A stretch of 64,000 bases of DNA from Trichormus sp. ATA11-4-KO1 (lineage in GTDB: Bacteria; Cyanobacteriota; Cyanobacteriia; Cyanobacteriales; Nostocaceae), in the NCBI GenBank assembly GCA_019358915.1, contig JAHHIM010000036.1, positions 160,001 to 224,000 of the forward strand, written 5' to 3'. Positions 1-64,000 of the stretch are shown here, one piece after another. A program made the position numbers and the translations under genes. Position 1 is the stretch's first letter; each line of letters opens with the position of its first letter. The notes beneath the pieces are model-generated. The model saw only the letters and a list, made by a program, of their open reading frames with translations, was not told where the DNA came from and ran no database searches.

Positions 1-2
1 AG

Positions 3-707
3 CAGTTATGTTTACTGGAAGGGACACACCTGTTGCAGGAAGCTTGTGCGGTGAATTACCCACTAGAAACGGTGTGTTGCACCCCAGCATGGCAAATAGC
101 CCACCCTTCACTCTGGGAAAAAGTTTGTAGCAGCTGTGAACGAGCAGAAGTTGTCAGTGAAGAAATTTTAGCGGCGATCGCTACTACAGTTCAACCAGAT
201 GGTGTAATCGCGACGGCAAAACGGGATCATCAAACTCAAGTGCCATTTAGTGGTTTAGTCCTGGCTTTGGAGACTATCCAAGATCCAGGTAACCTAGGAA
301 CAATGATTCGCACTGCGGCGGCGGCTGGCGCATCAGGGTTGTGGCTAAGTGGAGATAGTGTAGATTTAGATAACCCCAAAGTCTTACGTGCTTCGGCTGG
401 GCAATGGTTTCGCTTACCAATGGCGGTGACTGAAAATTTAAAAGCGACGGTGCAACAAAGTCAGCAAGCAGGAATGCAGGTAATAGCAACCTTACCAACA
501 GCAAATTTAACTTACTGGGATGTAGATTGGCGAAAACCCAGTTTAATTTTACTGGGCAATGAAGGTGCTGGTTTGTCGGCAAATTTAACCAGCATAGCAG
601 ACAAGCAAGTAAAAATACCCCTGAGTCCAGGAGTAGAGTCCTTGAATGTGGCGATCGCAGCTGCTTTAATGTTGTACGAAGCTCAACGGCAACTGAGAAA
701 GATGTGA
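3..707 (+). CDS. TrmH/SpoU family RNA 2'-O-methyltransferase (5' end lies outside the window)
   Basis: Motifs IQDPGNLGTMIRTA, LLGNEGAGL and ESLNVAIA. The frame is open to the window edge (QLCLLEGTHLL...). Confidence 0.92.
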   Translation, partial: QLCLLEGTHLLQEACAVNYPLETVCCTPAWQIAHPSLWEKVCSSCERAEVVSEEILAAIATTVQPDGVIATAKRDHQTQVPFSGLVLALETIQDPGNLGTMIRTAAAAGASGLWLSGDSVDLDNPKVLRASAGQWFRLPMAVTENLKATVQQSQQAGMQVIATLPTANLTYWDVDWRKPSLILLGNEGAGLSANLTSIADKQVKIPLSPGVESLNVAIAAALMLYEAQRQLRKM

Positions 708-720
708 AATCTCAGCACGT

Positions 721-957
721 TTATTTTGACCTTTTTTCCAAATATTCTTCAATATCAGCAACTGCATCTTCTAAAGCCGCTAAATCAACAGTTGTCAAAT
801 CTTCCACGAGTTCGACTTCGCTGGTACTACCATTATGGGATGTCGGCGTTGCTTCATTATCTGTCGAATCCTCTTGCAAGATATCCTCCAATTGTTCGAG
901 GGATTCTTGAAACTCTTGATCGGCGGCGCGGCGCTCTTGATGCTGATTTTGCTCCAT
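721..957 (-). CDS. Small acidic hypothetical protein
   Basis: 78-aa ORF with ATG start, convergent with trmH; acidic helical composition. Confidence 0.7.
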   Translation of the reverse strand: MEQNQHQERRAADQEFQESLEQLEDILQEDSTDNEATPTSHNGSTSEVELVEDLTTVDLAALEDAVADIEEYLEKRSK

Positions 958-1101
958 AATACTGAATGAAAGGTTACAGAGAAATAATATGTGTAATTAA
1001 TTCTGTTTAGCTATTTAGTTAGCCAAGAAATTTGTTTCTTAGCTCGATATTGGTTAGGTGTAAGATTTTCATTTAACTATTTTGCCGTCAGTCCCCTAGC
1101 A

Positions 1102-1137
1102 TAAGTACCAACGCATAAATATTTAGCCATTTTTCCA
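1102..1137. repeat. Dispersed repeat end (TAAGTACC.ACGCATAAATATTT.GCCATTTTTCCA), second copy near 6377-6411
   Basis: Near-identical ~35-bp intergenic strings seen at both positions. Confidence 0.6.
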
Positions 1138-1187
1138 CACGAATAAAATCCCTCTATTCCCATACGTCCCCTATCACCTATTACCTG

Positions 1188-1607
1188 TCACCTTGGTGTG
1201 TTTATCAGCCGATCCCGAATTGCTATTAGTTGCTCTTGGGTACTAATTGGGTATCGTGGCGCTGGTAGTTCGGTATTAGGCCAGTCGGGTAAATTATTAC
1301 AAGGACACAACAAGGCTGGCATTCCCAAGCTGCGAACAGGTACTGGCATCTCACAACGACCGCAAGGCGACATTTCCCAAGCGGGCGTTAGCAATTCGCT
1401 AATGGTTTCGTAAGTACCCTCCAGGTAACAATCACCTGTAGTTTGCGAGATAATTTTTTGCCAACACTCTTCAAATTCTTCGCTATAGCGATCGCCTTTT
1501 AGCACTGGTTGGGGCAAAAAGCTTGCTTGACCATTGCTCGTTACTACTTTCTTACCTAACTGAAACCAGTAGGCAAGATATCGTCTAACTTCTTGTTTAG
1601 TTGCCAT
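1188..1607 (-). CDS. Conserved cyanobacterial hypothetical protein with CxxC...CxC (possible Zn binding)
   Basis: 139-aa ORF starting MAT..VRRYLAYWFQLGK; contains CGRC and CPC. Confidence 0.8.
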   Translation of the reverse strand: MATKQEVRRYLAYWFQLGKKVVTSNGQASFLPQPVLKGDRYSEEFEECWQKIISQTTGDCYLEGTYETISELLTPAWEMSPCGRCEMPVPVRSLGMPALLCPCNNLPDWPNTELPAPRYPISTQEQLIAIRDRLINTPR

Positions 1608-1663
1608 TTCATCATCTTAAATTTTCGATGGGCAATTATTAAGGTTGAATGTTTAATTTTAAA

Positions 1664-2263
1664 TTAAGATTTTGGTACTGGTAATGGTGTACCCAGAACG
1701 CTGAGATTGAGCACATGACCACCAGTAACTAAATAAACAGCTTCGCAAATTGTACTTAACTGGCGTACTAAAGAACCCAAGCGATCGCGGAACTGGCGAC
1801 CAAGAGGATAAGCTGGAATCACGCCCCAACCTACCTCTTCCGCGACAAAAAGCATATCAGCAGCCACCAGTTCTACTGTTTCTAATAACTCTGCCAAGGT
1901 ATTTTCCCAGGTAACCTCATCTTGTGCCAAAAGATTAGCTACCCAAGTCCCTAAAGAATCTATTAACAGGCAGGTATCTGGCTTGGCATCAGCAAGGGTG
2001 GCAGATAATTCCACAGGTACTAAAAGCGTCACCCACTCCGGGGGACGGCGTTCTTGATGTGCTTGGATGCGTTTGTGCCACTCTTCATCGGCTGGGTTTT
2101 CAGTGGCTGTTGCTACATAAATAACAGCTTTTTCTGACTGCATTGCTAGCATTTCTGCCCATTCACTTTTACCAGATTTGGCTGGACCTGTGACTAAGAT
2201 GACTTTACCCAAAGCTATTTCCTTTAGTATATTTAATGAATAATTGAGATCGTTAATTGCCAA
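1664..2263 (-). CDS. cobU: Bifunctional adenosylcobinamide kinase/adenosylcobinamide-phosphate guanylyltransferase (true start probably near 2212)
   Basis: P-loop GPAKSGKS, RI..HQ.RRP, EEVGWG and FRD.LG motifs. Confidence 0.92.
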   Translation of the reverse strand: MAINDLNYSLNILKEIALGKVILVTGPAKSGKSEWAEMLAMQSEKAVIYVATATENPADEEWHKRIQAHQERRPPEWVTLLVPVELSATLADAKPDTCLLIDSLGTWVANLLAQDEVTWENTLAELLETVELVAADMLFVAEEVGWGVIPAYPLGRQFRDRLGSLVRQLSTICEAVYLVTGGHVLNLSVLGTPLPVPKS

Positions 2264-2394
2264 TAAATTTTATATAGCTAACAATTGGCACCAGCATTAT
2301 TATCTGTGCCAAAATTGGCAAAAGCGATAAATCCCAACGACCCAGTGCTGAATTATTCAATACCACTGGGGACAGCAAATTTCAGGTTATTTAT

Positions 2395-3180
2395 ATGAAA
2401 GCAGGTTTAAAGCGTATTGAGGCAACTCTACATGATTTGGGAAATCGGGGCACCGCCTCCACCGAAGCGGGTGATTCTACAAAGCAGTCTTTCTCCTTTA
2501 GAATTAGCGTTGGCGCAACGGAATCTACAACAGGTGCAGATACTTCATCTACCGACCTAAGCACAGAATCCCAAAGTGATTATACTGCCGAGCAAAACTT
2601 ATTTCCCCAGCATAACTCTGTGCAAACCTTTCCCGCACAAGAAATTGGTAGCAAAACACCGAGCTTACCCAAGTTTAAAAATCCTAGCTTCAGTAGCCAT
2701 CGCCACGGAGCTAATCCAGCATTAGCAATGAATATATTGCAAGAAATTCAAGAACATGTCGCCGGTTGGCAGACAGAACTACAAACAATCTTGCAGCAAA
2801 TTCAAGATATTTACTTAGAAGGCCCTATTGTCAATGGCTGGTTAGAATCCAACCCCAAGGAAGCAGAACAGGGAGGAACTGCCACGCTGCGCCATGCAGA
2901 AGTTGACCGCTTGATGGATTATGTAGAAGAAATTTGCACAACTAGTGGAAAAGTATCTTATCAATCCGCCCGTACTGGTTATCGCCTCTGTGGTTTGGAT
3001 GCTGCTGGTAAAGTCTGGTCACGTCCATGTCCCCCAGACCAATTACCTATTGTGAGTATGGCCATTGCTCGTCATCAAAAGTTACGCCAACTCTTGGGAC
3101 GCAAGCAATATCTAGAAACTCGCCTGAGTCAATTGGCTGAAACTCTGGTAGTTTTACACAGTAATATCCAACAAGTTTAA
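2395..3180 (+). CDS. Conserved hypothetical protein
   Basis: 261-aa ORF with a low-complexity N-terminus and coiled-coil-like C-terminus (IYLEGPIVNGWLES). Confidence 0.8.
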   Translation: MKAGLKRIEATLHDLGNRGTASTEAGDSTKQSFSFRISVGATESTTGADTSSTDLSTESQSDYTAEQNLFPQHNSVQTFPAQEIGSKTPSLPKFKNPSFSSHRHGANPALAMNILQEIQEHVAGWQTELQTILQQIQDIYLEGPIVNGWLESNPKEAEQGGTATLRHAEVDRLMDYVEEICTTSGKVSYQSARTGYRLCGLDAAGKVWSRPCPPDQLPIVSMAIARHQKLRQLLGRKQYLETRLSQLAETLVVLHSNIQQV

Positions 3181-3191
3181 CTAATTCGTAA

Positions 3192-3323
3192 TAGTGGACT
3201 GACAAACCTAAAATGGTTCATGATGATTTTTGTGGAACAGGCATCTTGCCTGTTCTGGGCGGGCAAGATCCCCACCCTACAATCATTATTTTTTTGCAAC
3301 ATTTTAGCTTGGCCACATCAATA
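3192..3323. mobile_element. Degenerate MITE-like element with internal REP-like hairpin
   Basis: Imperfect terminal inverted repeats (CAAACCTAAAATG / CATTTTAGCTTGG) around GGCATCTTGCCTG...GGGCAAGATCCC. Confidence 0.5.
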
Positions 3324-3461
3324 GAGTCTCCGAGAACATAATAGTTTAGATTTCATTTCCTACGTTGATGGATAACTTTGTGACAGTCTGGCTATTAAAA
3401 TCCCTCTGAAACTGTCCTGAATGTAGAAAACTGACAACTCACAAAATTTAAAATCGATTTT

Positions 3462-4460
3462 ATGCCAGATACCCAAATCTCTGCCATTATCTGCACTCAT
3501 AATCGAGATACCTATTTAGGTGCTGCGATTGATAGTTTATTGGCACAGGATTTCGTCGCTGACTTTGAAGTTGTGGTAGTGGATAATGGGTCTTGCGATC
3601 GCACCCGTGAAGTTGTAGAACAAAGACTCGGCAATTCCCGTGTTAAGTATGTCTTTGAACCCATTATTGGTTTATCTGTGGCGCGCAATACCGGGGCAAA
3701 AATTGCTAGTGCGGAAATTTTAGCTTATTTAGATGATGATGCCGTTGCTAGTGTTTCCTGGTTGCAAGTATTGTATGCTGCCTATCAAAATAACTCGAAA
3801 CTGGCGATCGCAGGTGGCAAAGTAACTCTCTTATGGCCTCCAGAAATCCAACCGCCACAGTGGTTATCTTCTGGGTTAGCTGGCAATTTAGGTGCATACG
3901 ACTTGGGCGATAACATGATCTATATTGAACAGCCAGGGTTAACACCTAGAGGGTTGAATTATTCTATCCGCCGCAGCTTCCTGGAAGAAATTGGTGGTTT
4001 TGACCCTCAACTCGGTCGAGTAGGGAAAAACTTACTATCTAATGAAGAACTGCAAATGACAGAATTTGCCCTACAACGTGGTTGGCAAGTTGCATACCTC
4101 CCTGATGCTTTGGTTGCTCATAATGTCGCTCCAGAGCGGATTAAACGCTCCTGGTTTTTAAATCGAGGCTGGTGGCAGGGGATCAGCGAGTGCTATCAAG
4201 AGCAACTTGCTGGTAAAGCCGATATTGGACAGTTACAACGGGGTAGTGAACGATTTTTGCGGGGTTTATATAAGGCATTACAATATTTTTCTCATCCAGC
4301 AGAACGCTTTGATAATCTTGTGTACGCATATGGTCAAATAGGTTATTTGAATGCTGCTATTCAAGGTCTACTATCCACCAATAAGAAAGAATGGGGGACA
4401 AGGGGACAAGGGGACAATGAATCAATTCAAAATTCAAAATTCAAAATTCAAAATAAATAA
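3462..4460 (+). CDS. Glycosyltransferase family 2 (candidate hormogonium/exopolysaccharide biosynthesis)
   Basis: IICTHNR, VVDNGS, YLDDD and GGFD motifs. The C-terminal tail is encoded by simple repeats. Confidence 0.9.
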   Translation: MPDTQISAIICTHNRDTYLGAAIDSLLAQDFVADFEVVVVDNGSCDRTREVVEQRLGNSRVKYVFEPIIGLSVARNTGAKIASAEILAYLDDDAVASVSWLQVLYAAYQNNSKLAIAGGKVTLLWPPEIQPPQWLSSGLAGNLGAYDLGDNMIYIEQPGLTPRGLNYSIRRSFLEEIGGFDPQLGRVGKNLLSNEELQMTEFALQRGWQVAYLPDALVAHNVAPERIKRSWFLNRGWWQGISECYQEQLAGKADIGQLQRGSERFLRGLYKALQYFSHPAERFDNLVYAYGQIGYLNAAIQGLLSTNKKEWGTRGQGDNESIQNSKFKIQNK

Positions 4461-4530
4461 ATATCTGTTACTTCCTCAATGCCCAATGCCCAATGCCCAA
4501 TGCCCAATGCCCAATAACTAATAACTAATG
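4392..4530. repeat. STRR-type short tandem repeats (GGGGACAA)n, (AATTCAA)n, (CAATGCC)n, (TAAC/TGAC-TAA)n
   Basis: Directly visible tandem 7-8-mers. Confidence 0.85.
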
Positions 4531-5091
4531 ACTAATGATGAATCTTTTGTAGATTTACGCAAATATGATCAATCCTGGTTTGATCGGGGGCGTTCTGGTT
4601 GGTATATTTTATTATGGTGGTTTGTACAAGCGATCGCCTTTCCCCTGACACCTCATCCTTTCAATAGTGTGCGTTGTAGTCTGCTACGACTATTTGGCGC
4701 GAAAATTGGCAAAGGTGTATTAATTCGACCTACTGCCCGCTTTACTTACCCCTGGAAAGTAACTATTGGTGACTACAGCTGGATTGGCGATGATGTAGTT
4801 TTATATAGTTTGGATGAAATTCGCATTGGTGAACACTGCGTCATATCCCAAAAAAGTTATTTATGTACTGGTAGTCATGATATCCGAGACCCTGCTTTTG
4901 GGTTGAAAACAGCGAGTATCACTATTGGTAATGGCGCATGGATAACAGCAGATTGTTTTGTGGGGCCAGGAGTGGAGATTGGTGCTAATGCTGTAATTGG
5001 CGCTCGTAGTAGTGTTTTTACTGATATGCCTGCTGGACAGGTGTGTTGGGGTAATCCTTGTCGTCCAAAGTATCTCAGGCAGGGTAAGTAG
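4528..5091 (+). CDS. hpsU: WcaF-like hexapeptide-repeat acetyltransferase (hormogonium polysaccharide acetyltransferase HpsU-like)
   Basis: LLRLFGAKIG, YPW, IGDYSWIGD, SQKSYLCTGSHD and GNP motifs; adjacent to a GT2 gene. Confidence 0.8.
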   Translation: MTNDESFVDLRKYDQSWFDRGRSGWYILLWWFVQAIAFPLTPHPFNSVRCSLLRLFGAKIGKGVLIRPTARFTYPWKVTIGDYSWIGDDVVLYSLDEIRIGEHCVISQKSYLCTGSHDIRDPAFGLKTASITIGNGAWITADCFVGPGVEIGANAVIGARSSVFTDMPAGQVCWGNPCRPKYLRQGK

Positions 5092-5147
5092 CTAATATCT
5101 TAGCTCGACTTTATTTATTTTCCGGTGTTCCCCAAGTTTTATTCCCT

Positions 5148-6251
5148 TTAACAAACTGTTTCTCGGATTGATTCGGCATTAATGGGTTTGATCAGGTAAA
5201 GTCGCAACATATGGGAAATTATGGAGAAAACGGGAAGTATTCTTTGAAAGAACTTGACAATCTTTGGATGATTACTCTGTTTAATCTTTGTCAATTTCTC
5301 AGTGTTGATGAAACACTGTTCTAATCGCCAGAAAAAGGCTGGGTGGTTAGTATCCAAGATAAGGGGAAATGCCCGTGCAGAGGTTTTATTTGTCTCTTGA
5401 ATTACTCTGTTATTGTATTTGCGCGGGTGTATGCCAATGGCTTCATAAAATGTTGCGCGTTCAAATACTGTGATTGTATGGGTAACAAATACCGTTAGTA
5501 AAAAGAAACGCACCCATAACCTAGCTCTCCAATTGTTCCACAACTGAGGCAGCGTAGACGCGGAGCGGCTTGTCGGCAGACATCGCAGTAGTGCTTTGAA
5601 GAAATCTCCATGCCGATTTTCGTCCTGACACCAACTCTCAAATTTGCGGAAGAGCGGATAAAACTGGTATTCGGGATTTTCCTGCATGTGGCGATGCACT
5701 AAAATATAGCGCCAGTAACCAATTTTTTCCGATAGGTAAACTGTATAAATTACCCACTCAGGGGGGAAAAAGGTATATGTGCGATGTTTGGTTAAATAGC
5801 TTAAGTCTAGAGAAAGATTAAAGTCTGCCATCGATTTATTGAGAAATCCTGCGTGGCGTGCCTCATCCCGCGCCATATAATTAAAGGCATCTGCCAACAG
5901 GGGATTTCGGTCTTTGAGTCGGCGTGATAGTTCTTTGAACAACAAAAACCCAGAAAATTCTGAGGTGCAAGAACGTTCTAAAAAATCAATAAAAGCACAG
6001 CGTTTTTCTCCATCAACGTGATCCCATGATTGCTTAAATTCTTCATCGCGCACGAAGTGATGGCGGTTATAGTCAGCGCGTAACTCTTCGACAACCGCCT
6101 GCAACTCAGTTTCATGCGCCGAAATATCTAAATTTGCCACCGCATCAAAGTCAGTGGTATAGAAGCGGGGTGTTAATAATGTTTCCTGAACAGGCGCTTT
6201 AATACCTGGTTTCAGCAACTGAGGCTCTGGGGTTTCGAGAGACTTAACCAT
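5148..6251 (-). CDS. acsF: Mg-protoporphyrin IX monomethyl ester oxidative cyclase (probably the low-oxygen paralogue), with a 9-aa in-frame insertion
   Basis: LLTPRFYTTDF, ERSCTSEFSGFLL, DEARHAG and WCQDENRHGD di-iron motifs; next to hemN and a heme oxygenase remnant. Confidence 0.95.
   Translation of the reverse strand: MVKSLETPEPQLLKPGIKAPVQETLLTPRFYTTDFDAVANLDISAHETELQAVVEELRADYNRHHFVRDEEFKQSWDHVDGEKRCAFIDFLERSCTSEFSGFLLFKELSRRLKDRNPLLADAFNYMARDEARHAGFLNKSMADFNLSLDLSYLTKHRTYTFFPPEWVIYTVYLSEKIGYWRYILVHRHMQENPEYQFYPLFRKFESWCQDENRHGDFFKALLRCLPTSRSASTLPQLWNNWRARLWVRFFLLTVFVTHTITVFERATFYEAIGIHPRKYNNRVIQETNKTSARAFPLILDTNHPAFFWRLEQCFINTEKLTKIKQSNHPKIVKFFQRILPVFSIISHMLRLYLIKPINAESIRETVC
5555..5581. 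mobile_element. 27-bp SDR5-like micro-insertion inside a HIP1 site in acsF
   Basis: GCG[TAGACGCGGAGCGGCTTGTCGGCAGAC]ATCGC; removing it restores GCGATCGC and the peptide LLRSLPQ. Confidence 0.85.
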
Positions 6252-6704
6252 GAGACTGCTTTCATCGTTTTATCTTTTAATAGCTATATAAACATGAAAT
6301 GTTATGGCAGCACATCAGTTAAATTATTGAAAAGCTATTTTCGCTAGATAACCTGATCGTCTGGTTGAATCAGGGTTAAGTACCTACGCATAAATATTTG
6401 GCCATTTTTCCAACTATCAACTTTCCCCTGTGATTTGCCAGCATTTTCAGTGAAAACAGCAAAATATAAAGAAATATTAATAGCTTTATAGTTATACAAA
6501 TATTGATAGTTAAATAATTTTATGAGAGAAAAATAAAAATAGCTGGGATCTGTATTGGCAATGGTATTTGCTGGATAGATTGATGCAGATCCTCTCTAAA
6601 TCCAGAATAACAATCCTCTAGCTCGGAAATTCACTGTTATTGGCAGCCATCCTGAGTTGGTGACTGCCTAGAAACCTTGCGCTTGAACATGAAGGAAGCA
6701 ACAA

Positions 6705-6794
6705 ATGAGTAGCAATCTAGCCGTTAAACTGCGCTCTGGCATTCAAAAAGCTCATAATGTGGCAGAAAATGTGGGATTTATGACATGGGCATAA
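6705..6794 (+). pseudogene. ho: Heme oxygenase N-terminal remnant (29 aa)
   Basis: MSSNLAVKLRSGIQKAHNVAENVGFM matches the cyanobacterial HO N-terminus, then an early stop. Preceded by GAAGGAAG and directly upstream of hemN. Confidence 0.85.
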
Positions 6795-6853
6795 AACATT
6801 AGTTACGTCTCCATTCCCTCATCCCCTTTTCCCACATTCACTCGGAGGTTTTA

Positions 6854-8236
6854 ATGGTTTTTGTTCTGCCTAGCGTCAAATTTGATCTGGATATGATCAA
6901 AAAGTATGATACTCCTGCACCTAGATACACAAGTTACCCACCCGCTACAGAGTTAACTACAGAATTCACCCCAACTGATTTTCAAGCCGCGATCGCCGCC
7001 TCAAACCACAGAAAATCGCCCCTATCTTTGTATTTCCATATACCCTTTTGTCAGAGTGCCTGCTACTTCTGCGGCTGTAATACAGTAATTTCTAATAATA
7101 AAGAGATTGCCAAACCTTATTTGGAGCATTTGGTTCGCGAAATCAAGAACATGGCAGCTTTGATCAATCCAGAGAGAAAAGTGCTGCAAATTCATTGGGG
7201 TGGTGGTACACCCAACTACTTAGATCACAATCAAGTAAAATTTTTGTGGAAACACATCACCCAATATTTCACCATCGATCCACAAGCTGAAATCTCCATT
7301 GAAATTAATCCCCGCTACGTTGATCAAGACTATATTTTTTTTCTGAGAGAAATTGGTTTTAACCGCATTAGTTTTGGTATCCAGGATTTTAATCGCCAAG
7401 TGCAAGTGGCTGTGAATCGTGTTCAGCCAGAAGAGATGCTGTTTGATGTCATGAGTTGGATCAAAGCAGCCAAGTTTGAAAGTGTGAATGTAGACCTAAT
7501 TTATGGTTTACCTCATCAAACCCTGCAAACATTTCGAGATACACTGCATAAGACGATGGCATTAGACCCTGATCGAATTGTGGTTTTTAACTTTGCCTAT
7601 GTACCGTGGATGAAGCCAGCACAAAAAAATATTCCGCAAGAAGCATTGCCTAAACCGCAGGAAAAGTTGGAAATTTTAAGAATGACTATTGAGGAACTGA
7701 CAAATAATAAGTATATATTCATTGGCATGGATCATTTCGCCAAATACAACGACGAACTAACGATCGCCCAACGAGGTCACACCCTCCAGCGCAACTTCCA
7801 AGGTTACACCACCCACGCGGAAACAGAATTATTGGGCTTTGGTGCTACATCCATCAGTATGCTAAATGATGCTTATGTCCAAAACCACAAGCAGTTAAGG
7901 GATTATTATCAGGCGATCGCCAAAGATAATTTACCGATTAGTAAAGGCATCAAACTTACTCAAGATGACATGATTAGACGAGATGTAATTATGTCGATCA
8001 TGTCTCACTTTCATCTCAATAAGCGAGATATTGAAAAGAAATATCACATCAGTTTCGATCAATATTTTTCCCCTGAATTAAAAGCATTAGAGCCATTAGA
8101 AGCTGACGGATTACTGAGGATATCAACCAACCACATCCAGATCACAGATATCGGTAGGTTACTAGTCAGAAATATTGCTGTAAAATTTGATACTCACAAT
8201 CAGTTCCCAGATAAACAGTTTTCACGTGCAATTTAA
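6854..8236 (+). CDS. hemN: Oxygen-independent coproporphyrinogen III oxidase (radical SAM)
   Basis: PRYTSYPPA, HIPFCQSACYFCGC (CxxxCxxC), GGGTP and RNFQGY motifs. Confidence 0.97.
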   Translation: MVFVLPSVKFDLDMIKKYDTPAPRYTSYPPATELTTEFTPTDFQAAIAASNHRKSPLSLYFHIPFCQSACYFCGCNTVISNNKEIAKPYLEHLVREIKNMAALINPERKVLQIHWGGGTPNYLDHNQVKFLWKHITQYFTIDPQAEISIEINPRYVDQDYIFFLREIGFNRISFGIQDFNRQVQVAVNRVQPEEMLFDVMSWIKAAKFESVNVDLIYGLPHQTLQTFRDTLHKTMALDPDRIVVFNFAYVPWMKPAQKNIPQEALPKPQEKLEILRMTIEELTNNKYIFIGMDHFAKYNDELTIAQRGHTLQRNFQGYTTHAETELLGFGATSISMLNDAYVQNHKQLRDYYQAIAKDNLPISKGIKLTQDDMIRRDVIMSIMSHFHLNKRDIEKKYHISFDQYFSPELKALEPLEADGLLRISTNHIQITDIGRLLVRNIAVKFDTHNQFPDKQFSRAI

Positions 8237-8444
8237 GCTAAGAATGGCAATTAAGACTTGCCAAATATGATTGTCTTAAAAAAGTTGGTAATTGGTAATT
8301 ATGGCAAAGTCCAATCATCACCAATTACCCTAAGAAAAGCATCAAAATTATTTAATTTACTCAGGAAGCATCCCCATTTTTGCAAAAACGAAACACAAAG
8401 CTGAAGAAGAAAGAAGACTTGTTCCTTCTTTCTTCTTGCTAAAC

Positions 8445-8556
8445 AGGTTTAAATCCCCCACCAAATCATAGATGTGGTGAACTGCAATTGGTGGTGGGTT
8501 TAAATCCCCACCAATTTTCCTTCTGACTTCTGACTCCAACAGGACTTCCTTATTTA
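8445..8556. repeat. Intergenic repeat: direct repeats GGTTTAAATCCCC(C)ACCAA plus a block shared with ~21670-21713
   Basis: Visible duplication; TTTTCCTTCTGAC..TCCAACAG.ACTTCCTT.TTTAA occurs at both loci. Confidence 0.6.
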
Positions 8557-8749
8557 AACAATTGATTTTAGCTAATACCTAAGCTTATTTTGTTTAATTA
8601 AAAAAATATAAAATATTCTAGTGAATTCAAACAACTAACACCCAATTTTTTTATCTATCTTTTGGATTTAATATCTCCCTCGGCTGGTAGAAACGATTAT
8701 GAAGAATGGTTGATAACCTGAATACAGTTGAATTTTTTGAGGAGGTATT

Positions 8750-9022
8750 ATGAACCTTATTGCTTGGGCCATTTTAGGATTATTAGCTGGTGCGATCGGT
8801 AAAGCAATTTATCCCGGTTCTCAAGATGGCGGAATTCTTTCAACCATGATTTTGGGTATTATCGGTGCATTTGTCGGAGGTAGTTTATTTACATTACTGC
8901 AAACCGGGTCACTACAACTTACTGCCGCTAGTTTAAGTATTCCAGGTCTTTTTGTCGCAGTTATTGGTTCCATCATTGCTATTTACCTGTGGGGCTTGTT
9001 GACCAGAAGTCGTAGCGCCTAA
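8750..9022 (+). CDS. GlsB/YeaQ/YmgE family stress-response membrane protein
   Basis: LIAWAILGLLAGAIGK...LGIIGAFVGG, hydrophobic; strong SD GAGGAGG. Confidence 0.9.
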   Translation: MNLIAWAILGLLAGAIGKAIYPGSQDGGILSTMILGIIGAFVGGSLFTLLQTGSLQLTAASLSIPGLFVAVIGSIIAIYLWGLLTRSRSA

Positions 9023-9153
9023 TTTAAATTAGCACCTAGCGAGCGTGAGATGAGAAACGTGCCTGCTAAATCTTCTCACACACTAATCTTACAAGCTTCG
9101 GGAATTGCGACGTTCTCCCCCGCTAGATGTTAATCTGTTTAAACTAACGCATC

Positions 9154-9183
9154 GATACTACTTTAAGTATTTTAAGTAGTATC
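9154..9183. promoter_or_regulatory. Perfect 10-bp inverted repeat upstream of katB (candidate operator or hairpin)
   Basis: GATACTACTT-N10-AAGTAGTATC. Confidence 0.4.
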
Positions 9184-9291
9184 TCAAGCGCATTCTTAGT
9201 TTGTCGAACTGAAGAGAAGAACTTAAAAAATGTCAAACTAATTGCCATAAAGACAATTAATTTGCATTGAGAACATTTTTAGGAATTTTGT

Positions 9292-9984
9292 ATGTTTTAC
9301 CACAAAAAAGAACCTATTCATGCTGTAAATATTGTTGAATCTGACCCTCGTTTTGCTCAATTACTTCTTGAGCAGTTTGGCGGTGCAACTGGAGAACTCT
9401 CAGCAGCTTTACAATATTGGGTACAATCCTTTCATGTAGAAAATGCGGGGATTCGTGACATGCTCCAAGATATTGCCATGGAGGAATTTAGTCACCTAGA
9501 GATGGTTGGTAAACTCATCGAAGGTCATACCAAAAATGTGGATCAAACAGAGGCATATAAAAGCACTCTCTTTGCAGTCCGAGGTATGGGCCCACACTTT
9601 CTAGATAGTCAAGGTAGTGCTTGGACGGCAAATTACTTGAATGAAGGTGGAGATGTAGTGCGGGATTTAAGAGCTAATATTGCAGCAGAAGCTGGCGCTC
9701 GTCAGACTTACGAAGAATTAATTAAGCTAGCAACTGATCAAGGAACAAAAGAGACCTTAGTTCATCTTTTAACACGAGAAATCTCTCATACACAAATGTT
9801 TATGAAGGCTCTCGATTCATTGGGTAAATTGACAGACCCACTCTTTGGCAATATTCAGCCTGATGAAACTGTTGCTCTCTATTACAACCTATCTACCGAT
9901 GGCAATGGTAAAGATGAACGTGGCCCTTGGAATTCTGAGCCATCATTTACATACATTGCTAATCCCCTGGAAAATCATTCCTAA
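9292..9984 (+). CDS. katB: Manganese catalase
   Basis: EQFGGATGEL, EEFSHLEM, NIAAEAGAR and REISH motifs; closely resembles Anabaena KatB. Confidence 0.93.
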   Translation: MFYHKKEPIHAVNIVESDPRFAQLLLEQFGGATGELSAALQYWVQSFHVENAGIRDMLQDIAMEEFSHLEMVGKLIEGHTKNVDQTEAYKSTLFAVRGMGPHFLDSQGSAWTANYLNEGGDVVRDLRANIAAEAGARQTYEELIKLATDQGTKETLVHLLTREISHTQMFMKALDSLGKLTDPLFGNIQPDETVALYYNLSTDGNGKDERGPWNSEPSFTYIANPLENHS

Positions 9985-10275
9985 CTAAAATATGCCTCGG
10001 CTAGAGGTTCAGCCAAAACTACATTTTTGTGCAAAATCTTCATACTCAATCAAGCATCATGCCTATTTGTGAGTAGTATAAGCGTAGGCGATCGCCAAAC
10101 TTATTTCCATGCACCTGTCCTGTAAACAACAATTGATGCTGTGTATCCAGATGTCATCAAACACAATCTCAACAGCCTTGTTGACTATTTGCTAGTTAAA
10201 ATTTAAGTTCCTAATAATGTCTCCGGTAAGTTGAGAACAGCGATACACTGGGAAATATTCTTTGAGGAAGCATTA

Positions 10276-10668
10276 ATGGCACGGTCAAACGGGGTAAAAA
10301 CTGAAGCATCTGCACAAGAATTGCCTATAGTGTCAGACATTCAAGATACGGTAGAAATTGAAGAACAGGATGAATTAGTGGCGGATGTGCAAGATATTGA
10401 CAGCATTTTGAACTCACTCAAAACTTTACTGAGTAGTGTAGAAAAGCTGCAAAAAATTCGGCAGGAAGTGGGTGACATCAAACCTTTGATTGGGCGGATG
10501 CTGGATGGAGAACTACTTGCTGGAGATGAGCTTGAGCAACTCAAAACAGGCGTGAGTGGTCTTTCTCGCCTCACTCGTGCTTATAGCGACCATCAAGCAG
10601 CCTTAGCTAAAGCACAACCTGCCAGAAACCTCCTAGACCAAGTATTGAAGGAAAGTAAAACTAACTAA
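10276..10668 (+). CDS. Hypothetical helical protein
   Basis: ATG at 10276 follows GAGGAAG; 130 aa, coiled-coil-like. Confidence 0.75.
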   Translation: MARSNGVKTEASAQELPIVSDIQDTVEIEEQDELVADVQDIDSILNSLKTLLSSVEKLQKIRQEVGDIKPLIGRMLDGELLAGDELEQLKTGVSGLSRLTRAYSDHQAALAKAQPARNLLDQVLKESKTN

Positions 10669-11028
10669 TTCAAAACCACTTCAAGTCAAGAGGTGGAAAG
10701 CGTTGCAAAACAGAGTAGAAACTCAACTGGTCAAAATTTTTGTTTCCTTGCTGCTGAAGCTCGACTTTATCCATTTTTTTTGCAACGCGGTAAGCGCAGC
10801 TATATGCTTCCAAAGCTTCAGTTTGCTTTGATTTTCTGGTACATATTAATTTTTGGGAGAATTCTCTCAAAAATTAGCATATTAACCCGATTATTGATAG
10901 CTGTTGCTCTATAAATATATCTTTGGGTTGACAGATCGACTGATTGTAACTGTACATATGGCTGGAGTGGCAAACGTCGAGACTTATGCTAAATACATCA
11001 TGAGTATGGAATTTTACGCATGTGATTG

Positions 11029-12069
11029 CTACAGTTTATTCAAACCAGCAGAACGACGATACAGTAACCAGATAAATAAAGGTGAACCTAGTAAGGCAGT
11101 AACAGAACCTACTGGTAATTCCACTGCTCCTAGTCTAGAAAGTAAATCTGCAAAGGTGAGTAGCCAAGCACCCGCTAGCGCTGAAAGTGGTAAAACAAAA
11201 CGGTGATCTGTACCGACGATGAGGCGGACACCGTGAGGTACAACCAAACCAACAAACCCAATTAAACCACAGATACTAACTGCACCCGCCGCTAATAAAG
11301 TGGCAACACCACCAATTAATAGGCGCGATCGCGTTAACGAAACTCCCAAACCTACAGCTAAATCATCTCCCAAGGCCAGCACGTTTACTGATCGCGCCAG
11401 TAGCCATCCCCCCAGTAAGGCGACAAGAATATAAGGGCCAGCTGTAGAAATTTCTCGCCAACCCCTGCCATTTAAGCTCCCAACTAGCCAACTCAAAGCA
11501 ATTTGAATTTGACCATCTTCAGCTAATAGAAGTAATGTAGTTTGCACTGCACCCAATAAAGAACTCACTGCAACCCCGCCTAAAATCAACCGTTCCACCG
11601 AAATTCCCGACCCAGCACGACCAAGCAAAATGACAATAGCTGAAGTTAAAATTGCGCCTATCCATGCAGCTAAAGGAATCGCTATCGGGAATACTTGCAA
11701 AACGATCATCACAATCACAATCAGTCCTGCACCGGCGGAAATCCCTAAAATAAATGGGTCAGCCAGGCTATTGCGTAACATTCCTTGCAATAGCGCGCCT
11801 GACATTCCCAAGGCTGCACCAACGATCAGCGCAGCGACAATACGCGGGAGACGCAAATCCCAGACTATTGTTTGTTTGATGGGATCGCCTTTGTGGAGCA
11901 TCGCCTGCCAAAATTCCGAGACGGTTAAGGGTACTGCTCCTTGAGACAGAGAAAGCACTAAAGTTATTAATAGTCCCGTACTCAAGAGCAAAACAGCCCA
12001 GAGTATACGGTGTTTGGTAAAAGTGGCTGGCGATAGTATTTTCATTACATAAGATATGTACTCAGACAA
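11029..12069 (-). CDS. FecCD/BtuC family iron-chelate or cobalamin ABC permease
   Basis: LRLPRI, RNSLADPFILGISAGA, LALGDD.A..LG and IGFVGLVVPH motifs. Confidence 0.93.
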   Translation of the reverse strand: MSEYISYVMKILSPATFTKHRILWAVLLLSTGLLITLVLSLSQGAVPLTVSEFWQAMLHKGDPIKQTIVWDLRLPRIVAALIVGAALGMSGALLQGMLRNSLADPFILGISAGAGLIVIVMIVLQVFPIAIPLAAWIGAILTSAIVILLGRAGSGISVERLILGGVAVSSLLGAVQTTLLLLAEDGQIQIALSWLVGSLNGRGWREISTAGPYILVALLGGWLLARSVNVLALGDDLAVGLGVSLTRSRLLIGGVATLLAAGAVSICGLIGFVGLVVPHGVRLIVGTDHRFVLPLSALAGAWLLTFADLLSRLGAVELPVGSVTALLGSPLFIWLLYRRSAGLNKL

Positions 12070-12110
12070 AATTAACTATACGCATTAATTTCCCTGTCCC
12101 CTGTTCCCTA

Positions 12111-12890
12111 TCACATATATCTTGTCAGTTGAACTCGATAACGATCTTTTTTAGTAACTGCAATTTCCCCGACTTCTAAACGTCCCTTACTACGAATAGC
12201 GATTAAGTCGCCTGATTTCACCTGAAAACTAGATTGACTGACTTCTTTCCAATTAACACGGACATCACCACCATCGATTAAATTAACCATTTTGCTGCGG
12301 GACATACTAAACCCAGCCGAGGCGATCGCATCTAACCGCAAAGACGCTTCTACTGTAGTTAATTCTTTTTTCTTGGGTTCCCGAATCTTTAACTCGGTGA
12401 TTTCAATCGGCTGGGTTTTCACCTGCACTGATCGCACTTGTTGCAGACTCATGGCTAAAAATTCCGCCAATTCTGGAGCGACAATCGCCTGCGCTCCCCG
12501 TTCTCCCAGAACAATGATATCTCCTGTCTTTTCGCGAACAATTCCCGTTCCCAGCATTGCGCCTAAAAAGTCGCGGTGAGTGGCGGTATCAAAGAGAAAA
12601 TTACCAGCAATTTCCAGGGCGACAAGGGCGACTTGAGATTGATCTAGGGGAATTTCTGCACGAGCGATCGCTATTCTTTGGCGTTCTGCTTGGGGATAGC
12701 CACCCCACATCACCAATTGCACTTCTGTCAACCGATTGAACACTCGCTGAATTTCTGCCAACTCTGGCGGAGATAGGAAATCTGTCAAAACTACTTCCCA
12801 AGTTTTAATCGCTTGCTCTGCTTGATCAATTACACGAGCTACACTATCTCGATTTTCAACACCCTTTAATAGTTCTTCTCTTGGCAACAT
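12111..12890 (-). CDS. Photosystem II-associated S4-domain protein (YlmH/Sll1252 family)
   Basis: HRDFLGA and SLRLDAIASAGF motifs; C-terminal S4 domain. Confidence 0.92.
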   Translation of the reverse strand: MLPREELLKGVENRDSVARVIDQAEQAIKTWEVVLTDFLSPPELAEIQRVFNRLTEVQLVMWGGYPQAERQRIAIARAEIPLDQSQVALVALEIAGNFLFDTATHRDFLGAMLGTGIVREKTGDIIVLGERGAQAIVAPELAEFLAMSLQQVRSVQVKTQPIEITELKIREPKKKELTTVEASLRLDAIASAGFSMSRSKMVNLIDGGDVRVNWKEVSQSSFQVKSGDLIAIRSKGRLEVGEIAVTKKDRYRVQLTRYM

Positions 12891-12940
12891 TCTCAAAAAT
12901 TATTAGTTATTTTTTAACTCAAAGTTAAAAACTTATCATG

Positions 12941-13471
12941 CTAAATCTGTCTTGATTCTAATTTTAGTTCCCATTTCCAGATATTTTCATTTCTATCAAT
13001 TTGTTGCATTCCCAGTTTTTCTAAAATGCGAATCGAAGCAGCATGATCATCAGGGGAATGAGAGATAATTCTTTTCAGTTCCGGCTGAGTAAAGGCAAAA
13101 TCAACCAAGGCTTGAATTGCTTCAAATCCATATCCCTGTTGGCGATAAGTCGATAGCACTTCATAACCCATTTCTACAGTTCCTTGCTCATCGGGTTTGC
13201 CACCAAATCCCAAATCACCAATCAGGGTAGCATCATCAATATGAATCATTAGCCACACACCCCAACCTAGCTGGGATGGATCATCTATCAGCATCTGAGC
13301 ATAAACTGGTAAAAAATCTAACACCTCAGAGGCATACCATTCATCAGGAACCCTGACTCCTAAAAGCTTTTCTACTTGTAATTTATTCTTTGCCGTAGCA
13401 GCTTCAGCCACCTCCAAAGAACAGGGCAGTAATTCAAGGCGGTGTGTTGTAATTTGTAAAGAATAGTTCAT
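12941..13471 (-). CDS. RimJ/RimL-type GNAT N-acetyltransferase
   Basis: ITTHRLEL, VEMGYEV, QQGYGFEA and SIRILEKLGM motifs. Confidence 0.88.
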   Translation of the reverse strand: MNYSLQITTHRLELLPCSLEVAEAATAKNKLQVEKLLGVRVPDEWYASEVLDFLPVYAQMLIDDPSQLGWGVWLMIHIDDATLIGDLGFGGKPDEQGTVEMGYEVLSTYRQQGYGFEAIQALVDFAFTQPELKRIISHSPDDHAASIRILEKLGMQQIDRNENIWKWELKLESRQI

Positions 13472-13474
13472 TAA

Positions 13475-13981
13475 CTAAACGCTAGTTGTGTCAGCATAAC
13501 CCTGGATATTTTCTGGCTCGAATTTACGTAATATGCGTGTTGCTTGCCGACTAATGGCTTCAGAAACCTGAACGACAAGGATGTATTTGCCCATGTCTAG
13601 GCGGTTGCGGTAGGGTAGAGCATCGCCACTACCCACAACTAAGCCAATTCCGCCACCGACAACCACACTACCCATAGCACCACTACCAGCGCCCAGTAGT
13701 CCCCCAACAATATGATTACCAATTTCACCTGCCCAAGCAAAAGTATCTAGACCTGTGATCAGACTAAAGGTAAAGCCTGCAAAAAAGCCGAATGGTACTA
13801 GCCAGAATGCCATGAGCTGTGCTTGCTTTTTGGCTTGCTCTTTGGGGTCAATCAAGCCAAACTCGTCAGCAGTTTTATAACCTTTACCCAGGATAGTACT
13901 GTTAATGCCCTCTTTTTCTAAAGCTAAGTAAGCGGCTTCGGCTTGGATGCGGTCTGGCAATACGGCAACAAGGTAATTCAT
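13475..13981 (-). CDS. Conserved membrane hypothetical protein (glycine-zipper-like)
   Basis: Two hydrophobic Gly-rich segments; 3 bp upstream of the GNAT gene. Confidence 0.8.
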   Translation of the reverse strand: MNYLVAVLPDRIQAEAAYLALEKEGINSTILGKGYKTADEFGLIDPKEQAKKQAQLMAFWLVPFGFFAGFTFSLITGLDTFAWAGEIGNHIVGGLLGAGSGAMGSVVVGGGIGLVVGSGDALPYRNRLDMGKYILVVQVSEAISRQATRILRKFEPENIQGYADTTSV

Positions 13982-14101
13982 TGATTAAATAACAGTTGTT
14001 TGATAAAAGTTCTTAATTAACAGCTTATCAGTGTAGGGTGAATCAATCTTGTACCTAATTTCTCTCTTGGTTTTCACTCAGGAAAAAAGCACTTTTTTCT
14101 A

Positions 14102-14479
14102 TCACTTTAGCGAATCTAGCGGCTCACAAAAATTATTTACGCCTTGTTTGAGAATATATATTAAAACTGGCGTTGCCAAAATTTTAGGAAATGTCGGCAT
14201 TGTTTTGAGATGTTCCATCATCCTCACAAAAGAGTTATTGAGTAAATCTTCCCGATATTCTTGTTCACAAATGACAGCACGCCATTTTCTAGCCAAAGCA
14301 TCTAACCATTCTGAATTAGTCATTCCTGGTTCCTGTCCCGCCCGGATAGCCAGTGTCATTGCTGCATCTTCTAAATCTCCGTCACAATCCTCAATTAAGT
14401 CCAGCGCTTCCATCGCTCTGGGGTCATCTGCTAATTGAGAACGAAACAGGGCAATTTCTTGCGATGTAACTGTGGTCAT
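14102..14479 (-). CDS. Conserved hypothetical protein
   Basis: 125-aa ORF (ALDLIEDCDGDLEDAA). Confidence 0.78.
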   Translation of the reverse strand: MTTVTSQEIALFRSQLADDPRAMEALDLIEDCDGDLEDAAMTLAIRAGQEPGMTNSEWLDALARKWRAVICEQEYREDLLNNSFVRMMEHLKTMPTFPKILATPVLIYILKQGVNNFCEPLDSLK

Positions 14480-14553
14480 AGGGTCTTGATCAGCTGAGAA
14501 TTCAAATACTTAGCTATGGTAGTCCAATTTTGAATGTTGATTTGGTGTGTTAT

Positions 14554-15639
14554 TTATCTAGCAAGAGTTACTCTTAGCCTGTGACTAACCAACTCAGTTG
14601 CCAACTGGATTGCGGCTTTCATACTTGTAGCATCAGCAATTCCCTGACCGGCAATATCAAAAGCTGTGCCATGATCTGGTGAGGTACGCACAAACGGCAA
14701 ACCAATAGAAGTATTAACGGCGCGGTCAAAGGCCATCAGTTTCACGGGAATTAAGCCTTGGTCGTGGTAAAGCGCCAAATACGCATCGGCGGGATTTTGC
14801 ACAGGCGAATTACTATACCAAGCTTGACCAGGCTTAACCCACATTGTATCTGGTGGTATTGGCCCATCTAGCTGTAAATTCGGGCGATTTTGTCGTTCTT
14901 GTTCTAACCAAGAAATTAACCAATCTTGTTCTTCATGTCCTAGTTGTCCCTGTTCGCCACTGTGGGGATTCAAACCCGCGATCGCAATTCTGGCGTTTTC
15001 TAACCCAAAATCTTGCTCTAAACACTCTACCAACAAATCTAATTTTTTCGTCAACAACTGCGGTGTCAGTGTGTCTGCTACTTGACGTAGGGGAATATGT
15101 GTGGTAACCAGTAAAGTGCGGAGTATCCAACCAGTATGAGGCGATCGCGCTACAAATAACATGCCAAAGCGGTCAACACCAGATTTTTGAGCTAAAAGTT
15201 CCGTTTGTCCTGGATAATGATATCCTGCGGCTTTCCAAGCAGATTTAGCGATGGGGCCTGTCACAATACCATCAAATTCACCAGCCAGTGTTTGGGCGAT
15301 CGCACATTCCATGTAGGCAAAACTAGCCGCACCACTCGCCGCATTACCCGTACCAATGAGTATTTGACTGGCAATTTCTCTATCTACTGGCACATCAATA
15401 ATTTGCAGATGATCTGAATTTGCTAAATTCTCAGACAAATTTAGCTGTTGATAAGTCTTTAGCAGTAGGTCTCTATTACCTACCACTGTCAAGTTACAGT
15501 TTTGACTAACGGCTGGATCTGCTATAGCCTTTAAAATGACTTCTGTCCCAATTCCCGCCGGATCTCCCAGTGTTAGCGCCAAGCGTGGGCGATGTGATAG
15601 ATGTGAATTTACTAGCTGGTGATGATTAAGTTGATACAT
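14554..15639 (-). CDS. pdxA: 4-hydroxythreonine-4-phosphate dehydrogenase
   Basis: [25 protein letters not shown] and [14 protein letters not shown] motifs. Confidence 0.97.
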
Positions 15640-15907
15640 ATTTGTCAGGCTGCTCCCATATTCCTAGTTTAGGGATTAGCCATAAAACTAGTTTAGAATT
15701 ATTTACACAGGTCTAATCCAAAAGTAGCCGTTGTAGAGCTTCTGGTAGAGCTATTTTACCTGAGTCTGCCTCAGGCACTTGGTAGACATGAAACCAATTC
15801 GCAATTCGCAATTCGCAATTGAATGAAACAGCCCCATATCCAGGAAATCTCAAGGGCAACCTTTAAAATGACCTTAAGTTAACTATTCGCAAAGGAGAAT
15901 CACACCA

Positions 15908-16012
15908 ATGGGCGGCGAAATTTTAAATGCAGCTCTGTTGTCTTTCGGTTTAATCTTCGTGGGTTGGGCCTTAGGTGCTTTGTTACTGAAAATTCAGGGT
16001 GCAGAGGAATAA
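15908..16012 (+). CDS. petM: Cytochrome b6f subunit VII (absent from the ORF track because of its size)
   Basis: [43 protein letters not shown]. Confidence 0.95.
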
Positions 16013-16122
16013 TTTCTCTGACTTGAAAGTGCTTTTCTAAGTGCTGAGTAAAAATCCCAGTTCTTAGTTCCCAGTCCCTCTTTCATAACTTAGCTGTGAA
16101 ACTCGTTTTATCGAGTTTGTCT

Positions 16123-16162
16123 GGAAAAATAGCGTGTCCGTTTTCCGGACAACGCTTTTTCC
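16123..16162. terminator. Strong hairpin downstream of petM (probable intrinsic terminator)
   Basis: GGAAAAATAGCGTGTCCG-TTTT-CCGGACAACGCTTTTTCC. Confidence 0.6.
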
Positions 16163-16272
16163 CATAGGTTCTCTGTATCAATTGAGTTCATTAAAAAAAA
16201 GTAAACTTTTGTTTACAGAGATAATTCTGTTAAGATTCTTTTCATAAAACTTAAAAATTTATTACTACCCTC

Positions 16273-17277
16273 ATGACTTTATTAATCGTCGGTGCCACTG
16301 GCACCTTAGGAAGACAAGTGGCTCGTCGTGCTATCGATGAGGGGTATAAGGTGCGCTGTCTTGTCCGGAGTACCAAAAAAGCTGCCTTTCTCAAAGAATG
16401 GGGTGCAGAATTAGTCCGAGGAGATTTGTGTAACCCCCAAAGTCTCACAGAAGCGCTAGCAGGTGTCACCGCAGTCATCGATGCTGCGACATCTCGTGCT
16501 ACTGATTCACTGACTATTAAACAAGTAGACTGGGATGGTCAGGTGGCATTAATTCAAGCGGCGAAAACTGCTGGTGTAGAGCGTTTTATATTCTTTTCTA
16601 TTCTTGATGCCGAGAAGTATCCACAAGTACCACTGATGGAAATTAAGCGGTGTACAGAATTATTTTTAGCTGAGTCTGGCATAAATTATACAATTCTACG
16701 TTTAGCTGGCTTTATGCAAGGCTTAATCGGTCAATATGGCATACCCATTTTAGAAAACCAACCAGTGTGGGTGACTGGTAATTCTTCGCCTATTGCCTAT
16801 ATGGACACTCAAGACATTGCTAAGTTTGCTATCCGCTCTTTGAGTGTGCCAGAAACAGAAAAACAAGCTTTCCCTGTAGTGGGAACTCGGGCTTGGAGTG
16901 CAGAAGAAATCATTAGCCTGTGCGAGCGTCTATCTGGTAGAGAAGCCAGAATCACACGCATGCCGATTAACCTACTGCGTACTATCCGCCGCATTATCCG
17001 CTTCTTTCAGTGGGGATGGAACGTTGCCGACAGACTGGAGTTTACAGAAGTATTAGCCAGTGGTAAACCGTTAAATGCTTCAATGGATGAAGTATATCAA
17101 GTCTTTGGATTAGACCAGCAACAAACCACCACTCTCGAAAGCTACCTGCAAGAGTACTTTAGTCGAATTATGAAGAAGCTCAAAGAGCTAGACTACGAGA
17201 AAAATAAATCCAAAAATAAAAATCAGAAACCCAAAAAAACTCCTTTTAAACAGTCTTCCAAAGTCAATAGTCAATAA
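16273..17277 (+). CDS. ycf39: Ycf39-like atypical SDR/NmrA family protein
   Basis: VGATGTLGRQVARRA Rossmann motif; VPLMEIKRCTE. Confidence 0.85.
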   Translation: MTLLIVGATGTLGRQVARRAIDEGYKVRCLVRSTKKAAFLKEWGAELVRGDLCNPQSLTEALAGVTAVIDAATSRATDSLTIKQVDWDGQVALIQAAKTAGVERFIFFSILDAEKYPQVPLMEIKRCTELFLAESGINYTILRLAGFMQGLIGQYGIPILENQPVWVTGNSSPIAYMDTQDIAKFAIRSLSVPETEKQAFPVVGTRAWSAEEIISLCERLSGREARITRMPINLLRTIRRIIRFFQWGWNVADRLEFTEVLASGKPLNASMDEVYQVFGLDQQQTTTLESYLQEYFSRIMKKLKELDYEKNKSKNKNQKPKKTPFKQSSKVNSQ

Positions 17278-17426
17278 AATCATTAGTCATTGGTCATTAG
17301 TTGCTTCCCTCACTCCTCGGAAAAAGATGGAATTCCCACCGATTTTTTTGAGACTAATGACTACATTGTCCAAAATATGTCACGATTACATAAGACAGAG
17401 CATCGCCTAAATTTGGATATTTAAGT

Positions 17427-18344
17427 GTGCCGAAAGCAGGCATTATCTACAATGACGTTAAACCGATAGCGGGTCGCATCGCTATCGAACTAAAAGACAA
17501 GCTAACCGCAGCCGGTTGGAATGTATGTATCACTACGAGTATTGGTGGCATATTGGGCTACTCTAATCCAGAGAGTCCCATCTGCCACACCCCAATTGAA
17601 GGACTAACGCCCCCTGGTTTTGATTCAGAAATGAAGTTTGCCGTGGTACTAGGGGGAGATGGCACTGTTTTAGCAGCGTCGCGTCAAGTAGCCTCCCGTG
17701 GTATCCCACTGCTCACAGTGAATACCGGTCACATGGGATTTTTGACGGAAACTTATCTGAATCAACTGCCTCAAGCCATAGAGCAAGCGATGGCGGGAGA
17801 GTATGAAATCGAAGAACGAGCCATGCTCACCGTCAAAGTATTTCGGGGAGATGCAGTGCTGTGGGAAGCTTTGTGCTTAAACGAAATGGTTTTGCATCGA
17901 GAACCATTAACTTCGATGTGCCATTTTGAAATTGCTGTAGGGCGACATGCGCCAGTAGATATTGCCGCAGATGGTGTAATAGTTTCTACACCAACTGGTT
18001 CTACAGCTTATTCATTGAGTGCTGGTGGGCCAGTAGTGGCTCCTGGGGTACCCGTATTGCAGTTAATACCGATTTGTCCTCATTCCCTGGCTTCGAGAGC
18101 ATTAGTGTTTCCTGATACGGAAACAGTCAACATTTACCCAGTCAATATCCCTCGATTAGTGATGGTGGTAGATGGTAACGGAGGGTGCTATATCTTCCCA
18201 GAGGATCGGGTATATTTAGAGCGATCGCACTACAGTGTCAAATTCATCCGCTTGCAACCACCGGAATTTTTCCGCATTTTACGAGAAAAACTCGGTTGGG
18301 GTCTACCACATATCGCTAAACCTACTTCGGTAGAATTACCTTAA
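17427..18344 (+). CDS. nadK: NAD(+) kinase
   Basis: LGGDGT, GHMGFL, LNE and [20 protein letters not shown] motifs. Confidence 0.96.
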
Positions 18345-18619
18345 AAAATGGGCATTGGTGAAAAAATCTTTCTTTTTCCTTGTTTAGTGATTTTCTTCCA
18401 GAATTGCTGGTATAAGGATGGAATTGGGAATTAGTGATTAAACTTGCACCCGAGAACTTAAATGGCTGATTCCCGATCCTACTCAAAAACTTGAGGTAAG
18501 GTATTAATTCAGGATTCGTCCATTAGTAAAAGCCTGTAATTGTTCCTCTAGTTGATTGATAGACTGTTTTAGGAACGTTTAGATAATGCCAAATCCCCAA
18601 TCCAAAATTCCAAATTGTT

Positions 18620-19306
18620 ATGACAGTTGCTCACAGTCCCTGTGTTCTGGTAATTGAAACCGATGAGAGTTTAGCAAGTCAGCTAGCTTTTGATTTGCAA
18701 GAAGCCGGTTATGAGCCGCTTATGGCTCATGATGCCGCAAGCGGTTTGCAATACTGTCGCGATCGCCAGCCTGCTTTAATTGTTGTAGACCGGATGCTCT
18801 CAGGAGAATCAGGACTCTCGTTGTGTAAAAATATCAGAAGTGCGGGAATGTGTGCCCCTGTGCTGGTATTGATGGCAAGGGATACAGTAGATGATCGCGT
18901 AGCCTGTTTAGAAGCTGGGGCTGATGATTACGTCCTCAAGCCTTATCGCCCAGAAGATTTTTTAAAATTGATTCGCCTGTATTTAAAACCTGATGTCGAT
19001 ACTACAGAACAGTTACGCTTTGGGGATTTGGTTTTAGACATAGCTACCCGTCGCGCTATACATAACGGGCGGACAATTGACTTGACCATGAAGGAATTTG
19101 AATTATTAAAGTACTTAATGGAACACCCACGCGAGGTATTAACCCGCGAACAAATTTTGGAAAATGTTTGGGGTTACGACTTTATGGGTGAATCGAATGT
19201 CATAGAAGTGTACATTCGCTACTTACGCCTAAAAATTGAAGATGAAAGTCAAAAGCGTCTCATTCAAACAGTGCGCGGCGTAGGCTACGTATTACGAGAA
19301 TCTTAA
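18620..19306 (+). CDS. nblR: OmpR-family response regulator NblR
   Basis: Atypical receiver (VIETD, LMAR) plus winged helix; typical position downstream of nadK. Confidence 0.85.
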   Translation: MTVAHSPCVLVIETDESLASQLAFDLQEAGYEPLMAHDAASGLQYCRDRQPALIVVDRMLSGESGLSLCKNIRSAGMCAPVLVLMARDTVDDRVACLEAGADDYVLKPYRPEDFLKLIRLYLKPDVDTTEQLRFGDLVLDIATRRAIHNGRTIDLTMKEFELLKYLMEHPREVLTREQILENVWGYDFMGESNVIEVYIRYLRLKIEDESQKRLIQTVRGVGYVLRES

Positions 19307-19326
19307 AATTACGGAAACATCAGGAA

Positions 19327-19707
19327 TTGAATATGGTAGAAGCTAAAAATGTACTAGGCACAAACTTAGAAGCTTGCTGCACTTCTCCCATGACTGGGTA
19401 TTACCGCGACGGATTTTGTAACACTGGTGGTCAAGATTTTGGGATGCACGTTGTTTGCGCCCAAGTGACGCCAGCATTTCTAGAGTTTACTAAATTACAG
19501 GGTAACGACCTTAGCACACCTGTACCCCAATTTAATTTTCCTGGATTGAGTCCAGGCGATCGCTGGTGTTTATGTGCAGCGCGTTGGCAAGAAGCTCTAG
19601 AAGCTGGCGTTGCTCCACCTGTTATACTTTCAGCTACCCACGCCAGAGCCTTGGAGGTTTGCTCTCTAGAGGATTTGCAAAAACACGCTTTGGGGAATAG
19701 GGAATAG
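19327..19707 (+). CDS. DUF2237 family protein
   Basis: NVLG..L..C...PMTGYYRDGFC, GNDLSTP and GDRWCLCAARW motifs. Confidence 0.9.
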   Translation: MNMVEAKNVLGTNLEACCTSPMTGYYRDGFCNTGGQDFGMHVVCAQVTPAFLEFTKLQGNDLSTPVPQFNFPGLSPGDRWCLCAARWQEALEAGVAPPVILSATHARALEVCSLEDLQKHALGNRE

Positions 19708-19749
19708 GAAATGGGGAAATCAAATGTCTCCTTGTCTCCCTCATCTCCC

Positions 19750-21147
19750 TTACTCTGGTAAATTACGCGGCGGTACAGTTCTCCCCTCGTAAAATTGCTT
19801 TTGCAGTTTACTCAGTCCTAACCATGCTGCCCCAAAAGCTAGAGGTGTTACTGTCTCAATGACAACTGCTACAGTAGATGTGGTATCAAAATATAAACTC
19901 AGAATTGGAATACTTACTAAAGCCAAGACTGCTAAAACTCCACACCAAAACCTCATCTGCTGAATTCTAGCCAGCGCATCTCTACAACTGGCACACTTGA
20001 CTGTATGTGAATGATACCTTTCTAGCAGATGTTCTTTAGGTCTTGGTGGTGGCAAACTCTGCCCTGGGAATGGTTCAGCATTGTACTGGTTTACCCACTG
20101 GTGCAATTCAAAAACAAAAGTGTCTGCTTTGGTAGGTAGGTAGAACGCCTTGGTAAAATTAGGACTGCCCCCCTTAGCTTCTAGATAACGTTCTTGATAG
20201 TGCAGAAAAATTTGGTCATCTTCTAAAACACCATTTTGTCCCATGTGGTAATACCAACGTGGTCTGAGCTTAATCAAGAAACCTGGTAGTTTAGTGGGAA
20301 ACTTAAAGGGAAAACGCGCAAATAAACGACACTCTCCCTTACGGATAGGTGTAGCATAAACAACAGTCAAGATTCTGCCACGCTGGGAGTTGATATCATG
20401 CCACATTAAAGCCGGGGCGACGAAGGTTGTGGATAGTTTTCCCGTTTGATTTGGTTTTAAACCTTGCTGCCAAATGCCTTGGAATCCCTGTTTTCCAGAT
20501 TCAATTACCTCTAGTCCTAAAGGTGCTACATTCTTTCTATTACCTACTGTTTTGTGATGTGTAAAGGATACATGGCTGGGGTCAAGGATATTTTCTAAAA
20601 GTGTTAGGGCATCGTAAGGTAAATCTCTAAATGTGTTGATTACTACCCATCCCTCAGGAGATTCTACTAACGGCTCAATCACAGGAACTTTGGTGTTTGC
20701 AGCATTTTCTGGTTTGCCGGCGAATACAAATAATAGTCCCTGGCGTGCCGTGGTGGGTAAAGATGTCGCGCTAGCTCGTTGAGAAGTCTCTGCTGTTCCG
20801 CCTGCAACTTGTTGGGGAATGTGTTGACAGTTACCATCTCCAGAGAAAGACCAACCGTGATAAGGACACTCTAACAGCCCATCGTCGTTAATCCTACCTT
20901 CGGAAAGCAGTGCTAAACGGTGAGGACATTGGTCTACAAAAGCTTTCCAAGACTGGGTTTGTCTGTCCCACCAAATCACAATATCTTTACCCAACAGCGT
21001 AAAAGGAGTTGGTTTCGATTTATCCAAGTCATCGAGGTAGTGGACAGGATACCATGCTTCTTGCCAATCAAAACAGTTGGGGTCACTACCACCGGGGCAG
21101 ATATCTTCTAAATAACTATCGCCTAAATTTGGCTCTATCTCTAGCAT
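19750..21147 (-). CDS. Rieske [2Fe-2S] / pheophorbide a oxygenase-like protein
   Basis: CPHR...CPYHGW Rieske motif, ENILDPSH...HH mononuclear Fe site, HT..CASC, C-terminal TM helices. Confidence 0.92.
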   Translation of the reverse strand: MLEIEPNLGDSYLEDICPGGSDPNCFDWQEAWYPVHYLDDLDKSKPTPFTLLGKDIVIWWDRQTQSWKAFVDQCPHRLALLSEGRINDDGLLECPYHGWSFSGDGNCQHIPQQVAGGTAETSQRASATSLPTTARQGLLFVFAGKPENAANTKVPVIEPLVESPEGWVVINTFRDLPYDALTLLENILDPSHVSFTHHKTVGNRKNVAPLGLEVIESGKQGFQGIWQQGLKPNQTGKLSTTFVAPALMWHDINSQRGRILTVVYATPIRKGECRLFARFPFKFPTKLPGFLIKLRPRWYYHMGQNGVLEDDQIFLHYQERYLEAKGGSPNFTKAFYLPTKADTFVFELHQWVNQYNAEPFPGQSLPPPRPKEHLLERYHSHTVKCASCRDALARIQQMRFWCGVLAVLALVSIPILSLYFDTTSTVAVVIETVTPLAFGAAWLGLSKLQKQFYEGRTVPPRNLPE

Positions 21148-21237
21148 TTTCTCAATTAAAAAATTTTAATCGCAAGTTATGTTTTTTGTTTTTGCTGCAA
21201 GTGAAGATGAAAATATTTCCTCAGCGTCAGCACTCAA

Positions 21238-21481
21238 TCAATGTCGCTCTTTCTTCTCAAAATATTGCTGATACTCTGCTGCTGCTAAATAATATTCACT
21301 AGCAGGTTTGATTTCTGTGACAATATTTTTATCAAATTTGCCGGACATTTGCAGTTTTGCTTTTGACTGCTGCGCTACTTCTGCCCATGTAGCCGACTGA
21401 AGTCGATTTTACCCCTTTTAGTTGGCGAAATGCTGCCTCGACACTCCAAAAACAGCCAGCACCAAATGTTGCCTTTTCCAT
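21238..21481 (-). pseudogene. msrA: Methionine sulfoxide reductase A pseudogene (internal deletion and frameshifts)
   Basis: N-terminus [33 protein letters not shown] is joined out of frame to C-terminal [36 protein letters not shown]. Confidence 0.88.
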
Positions 21482-21878
21482 AGCGGGTTGCAATTTAAGT
21501 TCTGTAAAAATCCTAACGTGCTGACTTCTCTCCTCGCTAGAGAACTAAATATTACCCACATTTTGATGACAGCTTGCTATATTAGCATAGCCTGGCATTT
21601 TTAGTAAAATATCTGCATAGCGATAGAGCTTAAAATCTACTTTACAAGTCACTCGAGCCGCTCAGTAACCACCACTAATTTTCCTTCTGACTCCAACAGC
21701 ACTTCCTTCTTTAAGTTGTGGAAAAATATTTATTAATATTAGCGATCGCGAAGCATGGCGATCCTCAATGAAGAAGATCCGTGACTTTTTTTTCAAGATT
21801 TTGATTTTACTAAAATATATTGAGATTTTTCTAAATTTTTGAGAACCACTACTGAAAGTCAACTTTGTTTGAGTCTAT

Positions 21879-24230
21879 ATGCCACAATATTTCGGTCAAC
21901 TACCAGTAACTCACCAACCTTGGACAAGCATGGGGATGGTGCAAGCTGTCAATAAGAGTGCAAGCACTATCAGTTTTGCTTGTGGTGATGCACTTCTTAC
22001 TATCAGCATACTTGCTGCTAATTTAATTCGTGTGCGGTTAGCACCAACGGGAGAATTTATGCCCCGTCGTGCTTGGGCGGTAGCATTGGATGATGCAGAA
22101 TGGACAACAGTACCTTTTGAGGTACGGGAAACTGAAGCAACGGTAGAAATAGAAACAGCACAGATTTGTGTTCGTGTCCAACGGCAAAAATGTCAAATTA
22201 CTTGCTTTGACAAAGCTAATCGTCCATTTGCTGAAGATGCAGACATGGGTATGAGTTGGCGGATGGGTGCAGTTGCTGGATGGAAAAAAATTGCTACCGA
22301 TGAACATTTCTATGGCTTTGGTGAACGTACAGGCTTTCTTGATAAACTCAATGAAGTCAAAACTAACTGGACAGTTGATGCTTTAGATTACAATGCTTTG
22401 ACTGATGAAATGTACCAAGCCATTCCGTTTTTTATGGCTTTGCGTCCTGATATGGGTTACGGTATCTTTTTGAATTCCACCTTCTGGAGTCAATTCGATG
22501 TCGGTGTAGAACAACCTGGTGTCTGGAAGATGGAAACTCGTGGACGTGAATTGGATTATTACATTATTTACGGACCTGAACCTGCTCAAATTCTGCGTAC
22601 ATACACTCAGTTAACTGGTAGGATGCCACTACCACCAAAATGGGCGTTGGGTTATCACCAATGTCGTTGGAGTTACGATTCAGAAACCGTTGTCCGGGAA
22701 CTGGCGCAAGAATTTCGTCAACGCCGTATTCCCTGTGATGTGATTCACCTCGATATTGATTATATGGACGGTTATCGTGTGTTTACCTGGAGTCCTAAGC
22801 GCTTCTCTAACCCGGAAAAATTGATTAGTGATTTGGCATTAGATGGTTTTAAAACAGTGACGATTATCGATCCGGGTGTAAAGTATGAACCAGAAGCAAA
22901 TTATCACGTCTTTGACCAAGGAATAGACCACGATTATTTTGTACGTAAAGCTGATGGTGGTTTGTTTCATGGCTATGTCTGGCCTGATAAAGCTGTGTTT
23001 CCTGACTTTTTGCGTGCTGATGTACGTACCTGGTGGGGTGATTTACACAAAAGTTTGACTGATATTGGTGTGGCAGGAATTTGGAATGATATGAATGAAC
23101 CTGCTATAGATGATCGTCCTTTTGGAGATGATGGTAAAAAAATTTGGTTTCCCTTGGATGCACCACAAGGGGAAAATGCGACTCATGGAGAGGTGCATAA
23201 TTTGTATGGTTTGATGATGGCTAAATCAGCTTACACAGGATTGGAACGGCATCGTCCCACAAAGCGATCGTTTGTGTTGACGCGATCAGGTTATGCTGGT
23301 GTGCAGCGTTGGTCTGCTGTGTGGATGGGAGATAACCATTCATTGTGGGAACATTTGGAAATGTCTTTGCCCATGCTTTGCAATATGGGGCTTTCTGGTG
23401 TAGCATTTGTAGGTTGTGATATTGGTGGATTTGCTGGTAACGCTACACCAGAATTATTTGCTCGTTGGATGCAAATAGGAATGCTGTATCCTTTAATGCG
23501 CGGTCATTCAGCTTTGTCTACTGCTCGTCATGAACCTTGGGTATTTGGCGATCGCGTGGAGAATATCTGCCGAGAATATATTAATCTGCGTTACCAATTA
23601 TTACCATACATTTACAATCTTTTTTGGCAAGCAGCCACAACAGGCGCACCGATTTTAAGACCATTACTATATCATTTTCCCCAAGACCCGCAAACCTACA
23701 CCCTTTATGATCAGGTATTACTAGGAGCATCGCTGATGGCAGCACCAATCTACCGCCCTGGGGTTGAGCATCGGTCTGTTTACTTGCCCGCAGGTATTTG
23801 GTATGACTGGTGGACTGGTGAGGAATACGCAGGTTCAAGCCACATTCTCACCCATGCACCATTAGAAAGAATGCCTCTTTACGTCCGTAGCGGTGCCATT
23901 ATCCCCATGCAACCTGTTACACAATATATTGATATTGATGAACAACCACTCGACCACATCCGGTTACGAGTTTGGCCTGGTAATGGTAAATACACTTTTT
24001 TTGAAGATGATGGGCAAACATTTGAATATAACAAGCAAAATTTTTCCCTGAGAAATATCAATGTCTTTACAGAAAATAACCAAACAATCGTGGAAATTAG
24101 CTCAAGAGAAGGAGCATGGACACCTGCATCGCGGGAAATAATTGTGGAGCTTGTTGGATTTGGGGAGCAGCGTTTCCCAGATGATGGACAGGAACATAGG
24201 CTGAAATTGGGAAATTATGCACCAAGATAG
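21879..24230 (+). CDS. Glycoside hydrolase family 31 (alpha-glucosidase)
   Basis: GYHQCRWSY, HLDIDYMD, WNDMNEP, WMGDN and DIGGF motifs. Confidence 0.96.
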   Translation: MPQYFGQLPVTHQPWTSMGMVQAVNKSASTISFACGDALLTISILAANLIRVRLAPTGEFMPRRAWAVALDDAEWTTVPFEVRETEATVEIETAQICVRVQRQKCQITCFDKANRPFAEDADMGMSWRMGAVAGWKKIATDEHFYGFGERTGFLDKLNEVKTNWTVDALDYNALTDEMYQAIPFFMALRPDMGYGIFLNSTFWSQFDVGVEQPGVWKMETRGRELDYYIIYGPEPAQILRTYTQLTGRMPLPPKWALGYHQCRWSYDSETVVRELAQEFRQRRIPCDVIHLDIDYMDGYRVFTWSPKRFSNPEKLISDLALDGFKTVTIIDPGVKYEPEANYHVFDQGIDHDYFVRKADGGLFHGYVWPDKAVFPDFLRADVRTWWGDLHKSLTDIGVAGIWNDMNEPAIDDRPFGDDGKKIWFPLDAPQGENATHGEVHNLYGLMMAKSAYTGLERHRPTKRSFVLTRSGYAGVQRWSAVWMGDNHSLWEHLEMSLPMLCNMGLSGVAFVGCDIGGFAGNATPELFARWMQIGMLYPLMRGHSALSTARHEPWVFGDRVENICREYINLRYQLLPYIYNLFWQAATTGAPILRPLLYHFPQDPQTYTLYDQVLLGASLMAAPIYRPGVEHRSVYLPAGIWYDWWTGEEYAGSSHILTHAPLERMPLYVRSGAIIPMQPVTQYIDIDEQPLDHIRLRVWPGNGKYTFFEDDGQTFEYNKQNFSLRNINVFTENNQTIVEISSREGAWTPASREIIVELVGFGEQRFPDDGQEHRLKLGNYAPR

Positions 24231-24388
24231 ATTGTTTTCTCGCGATTATTTCTTAATCTAAACTCTGCAACAAGAAAATATGTATATAGGTAGAGAAAAA
24301 AACTAGCTAATAGCGAGTAGCCTAAAATACAAATAATCTAAATTTTAGCCCGGAAGAAATACTCAACATGACTACGCTAGACAGTTAG

Positions 24389-27300
24389 GTGGCAAAAACC
24401 TCAATGTTAAACGTCAACCGCTTGCGACTGCAAAACTTACAGAGATTACGAGTGGCGCAAGTTGCCAGTGCGTTCGCAAAGCGCTCCGCAGGAATCGCGA
24501 TCTTGGTCGGTGTTTTGGTATTATTTGGCTGGTATTTCGACATCAAACTTCTCAAGCAGTTTGGCTATGCCAGTCCGGTAACAATGAAACCCAATGAAGC
24601 CCTGTGTTTTGTACTGGCTGGGATATCGCTGTGGTTGTCGCAAATAGGACAAAGTAAAACTAAACCAGATCAAAAGCCTACTCCTCGGCATCGCCTGGCT
24701 TACTTACGCTGCTCGAGAATTTGTGCAGTAGCTGTTACCTTGATTGGTTTGCTCACACTCAGTCAATATTTCTTCGGCTGGAATTTGGGAATTGATGAGT
24801 TGCTGTTTCAGGATTCAGCAAATGCTTTATTTACATCCCATCCAGGGCGAATGGGATTCAATGCGGCATTGAACTTGATGTTAGTGGGTAGAGCCTTAGA
24901 ACTGTTGGCTTATCCGAGAACTAGCCGGAGTTATTGGTATGCCCAGATTCTCGCCCTGATAGCCGCTTTGATTTCCTTACAGGTGCTCATCGGCTATGCC
25001 TACAAAGTACAACTTTTTTCCCGCGTGGCCTCCTATACCACATTGATGGCATTACCTACAGGGCTGACGTTTACCGTGGTTTGTGTGGGCATTCTGTGGG
25101 CGCGTCCAGACCAAGGATTTATGCAAGTAGTCATCAGTGAGACTTACGGCGGCTTAATTGCCCGTCGTTTATTGCTGGCCGCGATCGCCATACCATTAGT
25201 TTTGGGATGGTTCATCTTGCAAGGTCAAATAGCAGGACAATACGGCTCGGCTTTTGCGATATCATTGTTTGCCATCATTTTAATTGTAATTTTTGCCATT
25301 TTTATTTGGCACAGCTCGGCAGTAATTGAACGCCTCTGTCGTCAACATGATGACGCTCAAAACAAACTGAGAGCTTATGAAGAAAAACTCAGGAGTTTTG
25401 TAGATGCCAACGTCATTGGCATTAAGTTTGGCGACGTGTACGGCGGTATCCACGAGGCTAACGATGCATTTCTGCGGATGATTGGTTACACACGAGAGGA
25501 TCTACTAGCAGGTAGATTAAGTTGGAGTGATATCACACCGCCAGAGTATTTATACTTGGATGAGCAAGGAATCGCCGAAGCTAAGGCAACTACCAACGGT
25601 GCTTGTACGCCTTACGAGAAAGAATATATTCACAAAGATGGCAGGCGGATTCCGGTTTTAGTTGGTTATGTGCTGCTAGGAGAAAAACGAGAAGAATCAG
25701 TAGCATTTATTCTCGACTTGAGCGAACGCAAGCAAGCCAGAGAACAGATATTACAACTTAACAAAAATCTTCAGCGCCGCGTTGCCGAATTACAAACTTT
25801 GTTTCAGGTGATTCCTATTGGCATTGGCATTGCCGAAGATCCGCAGTGTCAAAGTATCAAAGTCAACCCCAGTTTTGCCCAGCAATTGGGGATATCACCA
25901 AATGATAATGCTTCCCTTAGCGCTCCTAGTCACGAAAGACCCACAAACTTTAAAGTTTATCGCGATGGTAAGGAACTGTTGCCAGAAGAACTCCCCATGC
26001 AGTACTCAGCATCTCATGGTGTTGAAGTTCTAGATTTTGAAGTCGATATCATTCATGAAAATGGCAAACTTGTGAAGTTGCTGGAGTTTGTCGCCCCATT
26101 GTTTGATGAAGAAGGTAACAGCAGAGGCAGTGTTGGTGCATTTTTAGATATTACCGAGCGTAAGCAGATCGAGGAAGCAATCCATAATCAGCAAAAATGG
26201 TTGGAAGATTTGCTCAACATGATGCCGTTGCCATTACTGTTTATTGAACCAGAAACGGCGCGGGTGACATTTGCTAATCGAGCTGCTGATGAATTAGCTG
26301 GGGGTGAATTTCCTAAAGGTGTACCAGCAGCCGAGTATCACACAGCATACTACTGCACAAATGCGGCAGGCGATCGCATCCCTAACGAGCAAATACCTGG
26401 AGTGCGGGTTGCTCGTGGAGAACGTTTGGATGGATTGGAGATAGACTGGCACACAAGTGAGTGTGTGCGCTCCTTACATATATTTGCCGATACTCTACCA
26501 GCAATGCATGGTCATCCAGCTACCTGTGTATTGGCGTTCCAAGATATCAGTAAACTTAAGGAAATAGAAAAAGCGCTGTCATTGGGTAACAGAAGGCTTC
26601 AGCTACTCTTTAATACCGCCAACGATTTACTATCTAGCCAGCAGCCAGTGACATTAATTGACAGTTGCTTCCGTAAACTTGCTGAGCAGATTGGTTTAGA
26701 TGTTTACTTGAACTATTTAGTGGAAGAAAACTCTCAGATCATGCGGCTAGCATCCTTCACAGGCTTTTCAGAAGAGACAGCCAAAGAAGTAGAGTGGCTA
26801 GAGTTTGGTCAATCAGTGTGTGGTAGTGTAGCCCAGGTGCGCCATCCCATATCTTTAGAAAATGTCCAGCAATCAACTGACCCTAAAACAAAATTCATTC
26901 GGAATTTAGGAATTACAGCTTATTATAGTTATCCATTGATAGCTCAGGAACAGCTTTTGGGTACTCTTTCCTTTGGCAGCCGCAGTCGCTCTCGCTTCAG
27001 TGAAAATCAAAAAGGCATGATGCAAGCCGTATGTGACCAAATAGCGATCGCCATGGAACGAGCTAGTTTAATTGCTTCTTTACAGCAGCAAACTGAGCAA
27101 CTGCGAGAAGCAAACCGCATGAAAGATGAATTTCTCGCTATATTATCTCATGAATTGCGATCGCCCCTGAATGCTATCCTCGGCTGGGCGCAATTGCTAC
27201 GCGCCCGCAAACTCAGCGAAACTCAAACGGCTAAAGCGATGGAGACAATCGAGCGCAATGCCAGGGCACAAACTCAGCTGATCGAAGACCTGCTGGATAT

Positions 27301-28318
27301 TTCACGGATGATTCGCGGTAAATTACATCTCAATGTCCGTACTTGCGATTTAATTCCCCTGATTGAGTCAGCCATCGAGACCGTCAAATTAGCCGCCCAA
27401 GCCAAAGAAATTAATTTAAGCTTTTCCCTGACTCCCGCACTCGCATCGCAGCGAGATCATTCTCAATTCTTAGTTTCCGGTGATGTCGAGCGTGTACAGC
27501 AGATAATCTGGAATTTACTATCTAACGCCATCAAATTCACACCCAGAGGCGGGAGGGTAGAAATTCAACTTTCCCAAAGCATCGGTAACGAACAAGGGTT
27601 ACCAGGGAAGAGAAATCAACTAACTAGCTATGCTCAAATCCAAGTGAGTGATACAGGTATTGGTATCAGCCCTGAGTTTCTTCCTTACGTTTTTGACCGC
27701 TTTCGTCAAGCCGATAGTTCTAGTACTAGGTCTTATGGCGGATTAGGATTAGGTTTAGCAATTGTGCGTCATTTAGTAGAATTACATGGCGGTACTATCC
27801 ATGTAGACAGTCGGGGTCAAGAGCAAGGCGCAACTTTTACAGTCAAATTACCGCTTTTATTACAAAGCAAACAAGCCATTTCCGACTCAATCAGCAAGCC
27901 AGAAGATGATGCCCGTCTTTCCCTAACTCCCTGCCTTGTTGGCGTGCGGGTGCTAGTTGTAGACGATGAAATTGATACTCGTGACTTTGTTACCACCGTA
28001 CTCCAGCAGTGCCAAGCCGAAGTTCAGGCAGTGGGATCAGTTCCAGAAGCCTTGCAGATAATTTTACAGTGGCAACCAGATGTGTTAGTCAGCGACATCG
28101 GCATGCCGGAAGAAGATGGTTACTCATTAATCCGCAAAGTGCGATCGCAACCACCAGAACAAGGCGGTAAAATTCCCGCAGCCGCACTAACAGCCTATGC
28201 AAGAGCTGAGGATCGGACACGAGCTATACAAGAAGGTTATCAGCTACATTTGCCTAAACCGATTGAGCCAACTGAGTTAGCTACAGTTGTTGCTAGCCTT
28301 GTAGGACGCACTTCATAG
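24389..28318 (+). CDS. Membrane hybrid sensor histidine kinase (multi-TM, PAS x3, GAF, HisKA, HATPase, receiver)
   Basis: LSHELRSPL, NLLSNAIKFT, GGLGLGL and VSDIGMP motifs; hydrophobic N-terminus. Confidence 0.93.
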   Translation: MAKTSMLNVNRLRLQNLQRLRVAQVASAFAKRSAGIAILVGVLVLFGWYFDIKLLKQFGYASPVTMKPNEALCFVLAGISLWLSQIGQSKTKPDQKPTPRHRLAYLRCSRICAVAVTLIGLLTLSQYFFGWNLGIDELLFQDSANALFTSHPGRMGFNAALNLMLVGRALELLAYPRTSRSYWYAQILALIAALISLQVLIGYAYKVQLFSRVASYTTLMALPTGLTFTVVCVGILWARPDQGFMQVVISETYGGLIARRLLLAAIAIPLVLGWFILQGQIAGQYGSAFAISLFAIILIVIFAIFIWHSSAVIERLCRQHDDAQNKLRAYEEKLRSFVDANVIGIKFGDVYGGIHEANDAFLRMIGYTREDLLAGRLSWSDITPPEYLYLDEQGIAEAKATTNGACTPYEKEYIHKDGRRIPVLVGYVLLGEKREESVAFILDLSERKQAREQILQLNKNLQRRVAELQTLFQVIPIGIGIAEDPQCQSIKVNPSFAQQLGISPNDNASLSAPSHERPTNFKVYRDGKELLPEELPMQYSASHGVEVLDFEVDIIHENGKLVKLLEFVAPLFDEEGNSRGSVGAFLDITERKQIEEAIHNQQKWLEDLLNMMPLPLLFIEPETARVTFANRAADELAGGEFPKGVPAAEYHTAYYCTNAAGDRIPNEQIPGVRVARGERLDGLEIDWHTSECVRSLHIFADTLPAMHGHPATCVLAFQDISKLKEIEKALSLGNRRLQLLFNTANDLLSSQQPVTLIDSCFRKLAEQIGLDVYLNYLVEENSQIMRLASFTGFSEETAKEVEWLEFGQSVCGSVAQVRHPISLENVQQSTDPKTKFIRNLGITAYYSYPLIAQEQLLGTLSFGSRSRSRFSENQKGMMQAVCDQIAIAMERASLIASLQQQTEQLREANRMKDEFLAILSHELRSPLNAILGWAQLLRARKLSETQTAKAMETIERNARAQTQLIEDLLDISRMIRGKLHLNVRTCDLIPLIESAIETVKLAAQAKEINLSFSLTPALASQRDHSQFLVSGDVERVQQIIWNLLSNAIKFTPRGGRVEIQLSQSIGNEQGLPGKRNQLTSYAQIQVSDTGIGISPEFLPYVFDRFRQADSSSTRSYGGLGLGLAIVRHLVELHGGTIHVDSRGQEQGATFTVKLPLLLQSKQAISDSISKPEDDARLSLTPCLVGVRVLVVDDEIDTRDFVTTVLQQCQAEVQAVGSVPEALQIILQWQPDVLVSDIGMPEEDGYSLIRKVRSQPPEQGGKIPAAALTAYARAEDRTRAIQEGYQLHLPKPIEPTELATVVASLVGRTS
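24473..24493. mobile_element. 21-bp SDR5-like micro-insertion inside a HIP1 site in the kinase gene
   Basis: GCG[TTCGCAAAGCGCTCCGCAGGA]ATCGC; adds FAKRSAG within ASA|IAIL. Confidence 0.8.
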
Positions 28319-28328
28319 GGTTGGATGA

Positions 28329-28726
28329 AGAGTGCTGAGTTAAAAGTGCTGAGTGCTGAGTTAAAAGACCGCCCACACTTCGACAGGCTCAGTGACCACA
28401 AGGGGCGGGGCATTTACCGAGTGCGAAAGTGCCGAGTATTCTTTTTATTACTCAGCACTCCCCTTCGGCTTCGCTCAGGGCAAGCGCACTCAGCACTCAG
28501 CACTGAGTCCAGTAAACTAATTATCAAATCCGGACACAAAAAGATTTTTCCACCTGTCCCCTCTCCCCTGTACTCTGTTTCCTGTTATACATACAGTTGT
28601 CGTAATGCCATTAACAGTGTCATAAAGAGAAGGTAAAAGAATAGCCTTAGTCACATAGATGAGGAAAGTATTGATTGCTCAAAGCTGGGTTGATACTCAG
28701 CACTCAGCACTCAGCACTTAGCACTT
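28329..28726. repeat. STRR (GTGCTGA/TCAGCAC)n arrays with embedded short hairpin repeats
   Basis: Tandem heptamers in both orientations; CTTCGACAGGCTCAGTG and CCCCTTCGGCTTCGCTCAGGGG inserts. Confidence 0.75.
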
Positions 28727-28762
28727 TGCGTTCCCAGCTTCTAGGATAAACAAATCACACTC

Positions 28763-30394
28763 ATGACTGAAATCACATTACGCCTACAACAGGGAGATAC
28801 GGAAACAACAGTGTCAGTGAATCAAGATGAATTCACAATTGGACGTTTGCCGGAATGTAACTTGTATTTGCCTTTTGGGGGAATTTCTCGTCAACATGCC
28901 AGGCTAGTAAAATCAACCGATGGTGTGTGGAAGATTGAAGATTTAGGCAGTAAAAACGGGACGCAAGTAAACCAAAATTTGATTAGCCATGCGCAAGAGT
29001 TGCATCACGGCGATACGATTTGGCTGGGAAATGTCAACTTGGTAGTGCTATTTGCTAATCATGCTATGCAGTGTGTGCCCAATCATACTGTAGCTGCGGC
29101 TGCTGCCGAACCTAGAACGATTTTTCGCAACGTCAAGCAACTGCAACAGCAATGGATAGAAGCTGATAGCAAGGATGGAGAACCCAGCAATAAAGACAAA
29201 ACCATTGCCCGCCTCAAAGACTTGGTAGACATAGCCAAAAATCTCTGTGCAGCCGCATCCATAGAAGAAATTTTTTCCCAAGTGCAACAAGTTGTCTTTC
29301 GTTATCTTGATAGCATTGACCGCTTGGCATTATTAATTGATGTGAATGGGTGCGGTAATCTAGAGTTAGTGAATGCTGGCACTAGAGATATTTCTCAGCA
29401 AAAATATTTGGCAGGTGATGGCAATTGGATTAGTCGGAGTATCTGCCAGAAGGTATTTGAGGAAAAAGTTGCTGTGCAAACTGCTGATACTCATAAGGAC
29501 GAAAGGTTCTCTGGAGAACACAGTATTTTGGTTAAAGGCATCCGTAGCGCTATGGCTGTACCTTTGTGGGATGAAAATAAAGTAGTCGGCGTGCTTTATG
29601 CCGATGCTCATCTTTCTTCTTACCATTGGGCAAATGAAGGCGAAGCAGAACTGAGCTTTTTTTCGGCTTTAGCAAATCTTGTGGCTTCTAGTGTGCAACG
29701 TTGGCTATTGGCAGAGAAATTAAAAACTGAAGAAGTGATTCGTCATCGATTAGAGCGTTATCATTCTCCAGCTGTTGTGCAGCAGTTAATAGCTGTAGGC
29801 GGGTTACCAGACGGTCGTTTAGCTCCCGCAGAAAGCGAAATTAGTATTTTGTTTGCAGATTTAGTTGGCTTTACAGCAATTTCGGAAAGATTAACACCAA
29901 CCGCGATCGCTCAATTGTTGAATAATTTATTTGAAGAGATGTTGCAAGAAGTGTTTACCTACGGCGGTACTTTGGATAAGTACATTGGCGATTGTATCAT
30001 GGCATTTTTTGGCGCACCGGAATCACAACCAGATCATGCCGATCGCGCCACTGCTGCGGCTAAAGGAATGCTGGCTCGTCTAGAACGTATTAATGCCAAT
30101 GGTTTTTGGCAGGAACCACTACAATTACGTATTGCTATTAACAGTGGTAAGGCTGTCGTGGGTGATGTTGGTAGTTCCCAACGGGTAGACTATACGGCAT
30201 TAGGCGCAACGATTAATCTGGCAGCTCGCATGGAAGCAGTTTGTCCCCCCAGTGAATGCGTCATCAGTGAAGCCACCCATCTGATGCTTTCACAATCCTC
30301 GGACTTTCAAGAAATGGGGCATTATCGTTTTAAAGGTATTGATCGATTAGTGAAGGTGTATCAGACAAAATCAGTCAAGAGTGCTGAGTGCTGA
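28763..30394 (+). CDS. cyaD: Class III adenylate/guanylate cyclase with FHA and GAF domains
   Basis: FHA (IGR, SRQHA, DLGSKNGT); cyclase motifs LFADLVGFT, DKYIGDCIMA and NLAARME. Confidence 0.85.
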   Translation: MTEITLRLQQGDTETTVSVNQDEFTIGRLPECNLYLPFGGISRQHARLVKSTDGVWKIEDLGSKNGTQVNQNLISHAQELHHGDTIWLGNVNLVVLFANHAMQCVPNHTVAAAAAEPRTIFRNVKQLQQQWIEADSKDGEPSNKDKTIARLKDLVDIAKNLCAAASIEEIFSQVQQVVFRYLDSIDRLALLIDVNGCGNLELVNAGTRDISQQKYLAGDGNWISRSICQKVFEEKVAVQTADTHKDERFSGEHSILVKGIRSAMAVPLWDENKVVGVLYADAHLSSYHWANEGEAELSFFSALANLVASSVQRWLLAEKLKTEEVIRHRLERYHSPAVVQQLIAVGGLPDGRLAPAESEISILFADLVGFTAISERLTPTAIAQLLNNLFEEMLQEVFTYGGTLDKYIGDCIMAFFGAPESQPDHADRATAAAKGMLARLERINANGFWQEPLQLRIAINSGKAVVGDVGSSQRVDYTALGATINLAARMEAVCPPSECVISEATHLMLSQSSDFQEMGHYRFKGIDRLVKVYQTKSVKSAEC

Positions 30395-30424
30395 ATTAAA
30401 AGATTGCCTATCTGGAATTGTTAC

Positions 30425-32221
30425 CTATTCTCTACTTCCCACTCCCAGTGAAGCAATTTGTTTGTAAACAGAAAGAGCCTGAGCTACACATTGATCCATG
30501 TTGTAATACTTATATGTCGCTAGCCGTCCTACAAAATGCACTCCTAGCATGGAATCTGCTAGCGCTTTATATTTCTGGTAAATTTCATTATTCTCAGGAC
30601 GGGGTACGGGGTAATAGGGGTCTCCCTCGGTTTGGGGAAACTCATAAACGATGCTAGTTTTGCTATGTTCCTGTCCAGTCAAATATTTGAATTCTGTGAC
30701 ACGGGTATATAAATGTTCATTGGGATAGTTAATGACTGGTGCTGGTTGAAACACAGGGGTGTTGTGGGTCTCATGCTGGAAATCGATTGACCGATAAGGT
30801 AGTTTGCCATAGCGATAATCAAAAAACTCATCAATCGGCCCGGTATAAACCATCTCACGACAAGGTATCACCTGCTCGATTTCTCGGTAATCGGTATTCA
30901 GCATCACCTTAATGTTGGGGTGGTTTAACATCTTCTCGAACATCCGAGTAAAGCCGTGCAATGGCATCGCTTGATAGGTATCAGTAAAATATCGATTGTC
31001 GCGGTTGGTACGAGTAGGCACTCTAGCGATGACTGATCTATCTAATTCTGAAGGGTCGAGTCCCCATTGTTTGCGAGTGTAGCCTTGGAAAAATTTCTTA
31101 TATAGTTCTTTACCAACTTTACTAATTACTACATCTTCTGATGTACGGATGTATTCTTTCGGTTCGGCAATAGACTTGAAGAACTCTTCCACCTCAAATG
31201 AATTGAGGTTCATGCCATAAAGTTTGTTAATGGTGTCAAGATTAATGGGGATAGGAACCAGTTGCCCATCAACACTAGTAAGAACACGATGTTCGTAAGG
31301 TCGCCATTGAGTGAAGCGGGAGAGGTATTCAAAGACTTCGCGGGAGTTGGTATGAAAAATGTGAGGGCCGTATTTGTGAATGAGAATGCCATGATCATCA
31401 TAGTGATCGTAAGCATTACCACCGATGTGATGACGTTTGTCCACAACTAGCACTCGCTTTCCAGACTGACTGGCCAAACGTTCAGCAATTACACTGCCAG
31501 AAAATCCCGCACCCACAATCAAGTAATCAAATATTAAATCTGTAGTAGCGGGTTCTGCTTTTTCATAAATTAGCATTGCACCATTGGAGTTGATTTTGTT
31601 TTCATCATGGCGGGCGGTCACTGCAAAGTCTATCAGCTTCATCATTGATAACCAAGTGCGATCGCAATCGACGCTACTAGGAAACGCATAGATGTTTGGG
31701 TGCTGATATTCTTTAATGGCGTGAGTACTTTGTTCCCCAATAAATACCAAGTCTGCAAGATGGAAAAGTTCTGTCTCGTATTCGGGGAATGCAGATGGTA
31801 CGCTTTTCATTGTGGGCAAATCATCTATGCAATCATACACAATTGCTTGAGGTTGCAAGTGGCGTGTAAAGGCGATCGCTTTTGATGTACAGTACCAGCA
31901 AATATACTTATAAATATTATTCTCAACAAACAAATCATTAATTAATGTTTGTAAATCTGCATTGATAGCCGCCTCACTCAAACCTTTTGGCAGATATGGC
32001 ACAACAACTATTACTCGACTCTTGTTTTGGCTGACAGCTAATCGCCCCAACTGTTCATCACTAAATATTACCTCCTCAATGAAAAATACTCGTCTTTCTG
32101 AAGCACAGCGACTTAAAATGTGTTGCAATCTGGGATGAACACAATTCCAAGGTAAGTTAGATAGGCATACTATGTCAGGTGTATCCGAGATAAAAGTAGT
32201 AAAACTACGAGTAATTGTCAT
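30425..32221 (-). CDS. glf: UDP-galactopyranose mutase fused to a truncated glycosyltransferase-like N-terminal domain
   Basis: IVGAGFSG, HKYGPHIFHT, PYYP and GRLATYKYYNMD motifs; N-terminal VYDCIDD GT-like segment. Confidence 0.92.
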   Translation of the reverse strand: MTITRSFTTFISDTPDIVCLSNLPWNCVHPRLQHILSRCASERRVFFIEEVIFSDEQLGRLAVSQNKSRVIVVVPYLPKGLSEAAINADLQTLINDLFVENNIYKYICWYCTSKAIAFTRHLQPQAIVYDCIDDLPTMKSVPSAFPEYETELFHLADLVFIGEQSTHAIKEYQHPNIYAFPSSVDCDRTWLSMMKLIDFAVTARHDENKINSNGAMLIYEKAEPATTDLIFDYLIVGAGFSGSVIAERLASQSGKRVLVVDKRHHIGGNAYDHYDDHGILIHKYGPHIFHTNSREVFEYLSRFTQWRPYEHRVLTSVDGQLVPIPINLDTINKLYGMNLNSFEVEEFFKSIAEPKEYIRTSEDVVISKVGKELYKKFFQGYTRKQWGLDPSELDRSVIARVPTRTNRDNRYFTDTYQAMPLHGFTRMFEKMLNHPNIKVMLNTDYREIEQVIPCREMVYTGPIDEFFDYRYGKLPYRSIDFQHETHNTPVFQPAPVINYPNEHLYTRVTEFKYLTGQEHSKTSIVYEFPQTEGDPYYPVPRPENNEIYQKYKALADSMLGVHFVGRLATYKYYNMDQCVAQALSVYKQIASLGVGSRE

Positions 32222-32337
32222 ATTTTCCTCAGCATACTTGGTATATTTTGAGTTATTTAAAAGTCTGTTAAACGCAGAGGAAAGCGAAGATAAGTGCAGA
32301 GGATAAGCAGAGATTTAAGGAAGACGATATGTCTTTA

Positions 32338-34221
32338 CTATGAGTATTTATGAATTTCTAAATATTTTTCCCAAAAATCTCTATTAGTCAGTTCTGGTAG
32401 AGTATCTCTATATTTTTGCTTTAGTTGAGGATATTTAACTAATATTTCCAAAGACAGAAAGATATTTTTACTCAAGATTTTGAAAAATTTACCTCTAGAA
32501 AAAGTAACAGCAAAGCCTTCCTGATTGACGAGATTATAATACAAAGCTTTTCTAGATCTAAAAACATTAATAGGTCTGTAATTTTGCATGGGAACAACTT
32601 TATATACTTGTTTAGTTAATCTATTGTCTTGATGAAAAAATATAGTAGGTAATAGATGGCCATTTAATATCATAAGTCTGAACCAACGATGAATTGTGTT
32701 TTCTGTTTCAACTAGACTTTCTTTATATTTGCCATATATAAAAGGTAATTCGTGATTTTTGACTGGCTTTTCCCCCATACGCATAATTTCTGAATTTTTC
32801 TCTTCAGGATCAAGTGCTTTCAAATATTCCGGGCCTTTGAGAAAATCAGCAACAGCCTGAAGAACTATATTTGCACTTTTATATCTATAACAAAATGCCT
32901 CTCTCATACTAAATTTAACAAAATACTTGATTGCATCTAGCTTGCTAAAATCATCATTAGTAATAACATTGAAAATTAATTCATTCTTTTTTAAGTAATA
33001 GTTCATCATCGGAGAATATTTATTTTCTAATGCTTCATGCCATACGCATACACCATTTAAAGTAATAATTTTATTATTCAATCTCCTGGGAAATTCCATA
33101 TCATCCATTTTGATAAAAAATGGATATGGTAACTTAGAATTATCTATAATTTGTGTGGGAAAACAAAAGAGCCACCAACCATTGTAAGTAATATATTCTT
33201 CTATTTCGTTGAATAAAATATTTTTTATATCTCTCAAATCCAGATCGGGTTTGAGTCGAATTACTTCTTTGTCCCAAATTGCTCCATTTTCATGCTGAAT
33301 ATACTGATCATCTAACTTCAGCATACTACCACCAAGACATATACTCTCGTCATTAGCCACAGTTTGAAAATTATAAATTCTCTCAAATACTTCTGGCGAT
33401 ATAATTACATCATCATCCATAAATATAATATGAGAAAAATCTGATTTGCGGTTTAAGACCTCAATTATTCCTCTAGTATATCCACCGCTACCACCCGCAT
33501 TTTTGTTACGGATTAAATGTATCCTTGAATTACATATATCCTTGAGAGTTCTACCGTTATCTATAACAAATACTTCAAACTTATCTGCTGTGCTTGGATG
33601 ATTTAGTAAAATTTTTTCTATTAAATTGATATTTTTATATATATAAGCTTCTCTTTTGTAAGTACATATGATAATTGCCATTTTTTTAGTTAATTCTTGG
33701 CGATTATTTATATTTGTCTGAAAATAACCACCTATAAATAAGCAGTTATTTTCTAAAGCCTCTATTTCTAGATAAAGTAATCCTTTATATAAGCTAATAT
33801 CTATATTCTTAAATATACTAACTTCTTCACAATCATTATTAGCAATTAGTTTTTGATCTACTAATCTTTTAAATTGTGTTGCATATTTTATATTTATTAA
33901 ACTTACCTTAAATTTTCCTTTTAAATATAGGTTAATCCCTATTGTTTTCACCTTGGTATATTGTTGCCATTTTTGAATTGAAAAAGAATTAAAATATGTA
34001 TCAAAGTGAATAATTCCCGATTTTTTAAGTTCAACAGTATTCCCTTCGTAATTGAGTACACATTTAGAATTCAATCTCAAGAAAAGTTCTTCTACAGTGC
34101 AAATATCTAAATTTGGTAAAATAATATTTTGCAGTTTAATAGTCGTTTGAGTATTGGTACTATTAAGTATGGGATTTACTAAAAGCTCTGACATTTTTTT
34201 ATCCTTGTTGTAAATATTCAA
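32338..34221 (-). CDS. GlfT2-like galactofuranosyltransferase (GT2)
   Basis: DTYFNSF, NAGGSGGY.RG, FMDDD, YNGWW and PFFIKMDDME motifs; very AT-rich; adjacent to glf. Confidence 0.82.
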   Translation of the reverse strand: MNIYNKDKKMSELLVNPILNSTNTQTTIKLQNIILPNLDICTVEELFLRLNSKCVLNYEGNTVELKKSGIIHFDTYFNSFSIQKWQQYTKVKTIGINLYLKGKFKVSLINIKYATQFKRLVDQKLIANNDCEEVSIFKNIDISLYKGLLYLEIEALENNCLFIGGYFQTNINNRQELTKKMAIIICTYKREAYIYKNINLIEKILLNHPSTADKFEVFVIDNGRTLKDICNSRIHLIRNKNAGGSGGYTRGIIEVLNRKSDFSHIIFMDDDVIISPEVFERIYNFQTVANDESICLGGSMLKLDDQYIQHENGAIWDKEVIRLKPDLDLRDIKNILFNEIEEYITYNGWWLFCFPTQIIDNSKLPYPFFIKMDDMEFPRRLNNKIITLNGVCVWHEALENKYSPMMNYYLKKNELIFNVITNDDFSKLDAIKYFVKFSMREAFCYRYKSANIVLQAVADFLKGPEYLKALDPEEKNSEIMRMGEKPVKNHELPFIYGKYKESLVETENTIHRWFRLMILNGHLLPTIFFHQDNRLTKQVYKVVPMQNYRPINVFRSRKALYYNLVNQEGFAVTFSRGKFFKILSKNIFLSLEILVKYPQLKQKYRDTLPELTNRDFWEKYLEIHKYS

Positions 34222-34229
34222 CTACAATT

Positions 34230-34991
34230 TTAGAGAGAAGTACTAAAAGTATCAGTAGTCATTGTAGTTTTTAGATACTCTTTAACAACTTTTTTGGCAT
34301 TACCAATTAGTTTAATTTTTCCTTTATCCAACCAAATTACCCTCTCACATGAGTTTTGAATAAACTCCAAATCATGAGAAACTACTAAAACTGTCGCGTC
34401 AGCAGTCCAAAACTTTTCAATTCGTTGCTTACACTTATTTCTAAAACTCTCATCTCCTACCGAAAGTACTTCATCTAAAATCAAAATATCTGGTTGTACA
34501 TCAGTGGCGATCGCAAAGCCTAATCGTGCTACCATACCAGATGATAAAACTTTTACTGGGACTAAAGAATAATCCTGTAATTGAGAAAATTCTAGAATTG
34601 ATGGCACTCTGGCAATCATTTGTTGGCGCGAAAACCCCAACATGACTCCATAAAAGATAATGTTATCAATCACTGAAATTTCAGTATCAAAACCAGCACC
34701 TAATTCAATCAATGGGGCAATTTCTCCTCCTACTCGCACTACTCCTGATGTAGGTTGTAAAATCCCACAAATTACTTTCAAAAGTGTAGATTTACCTGAC
34801 CCATTCGCGCCAATAATACCAATTTTTTTACCTGCTTCCACCTGTAAATTAATTTCATCCAATACTAACTTTCTCGTAGGTTGACGATACCTCCCTTCTA
34901 AAAAAGACAATATTGTTTTCTTCAAGTCATAAGAAAACTCTTCTTGTGTTCGTCTCCATAAAGAAACTTGATCTAGGCGTATTATTTCCAT
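34230..34991 (-). CDS. wzt: Polysaccharide ABC transporter ATP-binding protein (Wzt-like)
   Basis: GANGSGKST, SSGMVARLGF and ILDEVLSVGD motifs. Confidence 0.92.
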   Translation of the reverse strand: MEIIRLDQVSLWRRTQEEFSYDLKKTILSFLEGRYRQPTRKLVLDEINLQVEAGKKIGIIGANGSGKSTLLKVICGILQPTSGVVRVGGEIAPLIELGAGFDTEISVIDNIIFYGVMLGFSRQQMIARVPSILEFSQLQDYSLVPVKVLSSGMVARLGFAIATDVQPDILILDEVLSVGDESFRNKCKQRIEKFWTADATVLVVSHDLEFIQNSCERVIWLDKGKIKLIGNAKKVVKEYLKTTMTTDTFSTSL

Positions 34992-35831
34992 TTACAACAA
35001 ATCCATAAATGAATTTCGCCACCAACGAAAACAACTTAATCCTAGTCCCAAAAAAATTACCCCACTTAAAAGTGCATGTGCGATTAAATTAATATCTGGT
35101 GGTGTTCCTGATAATGAAATCTGGCGAATACTTTCAATTACTGGTAGTAATGGATTTAATAATAAAAATGACTTCACCGATTCTGGAACAATTGCTGCTG
35201 GGTAAAAGATAGGACTACTCAACCACAGCATAAATACAATTAATTCATAGAAGTAAGGTAAATCCCTAAAAAATACAAATAAAGCACTTACTAACAGACT
35301 AATACCACTACATACTAAAATTAAACCAATTAAAGGAAATAAAAGTGCTAACACATTGACGAAGCTTCTAGAGTTAATCAGCGTCATAATTGCCAGTAAT
35401 GGCAAAACACCAATTACAAACTGAAATATATTTGCTGCAATTAATGAAATAGGAAAAATACTCACAGGTAAGCAAATTTTATTTAACAAACCACCATTAT
35501 TAACTACACTCCATAAGGCTTGTGTTGTTGATGCTGAAAAGAAATTAATTACTACTAATCCCGTAAATACTGCCAACACATAGTTAACAATCGAATTGTC
35601 ATAATATGCTGCAAATGCAGTCCCAAATATTGCAGTATACACTCCCGTCATTAGTAACGGATTGATCAGTGACCAATACACTCCCAAAAAAGAACCTCGG
35701 TAACGTACCTTTAAATTTCGGGATACCAAAACTTGTAGTAATTCCCAGTAATGCTGTAGTTTTGAATTTTGTAAATCGACTTTTAATGATAGGAGCATAT
35801 TGAAGTATCCGCTAACAAATCTATTAAACAT
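34992..35831 (-). CDS. wzm: Polysaccharide ABC transporter permease (Wzm-like)
   Basis: RNLKVRYRGSFLG..W, FFRDL and PIFYP motifs. Confidence 0.92.
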   Translation of the reverse strand: MFNRFVSGYFNMLLSLKVDLQNSKLQHYWELLQVLVSRNLKVRYRGSFLGVYWSLINPLLMTGVYTAIFGTAFAAYYDNSIVNYVLAVFTGLVVINFFSASTTQALWSVVNNGGLLNKICLPVSIFPISLIAANIFQFVIGVLPLLAIMTLINSRSFVNVLALLFPLIGLILVCSGISLLVSALFVFFRDLPYFYELIVFMLWLSSPIFYPAAIVPESVKSFLLLNPLLPVIESIRQISLSGTPPDINLIAHALLSGVIFLGLGLSCFRWWRNSFMDLL

Positions 35832-38166
35832 TGGCTTTATGATTATTTAAACCACTTTGCCAACCAACGCGAATTCCATCAAAAGCTTGTTGAATATAAT
35901 TGATTAAAGTTGAATTAGGAAGACTATGGGTAAATTTAAGGCGGATAATTCTCAACAAACAGCGATAAATGAGTAATGATGTTAAACGAGCAACTAAAAT
36001 AGGAAAGAAAACTTTCTTAAATCCATGTTTTACAGCAAAATAAGTTGTATTCTTTGCCAAAGAATACCAGCAAGTAAGATGTTTCTGATCAATACGATTG
36101 TGACTAGGTTGAGGATAATGATCTACAGATACATCAGCATAGTGAACTTCATATCCTGCCTGAATTAAACGTAAACAAACATCTGTTTCATCAAGATAGT
36201 AATCAAAAAATTCATCGTAGCCGTTGATTTTTTCTAGTATGTCTTTACGGAAAGATGAATTAGTACCCATTAAACCGTTAAACCAAAAGCCATTTGCTTG
36301 GTTATAATTCGCAGCATCATCAGCACGAATAGCAATGGTTTCGCTGAAAATATTGGTAATTCCCCGATGAAATTGTAAGGGATAACCAGGACGAGTTAAG
36401 TCTCTCACTGCGCCGCCAACTGCTGCACATTTTTCTCCACGTTGTGAATAAATGTGTAGCAATTGTTCTATCCATTCAGATGGCGGAACTGCATCATCAT
36501 CAAAAAAAGCCACAATTGAACCTGTAGCTAATTTGATTCCCATATTACGGGAATAACTAATATTTTTAGGCTCAACCTTGAGAAAATTGAGTTTAAAGCT
36601 GTATTTTTTAGATGCCTTACTGACTATTTCACTTGTCTCCATTGTTGATGAAGCATCGATAATAATTACTTCAAAGTTTTGGTAATTAATTAGTGCAATT
36701 GATTGCAGCGCCTTTTCCAGAAAAATCGGGCGATCGCTTGTACAAATTATGATGGAAACTAAAGGATTTAATGAAGTAGATATTGTTTTTGGCATTTGTG
36801 ATAACTTAATTTTGTGAATTTGCCAATATATCTGCCACATCTGATTGATAGTCTTGAGAACTGACTGAATCAGAACTAAAAAATTCAGAGAAACAGGCAC
36901 GTAGCCATTACCTGTAAAGTAGTAAACTTGTTTTGCTAAATTGAGAGCATAAAGTTCAGGTTTTTCACAAGTAACGAGGGCAATATCAACTGGTTTCTTA
37001 AACCAAGCAACTAACCAGAACCACAGACGACTTGTTAATTTATCAGGGAGATACCAGGGAGTTAGTTTTTGCTCTAACTCCATCTTTTTTAAAACCTGAC
37101 TTTGTGAATCATCTTGATAGATAGTAGATTGCACCAAAACTTTGGCTTGTTTATTAATAATTTCTGCTAAAGATAATTCAGTATAATTAAGATTTCCAGG
37201 CATTTTGCCTTGAATACCATTAATGAAATCTTGAAAACCTGCAATAGAAATTTCTGCGAGAAAGTGTCGCCCTGTAGCTGCGTAATAAACTAGTCGAGGT
37301 AAACTTACAATTACCCTTTTTAATAACAGGTTTGGTCGGTGTTTTTGCCAACAGTAACAAAGATTCCGCTCATCGTAATAATTAATCCAGGGGCGGCATT
37401 TAAAGTCAGGCGAATCATGCCAAATAATTGAATGGGGATTAACAGCAACAATCCAACCAGCCTGTTTGGCTCGTAAGCACCACTCTACATCATCAAAGTG
37501 GAGAAAATAATTTTCAAATAAGCCAATTTGTTGCACAACTTGCCGACGAATTAATAGTGATGCAGCTGCACAAACATCTACACTAACGTAAGATTTACCT
37601 TGTAAAATATCTTCATTGCCAATATTACTTTGGTTGGCAAAATTTATTTTTAAATGTGCTTTGGCATCATTGATAAAGCTACCAATTTCTTGAATAGTAT
37701 GAGGTTCCTTGAGCTTGCGAATTTGAGAACCTACTAAGCCAACTTCATCATGATTTTGTAAAGTTTTAATTAGTGAACTGAGAGCTAGAGGATCTAGATG
37801 TACATCATCATCAAGTAGCCAGATGTAATCGTATTCAAGTTGACTAACAACCTGTAAGCCATAGGAAAAACCGCCAGAACCACCTAAATTACTACCTGTT
37901 TGCAGAACCTTGACATTGGCAAAAGAAAATTTTTCTAAATAAGCTTGAGTACCATCATCAGAAGCATTATCTACAACATAAATATCAATTTTGGTCTGAT
38001 ATAGCTTCAGTTTGCAAATATCTTCCAGTAATGAGCAAATATAGTTTAATTTATTATGAGTAACAATTAAAATAGCAACTTTTATGTTACTCACATAAGA
38101 AATGTGGGTTATTGCCTGTGGTTGAGCTAAAAATCCCAAAAAGTAATTTTTCACTTTTGCCAACAC
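35824..38166 (-). CDS. Two-domain GT2 glycosyltransferase
   Basis: Two GT-A modules (VDNASDD/LLDDD/FDDVEW and IIDASS/FFDDD/LDETD). Confidence 0.9.
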   Translation of the reverse strand: MLAKVKNYFLGFLAQPQAITHISYVSNIKVAILIVTHNKLNYICSLLEDICKLKLYQTKIDIYVVDNASDDGTQAYLEKFSFANVKVLQTGSNLGGSGGFSYGLQVVSQLEYDYIWLLDDDVHLDPLALSSLIKTLQNHDEVGLVGSQIRKLKEPHTIQEIGSFINDAKAHLKINFANQSNIGNEDILQGKSYVSVDVCAAASLLIRRQVVQQIGLFENYFLHFDDVEWCLRAKQAGWIVAVNPHSIIWHDSPDFKCRPWINYYDERNLCYCWQKHRPNLLLKRVIVSLPRLVYYAATGRHFLAEISIAGFQDFINGIQGKMPGNLNYTELSLAEIINKQAKVLVQSTIYQDDSQSQVLKKMELEQKLTPWYLPDKLTSRLWFWLVAWFKKPVDIALVTCEKPELYALNLAKQVYYFTGNGYVPVSLNFLVLIQSVLKTINQMWQIYWQIHKIKLSQMPKTISTSLNPLVSIIICTSDRPIFLEKALQSIALINYQNFEVIIIDASSTMETSEIVSKASKKYSFKLNFLKVEPKNISYSRNMGIKLATGSIVAFFDDDAVPPSEWIEQLLHIYSQRGEKCAAVGGAVRDLTRPGYPLQFHRGITNIFSETIAIRADDAANYNQANGFWFNGLMGTNSSFRKDILEKINGYDEFFDYYLDETDVCLRLIQAGYEVHYADVSVDHYPQPSHNRIDQKHLTCWYSLAKNTTYFAVKHGFKKVFFPILVARLTSLLIYRCLLRIIRLKFTHSLPNSTLINYIQQAFDGIRVGWQSGLNNHKANV

Positions 38167-38445
38167 CCAAAATACTTATTTGACTCAAGCTGATTTTTCA
38201 TAGATATCATGAACTCAAAAGATGCATTATTTAAATGCATAATCAAGTCACATAGTTCAAGAATTTAACTTGTTAAAAGTTTGAACTCGTCTGTCTAAAG
38301 AATGATCAGTTGGAATCAAATAAGGTTATCAGGGTAAATTAGGCTACATCTGATAAACTTTGGGTGGATTATTTTAAGATATATTTACTGTCAAATTGCC
38401 TATAATACAAGCACTTTAGCCATATTTCTGGTTGATTTACATCAA

Positions 38446-40566
38446 TTATTGAATGAGACTAACAATGGCTGCCACTAATTCTTCTGGATTAAAAGGCTTA
38501 GATAAATGTATCTGAAATCCTGCTGCTAATGCTTTTTTTTGGTCATTGTTTCCGGCAAAAGCAGTCAAGGCGATCGCGGGAATTTGTCCACCTTCTTCTG
38601 CCGTCCAACTTCTCAATTGACTAATCAGCATATAGCCGTCCATATTAGGCATACTAATATCACTCACCAATACATCTGGCTTTACCTGTTTGAGAGTTTG
38701 TAAGGCTGCAAATGCTGAAGATACTGCCATCACCTCACATCCTTCTTGTTCTAATACAAAAGCCACAAATTCTCGCGAATCAGCATCGTCATCCACAACT
38801 AAAACTTGCACTCCAGTCAGGGATAAAGATTGGGTAGCTAACAATGAAGCATGATTTTGTGCATTAGTCTTACTTAAACTCTCATTTTGGCTTAGTGGTA
38901 ACTGGACAGTAAATGTTGCTCCTTGATCTTCTCCAGCGCTTTCCGCTTTTACAGTACCACCATGCATTTCCACAATATTACGGACAATTGCCAGTCCCAA
39001 TCCTAATCCACCAAATGTTCTCGTAGAACTGCTATCTGCTTGCCGAAAGTAATCAAACACATAGGGCAAAAACTCGGCGCTAATTCCTTTACCTGTATCG
39101 CTAACCACGATTTGAGCATAGCCATCAGCCTGCTTGACTCGTACTTCTATCTTTCCTCTGTTAGGGGTAAACTTGACAGCATTGGAAAGGAGATTCCAAA
39201 CGACTTGCTGCAAGCGCGCAGAATCACCCATAACCTGCCCGACATGCGGTTCAAATATGGGAATAATTTGCATCGACTTGGCTTCTGCCGCTAACCGCAT
39301 TGTCTCTAGTGCAGGTAAGACTACAGATTCTAAGTTGATACTAGTGGTTTTTAGCGCTAGCTTGCCCTGTAAAATTTTTGATATGTCCAGCAAGTCCTCA
39401 ATCAGTTGAACTTGTAAAGTAGCATTACGCTCAATTGTTGCCAGTGCTTGAGTTGTCTTATCTTGGTCAAACTGGCGGCTTTGCAACAACTTAGACCAGC
39501 CCAAAATTGCGTTCAATGGAGTGCGTAACTCATGGGAAAGTACGGCCAGAAATTGATCTTTAATGCGATTAGCTGTTTCTGCTTTAGCTCGTGCTGCTGT
39601 TTCTAATTCCAGTAGTTGCGCTCGTTCTTGTAATATTTGTTTTTGTTCGTGGATATCCGTACAAGTGCCAAACCATTTAACTACACGATTTTGCTCATCT
39701 TTGAGCGGTAAACCCCGTGCTAGTTGCCAGCGATAGGAACCATCAACAGCACGTTTGAAGCGATATTCAATTTCGTATTCAGTACCGCTTTTTACAGCAT
39801 TTGACCACGCTGCAAAAGCTCTTGGTACATCCTCTGGATGTAATGCGGCTAACCAACCAGAACCCAAAGACTGCTCTAATGTTAGCCCGGTATAATCACA
39901 CCAATTTTGATTAAAATAATCACATTCACCATCGGCATTAGTTGTCCAAACCAGTTGAGGAATGGCTTCAGCTAAGTAACGGTAGCGCTCTTCACTTTGT
40001 CTGAGAATTTCTAAAATGCGCTGGCGCTCAGCAACTTCTTGTTGTAATTGCTCGTTGGTTTTAGTAATTTCATGAGTACGAACAGTAACCAATTCCTCCA
40101 GATGATTTTGATATTGTCTCAGTTCTGCTTCTATCCGTAGCCGCTCAGTTATTTGTGTTTGCAGTTCTTGATTTGCTTGTTCTAGTTGAGCAGGACTGGG
40201 AAGTGCCAGTGCTTTTGGAACTAAAGGCAGAAGTGCCACTGCTGTAATCAAAGATATTGTTGCAGTTCCCGCTTTGACTAATCCCGACAGCCAATAGGTG
40301 GGATGCCAAAGTGTCCAAATTGCCATTAAGTGAGTAGTGCCGCAAGCTACGATAAATGCACTAAACAGCAGAAAAATCCAATAAAAAGGTAAATCTTGCC
40401 GCTTGCGGACAAAATAGAACAGTGTAGCGGGAATGGAGTAATAAGCTATTGCAATTAGTGCATCAGATAGTAAGTGTAGCCAAACTAACTTTGTTTGCCA
40501 TAGATAGCAGTGTCCGTGGGGTATAAATGACCCTGAGCTAAATAGATTAATCCATAATTGTGACAT
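38446..40566 (-). CDS. Hybrid histidine kinase with ETR1-like ethylene-binding domain, PAS, HisKA, HATPase and receiver
   Basis: SDALIAIAYYSIP..LFYF and F.AFIVACGTTH motifs; LSHELRTPL; receiver SDISMP. Confidence 0.9.
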   Translation of the reverse strand: MSQLWINLFSSGSFIPHGHCYLWQTKLVWLHLLSDALIAIAYYSIPATLFYFVRKRQDLPFYWIFLLFSAFIVACGTTHLMAIWTLWHPTYWLSGLVKAGTATISLITAVALLPLVPKALALPSPAQLEQANQELQTQITERLRIEAELRQYQNHLEELVTVRTHEITKTNEQLQQEVAERQRILEILRQSEERYRYLAEAIPQLVWTTNADGECDYFNQNWCDYTGLTLEQSLGSGWLAALHPEDVPRAFAAWSNAVKSGTEYEIEYRFKRAVDGSYRWQLARGLPLKDEQNRVVKWFGTCTDIHEQKQILQERAQLLELETAARAKAETANRIKDQFLAVLSHELRTPLNAILGWSKLLQSRQFDQDKTTQALATIERNATLQVQLIEDLLDISKILQGKLALKTTSINLESVVLPALETMRLAAEAKSMQIIPIFEPHVGQVMGDSARLQQVVWNLLSNAVKFTPNRGKIEVRVKQADGYAQIVVSDTGKGISAEFLPYVFDYFRQADSSSTRTFGGLGLGLAIVRNIVEMHGGTVKAESAGEDQGATFTVQLPLSQNESLSKTNAQNHASLLATQSLSLTGVQVLVVDDDADSREFVAFVLEQEGCEVMAVSSAFAALQTLKQVKPDVLVSDISMPNMDGYMLISQLRSWTAEEGGQIPAIALTAFAGNNDQKKALAAGFQIHLSKPFNPEELVAAIVSLIQ

Positions 40567-40628
40567 AGGCACTCTCAGAAGGAGCAGGGGAAGCAAGGGG
40601 AGGTAGGAGAGGCGAGAGGATTATTCAG

Positions 40629-40861
40629 TAAGTCGGCGAGAAAAAATCAAACTATGTGTTTTGCAATGTAAAATAATTGAAATTCAGTTCGTGGTCAGGG
40701 CTACCCTACGGGTTCTGCGAAGCAGTACAGCCCTTATTTGAGGACTTTAGTCCTCTCTTCTCTACGAGAGGCTGCGCCAACGAGACGCTGCGCGGTAAGC
40801 GCAGCTATGCCCGTCAGGGCTTGACACTACAAACTTTTAATTATTTACGCCGTCCTACTTA
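40629..40861. mobile_element. MITE-like element with nested small hairpin repeats
   Basis: Imperfect terminal inverted repeats TAAGTCGGCG... / ...CGCCGTCCTACTTA; contains GTAAGCGCAGCTATGCCCGTCAGGGCTTGAC, shared with ~54230-54260. Confidence 0.55.
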
Positions 40862-41102
40862 AATTAAATTAAACTTGACTACCCCAATATTAAATAAATA
40901 TATATACCTATAATCAATTGAAAATAGGCGCAATTCTCAGGATATTTCAGAATTACGCCGATTTTTGTGAAAATCTAAACATAAACGCACTATTCGGCGC
41001 ACCCCCAATTGCAATCAACCGGATGAGATTTTACATCCTTTACCAATCTTTACTGAGAATGCTAATGGCAATTCAGTTTGACTATTTTGATTTGTGAATT
41101 GC

Positions 41103-41318
41103 TTAAGCTCTCGTTGGTTTCAAAAATAACCAGGCGACAAAGAATGTCGCGGCTGTAAATAGTTGCGTCAAATCCAAAGCAGATAGATAGCCATCTGCAA
41201 ATGAAGCAATACTGCGATCGGTGATGCCAAATACCCAAGACGAGAGGCCAAACAGCCAAATTCCATTCTTGAGATTACCGACAAATTCCTGAGAGTCTGA
41301 TGATTGCTGCTTTTTCAT
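41103..41318 (-). CDS. Small membrane hypothetical protein
   Basis: NGIWLFGLSSWVFGITDRSIA, two hydrophobic segments. Confidence 0.75.
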   Translation of the reverse strand: MKKQQSSDSQEFVGNLKNGIWLFGLSSWVFGITDRSIASFADGYLSALDLTQLFTAATFFVAWLFLKPTRA

Positions 41319-41793
41319 AATCCTCTGCTCCGTTGATGAAGAATTTGGTGCTTGATTAGTCAAAGTTTTTTTTGAACTCCTGATATTGAAGTTACACTTA
41401 TATTAATAAATATTTCATAAGCTTGACTTCACCACCCAAAGGTACATCTAGTTATCTTGACATTCCTACCTTAGGTCTGTCGCCTGCGGAAGACTATCAT
41501 ACGTTGATGAGCATACTTCTCAGCACAGACCTTGAGTTTTTTGGTTACATAAGTGACAAATAATTAGGGAAATTTTATTTAATTTTTTTTATAAAATACT
41601 TCTAAAGACAGATGGATTTTAAGAATTATTAGCAAACAACAATCCAGCCGTCAGAACAAAAAACCTGATCATGACTGAGTAAGTTGAAATCGCTCTGGCA
41701 TAGGCTAAACAGGAAATTAAGTTAACCTAGTATGGAGAGTGCTGAGTGTTAAGTAAAACTTAGTTCAAACCCAAAATAGTAGCAATTAATTTA

Positions 41794-42741
41794 ATGGCCG
41801 CAATCCAGTTCCAAAATCAACCTCATTCACAGCGATCGCCAAAAAGTTCACCGCCACATTTAGGGCTGGTTTGTATCACCATTTCTCAACAAGTGCGCTT
41901 TCGGACAATGACGCGCACACGCTACTTGAAGTTTTCTCTCAGCCAACGTGAAAGCGCCCTGAAAGAACTGTATCGAGATAACTTACAGCGTCTAGATCAA
42001 GCCTTGACTTTTTGTCAGGAAAACAATACTAGGCTGTATCGCATGTCCTCTAATTTATTTCCCCTGAGTGACATGGAAGACGAAATCGGTGCCAACATCT
42101 TAGAAGAAATGAGCGCTGATTTAAGCAAAATCGGTCAAAAGGCGCAAGCATTGGCTATCAGAATGGTTCTACACCCAGATCAATATGTTGTACTGAGTTC
42201 TGATTCTCCCGAAATCGTGCAAACAAGCATCAAAATTTTAGAACGACACGCCCGCACCCTGGACTTACTGGGCTTACCGCGATCGCCTTGGTCATTAATG
42301 AATATTCATGGCGGCAAATCTCAACGCTCAGAACAGCTAATCAAAGTCATCTTAGAATTACCAGCAGCCATTAAAAATCGTTTAACCCTAGAAAACGACG
42401 AATACGCTTACAGTTCTGATGAAATTTTAGCAGTGTGTCAGCAAACCGGCATACCAATGGTATTCGATGCTCATCACCAAATTTGTCACGAAAATTTAGA
42501 TAGCTACGATCATCCAAGCGTAGCAGAAATGTTTTATGCAGCCAGAGAAACTTGGGAAAATCCAGATTGGCAACTAGTCCATATATCCAACGGTGAAACC
42601 GCCTTTAACGACAGAAAGCACAGTAATTTGATCATCGCCATGCCCAGTATCTACCACCAAGCCCCCTGGATAGAAATCGAAGCCAAACACAAAGAAGAAG
42701 CGATCGCTCATTTGCGCTCTTGGTGGCTTATGGGAAAATAA
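41794..42741 (+). CDS. uvsE: UV DNA damage repair endonuclease
   Basis: LGLVC, YRMSS, HPDQY, NIHGG, LENDE, DAHH and EAKHKE motifs. Confidence 0.93.
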   Translation: MAAIQFQNQPHSQRSPKSSPPHLGLVCITISQQVRFRTMTRTRYLKFSLSQRESALKELYRDNLQRLDQALTFCQENNTRLYRMSSNLFPLSDMEDEIGANILEEMSADLSKIGQKAQALAIRMVLHPDQYVVLSSDSPEIVQTSIKILERHARTLDLLGLPRSPWSLMNIHGGKSQRSEQLIKVILELPAAIKNRLTLENDEYAYSSDEILAVCQQTGIPMVFDAHHQICHENLDSYDHPSVAEMFYAARETWENPDWQLVHISNGETAFNDRKHSNLIIAMPSIYHQAPWIEIEAKHKEEAIAHLRSWWLMGK

Positions 42742-42789
42742 TTGCATTGAACTTTGCGCCTTTGCGCCTTTGCGTGAGATAAAAAAGAT

Positions 42790-44385
42790 ATGGCGATTGC
42801 GATCGATTTTGGTACTAGTAACACGGTTATTGCTCGTTGGAATCCCATAACCCAGCAGCCGGAAACCTTGAACATACCTGGTTTATCAATTCAGCAAAGT
42901 CTCAATCCCCCACTGATTCCCAGCCTTGTTTATATAGAAGAAGCCACACAAGGTAAAGTCTTAGTAGGGCAACAAGTGCGCGATCGCGGTCTTGACATCA
43001 AAGGCGAAGCGCGATTTTTTCGCAGCTTCAAACGAGGTATTGGTGCAGATATCCCAGGTTTCTTACCAGAAATAGACGGGCAAGTTTTCACCTTTGAGCA
43101 AGTAGGGCAATTGTTCCTCACTCAAGTAATTGAGCAACTTGCACCCATGCAAGGAGGTTTAGATTCTCTCATCTTAACAGTACCCGTAGATAGCTTTGAA
43201 GCTTATCGTCACTGGTTAGGCAAAGTCTGTCAAGCCCTCCCTGTGGAAAAAGTACGGATGCTAGATGAACCCACAGCCGCCGCTTTAGGTTATGGTTTAG
43301 CAGACCAAGAAATTCTCTTGGTAATTGACTTTGGCGGCGGTACTTTAGATTTATCCCTCGTGCGCTTGGATCAAAGCGTACAAACCACCAAGCCTGTAGG
43401 TTTTCTCCTCAAATGGGGAAATAAATCCCTGGCGGAAAACTCCCAGCAAAAACCAAAAATAGCCCGTGTACTAGCCAAAGCCGGGCAAAATTTAGGCGGT
43501 ACCGATATTGATAATTGGTTAGCAGATTACTTTGCCAAAACTCAAGGACTAGCGGTAAGTCCCTTGACTATCAGATTAGCAGAACGAGTAAAAATTCAGT
43601 TATCGACTCAAAACCAAGCTAGTGAAGTTTATTTTGACGATGAAAACTTTGAAAGCTATGAACTGGAACTCAACCGCGAAGCTTTAGAAAATATCCTCAA
43701 AGAACACGGATTTTTTGCACAACTAGATGAGTCAATGACGAGTCTATTACAGCAAGCGCGACGCCAGGGAATAGAACTTGCAGACATCAACGCCGTTTTA
43801 TTAGTTGGTGGAACTGTGCAATTACCCGCAGTGCAAACATGGGTGAAGCAGTATTTTGAGCCAGAAAAAATCCGTTGTGAACGTCCCTTTGAAGCGATCG
43901 CCCAAGGTGCATTACAGTTAGCCCAAGGCGTGGAAATCAAAGATTTTCTCTACCATAGTTATGGTGTCCGCTATTGGGATCGTCGCAACCAGCGCCACAG
44001 TTGGCATTCCATTATTAAAGCCGGACAAGCCTACCCCATGACTCAGCCAGTGGAATTAGTCTTAGGTGCATCTTTAGAAAATCAACCCAGCATTGAATTA
44101 ATTATGGGGGAATTGGGAGCAGAAACAGGCAGCACCGAAGTTTATTTTGATGGCGATCGCTTGATTACTCGTCGTCTAGAAGCAGGTACAACCAGCGTTA
44201 AACCCCTCAACGATCAAGCAGGTGCAAGAACTATAGCTCAACTGACACCACCAGGATATCCCGGAAGCGATCGCATTAAAATTCTTTTTCAAGTTGATGA
44301 CCAGCGTTTTTTGCGAATCACCGTTGAGGACTTGTTGACTAATGACACGCTTTTAGAAAATCGACTTGTAGCACAGTTGAGTTAG
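42790..44385 (+). CDS. Hsp70 family protein (atypical DnaK-like)
   Basis: AIDFGTSNT, DEPTAAA, DFGGGTLD and LVGG motifs. Confidence 0.92.
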   Translation: MAIAIDFGTSNTVIARWNPITQQPETLNIPGLSIQQSLNPPLIPSLVYIEEATQGKVLVGQQVRDRGLDIKGEARFFRSFKRGIGADIPGFLPEIDGQVFTFEQVGQLFLTQVIEQLAPMQGGLDSLILTVPVDSFEAYRHWLGKVCQALPVEKVRMLDEPTAAALGYGLADQEILLVIDFGGGTLDLSLVRLDQSVQTTKPVGFLLKWGNKSLAENSQQKPKIARVLAKAGQNLGGTDIDNWLADYFAKTQGLAVSPLTIRLAERVKIQLSTQNQASEVYFDDENFESYELELNREALENILKEHGFFAQLDESMTSLLQQARRQGIELADINAVLLVGGTVQLPAVQTWVKQYFEPEKIRCERPFEAIAQGALQLAQGVEIKDFLYHSYGVRYWDRRNQRHSWHSIIKAGQAYPMTQPVELVLGASLENQPSIELIMGELGAETGSTEVYFDGDRLITRRLEAGTTSVKPLNDQAGARTIAQLTPPGYPGSDRIKILFQVDDQRFLRITVEDLLTNDTLLENRLVAQLS

Positions 44386-44406
44386 ATCAGAGACTGGGGA
44401 CTGGGG

Positions 44407-44579
44407 CAGGGCTGATTCGTTCCCTAAAAGGGTTAAAATTGCAAGGGCAAATCCACAATTAAGACCGAAAATTTTGGCATCTTCAGTCCGAAATACCTGA
44501 TTTTTCTTTGCGTCTTTGCGCCTTTGCGTGAGATTATCCTCTTGACAAATCTCCAACACAAGCGAATGAAACAGCCCTG
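44407..44579. mobile_element. 173-bp MITE, copy 1
   Basis: TIRs CAGGGCTGATTCGTTC / GAATGAAACAGCCCTG; exact 10-bp flanking duplication GGGACTGGGG; near-identical to 60296-60468. Confidence 0.92.
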
Positions 44580-44630
44580 GGGACTGGGGTGGAGTTTATT
44601 CATAATGACCAACGACCAAAGGTAAAGGTT

Positions 44631-44831
44631 ATGTTAACACTTGAACAAATTGAAGCCGCTATCCTCAAACTCCCACCTGATAAATTTCAAATACTGATGG
44701 AATGGTTTTTGAACTTAGATTATCAGCGATGGGACGAACAATTAGAGAAAGATATTGCTGACGGTAAGTTAGATGCTCTTGCTCAAGAGGCTATCTCCGA
44801 TTTTGAAGTAGGTAACTATCGAGCAATTTAA
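44631..44831 (+). CDS. Small putative antitoxin-like protein
   Basis: MLTLEQIEAAILKLP...WDEQLEKDIADGKLDALA.EA; its stop overlaps the start of a toxin-like stub (TAATG). Confidence 0.7.
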   Translation: MLTLEQIEAAILKLPPDKFQILMEWFLNLDYQRWDEQLEKDIADGKLDALAQEAISDFEVGNYRAI

Positions 44832-44881
44832 TGCACTACACAACTCGCCGATTTTGGGAGTGTTATGGTTCAGTTACTTAG
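44831..44881 (+). pseudogene. Truncated RelE/ParE-like toxin remnant (16 aa)
   Basis: MHYTTRRFWECY... is translationally coupled to the upstream small gene and then stops. Confidence 0.55.
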
Positions 44882-44928
44882 AGATAGAAATTATAACTAA
44901 TTAGGCCGATATAAGAGGCGTTTCTAAT

Positions 44929-45828
44929 TCACATCAGGGTATTCAAAACCCCCTGATCTGCGTCTAATGTTGCCAATACACCAACTGGTAAAGCTGCATT
45001 AGGATTGCCATGACCAAAGGGTAAAGCGGAAACAATGGGAATGCCTAAATCACCCAAGCGATCGCGTAGTACTTCTGCAACACTAAAACTAGGTACATTT
45101 GGCGGTGGTTCGCAATGAGTAAAGCTACCCAAGGCAATACCACGAACTTTTGACAAAACGCCACTTAAACGCCACTGCGTTAACATTCGGTCAATTCGAT
45201 AGGGTGCTTCTGTAACATCTTCCCAGGCCAAAATTACATTATCTAAATTTGGTTGGATGGATGTAGCTAAAATATGAGTAGTCACCGTGAGATTACCTGG
45301 TAGTAACAGACCAGTAGCCATCCCACCGCCCCAACCACAACCTTTGAGAGGAGCGAGAGGGCGGCCTTCTACAAAATCGAATAATCGCTGAATTGACCAA
45401 TCTGTTTCCTCTGCTAAAGTAGTCAGCACAGGAGCATGAACGCTGGCAATCCCTGCTTTATAAAGACTCCACAACAAAGCAGTAATATCAGAAAACCCAA
45501 TTAGCCATTTTGGTGGGACAGAATTGGTGTGCCAAGTCCAATTTTCTAAAATGCGGGTGCTACCAAAACCACCCCTGGCACAGAGGATACCACGACAATC
45601 TGGATCTTCCCAGGCTGCGGCTAACTGTTGGCGACGATTTTCATCTTTTTCAGCTAAATATCCCCATTTCTCACCTACCTTGGGCATGACTTCTACTCGA
45701 TAACCACGCGATCGCCAAATTTCCACACTCCGTCCAAATGCCTCAAATTCTCGCAAAGCACCACTAGGGGCAATTACTCGGAGTAAGTCACCAGGTTGGA
45801 GGGGTGGGGGTAATATTTTGGATTTCAT
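44929..45828 (-). CDS. ldcA: LD-carboxypeptidase (peptidase S66)
   Basis: ARGGFG, GFSDITAL, GNL, WEDVTE and FGHG motifs. Confidence 0.92.
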   Translation of the reverse strand: MKSKILPPPLQPGDLLRVIAPSGALREFEAFGRSVEIWRSRGYRVEVMPKVGEKWGYLAEKDENRRQQLAAAWEDPDCRGILCARGGFGSTRILENWTWHTNSVPPKWLIGFSDITALLWSLYKAGIASVHAPVLTTLAEETDWSIQRLFDFVEGRPLAPLKGCGWGGGMATGLLLPGNLTVTTHILATSIQPNLDNVILAWEDVTEAPYRIDRMLTQWRLSGVLSKVRGIALGSFTHCEPPPNVPSFSVAEVLRDRLGDLGIPIVSALPFGHGNPNAALPVGVLATLDADQGVLNTLM

Positions 45829-46014
45829 GAATAATTTACTAGTAGTAAAAATTACAGATAGGCAAAAAGTGAGGAGTTAGCAATAAAAACCATAACTCAT
45901 ACTCACAACTTTACCCAATATGTAGATTTGTAAACTGATTTTGGGAATACTAAATATGGCAATATTGCTAGTTTTAACGTGAGTTCGACAACAAAAACCC
46001 CTCTCCTGCAAGGA

Positions 46015-46060
46015 GGAGCCACTGCGTTGCGCGGGTTCCCCCCGTTGTAGCAAGTGGCGT
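46015..46060. repeat. Small dispersed hairpin repeat
   Basis: GGAGCCACTGCGTTGCGCGGGTTCCCCCCGTTGTAGCAAGTGGCGT; homologous to the outer element at 54179-54319. Confidence 0.7.
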
Positions 46061-46185
46061 TAGAGGCTTTGAAACCCACGAGACTTCCAGTCGCCGGGTG
46101 CAAAACATCAATAAACAACCATTTTGGTGGTTGTTTGGGGCGAGTAGCAGAATAAATATTACCTGAAAGGCAAAGGATTGAGATT

Positions 46186-47547
46186 ATGCTGGCTATACAT
46201 AGCATGACAAATGCTCATGAGCTAAATCTGCGATTAGAGTCAACTTTGCAAGATTTACCAGTGTGGAAGGTTCAGATTGAGCTAGATCGCCCAGTAAATG
46301 AATTGACTACACTTTTTGAGCAAGAGCCTTTACTCCCAGGAATTCTCTTAAATAGAGATAATCATTATGTAGGGATGATGTCGCGGCAGAGATTTTTTGA
46401 GCATATGAGTCGCCCTTACAGTTTTGGACTGTTTTCTCAGCGACCGATCCAACATCTCTATAATTTCCTTGATCCAGAAATATTTATCCTGCCTGGGGAT
46501 ATACCCATTGTAGAAGCAACTCAGATGGCATTGGCGCGATCGCCCCAACTTGTCTACAGTCCGATTGTTGTGACTGCTCAATCTGAAACGCCTGGATTAG
46601 TCGATTTTCATCAGTTACTATTAGCCTACTCCCAAATTTATGCTTTAACACTGACTCAACTACAGCATGTAGAGGAACAATCCAAAGTAGCTAAGGCAGG
46701 TTTTCGTGATCTTCAGCACAACTATAGCCGATTATTACAAAATGAAAAAATGGCAGCTTTGGGTCAGTTAGTTGCCGGTATTGCCCACGAAATCAACAAT
46801 CCTGTTAATTTTATTGCTGGTAACCTTGTCCATGCTATCAACTACAGTCAAGACCTCCTCAAACTCATCAGTCTGTACAGACAGCATGATCCTCATCCAG
46901 CAGCAGAAATTCAAAGTGTATCTACGGAAATTGAACTAGAATTTTTAACAACTGATCTGCCTCGTCTGCTTAATTCTATGCAAATTGGCTGCGATCGCAT
47001 TGAGCAAATCGTGCGATCGTTACGAAATTTCTCCCGCCTTGATGAAGCTGAGAAAAAAACAGTTGATATCCATGAAGGTATTGATAGTACCTTGCTAATT
47101 TTACAAAGTCGCTTCAAAAATCACAAAACTAGTGAGAACATTAGCCTGGTCAAGGAATACGGAACTCTTCCTTTGGTAGAATGCTATCCTGGGTTACTCA
47201 ATCAGGTATTTATGAATATCCTGAGTAATGCCATAGATGCTTTAGAAGAATCAATAGCCAATGGTAAAAAAACGGACAATCCAGCGATTGAGATTCGTAC
47301 TCAAGTTATTGGCAGGAATTGGATAGCAATTCATATTAGCGATAATGGCCCAGGCATTCCAGAGAACATAAAAAAGCGATTATTTGATCCATTTTTTACG
47401 ACTAAACCCGTGGGTAAAGGAACTGGCTTAGGACTATCCATCAGTTATCAAATTGTGGTTGAAAAACATGGTGGACAGCTACATTGCATATCTAGTCTGG
47501 GTCAGGGAACGGAGTTCATTATTAAAATCCCAGTTACAAAGGAATAG
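46186..47547 (+). CDS. Soluble sensor histidine kinase with N-terminal CBS-like region
   Basis: AGIAHEINNP, NILSNAIDA and DPFFTTKPVGKGTGLGL motifs. Confidence 0.9.
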   Translation: MLAIHSMTNAHELNLRLESTLQDLPVWKVQIELDRPVNELTTLFEQEPLLPGILLNRDNHYVGMMSRQRFFEHMSRPYSFGLFSQRPIQHLYNFLDPEIFILPGDIPIVEATQMALARSPQLVYSPIVVTAQSETPGLVDFHQLLLAYSQIYALTLTQLQHVEEQSKVAKAGFRDLQHNYSRLLQNEKMAALGQLVAGIAHEINNPVNFIAGNLVHAINYSQDLLKLISLYRQHDPHPAAEIQSVSTEIELEFLTTDLPRLLNSMQIGCDRIEQIVRSLRNFSRLDEAEKKTVDIHEGIDSTLLILQSRFKNHKTSENISLVKEYGTLPLVECYPGLLNQVFMNILSNAIDALEESIANGKKTDNPAIEIRTQVIGRNWIAIHISDNGPGIPENIKKRLFDPFFTTKPVGKGTGLGLSISYQIVVEKHGGQLHCISSLGQGTEFIIKIPVTKE

Positions 47548-47748
47548 GGCATTGGGAGTAGGAAATTTCAAGCTTTTCAATTGCCAATGCTTGACACGCA
47601 GTTCCTGATTACGAATTATAAATTGGTATAAAATACTCTTTAAGTTCGTAGTGAGTGCTTTAGCGCTCAAAATCAACGTTTTCCAGGTTAAAGCCACTTA
47701 ACTACATATTGCTCTTTATATGTATATCTACTACCTAGTGAAAATCTT

Positions 47749-48204
47749 ATGATTAAAGCATTGCAAATCAGTATGCTGCTAGTTGCAGTTTGGGGAAACT
47801 TGGCATGGTCATCTAGCGCTAGGGCAAATTTCCGGGGTAACCTCACCGTAGACATTGATGGATTCAAAAACCCACAAGGACAAGTTTGTGTCAGTGTATT
47901 TTCTAGCAGTCAAGGTTTTCCCAATGATCGCGATCGCGTATTAAAAAGGCAGTGTACCCAGATTACTGATAAATCTTTGCAAATGACCTTTGATAATTTG
48001 CAAGCTGGTAATTACGCCGTCGCCGTCATCCACGACCAGAATAAAGACCAAATCCTCAATCGTAATAACCTAGGTATGCCCACCGAAGGTTTTGGATTTT
48101 CCAGAAATCCAGAAGTTCGTACCAGTCCTCCCAAGTTCAGCGATGCCGCTTTTTTGTTGGCAGGGCCAAATACAGTCATTAAAATCCAGTTGAAATACTT
48201 ATAA
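47749..48204 (+). CDS. DUF2141 family exported protein
   Basis: Signal peptide; GNYAVAVIHDQN..GMPTEGFGFSRNP. Confidence 0.88.
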   Translation: MIKALQISMLLVAVWGNLAWSSSARANFRGNLTVDIDGFKNPQGQVCVSVFSSSQGFPNDRDRVLKRQCTQITDKSLQMTFDNLQAGNYAVAVIHDQNKDQILNRNNLGMPTEGFGFSRNPEVRTSPPKFSDAAFLLAGPNTVIKIQLKYL

Positions 48205-49380
48205 ATTTTCTTGTTCTGGCTCTTTTTCAGTATCTTCCGGGAGACTTTTTCGAGTGGGTAAACTACGCATTCTATTCATCTGAGTTAGAGCATATTTTGC
48301 TGTTGTCTGCACGTCAGCATCAGGATCATCTAGGGCGTGGGACAACATCTGGCTCATTTGCGTCATCATGTCATAAACACGAGTCAGATCACGAATGGCG
48401 TTTTGTCGCACTTGTGGACTTTCATCTTGCAACGAGATTGCCAAAGCCCGATTCATTGGCTTGAGTGAGCGGGCGTTAATCTCTGCCAAAGCTGCCAAAA
48501 TTAGACTGCGTTGTTGAGAATCAGCATCAATCATCAAGTCTACCAATGGCTGAATTGCCCGTGAGTCTCCCTGCTGACCCAAATCCCAAATAGCCTTACG
48601 CCGCTTTGTTGGATCAGTACTGCGTAAGTCCTGAATCAATTCGTCAACGATATTCAGTTTGGGCAGACGAGAAGTATGATCTGGTGGCAATACTGAAGCA
48701 GTAATTGATGTTTGTGCTGTTTTTGGATTGGTTACAGATGCTGTATTTTCCTGCGGATTGGATAAAGTGTCTAATTCTAATGGCGGCTTAATCTGGTCTT
48801 TGTCAGCCGGACTCAACGCTTTGAGTTCTGGGTTTGTGGATTCTGGGTCTTGTGGAATCTGACGATACCATCTCAATAGAAACAGGAATGCGCCAATACT
48901 TCCCAGAATTCCCAGACCAAGCAGTGACCACCAAATTAAACCTCTCTGGTTTGACTCAGGCTGGGCAGTTGGTTGAGTATCTGAAGTTAAAGAGGAGACG
49001 TTAGGAGAGATGACAACCTGATTTTTTGCTGCCCAAGCTGTTTGCAGATTGCGCCTAGTCGCCAAATCAGCAATACCATCTATTCTTCTTAAATTTTGGG
49101 CTTTTTGAAATTTAACTACCGCAATTTGCGTACTTGTGGCGTACACTCCATCAACTACATCATCGTAGTATCCTAATGCCTGTAATTGGGTTTGCAGTCC
49201 CTTGACATCCGCCCCTTGACTACCGGGTCTGAGAACAGACTGGATGGCAGGCATTGTCGAACTGGCTTGTGCAAGTTCTTGAGATGCTGGGTTAGGTGTG
49301 GCTGTACTTGCGCGAATCGGGTAAAAACCCCAGCAAGTCAAACAGGTAAATATCAGAATTGAGGAATGGCATAGCCTCAT
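48199..49380 (-). CDS. Peptidoglycan-binding domain, TM helix and HEAT-repeat protein
   Basis: LRPGSQGADV..LQ..L..LGYY...DG....T..AV..FQ; TM helix; HEAT repeats. Confidence 0.88.
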   Translation of the reverse strand: MRLCHSSILIFTCLTCWGFYPIRASTATPNPASQELAQASSTMPAIQSVLRPGSQGADVKGLQTQLQALGYYDDVVDGVYATSTQIAVVKFQKAQNLRRIDGIADLATRRNLQTAWAAKNQVVISPNVSSLTSDTQPTAQPESNQRGLIWWSLLGLGILGSIGAFLFLLRWYRQIPQDPESTNPELKALSPADKDQIKPPLELDTLSNPQENTASVTNPKTAQTSITASVLPPDHTSRLPKLNIVDELIQDLRSTDPTKRRKAIWDLGQQGDSRAIQPLVDLMIDADSQQRSLILAALAEINARSLKPMNRALAISLQDESPQVRQNAIRDLTRVYDMMTQMSQMLSHALDDPDADVQTTAKYALTQMNRMRSLPTRKSLPEDTEKEPEQENL

Positions 49381-49615
49381 ATTTTCAGTTTCAGCCTGAA
49401 CGTGCTTTTGAAGTTATGGATACCACAATAACTTCAATATGTCTAAATGTTAACTTTTAAAGTAGCAAAAAAATCATCAGACTTTCTAATTAGGGGATGA
49501 ATAATTGCATTTTTTGAGATTTACCTCTTACTTGCTTGATATAGCTAGTGCAAAATCTCCAGCCCAGATTTTTTTTACCTGCAAGATGAGAGGATTTTAC
49601 CATACTCAGCACTCT

Positions 49616-50632
49616 TTATTTGTTAGCAGATGCTTCTAAAACTGGTGGTTGCTGTGTAGTTGTTTCTTGAACACTTACCTTGTTACTTGGCCCCGCCAAG
49701 GTGTCACGCTGGTTAATGAGATAGATACTAATTAAAGTCAGGCCAACTCCCACCCACTGCAAGGGACTGAGAACTTCTGAAAGGAAAAGATTACCGAAGA
49801 ATAGGGCAAAAATGGGTGTGAGAAACGTCAGGGAACTGAGACTAGTAAGACTACCACTAGACGCAAAGTAGAAAAACAACCCATAGGCGATCGCACTACC
49901 AAACACTGTGGCATAACCTAAAGCCAACCACTCAGATGTCACAATATTTGACCATTGCTGAGACTCCACAATTGATGAAATGCCCCACAACGGTAATCCA
50001 CCCACAATCATGTGCCATCCCGTAGCGGTTACCGGATCAGCATACCTACACACAAACCGGATCATTACTGTTCCTACAGCCATTGATAGGGCAGCTAACA
50101 GCATTAACCATTCGCCACTAGCCAACAAATCTTGCCAATTGCCCATGGTGGCATTTATCCCTGAATCGAAAATACGGAAAATCAACTCATCTGGCAAGCC
50201 AATTAAACTAATACCCGTGACTCCTAGTGCTAATCCCAGCCATCCCCAAAAACCAATATGTTCTTGGAATAACCACAACGACAGCAACGCCACAGCTAAC
50301 GGTTGGGAATCAATCATCACAGAACCCAACCCAGCACCAGTTCTGACTAATCCCTCTGCTAAAAAGCCCTGAAATAAAGCCCCATCTACCAAGGCAAATA
50401 AAGTAATCCACAGCCATGCAGCCCAACCCTGCGGCTGGGGTCTACCCATAAACGCTGCGACGATGAGAACTAACACCCCAGCTGGTAGTAAACGCACACC
50501 TGCCATAAATAAGGGTGTAGTGTGGGGTATCACTCCTTTCATCGCTACCATTGCCGTTCCCCACAGGAAAAAGGGGGCAATTAATAGTAGGGGGGTGAAG
50601 GAAAGTCGAAATGCACTGAGTTTCAGTTGCAT
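49616..50632 (-). CDS. DMT/EamA family transporter
   Basis: PFFLWGTAMVAMK; about 10 TM segments; LTFLTPIFA. Confidence 0.92.
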   Translation of the reverse strand: MQLKLSAFRLSFTPLLLIAPFFLWGTAMVAMKGVIPHTTPLFMAGVRLLPAGVLVLIVAAFMGRPQPQGWAAWLWITLFALVDGALFQGFLAEGLVRTGAGLGSVMIDSQPLAVALLSLWLFQEHIGFWGWLGLALGVTGISLIGLPDELIFRIFDSGINATMGNWQDLLASGEWLMLLAALSMAVGTVMIRFVCRYADPVTATGWHMIVGGLPLWGISSIVESQQWSNIVTSEWLALGYATVFGSAIAYGLFFYFASSGSLTSLSSLTFLTPIFALFFGNLFLSEVLSPLQWVGVGLTLISIYLINQRDTLAGPSNKVSVQETTTQQPPVLEASANK

Positions 50633-50790
50633 GGGTTTGCTGATGCCTTTGTTTAACAAATGCCAAAATTGCTTTACCCAATTTTACCGAATTATGTCGT
50701 TTTGTGAAGGAGAAAATACTTAATGGTAGTAGAAATTACAACTTATGTAAAGACCTACGTAAATACACTTAATTTATGATCAGATTTTCC

Positions 50791-50894
50791 GGCGTTGCAT
50801 ATTTGCGGGATGATTTTACTAGTTTTGTGCGATGGGCAGCGTTCGACTGAGCGCTGCCCACCCTAAGAGCATCATTTCTTGATTCAGCAACGCC
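50791..50894. mobile_element. Short MITE-like element
   Basis: Terminal inverted repeats GGCGTTGC.. / ..GCAACGCC around GGGCAGCG...CGCTGCCC. Confidence 0.55.
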
Positions 50895-50921
50895 AATTTT
50901 ACTCCTACCCATCGCCTGGAT

Positions 50922-51263
50922 CTAGAGTGCAGATTGAATCATTTCTGCGTATTGTTTTTTAGGCTTCAAGCCCGCAATCTGTGCTAATGTTTGCTGCTGT
51001 TTCAGTAATACTACTGTAGGGGCACTTCTGACACCAAAATTAATAGCTAGTTCAGGTTCTTCGCTCATATCGAGTTCAACCAAGTGCAATTTACCTGTGT
51101 GAGCATCAGCTATTTGATGTAGTACAGGTTGAAGTGTTTCACAGGAAGGACAGTAGGGAGCCACAAACTTGACAATGATTAGCTGATCAGACTCTTGCAT
51201 CAACCATTCAAAAGCTGCTCGTCCTGTAAAGAAAGTTTGAGCCAGAGAAAAAGTCTCTTGCAT
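50922..51263 (-). CDS. Cytoplasmic thioredoxin (YCPSC), resembling the Trx module of NTRC
   Basis: ESDQLIIVKFVAPYCPSC..L.P.L, SAPTV; strong SD CAGGAG before the ATG at 51263. Confidence 0.88.
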   Translation of the reverse strand: MQETFSLAQTFFTGRAAFEWLMQESDQLIIVKFVAPYCPSCETLQPVLHQIADAHTGKLHLVELDMSEEPELAINFGVRSAPTVVLLKQQQTLAQIAGLKPKKQYAEMIQSAL

Positions 51264-51298
51264 ATTTATCTCCTGATAATTGTGATAAAAAACCCTGT

Positions 51299-52261
51299 TT
51301 AGGCAGCGAAAGTCACGAGCGATCGCTGCTCTGATAACCACCGTTCAGCTTCCAGGGCTGCCATACAACCTGTGCCAGCTGCGGTAATTGCCTGACGATA
51401 AATGTGATCTTGAACGTCTCCAGCCGCCCAAATGCCAGGGATATTGGTGGCTGTACTTTTACCCTGAGTTTTGATGTAGCCCGCTTCATCGAGTTCCAGT
51501 TGCTCCTGAAACAGCTGCGTGTTGGGGGTGTGTCCAATGGCGTAGAATAAACCACTTACGGCTAGCGCAGAAACTGCACCAGTGAGATTGTCTTGAACTT
51601 GGACGCAACGGAGGACGGCATCACCATCCACGCTAATAGGTGAACTATACCAATGGATGTGAATTTGGCTGTGATTGAATATGCGCTCCTGCATGGTCTT
51701 AGAAGCCCGCAGGCGAACGCTACGTACCAGTAAATGAACCTTACGGGCATACTTAGTTAAATATAAAGCTTCTTCCACAGCCGCATCACCGCCACCAACG
51801 ACAGCAATATCTGCATTCGCAAACAAAGGATTTGCCCCATCGCAAATTGCACAGGCGGAGATACCGTTATTCCAAAACTTATCCTCACCCGGCAAATGTA
51901 ATCTTTTGGCAGTTGCTCCCGTACAGATGATGAGAGCGCGAGCCTTAACTTCTAGCAAATCAGCAGAGGCTACAGCAAACGGGTATTGAGTAAAATCCAC
52001 AGCAATCACATCATCGGTGATCAATGTCGCACCCCAGCGCCTTGCCTGCTGGCGCATCTGCTGCATTAACTTTGGCCCTTGAACTCCTTCGGGGAAACCG
52101 GGATAGTTCTCTACCTCAGTGGTGGTCATCAATTGACCTCCGGGTATTCCCCCAGTACTGAAACCTTCAAATACCACGGGACTGAGTTGAGCGCGTCCCG
52201 CATAGATGGCGGCAGTATAACCAGCAGGGCCAGAACCAATAATCACCAGATTCTCGACCAT
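51299..52261 (-). CDS. trxB: NADPH-dependent thioredoxin-disulfide reductase (NTRC-like NTR module)
   Basis: [33 protein letters not shown] and AAGDV.D..YRQA motifs. Confidence 0.95.
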
Positions 52262-52268
52262 GATTAAC

Positions 52269-53120
52269 CTAACCTCCCACGAACCATTGAGTGCCGGTAA
52301 ACAGGTAGTATGCCCCAGTCAGAATTAACGCCAAACTGCCAAAGCGGATAATTCCCTCGGAATGTTTTAACAACTGATTACTTTGTTTAGCCAGTCCCGT
52401 AAATAAACTCGCTAGGAAAATCAGCATAGTATAACCTAGAGCATAGCTAACCATTGTCAGCGTACCCAATACCTGGGAACCTGTTGCTGCGGCCGCCGCC
52501 AGCACTGCAAATAGCACTGGACTAGCACAAGGGGAACTCACCAGGGCAAAAGTCAACCCCACCCCATAAGGCCCAGCCTGAGGGAGATTCACATTCATTT
52601 CGGGTAGAGGCAGCTTTACCACTCCCATCAACCACAGACCCATCACAGCCATAATCAGTCCTACTACTATATTGATATAGCCCCGGTACTCTACCATTAC
52701 GGCTCCGGCAAAAGATGAAACCAAGCCAAACAAACTTAAAATTGTCACTGCTCCCAAGACAAACAAGCCAGCCTTAGCAAAAGCATCCCAACGTGATTTA
52801 ATTTTCAGTGTACCGATGTAACTGAGGTTAACTGGTAAAAGTGCCAAGATACAGGGTGATACACTAGCAAGCACCCCACCGATAAACGCCAAAGGCAACA
52901 AAACAAAGGGATTTGCCGTATTCTGTTGGTCAAACCACTGTTGATAACGGTTTTCGACAATCGAAATCACTCGTTCAATAGGATGACTAATTACAGGCCC
53001 CAGAGTAATTACCAGAATGAGGGAGAGCAATCCCAATCCACCATAGACTAGCCATTTTTTCGAGATTTTAGAGCGCCGGGAAGCTTTATGCTCAGTGGAC
53101 GACTGAGATGTTCGTGTCAT
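52269..53120 (-). CDS. ccdA: CcdA/DsbD-type transmembrane electron transporter
   Basis: Two conserved Pro-Cys motifs (SVSPCIL, SSPCASP); multiple TM helices. Confidence 0.9.
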
Positions 53121-53328
53121 TAAGTTCTCCTTAAGCTATGAAGAGATGGAGTCATTTTATGTCCGTTCCCATACCCGTCATTGCGTTGGCGAACACCACT
53201 GAGATGCTCCATTTCACCTCGCAATAACAAAGGAGAAGGAATATAGCTAATACCAATTCGTCAAAATCCAGCAGATGAATCTGACAAACTTAATTACGCA
53301 TTACGAATTGGTACAAAGCCATCACTCA

Positions 53329-53934
53329 CTAAATACTCGCTAAAGCCGTGTCGAGTACTTTGGTGTAGTCATCCTTGTTCGGATTATTTTTAAAAATTGT
53401 TAAAATTTTGCCAGTAGCCGGGTCAACAATAGCTACAGTGCTTGTTTGGCTCTTGTTAGCTTCCAGAAATTTACTCAGACCTAATTTTGCTGCCCTAGCT
53501 TCCGTTTCTTTCACTGTGGCTTGATCAGTCACATCCAGAACAACAAAATTGACCTTGCCGGAATATTCCTGTTTCAATTGTGACATGGTGGGAGCAATAT
53601 TCTTGCAGCCAGGACACCAGGTAGCAAACACATCCACCACAACTGGTTTACCTTGAAGTTCTTGGGCTAGAGGACCTCCTACAGAGTTGGCTTTAGCAGC
53701 GCAGGGATTTTTAGCAGCGCATGGGTTTTTAGCAGCGCAAGGATTTTTAGCAGCGCATGGGTTTTTAGCAGCGCATGGGTTTTTAGCAGCGCATGGGTTT
53801 GCCTGAGAAACATCAGTTGATGATGGAGCTTGATTTTGAGAAATATTATCTGGGTTTGTTGCGCTGCATGATACTGTCAAAATAAGACCACTCAAACACA
53901 CTAGACTTAACAAAAATTTGCTCGATTTGTACAT
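53329..53934 (-). CDS. Lipoprotein thioredoxin (WCPGC) with six NPCAAK repeats
   Basis: SD GAGGAG before the ATG at 53934; lipobox-like LTVS-C; (NPCAAK)6; FATWCPGC. Confidence 0.88.
   Translation of the reverse strand: MYKSSKFLLSLVCLSGLILTVSCSATNPDNISQNQAPSSTDVSQANPCAAKNPCAAKNPCAAKNPCAAKNPCAAKNPCAAKANSVGGPLAQELQGKPVVVDVFATWCPGCKNIAPTMSQLKQEYSGKVNFVVLDVTDQATVKETEARAAKLGLSKFLEANKSQTSTVAIVDPATGKILTIFKNNPNKDDYTKVLDTALASI
53692..53799 (-). repeat. In-frame 18-bp x6 repeat encoding (NPCAAK)6
   Basis: Directly visible; variation between units is synonymous. Confidence 0.95.
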
Positions 53935-54062
53935 TAGGTTCTTCTCCTCACGTTTAAATAGGATGTTTTTTCCACAATGCACCTAGACGTGCATGTTCCG
54001 TTGGTTTTTCCGAGACGAGAAATTGAAATTGGAACTGTCAATTGTGGAGCATTTGTTTATAA

Positions 54063-54089
54063 GACGAATGAGCCATCAAATTTGGATTT
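54063..54089 (-). promoter_or_regulatory. Candidate ECF-sigma promoter (AAATCC-N17-CGTC), copy 1
   Basis: Conserved with copy 2, including spacing, while the spacer sequence varies. Confidence 0.5.
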
Positions 54090-54178
54090 ATAAATTCAAA
54101 ATGTTTTCTTAGCACTAAGTACAACATTTCATTAATTCGTAGCGAATTCTTTGCGTACCTCTGCGCATCCCTCTGCAC

Positions 54179-54319
54179 ACGACAGTCGCTACAAGTCGGC
54201 AAAGCCTTATGCCTACGGCACGCTACGCGGTAAGCGCAGCTATGCCCGTTAGGGCTTTACGGCAGTTCCTCTTTGGGGAAACCACCAAGACCGGACTGCC
54301 TCACCAACGCGCTGTCTCC
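54179..54319. repeat. Nested small dispersed hairpin repeats
   Basis: The outer element (as at 46015-46060) is interrupted by elements also seen near 40795 and 57108. Confidence 0.7.
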
Positions 54320-54441
54320 CCTTTGTGTTTAAATTTCCACCCTCAATTCGCCACGATTTTACGCAAATCTGTACTAAGTGGCGTTTGCAGCCATAAAAAG
54401 CTAGCTTTACCCCTAAAGATAGGGGCAAAGCCATAATTCAA

Positions 54442-54975
54442 TTAATTGTTTGCTAAAGCGGTTTCGAGTATCTTGGTGTAATCAGCCTTATTGGCATTGT
54501 TTTGGTACAGAGCTAAAATGTTGCCAGTAGCCGGGTCAACAATAGCTACTGTGCTTGTTTTGCTCTTATTAGCCTCTAGGAATTTCCCTAGACCTAATTT
54601 TTCAGCTTTAGCTTGCGTTTCTTTGAGTTTGGCCTTATCAGTTACATCCAGAACGACAAAGTTGACCTTGCCGGAGTATTCCTGTTTCAATTGTGACAGG
54701 GTAGGAGCAATATTCTTGCAGCCAGGACACCAAGTCGCAAATACGTCCACTACGACTGGTTTACCTTGAAGTTCTTGGGCTAGAGGCCCTCCCACAGAAT
54801 TGGCTTTAGCAGCACAAGGATTTTTGGACGCACAAGGATTTGCCTGAGCAAGTTTTGTAATTGATGATTGAGCTTCAGTTGCAGAAATACTAGCTGAGGT
54901 TGTTGCTACCATCGATACTGTAAAAACAAGGCTGCTCAAACAGATGTTGAGCAAGAAATTCCCATGTTTGCGCAT
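54442..54975 (-). CDS. Secreted thioredoxin (WCPGC) with two NPCA(S/A)K repeats, paralogue of 53329-53934
   Basis: Sec-type signal peptide; Trx domain nearly identical to the neighbouring gene. Confidence 0.88.
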   Translation of the reverse strand: MRKHGNFLLNICLSSLVFTVSMVATTSASISATEAQSSITKLAQANPCASKNPCAAKANSVGGPLAQELQGKPVVVDVFATWCPGCKNIAPTLSQLKQEYSGKVNFVVLDVTDKAKLKETQAKAEKLGLGKFLEANKSKTSTVAIVDPATGNILALYQNNANKADYTKILETALANN

Positions 54976-55107
54976 ACAATTTTTCCTGTTTTATAGCTTC
55001 AATTGCAGGACGGATGCTGCCACAATGCCAAATACCAAGTTTTGCGGTTTTTCCCTAAAATAGGGAACTAAAACTGGAACTGTGAATTTTGGAGCATCTG
55101 CTTATAA

Positions 55108-55134
55108 GACGACTGAGCTATCAAAATCGGATTT
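55108..55134 (-). promoter_or_regulatory. Candidate ECF-sigma promoter (AAATCC-N17-CGTC), copy 2
   Basis: Same boxes and spacing as 54063-54089. Confidence 0.5.
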
Positions 55135-55212
55135 AATTAAATTTAAAATGGTCTAAAAAAACCTACCTTTAAAAGACTGAATCGCCCCCTGAGGGTGTTT
55201 GGAATTGACTCG

Positions 55213-55635
55213 CTAGTCAATGTCAACCATTGGAGCTCGTTCGCCACGACACCATTGAAAGAAATCCCGAGCGTCTAGTACAAGGGAAATTAATACTGTA
55301 CCAGTTACTTCCCAAGCCCACGCCATCAAGAGACTTGAATCAAGTGATTGATAGTAGAAGACGAACAAGAAAGGAATTGGTGTCCACCAAATTAAATGTG
55401 CCAGCCCCAAGAGCTTGACTAAGCCAAAGCGCAGAGCCAGCCAGCCGCCGAAGATAATGTTTCCCATCTGGCAAATACTAACAGCAAGACCAAATGGGTG
55501 AGAAAGGAAGAATAAGGTAGCTACTCCACTGCACAAAATGAGCCACCAAAGCCAAGCTTGCAGATGTCGCGGAAGTCGGGCCAATTGCCTCACAAACCGA
55601 ACGAACGAGTATTTAGGAGAGGTCATAAAGTACAT
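55213..55635 (-). CDS. Small integral membrane hypothetical protein
   Basis: About 4 TM segments; KLLGLAHLIWWTP and ISLVLD.RD...W.RGER. Confidence 0.7.
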   Translation of the reverse strand: MYFMTSPKYSFVRFVRQLARLPRHLQAWLWWLILCSGVATLFFLSHPFGLAVSICQMGNIIFGGWLALRFGLVKLLGLAHLIWWTPIPFLFVFYYQSLDSSLLMAWAWEVTGTVLISLVLDARDFFQWCRGERAPMVDID

Positions 55636-55748
55636 TCAATAAAGTTACTTTACTGAATGTACTTTATTGAGAATGAACTAGTCTCACGCAGAGGCGCAGA
55701 AAGTAAGAGATGGAAATCTTGCATTGTGAATTTTCTACTCGTATTCAG

Positions 55749-56030
55749 CTACTTATGCTGCATAAACTCAACTTTAGGTATTAAAGGGTCAGTCACCATA
55801 CCCACACCACTAAAACCCCAACGTTTGAGTAAGTTTCCCAACTGTGTACCCGGAAGGGATTCTACAGCAAAGCGGTTTGCTACTTCTGCCGCATGGGCGT
55901 TGAGATAACTTAAAGCATCAAAGTGTTCACGAAAGAGCAACAAATAACCTGATGATTCGGCGTTGGGATGAGCTATGAGATAACGTCCATCGGTTTGCGA
56001 TCGCACTATGTAATAAATTTCAGAGAACAT
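55749..56030 (-). CDS. Conserved hypothetical protein
   Basis: 93 aa, directly downstream of the ABC permease. Confidence 0.78.
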   Translation of the reverse strand: MFSEIYYIVRSQTDGRYLIAHPNAESSGYLLLFREHFDALSYLNAHAAEVANRFAVESLPGTQLGNLLKRWGFSGVGMVTDPLIPKVEFMQHK

Positions 56031-56036
56031 ACTAAA

Positions 56037-57077
56037 TTAAGATTCCAGACGAATCCTGGGGTCGGCTACCTTTAACAATAAATCTGCCATTAAGTTGCCG
56101 ATATTCAGCAGTACGGCACTCATTACTAGGCTAGCCATGACTAGATACTGGTCTTTAGCCATCACCGCCTGCAAAGTCAATCTTCCTAAACCAGGCCAGT
56201 TAAAGAACTGTTCCGCAATGAATGCACCACCTAATAAACCAGCTAACTCAAAGCCTAACAAAGTAATCAAAGGGTTGATAGCATTACGCAGCGCATGAAC
56301 GTAAATCACGCGATTTTCTGGTAGTCCCTTGGCACGTGCTGTTTGGATGTAATCTTGACGTAGAACATCTAATAATTCACCGCGAGTGATTCTTTGCAAA
56401 CCAGCAAAACTAGTGATACTCAAGGCTACAGTAGGTAAAATCAGATGCCAGCCAATATCGATGATTTTACCAAACCAAGAAAAATCAGCATGATTGATAC
56501 TAGTCATGCCACCCACTGGAAAAATAGGTGAGGTCATTTGCGCAAAGATGAGCAGGAAGAGGGCTGTAATGAAACTAGGAAATCCTTGCCCAGTGTAACT
56601 AATTACCTGTAAAATTCGGTCAGTGGCTCGATTTTGCTTCACAGCAGCCAAAATCCCCAAAGGAATTGCTATTGACCAGGTGAAAAACAAAGAAGCGATC
56701 GCTAAAAGTAAAGTTGCTGGTATCCGCTCCCACAATAAAGAAGCTACTGAGCGTTGGTAAACAAAACTTGTCCCAAAATCCCCTTTTGTCAAGATTTGCC
56801 ATAACCACAGCCAAAACTGCTCTGGCCAAGATTTATCCAAACCAAACTGCTGTCTTAATTCCTCAATTCGCTCTGGAGAAATTGTCGGATTTTGTCGCAG
56901 GGTATCGACATAATCCCCTGGAGATAATTTCATGATGAAAAATGACAGCGCCGTTGCCAAAAACAAGGTGAACAGTGCTTGCAATATCCGTTTCACCACA
57001 TAAACAAAGGTCTCACTAGTGACTAGCCGCATCAGCCAATCCCGACCTGTCTCCAAGGAAATTCTCGTAGAAGTCAT
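56037..57077 (-). CDS. Peptide/nickel ABC transporter permease (DppB/OppB-like)
   Basis: PGD, FGLD, GDFGTSF and DYIQTARAKGL (EAA) motifs. Confidence 0.93.
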   Translation of the reverse strand: MTSTRISLETGRDWLMRLVTSETFVYVVKRILQALFTLFLATALSFFIMKLSPGDYVDTLRQNPTISPERIEELRQQFGLDKSWPEQFWLWLWQILTKGDFGTSFVYQRSVASLLWERIPATLLLAIASLFFTWSIAIPLGILAAVKQNRATDRILQVISYTGQGFPSFITALFLLIFAQMTSPIFPVGGMTSINHADFSWFGKIIDIGWHLILPTVALSITSFAGLQRITRGELLDVLRQDYIQTARAKGLPENRVIYVHALRNAINPLITLLGFELAGLLGGAFIAEQFFNWPGLGRLTLQAVMAKDQYLVMASLVMSAVLLNIGNLMADLLLKVADPRIRLES

Positions 57078-57107
57078 AGCAGTTTAGTCATTGGTCACTG
57101 GTCATTG

Positions 57108-57188
57108 GTGAGTCAGTGCGGTCTTGGGGGAAACCCCCATGAGCAACTGACGCTCGTCGTAGACGTGCCGTAGGCATCACCCGAAGGG
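57108..57188. repeat. Small hairpin repeats inserted in a (GTCATTG)n heptamer array
   Basis: GTGAGTCAGTGCGGTCTTGGGGGAAACCCCCATGAGCAACTGAC, homologous in inverse orientation to 54261-54304. Confidence 0.65.
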
Positions 57189-57230
57189 TCATTAGTCATT
57201 GGCTGAGGAAATAGGACAAAGCACACATGA

Positions 57231-57749
57231 CTAATATTCAATTAGGGAAATAATAGGCACATCTGGGAGATGTTTCCGTCCTTGTAAATCCCGTAGCTCG
57301 ATAATAAACCCAAAACCCACCAGTTCGCAGCCAATCTTTTGTACCAACTTAGCTGTGGCACTTGCTGTGCCACCTGTGGCAATCAAATCATCCACAATTA
57401 AAACACGGCTATCTGGGTGCAACGCGTCTTGATGCATTTCCAAACAGTCTGTACCATACTCTAGTTGATATTCAATGGAGTGAACTGCTGCTGGTAGTTT
57501 CCCCGGTTTCCGCACAGGAATAAAACCAGCTCCTAATTTATAAGCTAAAGGAGGGCCAAAAATGAATCCCCTAGACTCCATGCCTACAACATAATCTGCT
57601 GTTAATCCAGACTCAATGCATTTTTCCGTAAAAAAGTCAATAGTGTAGCGTAATCCTTCTGGATCACGCAGTAAAGTAGTAATATCCCGAAATAAAATTC
57701 CGGGTTTGGGAAAATCTGGGATGTTGCGAATTAGAGACTTTAAATCCAT
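57231..57749 (-). CDS. apt: Adenine phosphoribosyltransferase
   Basis: [18 protein letters not shown] and [10 protein letters not shown] motifs. Confidence 0.97.
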
Positions 57750-58192
57750 AAGTTTATGAGGGAGTAGGGAGACGGGGAGTACGGGAGCAGGGGAGCAGGG
57801 GAGCAGTAATGTAATTTTTGGAGTTACCTAAATATATAAGTTTTTTTCTCTTCCGCCCCTCTGCCTCTTTCCAGTCCCCAATACCTGAAAAATCGTACAC
57901 TATAATGTCATACGCTGGGGATCGAGACTCTAGTACAAAAATCCATTGACGATACTGAGAATCTACACCAATCTAAAGATAAGCTGGTACTAACAAAACA
58001 GGAGAGTAAACTGAGGCTTTGAAAACTTAAATTTAAGTATACGGAAATCTTTGAGTAGAGCAAGTAAGTGATGTATATATCAGTTAGACTGGCTACTGCC
58101 ACAAGTCTAATTTTCTGGTTTAGCTACTTATCTTAAATTAGTTGTACTAGTTTTATTTAGTCTGTTTAGAACCGCACAAGGTATTTTAGAGC

Positions 58193-58819
58193 ATGAATGT
58201 CTCCGCCAGCTTAACGCCGTTGAATAGTCCAACCCCTCCATCATTGCCGATGATTCTGGATACTTTACCAGACCCTGCCATAGCAGCACAGGGTTGTCCT
58301 GCTAGAACCCGGCTGCAAGTTGACCTAATTTTACTGGCGATTGAAGCTTTAGAGCTTGGTGGTTCTGAAGCCATTCTGACTTTTGCTGAAGAATTAGAAT
58401 TAAAGGGAATTATTAAAGACCGGGTGAATTTGTGGAGAATGCGTAGCTCTAACCCGATGCGACGAGCGCATATTCGCCGTCCCTTAACCATTATGGAGGC
58501 AAAAGCTTTAGTGGTAATTGCTTGTTATATAGCGCGGCGTTTAACAGTCGTCATTCGCCAGATGCTGATGATATATCAGCAAATGAGTGAAAAGCAAATC
58601 CCACTAGAACAGAATTTGCGGCTATCTAATTATCTAGAGCGGTTTAGAGTACATTTTAAAAGTCGGATGAATGCTCGACGTTCTGGCTTACTAGCATTAA
58701 CTTCTGATGAAAAATTAGATGAGCTAGCAATGAATTTGTTGGGACAATTATTATTTTGTACTGGCACTGCTGGAATGCAGCGATTTTGGATTAGTCTTTT
58801 TGACGGTGAAATAGAATGA
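58193..58819 (+). CDS. DUF3038 family protein
   Basis: DLILLAIEAL...LWRMRSSNPMRR...G.QRFWISLFDGE. Confidence 0.82.
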   Translation: MNVSASLTPLNSPTPPSLPMILDTLPDPAIAAQGCPARTRLQVDLILLAIEALELGGSEAILTFAEELELKGIIKDRVNLWRMRSSNPMRRAHIRRPLTIMEAKALVVIACYIARRLTVVIRQMLMIYQQMSEKQIPLEQNLRLSNYLERFRVHFKSRMNARRSGLLALTSDEKLDELAMNLLGQLLFCTGTAGMQRFWISLFDGEIE

Positions 58820-60276
58820 ATATCCAACGTAAGTACAGTCTACCTAATTGTACTCTGCTGTTAGAGGGTTTGAGTGACGCAGCAAAAACTGCACAATATC
58901 AAGAAATGCGCCCAGAACTATCAATATTGGTAAATGCCGAATGCTATATACATGGCTATAATCAGCCCCTAGTGGGAGGGCGAGAATTTTTTGAAAGCTT
59001 GGTAAGAGCGGTGAGTGGCTATGCCCAAGAATTTTTGAGTAATGTGTCTAACCCCCAAGCGCACAGTCAAGAGTCAGAATTAGTGGAGTTACAGAAAATT
59101 GACACTAATCGACACAGGCTGACTGTACATTCGGAAATCACCTCAGAGGGCTTTGAATCTAATCCTAACTATAATAAACCGCCCATTCAAATAGATTTGA
59201 ATACGGTGCAATTATTTGATTTAGTGGAAGCTGTAGACCAGTTTTTTGCTGATACCCAAACCTTACCAGAGTTGTCATTAGAATTACGACCAGTTGCTCG
59301 ACGTTACGGCAGTAATAATCAAACCTTCTTCAAGCAGGCAGTACCGGCGAGTATCGGCGTTTCCAGTGTAGCAGTGGCCGCGATCGCCTTTAGCTTGATT
59401 CCCGCCCCAGAGTTACGTCCACCAGAACCCAAACCAGAGGAGCAGACTACCTCTACAGCACCTAGCAACAAATCTGCTACACCACCAACAACAACACCCC
59501 CAGATTTAGAGACTCCTGCATCAAATTCTGTGGCTGTCGCCAGTCCCACACCGACCCCCACAGCAGAATCAACACCAGTAGTTACAGATTTAGCAGCACT
59601 CTTAAACACAGTTACAGAAATTACAGATCCATCCCAACTACGCGCCCTAAATCGCCAAGTTTATAACCAAATTAATCCAACTTGGGCTAGTCGTTCAACA
59701 CTCCAGCAAGATTTAGTCTATCGTGTGGGTGTAGCGGCAGATGGTGCGATCGTCGGCTATAAAGCGGTAAATAAAGGAGCCAATGAAGCAATAGAGTTAA
59801 CTCCTTTGCCCAAACTGCTTTACAATCCTGCCAACCGTCCGCCGATTTCTAATGAACCAATAGCCCAATTTAAAGTAGTTTTTACCACCCAAGGTGTCCT
59901 GGAAGTTAGCCCTTGGCGAGGATATGCCAGAATACCAGAGGTCATCGGTGCAAAAATCACTGACTCTAACACAGTTAAAACTTTAAACCAAAAACTTTAT
60001 GATGTAGTTCGCGACAATTGGGGTGGTACTCCTAGTTATACAAGCGATTTAAAATATCGGGTAGCAGTAAACAAAGATGGCATGATTGCCGACTATGAAC
60101 CACTTAACCAAGTCGCCTTTGACTATTTTCGAGAAACACCCCTACCAAAGATGTTTCAAGAGATTTATGGTTCCAATGTGGCGGCTCCCAATAACAAAGA
60201 ACCTCTCGCGCATTTTCAAGTAGTCTTCAAACCCAGTGGCGTATTAGAAGTGACTCCTTGGCAAGGGTATAAGTGA
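58816..60276 (+). CDS. DUF4335 family membrane protein
   Basis: RKYSLPNCTL.LEG, one TM helix, Pro/Thr linker, duplicated C-terminal domain; overlaps the DUF3038 stop. Confidence 0.82.
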   Translation: MNIQRKYSLPNCTLLLEGLSDAAKTAQYQEMRPELSILVNAECYIHGYNQPLVGGREFFESLVRAVSGYAQEFLSNVSNPQAHSQESELVELQKIDTNRHRLTVHSEITSEGFESNPNYNKPPIQIDLNTVQLFDLVEAVDQFFADTQTLPELSLELRPVARRYGSNNQTFFKQAVPASIGVSSVAVAAIAFSLIPAPELRPPEPKPEEQTTSTAPSNKSATPPTTTPPDLETPASNSVAVASPTPTPTAESTPVVTDLAALLNTVTEITDPSQLRALNRQVYNQINPTWASRSTLQQDLVYRVGVAADGAIVGYKAVNKGANEAIELTPLPKLLYNPANRPPISNEPIAQFKVVFTTQGVLEVSPWRGYARIPEVIGAKITDSNTVKTLNQKLYDVVRDNWGGTPSYTSDLKYRVAVNKDGMIADYEPLNQVAFDYFRETPLPKMFQEIYGSNVAAPNNKEPLAHFQVVFKPSGVLEVTPWQGYK

Positions 60277-60295
60277 TTGGAGATGGGGGGATGGG

Positions 60296-60468
60296 CAGGG
60301 CTGTTTCATTCCCTAAAAGGGTTAAAATTGCAAGGGCAAATCCACAATTAAGACCGAAAATTTTGGCATCTTCAGTCCGAAATACCTGATTTTTCTTTGC
60401 GTCTTTGCGCCTTTGCGTGAGATTATCCTCTTGACAAATCTCCAACACAAGCGAATGAAACAGCCCTG
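60296..60468. mobile_element. 173-bp MITE, copy 2
   Basis: Perfect 16-bp TIR CAGGGCTGTTTCATTC / GAATGAAACAGCCCTG; flanked by G(n)ATGGG duplications. Confidence 0.92.
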
Positions 60469-60529
60469 GGGGGGGATGGGGGGATGGGGAAGCATTTTCG
60501 TTCTTGACCCCTTGTCCTCCCCACTCCCC

Positions 60530-62797
60530 TTATCTTGTAATTTGCCTCATATAACTGCCCCACAACTGAGCTGCTTGGGCACTGCTGCCGGATGTGGGAG
60601 AATTATTGTCATTACCTAGCCAAATACCAGTGACGAGTCGCCGATTGGGAATAAAGCCTATGTACCATAGGTCAACATTTTTATCGGTCGTACCAGTTTT
60701 ACCAGCTTCCCCAAGTCCAATAGCCGCAGCACGTCCGGTACCATTAGTCACTACCTGGCGCATCATCCGGGTCATTTCGTCGGCTACGCCTGCGGGTAAG
60801 ACGCGCTTATTGGCTTCGCGATTTTGGTCAAAGGAATAAATGACACGGCAGGTTTTAAAATCGTTGCGATCGCTACAATCACCACTATCCAAAATCCGGC
60901 TAATTGCATGGGGTGGATTCCATACGCCACGATTGCTAATAGCACCGAAAGCACCAGTCATTTCTAACACATTGACCACGCTTTGACCCAGCACTAAGCC
61001 AGGAACTGCCTCTAGTGAAGACTTTACCCCCATACGCTTTGCCATGGCTACTACTCTATTTAGCCCTACGTCCTGGGCAATTCGCAGGGCGATAGGATTT
61101 TCCGACAGGGCTAGCCCCGTAGTCATATTTAAAAAATTATTAGCGCCAGTCCTACAGGGTCTGTAGGTAAAGCCTTGCCAAGGGAAAGCAGCACAAGAAT
61201 AAGTCTTGGATGCTGGTATTCCTTGCTCTAGAGCGGCGGCGTAAGCAAAAACTTTAAAGGTAGAACCCGGTTGTCTTTGAGCTTGAACAGCACGATTAAA
61301 CTGGCTGCTTCTAAAATCAGTTCCGCCTACCATAGACAAAATACTACCGCTTCTAGAGTCAAGGGTAACGATCGCTCCTTGAGAAAAGCGCAAGGTTGAC
61401 CCAGCGTTGCTCACTGAATTACGTAACGAGGTTTCTGCTTGGGCTTGAATTCCTGGATCAAGCTGAGTTTCAATAATATAGTTACCTTCTCTAGCAGCGC
61501 CTTCCCCCAAGATTGATTCTAGTTCCTGGAAAACGTAACTATAAAAGTAAGGAGCAATGGTAGCGGCTTGCTGCTCGCAGACTTTGGGGCTAATTTGCAC
61601 AGTTGAGCGTCTGGCTCGGTTGGCTTCCTCTGGTGAAATTTTGCCCATGTCTAACATCCGCCTAATCACGCGATTGCGGTATTCAGAAGCGTCTAATCTA
61701 TTCGAGCCACCACAAAAATTGAAAGCGTTGGGAGCAGGTAAAATTCCCACTAATGTCGCAGCTTCCGCTAGCGTTAATTCTTTGGCTGACTTCTCAAAGT
61801 AATACTGAGCCGCATCTTCAAAGCCGGAGGTATCTACACCCAAAAATACCCGATTTAAATACGTCAGCAAGATTTCATCTTTGCTGTAAAAAGTTTCTAA
61901 CTTGAGGGAAACAATTGCTTCCCGCAGTTTGCGTCCCAAGGAATCTTGAGCGCCAACGTAGTCCCTAAACAAACTCCGGGCTACTTGCTGGGTAACAGTA
62001 CTAGCTCCTTGCTGCACATCACCACTGCGGGTATTAACCAACACGGCTCGCAAAATTCCCAATGGATCGACCCCAAAGTGCCAATAGTAACGACTATCTT
62101 CGGAAGCTACCACGGCTGCGGGCAAATAAGGGCCAAAGTCCTGCAAACGCTTCATATCCACGTGTGAGGTAGTCCGAGGCTCACGCAGGGGAGTCGAGCC
62201 ATCACGGGCATAAATAACTACTGGAGCGCGAGTAGCTGTGGGTAAAGGTCTTACGGAAAATTTCAGCCATTCCACGCCTACGACCAATGCCACTAAGGCA
62301 CTGACACCGCCAACACCATAAGCAGCCCAAGATGCCGCTTTGATGTGCAAAGGTGGTGGATCGACATATTGCAGTCGCACAGAAGCTGCTAGTTCTGGTG
62401 GCCCTAAGGTAAAAATATCACCGTGACGCAGTTCTAAAGAATTGATGCGGCGCTTACCACGATATATCCCGTTTGTGGAGTTTTCATCTTTGATCACAAA
62501 AACGGGGGTGCGTTGAGTCGAATCCCGCGATAGTGACAGGTGAATTTGGCTGACAACTGGGTTGCGAATGACTATATCACAGGATTTGGAACTGCGACCG
62601 AGGATGTAGCGATCGCCCAAAAGCGGATATACCTCTGCCTTATCCGCCCCCGCATCCTGCACCCATATTTCTGGTACTTTGGCATTAGGCTTGAGCGCCA
62701 GCTTAGAAAAGTCAACCTTAGCTTGAATTGTATGTACTGCTTGAGTCAGTTGACCAAGTAAAGTTTGCGGCTTGTGAGGAGGTTGGGGGGAACTCAT
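60530..62797 (-). CDS. Class A penicillin-binding protein (transglycosylase/transpeptidase) with N-terminal FHA domain
   Basis: FHA (LGR, SQIH, STNG), EDSRY..HFGVD, GASTVTQQ, STFK, SEN and KTGT motifs. Confidence 0.93.
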   Translation of the reverse strand: MSSPQPPHKPQTLLGQLTQAVHTIQAKVDFSKLALKPNAKVPEIWVQDAGADKAEVYPLLGDRYILGRSSKSCDIVIRNPVVSQIHLSLSRDSTQRTPVFVIKDENSTNGIYRGKRRINSLELRHGDIFTLGPPELAASVRLQYVDPPPLHIKAASWAAYGVGGVSALVALVVGVEWLKFSVRPLPTATRAPVVIYARDGSTPLREPRTTSHVDMKRLQDFGPYLPAAVVASEDSRYYWHFGVDPLGILRAVLVNTRSGDVQQGASTVTQQVARSLFRDYVGAQDSLGRKLREAIVSLKLETFYSKDEILLTYLNRVFLGVDTSGFEDAAQYYFEKSAKELTLAEAATLVGILPAPNAFNFCGGSNRLDASEYRNRVIRRMLDMGKISPEEANRARRSTVQISPKVCEQQAATIAPYFYSYVFQELESILGEGAAREGNYIIETQLDPGIQAQAETSLRNSVSNAGSTLRFSQGAIVTLDSRSGSILSMVGGTDFRSSQFNRAVQAQRQPGSTFKVFAYAAALEQGIPASKTYSCAAFPWQGFTYRPCRTGANNFLNMTTGLALSENPIALRIAQDVGLNRVVAMAKRMGVKSSLEAVPGLVLGQSVVNVLEMTGAFGAISNRGVWNPPHAISRILDSGDCSDRNDFKTCRVIYSFDQNREANKRVLPAGVADEMTRMMRQVVTNGTGRAAAIGLGEAGKTGTTDKNVDLWYIGFIPNRRLVTGIWLGNDNNSPTSGSSAQAAQLWGSYMRQITR

Positions 62798-63235
62798 CGG
62801 CTATTCACATCACAGTTATTGGCAAAGATCGGGCGAATGACAATCTGGATACAGATCTTCCACCATTTTACTCATAAGCCAAAAAATAAATTGGCTGTAC
62901 GGAATTCTTGCCGATTCCATCTTACACCAAGCCCATATTGCCCCAGTAAATTTACTTTATTGGCTTAGTTACTGTTTTATATGTGTAAAAATTTTCTTTT
63001 CTAGTCTTTTATGCTGATTTGATCTATTATTTTTTAGGCAATGATCAGGGTTATTACTTGCGCTTTTGTATTGCTCAAAACTAGTGAGTAATTTCCAGCA
63101 AATTTAAAGTTTACATCTGAAGATATCCTTACATTTTGCCGGAAATTTATACATCTTCATTTAGGCAGATTTTCTCCAATCAGTTGTCTGATTTAATTGG
63201 CGGAATGTTCTGTTTCCGTTGAGGTGAATTTCAGA

Positions 63236-63739
63236 ATGAAGGGAAAATCTCTGACCCTGATGGGTACAGCTTTAACATTGGCACTCACTACCAATGTTGC
63301 TTTTGCCCAATCAAGTAAATCCCCGATAGCCGACTCCAATAACTTGTCCACTAGTTCGCCAACGGAAATCAAGCTTTCACCAGAAGGAATGAAAATTCTG
63401 TGTGAGCGCTCCCCTCTAAATTCCCGTTGTCCAGGAGGTACAGCAGTCATTTCTCCCGCTTCTGGTAGTACATTACCAGAAACCCCGCCTTCTGAGAGCA
63501 ACACCACTCCTGAAAGTACAACAGCACCAGAGACTTTAATGGTACCTGAGTCTGATACTCCAAGTAGCACAACAACACCAGAGACTTTAATGGTACCTGA
63601 GTCTGACACTCCAAGTAGCACAACAACACCAGAGACTTTAATGGTACCTGAGTCTGATACTTCGGGTAACTTAACACCAACACCAAAAACCTTCATGGTA
63701 CCTGAGTCTGGCACTCTTGGTGAATCCATCTCCAGGTAA
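63236..63739 (+). CDS. Secreted low-complexity protein with a Cys pair and 17-aa tandem repeats
   Basis: Signal peptide (AFA-Q); ILCERSPLNSRC; PETLMVPESDT x3 plus one degenerate unit. Confidence 0.8.
   Translation: MKGKSLTLMGTALTLALTTNVAFAQSSKSPIADSNNLSTSSPTEIKLSPEGMKILCERSPLNSRCPGGTAVISPASGSTLPETPPSESNTTPESTTAPETLMVPESDTPSSTTTPETLMVPESDTPSSTTTPETLMVPESDTSGNLTPTPKTFMVPESGTLGESISR
63515..63716 (+). repeat. In-frame 51-bp tandem repeat (about 4 units)
   Basis: CCAGAGACTTTAATGGTACCTGAGTCTGA core recurring at a 51-bp period. Confidence 0.9.
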
Positions 63740-64000
63740 ATTACCAGAATATAGTGTGCTAAAAACTCCCATTAAGGGTGGTTAAAAGCTCAAATTTAAT
63801 TCTGATATTAATTTGCTGTTAAAGATGGTCGGTGCATCTTATGTCTTGTACCAATTGCATTACCTGGTGCAAGATGTAAATCGCTCGAACCAATAATGCA
63901 AGTCTTGCGTATAAGACTAAAAAGGGTTTTAGCTTTCACCGGCCTGGGTTATTCACCCAGGCTATATTGCTTAAAGTGAGATTTATTTATACAATTTATC

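Follow-up and report, generated by a model that had tools for sequence, protein, structure and literature searches.

Described Systems Related to the Locus

The NTR1/TrxE pair from Anabaena PCC 7120 (alr2204/alr2205) is among the described systems that lie closest to the locus analysed here. As in this locus, an NADPH thioredoxin reductase (NTR) gene is followed by that of a thioredoxin (Trx) with a YCPSC motif, Trx-like genes of the WCXXC type are found upstream, and an NTRC-like ancestry has been assigned to the pair (PMC7242069, PMC9025218). In vitro, NTR as well as NTRC reduced TrxE (Alr2205), whereas FTR did not; neither NTR nor Alr2205 was detected on blots, and the authors raised the question of whether the two genes are pseudogenes (PMC7242069). 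In both papers, the target of the pair is left open and the running text contains no mention of CcdA or DsbD (Fig. 4A of the review may depict the gene); in the sections considered here, neither export nor a regulator is mentioned (PMC7242069, PMC9025218).

A second set of related genes is found in Synechocystis, where the consecutive genes sll0685-sll0688 are annotated as encoding a thioredoxin (PMC12382314), a cytochrome c-type biogenesis protein (PMC3564720), and SigI with its two-hybrid partner (PMC2779905). Of these, sll0686 and sll0687 increase together under ethanol. The literature search returned no work in which sll0685-sll0688 are regarded as a single system or a SigI regulon is defined, and the role of sigI (all2193) was still given as unknown in 2025 (PMC12282138).

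Organization of the Locus

The window, that is, the whole stretch of DNA analysed, comprises 64,000 nucleotides from Trichormus sp. ATA11-4-KO1, and all positions refer to it. Its five genes of interest are minus-strand open reading frames, with the active-site motifs and the gaps (7 bp between ccdA2 and ntr1, 35 bp between ntr1 and trxE) already reported in an earlier note on this DNA. The first gene in the direction of transcription, trxS (54442..54975), encodes a putative exported Trx of 177 residues with a WCPGC motif and a Sec-type hydrophobic leader. It is followed by trxL (53329..53934), for a predicted lipoprotein Trx of 201 residues with a WCPGC motif and a lipobox-like Cys23; ccdA2 (52269..53120), for a second, non-housekeeping CcdA of 283 residues that has two PC motifs and, at its N-terminus, an additional helix; ntr1 (51299..52261), for an NTR1-type reductase with CAIC and GGGDAA motifs; and trxE (50922..51263), for a TrxE-type cytoplasmic Trx of 113 residues counted from ATG, with a YCPSC motif.

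The trxS and trxL genes are duplicates arranged in tandem, with 83% DNA identity across 300 nt, and a 70-nt upstream block is duplicated as well. Because of this duplication and of a terminator-like hairpin behind trxS (54402..54433, minus strand), the five genes probably constitute two transcription units rather than one operon. The hairpin is weak evidence, given that the scan for terminator-type sites returned three against 4.5 expected in shuffles. The second unit, trxL-ccdA2-ntr1-trxE, is likely driven by a predicted promoter upstream of trxL (54060..54089, minus strand), and no ECF box is found directly 5' of ccdA2 (matrix score 0.9). The spacer between trxL and ccdA2 (53121..53328, minus strand) is structured, with two hairpins (−65.4 kcal/mol, z −3.4, none of 200 shuffles equally good) that could tune downstream expression, while the intergenic stretch at 54131..54440, which holds dispersed short repeats with 58 blastn matches in the genome, is outside the mechanism proposed below. 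A scan for sigma-70 promoters was uninformative (9 sites vs 7.7 expected). A hot-spring metatranscriptome contained 0.13 of the words searched; its contigs span parts of trxS, trxL, ccdA2, and the start of the NTR gene, although DNA carry-over is uncontrolled in these data, which are therefore evidence of neither expression nor co-transcription.

The N-termini of TrxS and TrxL are of the export type, in agreement with the predicted export of both proteins: a hydrophobic N-terminal leader is found in 59/63 exported-Trx homologues, compared to none of nine TrxE proteins. In TrxL, Cys23 is at the end of a hydrophobic stretch (residues 7–25); its homologues exhibit clearer lipoboxes (LISC, VAAC, LTAC), and a loose lipobox pattern occurs in 19/63 exported-Trx homologues. 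Homologues of TrxS are present in 43/401 genomes, and the genes of the locus are syntenic in many cyanobacteria. The conserved core consists of an exported Trx and CcdA2, found together in 50/54 exported-Trx loci, whereas intact NTR1 is present in 7 of the 54 and TrxE in 9.

The NTR1/TrxE Pair

NTR1 matches TIGR01292 (380 bits, cut-off 343), holds the NADPH motif GxGxxA/G (GGGDAA at 156), and shares 65% identity with the reductase portion of the genome's own NTRC (contig C55); TrxE is 39% identical to the Trx domain of NTRC. By identity, both parts thus show the closeness to NTRC described for NTR1/TrxE in PMC9025218, and the non-canonical YCPSC Trx lies, as described there, directly downstream of the NTR gene. 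The Trx-binding GR/KG and FF motifs are missing from NTR1, where NNG precedes and ANPLF follows the CAIC region. By motif and gene order, the pair appears to correspond to alr2204/alr2205. The earlier note knew of no characterised system with this organization, a statement that needs correction, since the pair has been described and two upstream WCXXC genes noted (PMC7242069, PMC9025218). New in this work are the link of TrxE to CcdA2 and exported Trx, the minimal core, the shared promoter box, and the optional NPC repeats.

Among 45 TrxE loci, 42 hold ccdA2 and an exported Trx; one of the three exceptions is a locus that begins 992 bases upstream of the gene, and the other two are partial matches to TrxE. 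Stand-alone TrxE is found in 7/401 genomes, in all seven at a Trx-ccdA2 locus. The state of NTR1 varies (19 full, 5 fragments, and 21 without it across the 45 loci), and the retention of TrxE after NTR1 loss is as expected if NTRC also reduces TrxE, as the in vitro data in PMC7242069 suggest. Because CcdA2 accompanies TrxE and is not the ResB-linked housekeeping copy, TrxE is likely a private donor for CcdA2. Most exported-Trx loci are devoid of TrxE, and CcdA2 would therefore use other donors elsewhere.

The NADPH-fed, FTR-independent route proposed in the earlier note is backed by in vitro work published on the YCPSC Trx from Anabaena (PMC7242069). Its description as a self-contained relay is true of the largest form of the locus, but not in general, considering that intact NTR1 is present in 7/54 exported-Trx loci and 19/45 TrxE loci and that the likely regulator is encoded on another contig. 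Moreover, the first Cys is missing from one TrxE (YYPSC), which, together with the often broken NTR1, suggests that the pair may be decaying. It is highly improbable, however, that both proteins are mere decaying passengers, with CcdA2 fed in a light-dependent manner by housekeeping TrxA/FTR. The absence of NTR1/TrxE from most exported-Trx loci, these broken copies, the presence of FTR and TrxA-type genes in the genome, and the undetected Anabaena proteins (PMC7242069) would fit such a scenario, but TrxE persists beside ccdA2 where NTR1 has been lost and in distant lineages, the copies of both genes in the window are intact, and activity of the Anabaena proteins has been shown in vitro (PMC7242069).

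CcdA2, a CcdA Distinct from the Housekeeping Copy

CcdA2 matches Pfam DsbD_TM and holds a DsbD-beta core with two PC motifs (SPC90 and SPC198), the Cys residues of which are invariant in all 83 sequences; its profile matches the CcdA structure 5vkv (E 1e-13). The genome encodes another ccdA, adjoining a ResB-family gene on contig C42, whose product is about 34% identical to CcdA2, as well as a separate CcsA-family gene. In a quick tree built from 40 rows, CcdA2 forms a clade apart from the ResB-linked CcdA (support 98 for CcdA1 and 88 for CcdA2), and a ResB-like gene is found in none of 98 related loci, compared to 30/30 CcdA1-type loci. These results corroborate the absence of a nearby cytochrome c maturation partner and set this ccdA apart from the copy for cytochrome maturation. 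The distribution of ccdA2 among relatives is patchy, whereas ccdA1-type matches occur in nearly all of them, and a plasmid search returned a single CcdA2 match, on a Pseudanabaena plasmid.

Cyanobacterial Sec and lipoprotein leaders can also reach the thylakoid lumen, where the locus might provide a second reducing line (HCF164/CcdA-like) for cytochrome or photosystem assembly. Nevertheless, with a housekeeping ccdA-ResB pair and a CcsA-family gene already in the genome, the patchiness of ccdA2, and envelope-type sensors as its regulators, very little credence can be given to this role.

Predicted Control by a SigI-like ECF Sigma Factor

The earlier note included no regulatory layer, whereas predicted ECF promoters and a sigma/anti-sigma pair were found here. 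Both trxS and trxL are preceded by an AATCC-N16/17-CGTC box, which is also present 5' of an ECF sigma/RskA anti-sigma pair on contig C10. With a matrix built from the sites of other genomes only, the predicted SigI/ECF19-like promoter of trxS (55105..55134, minus strand; AATCC at −35, CGTC at −10) is the top score of the 5.97-Mb genome (26.7 bits) and the trxL site the third (21.6 bits), and both are among the top four together with the site upstream of the sigma gene itself. Five sites in the genome reach 20 bits, compared to one in two shuffled genomes, and two of these five have no downstream gene. ECF19 promoters typically hold ATC at −35 and CG/TG at −10 (PMC7826278, supplement), and so does the box.

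The box is conserved before the exported-Trx and sigma genes of other loci, and its presence follows the type of regulator. This was scored in two partly overlapping sets of related loci, so that the counts are neither independent nor additive. In the held-out set, which covers loci with a called Trx and at least 200 upstream bases and excludes 10 training loci, the box occurs in 10/15 loci with an anti-sigma factor, in 0/8 with a kinase, and in 1/17 with neither (the window itself); the 5/15 ECF loci below threshold are all from distant lineages. In the TrxE set (39/45 loci scored, all with a usable Trx start and at least 250 upstream bases), the respective counts are 14/18, 0/11, and 3/10. 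In other lineages, the ECF pair is replaced by a histidine kinase/regulator pair with a box of its own, found in 9/11 and 6/8 kinase loci, compared to 0/18 and 0/24 ECF loci and a background of 4/1484.

The sigma factor on C10 passes PRK12519 (275 vs 222) and is followed at +1 by an RskA-like anti-sigma factor—the only RskA_C protein of this kind in the genome—with an RskA_C domain above cut-off and one transmembrane helix, as in ECF19/SigK-like pairs. In a genome of the same genus, a pair 92–97% identical to this one lies 2.4 kb from trxS. SigK proper was rejected as an assignment, because the SigK model is below cut-off (112 vs 226) and there is no invariant redox Cys pair in region 4. By gene order and family alone, the protein would be SigI-like; none of its best 120 matches is named SigI. 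This SigI-like sigma factor likely switches on both Trx genes, and genes that stay silent unless induced would account for the lack of NTR and Alr2205 signals on the Anabaena blots (PMC7242069). In this genome, no box precedes the MsrA/MsrB, peroxiredoxin-like, spondin, DM13, DoxX, or cupin genes, and the regulon therefore identifies no client.

An Invariant Cysteine in the Putative Sensors

An extracytoplasmic Cys, assigned to the outer side by hydropathy, is invariant in 40/40 linked anti-sigma factors, where it is the lone outer Cys, and in 19/19 linked kinases, while no Cys column of the sigma factors is invariant (24/40 and 16/40). The residue also occurs in 34/49 RskA_C rows of a phylum sample, many of them unlinked, with W, M, S, T, or A in its place in others, and in an unlinked kinase paralogue of this genome. 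In the anti-sigma factor it lies in a predicted beta-strand, and may be structural instead of sensing. A single-sequence fold of the anti-sigma outer domain was unusable (pLDDT 40); an alignment-based model reached pLDDT 64 and matched no PDB entry at E ≤ 0.001, with only weak SOD-like beta-sandwich rows. The predicted complex of this domain with the TrxS domain scored 0.00, which gives no answer either way.

NPC Repeats and Alternative Functions

The linker of TrxL holds six NPCAAK repeats (53692..53799, minus strand, 18-bp period) and that of TrxS two NPC units (54805..54840, minus strand); a six-frame scan found no further units across the genome. These Cys-rich repeats, highlighted in the earlier note, are thus present, but neither specific to the system nor required, since they are missing in 27/120 homologues, range from 0 to about 10 copies, and are found again on proteins secreted by other bacteria. 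Secreted peptides that consist of NPC units only exist as well. The NPC repeat is a widespread Cys module on secreted proteins, of which the literature search returned no description. A metallophore of the MNIO/bufferin/captophorin type was rejected: the 99.9% complete genome has no match to an MNIO/DUF692 enzyme, and "NPC" does not occur in the main text of the MNIO literature examined.

In a metal-defence function, the repeats would bind Cu, Ag, or Hg extracellularly and the relay would keep them reduced. The evenly spaced Cys residues, up to about 10 in number, the NPC-only peptides, the linked kinase, whose best NCBIfam match is a heavy-metal sensor model (below cut-off, 247.5 vs 292.55), and a MerA-like reductase with a VTT/DedA gene in five mapped loci point in this direction. 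Nonetheless, the homologues without repeats, the lack of a metal exporter recurring among the neighbours, and the missing MNIO/DUF692 enzyme, which argues against a bufferin-type metallophore, make it very unlikely.

SoxV/SoxW constitute a thiol relay, and a similar line could reduce persulfidated or S-thiolated periplasmic proteins or small thiols rather than repair damage. A thiol-dioxygenase-like cupin (E 9e-18 to 6xb9) is encoded in 25/45 TrxE loci, in two loci with an ECF box before it. In metagenome contigs, NPC-tagged SoxA/TsdA-type cytochromes adjoin a YeeE/YedE sulfur transporter in 11/24 dereplicated groups and have CcdA and Trx nearby in 7/24, counts that leave out 18/42 groups smaller than 7 kb; a plasmid search for the NPC cytochrome gave no match. 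This sulfur chemistry is, however, an unlikely main function, as Sox and rhodanese genes are absent from the neighbour clusters that recur at the cyanobacterial loci, and the cupin genes of this genome have no ECF box.

Proposed Mechanism

Taken together, the locus is probably an inducible envelope thiol-reduction/repair line under SigI-like control, a variant of the CcdA-Trx stress systems. This reading builds on the observed genes, their synteny, the promoter motif matched to the regulator type, and the invariant Cys. Electrons would pass from NADPH to NTR1 (or NTRC), TrxE, CcdA2, and finally TrxS/TrxL, for which a repair of oxidised or modified Cys residues outside the cytoplasm is predicted. 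Both the transfer from TrxE through CcdA2 to the exported Trx and the periplasmic location of the latter are inferred from sequence, as is the dependence on the sigma factor. As a private adaptor for CcdA2, TrxE would bypass the light-driven FTR route. Transcription from the two AATCC...CGTC promoters would be governed by the ECF sigma factor from C10 and its RskA-type anti-sigma factor, and the gene of the sigma factor itself would be a further target. The likeliest trigger would be a chemical modification of the single extracytoplasmic Cys of the anti-sigma factor—thiol oxidation, reactive sulfur, or a thiophilic metal being the candidates—which the induced thioredoxins could then reverse. 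The thiol-dioxygenase-like cupin encoded in 25/45 TrxE loci also fits such a thiol signal.

A broader and doubtful reading is that of an unrecognised cyanobacterial circuit for envelope thiol surveillance. Two unrelated sensors, the RskA-type anti-sigma factor controlling SigI and the histidine kinase, would each read one extracytoplasmic Cys, and would interchangeably induce the same exported Trx-CcdA2 line and be reset by it. TrxE, as the free-standing equivalent of NTRC's Trx domain, would be a dedicated dark-competent donor, and the NPC repeats a portable thiol-buffer tag on secreted clients of Trx-CcdA lines across phyla.

CcdA-type systems usually depend on housekeeping TrxA, from which a CcdA with its own cytoplasmic Trx and reductase departs. 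If the proposed repair line is true, the envelope of a photosynthetic cell would gain reducing power independent of ferredoxin. It would also provide candidate answers to the question of the targets of SigI, the role of which is called unknown (PMC12282138), and of what is reduced by the NTR1/TrxE pair, suspected of being pseudogenes (PMC7242069). The proposal predicts the promoter sequence, the loss of the anti-sigma factor as a switch-on route, and CcdA2 as the partner of TrxE.

Comparison with Known Systems

The gene order of Synechocystis (Trx, ccdA, sigma, anti-sigma) recurs in several of the mapped loci, a likeness by annotation and gene order. The EcfF/OsrA system from Bradyrhizobium resembles the proposal in its autoregulated ECF sigma factor, its Cys-dependent anti-sigma factor, and a DsbD-core protein with an anchored periplasmic Trx (bll1027-bll1026), and differs in its group-16 promoter and in its anti-sigma factor, OsrA (PMC3420878). 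Furthermore, the EcfF regulon includes Msr genes and lists no private NTR or Trx (PMC3420878), whereas the MsrA/B genes of the Trichormus genome have no box. A further parallel comes from Mycobacterium, where DipZ is a CcdA-Trx fusion. It belongs to the SigK/RskA system (mpt83-dipZ-mpt70), which shares with the proposed one an RskA-type anti-sigma factor and a small regulon of exported proteins (PMC10540498, PMC7509140). However, sensing by SigK relies on a Cys pair within the sigma factor itself, whereas the system proposed here has a lone outer Cys in the anti-sigma factor.

A probable extra reducing system and its conserved core

The five genes that the earlier note had proposed as a trans-membrane reducing relay are borne out: trxS (exported thioredoxin), trxL (predicted lipoprotein thioredoxin), ccdA2, ntr1 and trxE (cytoplasmic YCPSC thioredoxin) lie on the minus strand, with the motifs and the gaps of 7 and 35 bp described there. 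TrxS and TrxL represent a tandem duplicate in which a 70-nt upstream block was copied too, and hold two and six NPCAAK units, respectively, with no further units elsewhere in the host genome. The locus ccdA is not the only copy of the genome, as had been considered, since a second ccdA adjoins a ResB-family gene apart from the locus. The host also encodes a CcsA-family gene, NTRC, the FTR catalytic subunit and several ordinary thioredoxins separately, and the locus therefore constitutes an extra system.

Directly upstream of trxS, a 140-aa membrane protein (55213–55635, minus strand) has no Pfam or NCBIfam match and no ECF box (see below); a homologue also lies near exported thioredoxin genes in locus L038. 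Elsewhere in the window, the low-GC (0.29–0.36) region 32000–39000, with ORFs that we take to be ABC-2-type export and glycosyl-related, is probably a polysaccharide island. A near-identical repeated element occupies 44353–44559 and 60227–60448, with the same spurious ORF start at both places.

Among 61 relatives, 16 have the exported thioredoxin, as do 43 of the 401 genomes sampled across the phylum. Among 54 mapped exported-thioredoxin loci, counting that of the window, which is the largest form, ccdA2 is found in 50, a cupin in 15, TrxE in nine and intact NTR1 in seven; the frequencies of ccdA2, TrxE and NTR1 therefore define thioredoxin plus CcdA2 as the core. CcdA2 resembles the solved CcdA 5vkv, keeps both catalytic cysteines in 83/83 sequences, and forms a clade separate from the ResB-linked CcdA in a quick tree. 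In five loci (L024, L037, L039, L040 and L044), three of them without intact NTR1, ccdA2 or trxE is followed by VTT/DedA gene(s) and a MerA-like pyridine nucleotide-disulfide reductase.

TrxE and NTR1

Stand-alone TrxE occurs in 7/401 genomes, every time at a Trx-ccdA2 locus, the remaining matches of the search being NTRC-sized frames, and 42 of the 45 TrxE loci mapped from the genome collection hold both ccdA2 and an exported thioredoxin. The association of TrxE with the locus is much tighter than that of the locus with TrxE. TrxE would be a dedicated donor to CcdA2. NTR1 is full length in 19 of these 45 loci, fragmentary in five and absent from 21, which fits NTRC taking its place.

The remark in the earlier note that no characterised cyanobacterial system of this organisation was known does not hold in that form. 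A review already names the NTR1/TrxE pair with its YCPSC motif, as well as WCXXC 'PDI' genes as neighbours (PMC9025218); 'ccdA' and 'DsbD' are absent from its text; its Fig. 4A may depict the gene. No publication uniting the locus genes as one system was found in a search mostly confined to main texts outside subscription.

Two alternative candidate regulators

An RskA-type anti-sigma factor with its ECF sigma factor accompanies 25/54 exported-thioredoxin loci and an OmpR-type regulator/kinase pair 8/54, with both types together in 0/54. The duplicated block upstream of trxS and trxL holds AATCC-N16/17-CGTC, a predicted ECF promoter (ECF box) also found before exported thioredoxin genes and sigma genes in relatives. 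A matrix built from 16 sites, all from other genomes, ranks the window sites first and third in the 5.97 Mb host genome, and fourth the site before the sigma gene of the C10 pair, a SigI-like ECF sigma factor and RskA-type anti-sigma factor on another contig. Five host sites reach at least 20 bits, two of them without a downstream gene, versus one in two shuffled genomes. The C10 pair is the only RskA_C system of the host, and because its counterpart in the same-genus genome G001 adjoins a Trx-ccdA2 locus, a rearrangement likely separated it from the window locus.

In held-out exported-thioredoxin loci, the ECF box precedes 10/15 ECF, 0/8 kinase and 1/17 other loci; in the TrxE set, which partly overlaps the first and may include matrix training genomes, the counts are 14/18, 0/11 and 3/10 (neither regulator). 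A tandem box unlike the ECF box is common to the kinase loci, occurring in 9/11 and 6/8 of them (mostly its discovery set), in 0/18 and 0/24 ECF loci, and in 5/10 and 0/20 loci with neither regulator. One further arrangement comprises a single sigma factor followed by two tandem RskA-type anti-sigma factors, both with the cysteine discussed below (L150:4134–5825).

Judging from gene order, the C10 sigma factor would correspond to SigI. Two-hybrid tests show binding of SigI to Sll0688 (PMC2779905). Sll0685 is termed a thioredoxin (PMC12382314), and sll0686 is described as encoding a cytochrome c-type biogenesis protein (PMC3564720); all2193 appears in passages of PMC11119718 as a list entry only. 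The description of ECF19 (PMC7826278, supplement part 8, and a preprint) includes cyanobacteria, RskA-like anti-sigma factors and ATC/CG promoters, and in one subgroup position −2 is taken by a cytochrome c biogenesis gene, so that part of the locus context may already be catalogued there.

Candidate signal and thiol chemistry

A single invariant cysteine, predicted on the outer side, is present in 40/40 distinct linked anti-sigma factors and 19/19 linked kinases. Its specificity is weakened by the control, since 34/49 RskA_C rows of a phylum sample also hold the cysteine (W, M, S, T or A in the others), and by an unlinked host kinase with the same outer cysteine. The linked sigma factors lack the invariant Cys pair of the SigK type (compared with PMC7509140). 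Thiol sensing is the reading we prefer, tentatively and at somewhat less than even chances. On host contig C73 (L172:3849–6520), a kinase paralogue that likewise has the outer cysteine accompanies a DM13 lipoprotein and a DUF4079 protein, with no regulator gene seen adjoining it.

The neighbouring genes point to thiol chemistry: the cupin is 3-mercaptopropionate/cysteine-dioxygenase-like, and a peroxiredoxin-like protein and NrtS occur in 8/45 and 12/45 TrxE loci, respectively. Recurrent neighbours of the Trx-ccdA2 locus or of the sigma pair include YHS-domain (seleno)proteins and exported proteins of DM13-like type (L030, L131; P0250, P0294). In the window, msrA lies in two short pieces at about 21244–21475 (minus strand), apparently a broken copy, and two further msrA frames elsewhere look intact. 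An MsrB with a KRYFL twin-arginine-like leader and no ECF box (L286, contig C65:106343–106684) is a possible exported client.

NPC repeats

The NPC repeats occupy the linker between leader and thioredoxin domain, and their copy number ranges between 0 and about 10, with none in 27/120 homologues; the core function therefore does not require them. A repeat-only search retrieved 512 proteins; among the best 120, a haem motif occurs in 88 and WCxxC in none. SoxA/TsdA-type and P460 cytochromes are represented there, as are YHS-domain proteins and peptides that consist of the repeat alone. Some cyanobacterial YHS proteins also carry the repeats.

In 24 dereplicated metagenome groups, each of at least 7 kb, the surroundings of NPC cytochromes hold CcdA plus an exported thioredoxin in seven, an ECF sigma factor of another type in 10 and a sulfur transporter in 11, which suggests that the tag may mark proteins that serve Trx-CcdA lines as clients or as thiol buffers. 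DUF6969 adjoins NPC-tagged SoxA/TsdA-type cytochromes in 20/24 groups (e.g., L202:5891–6685). Secreted peptides of 73–129 aa, almost wholly NPC repeats, lie near NPC cytochromes in L186, L187, L195, L198, L213, L214, L224 and L242; the one peptide searched matched no Pfam or NCBIfam family. The repeat is not an MNIO substrate in the host genome, in which no DUF692 enzyme was found (compare PMC12452194 and PMC13097082).

Comparison with known systems

The locus belongs to the NTR1/TrxE and CcdA families. It resembles the Bradyrhizobium EcfF/OsrA system, in which a DsbD-core protein is described as being under control together with a periplasmic thioredoxin (PMC3420878), and SigK/RskA, described as driving dipZ (PMC10540498), while lying outside SigK proper. 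Its additions would be an NTR/Trx donor of its own, two sensors that can stand in for each other, and the NPC tag.
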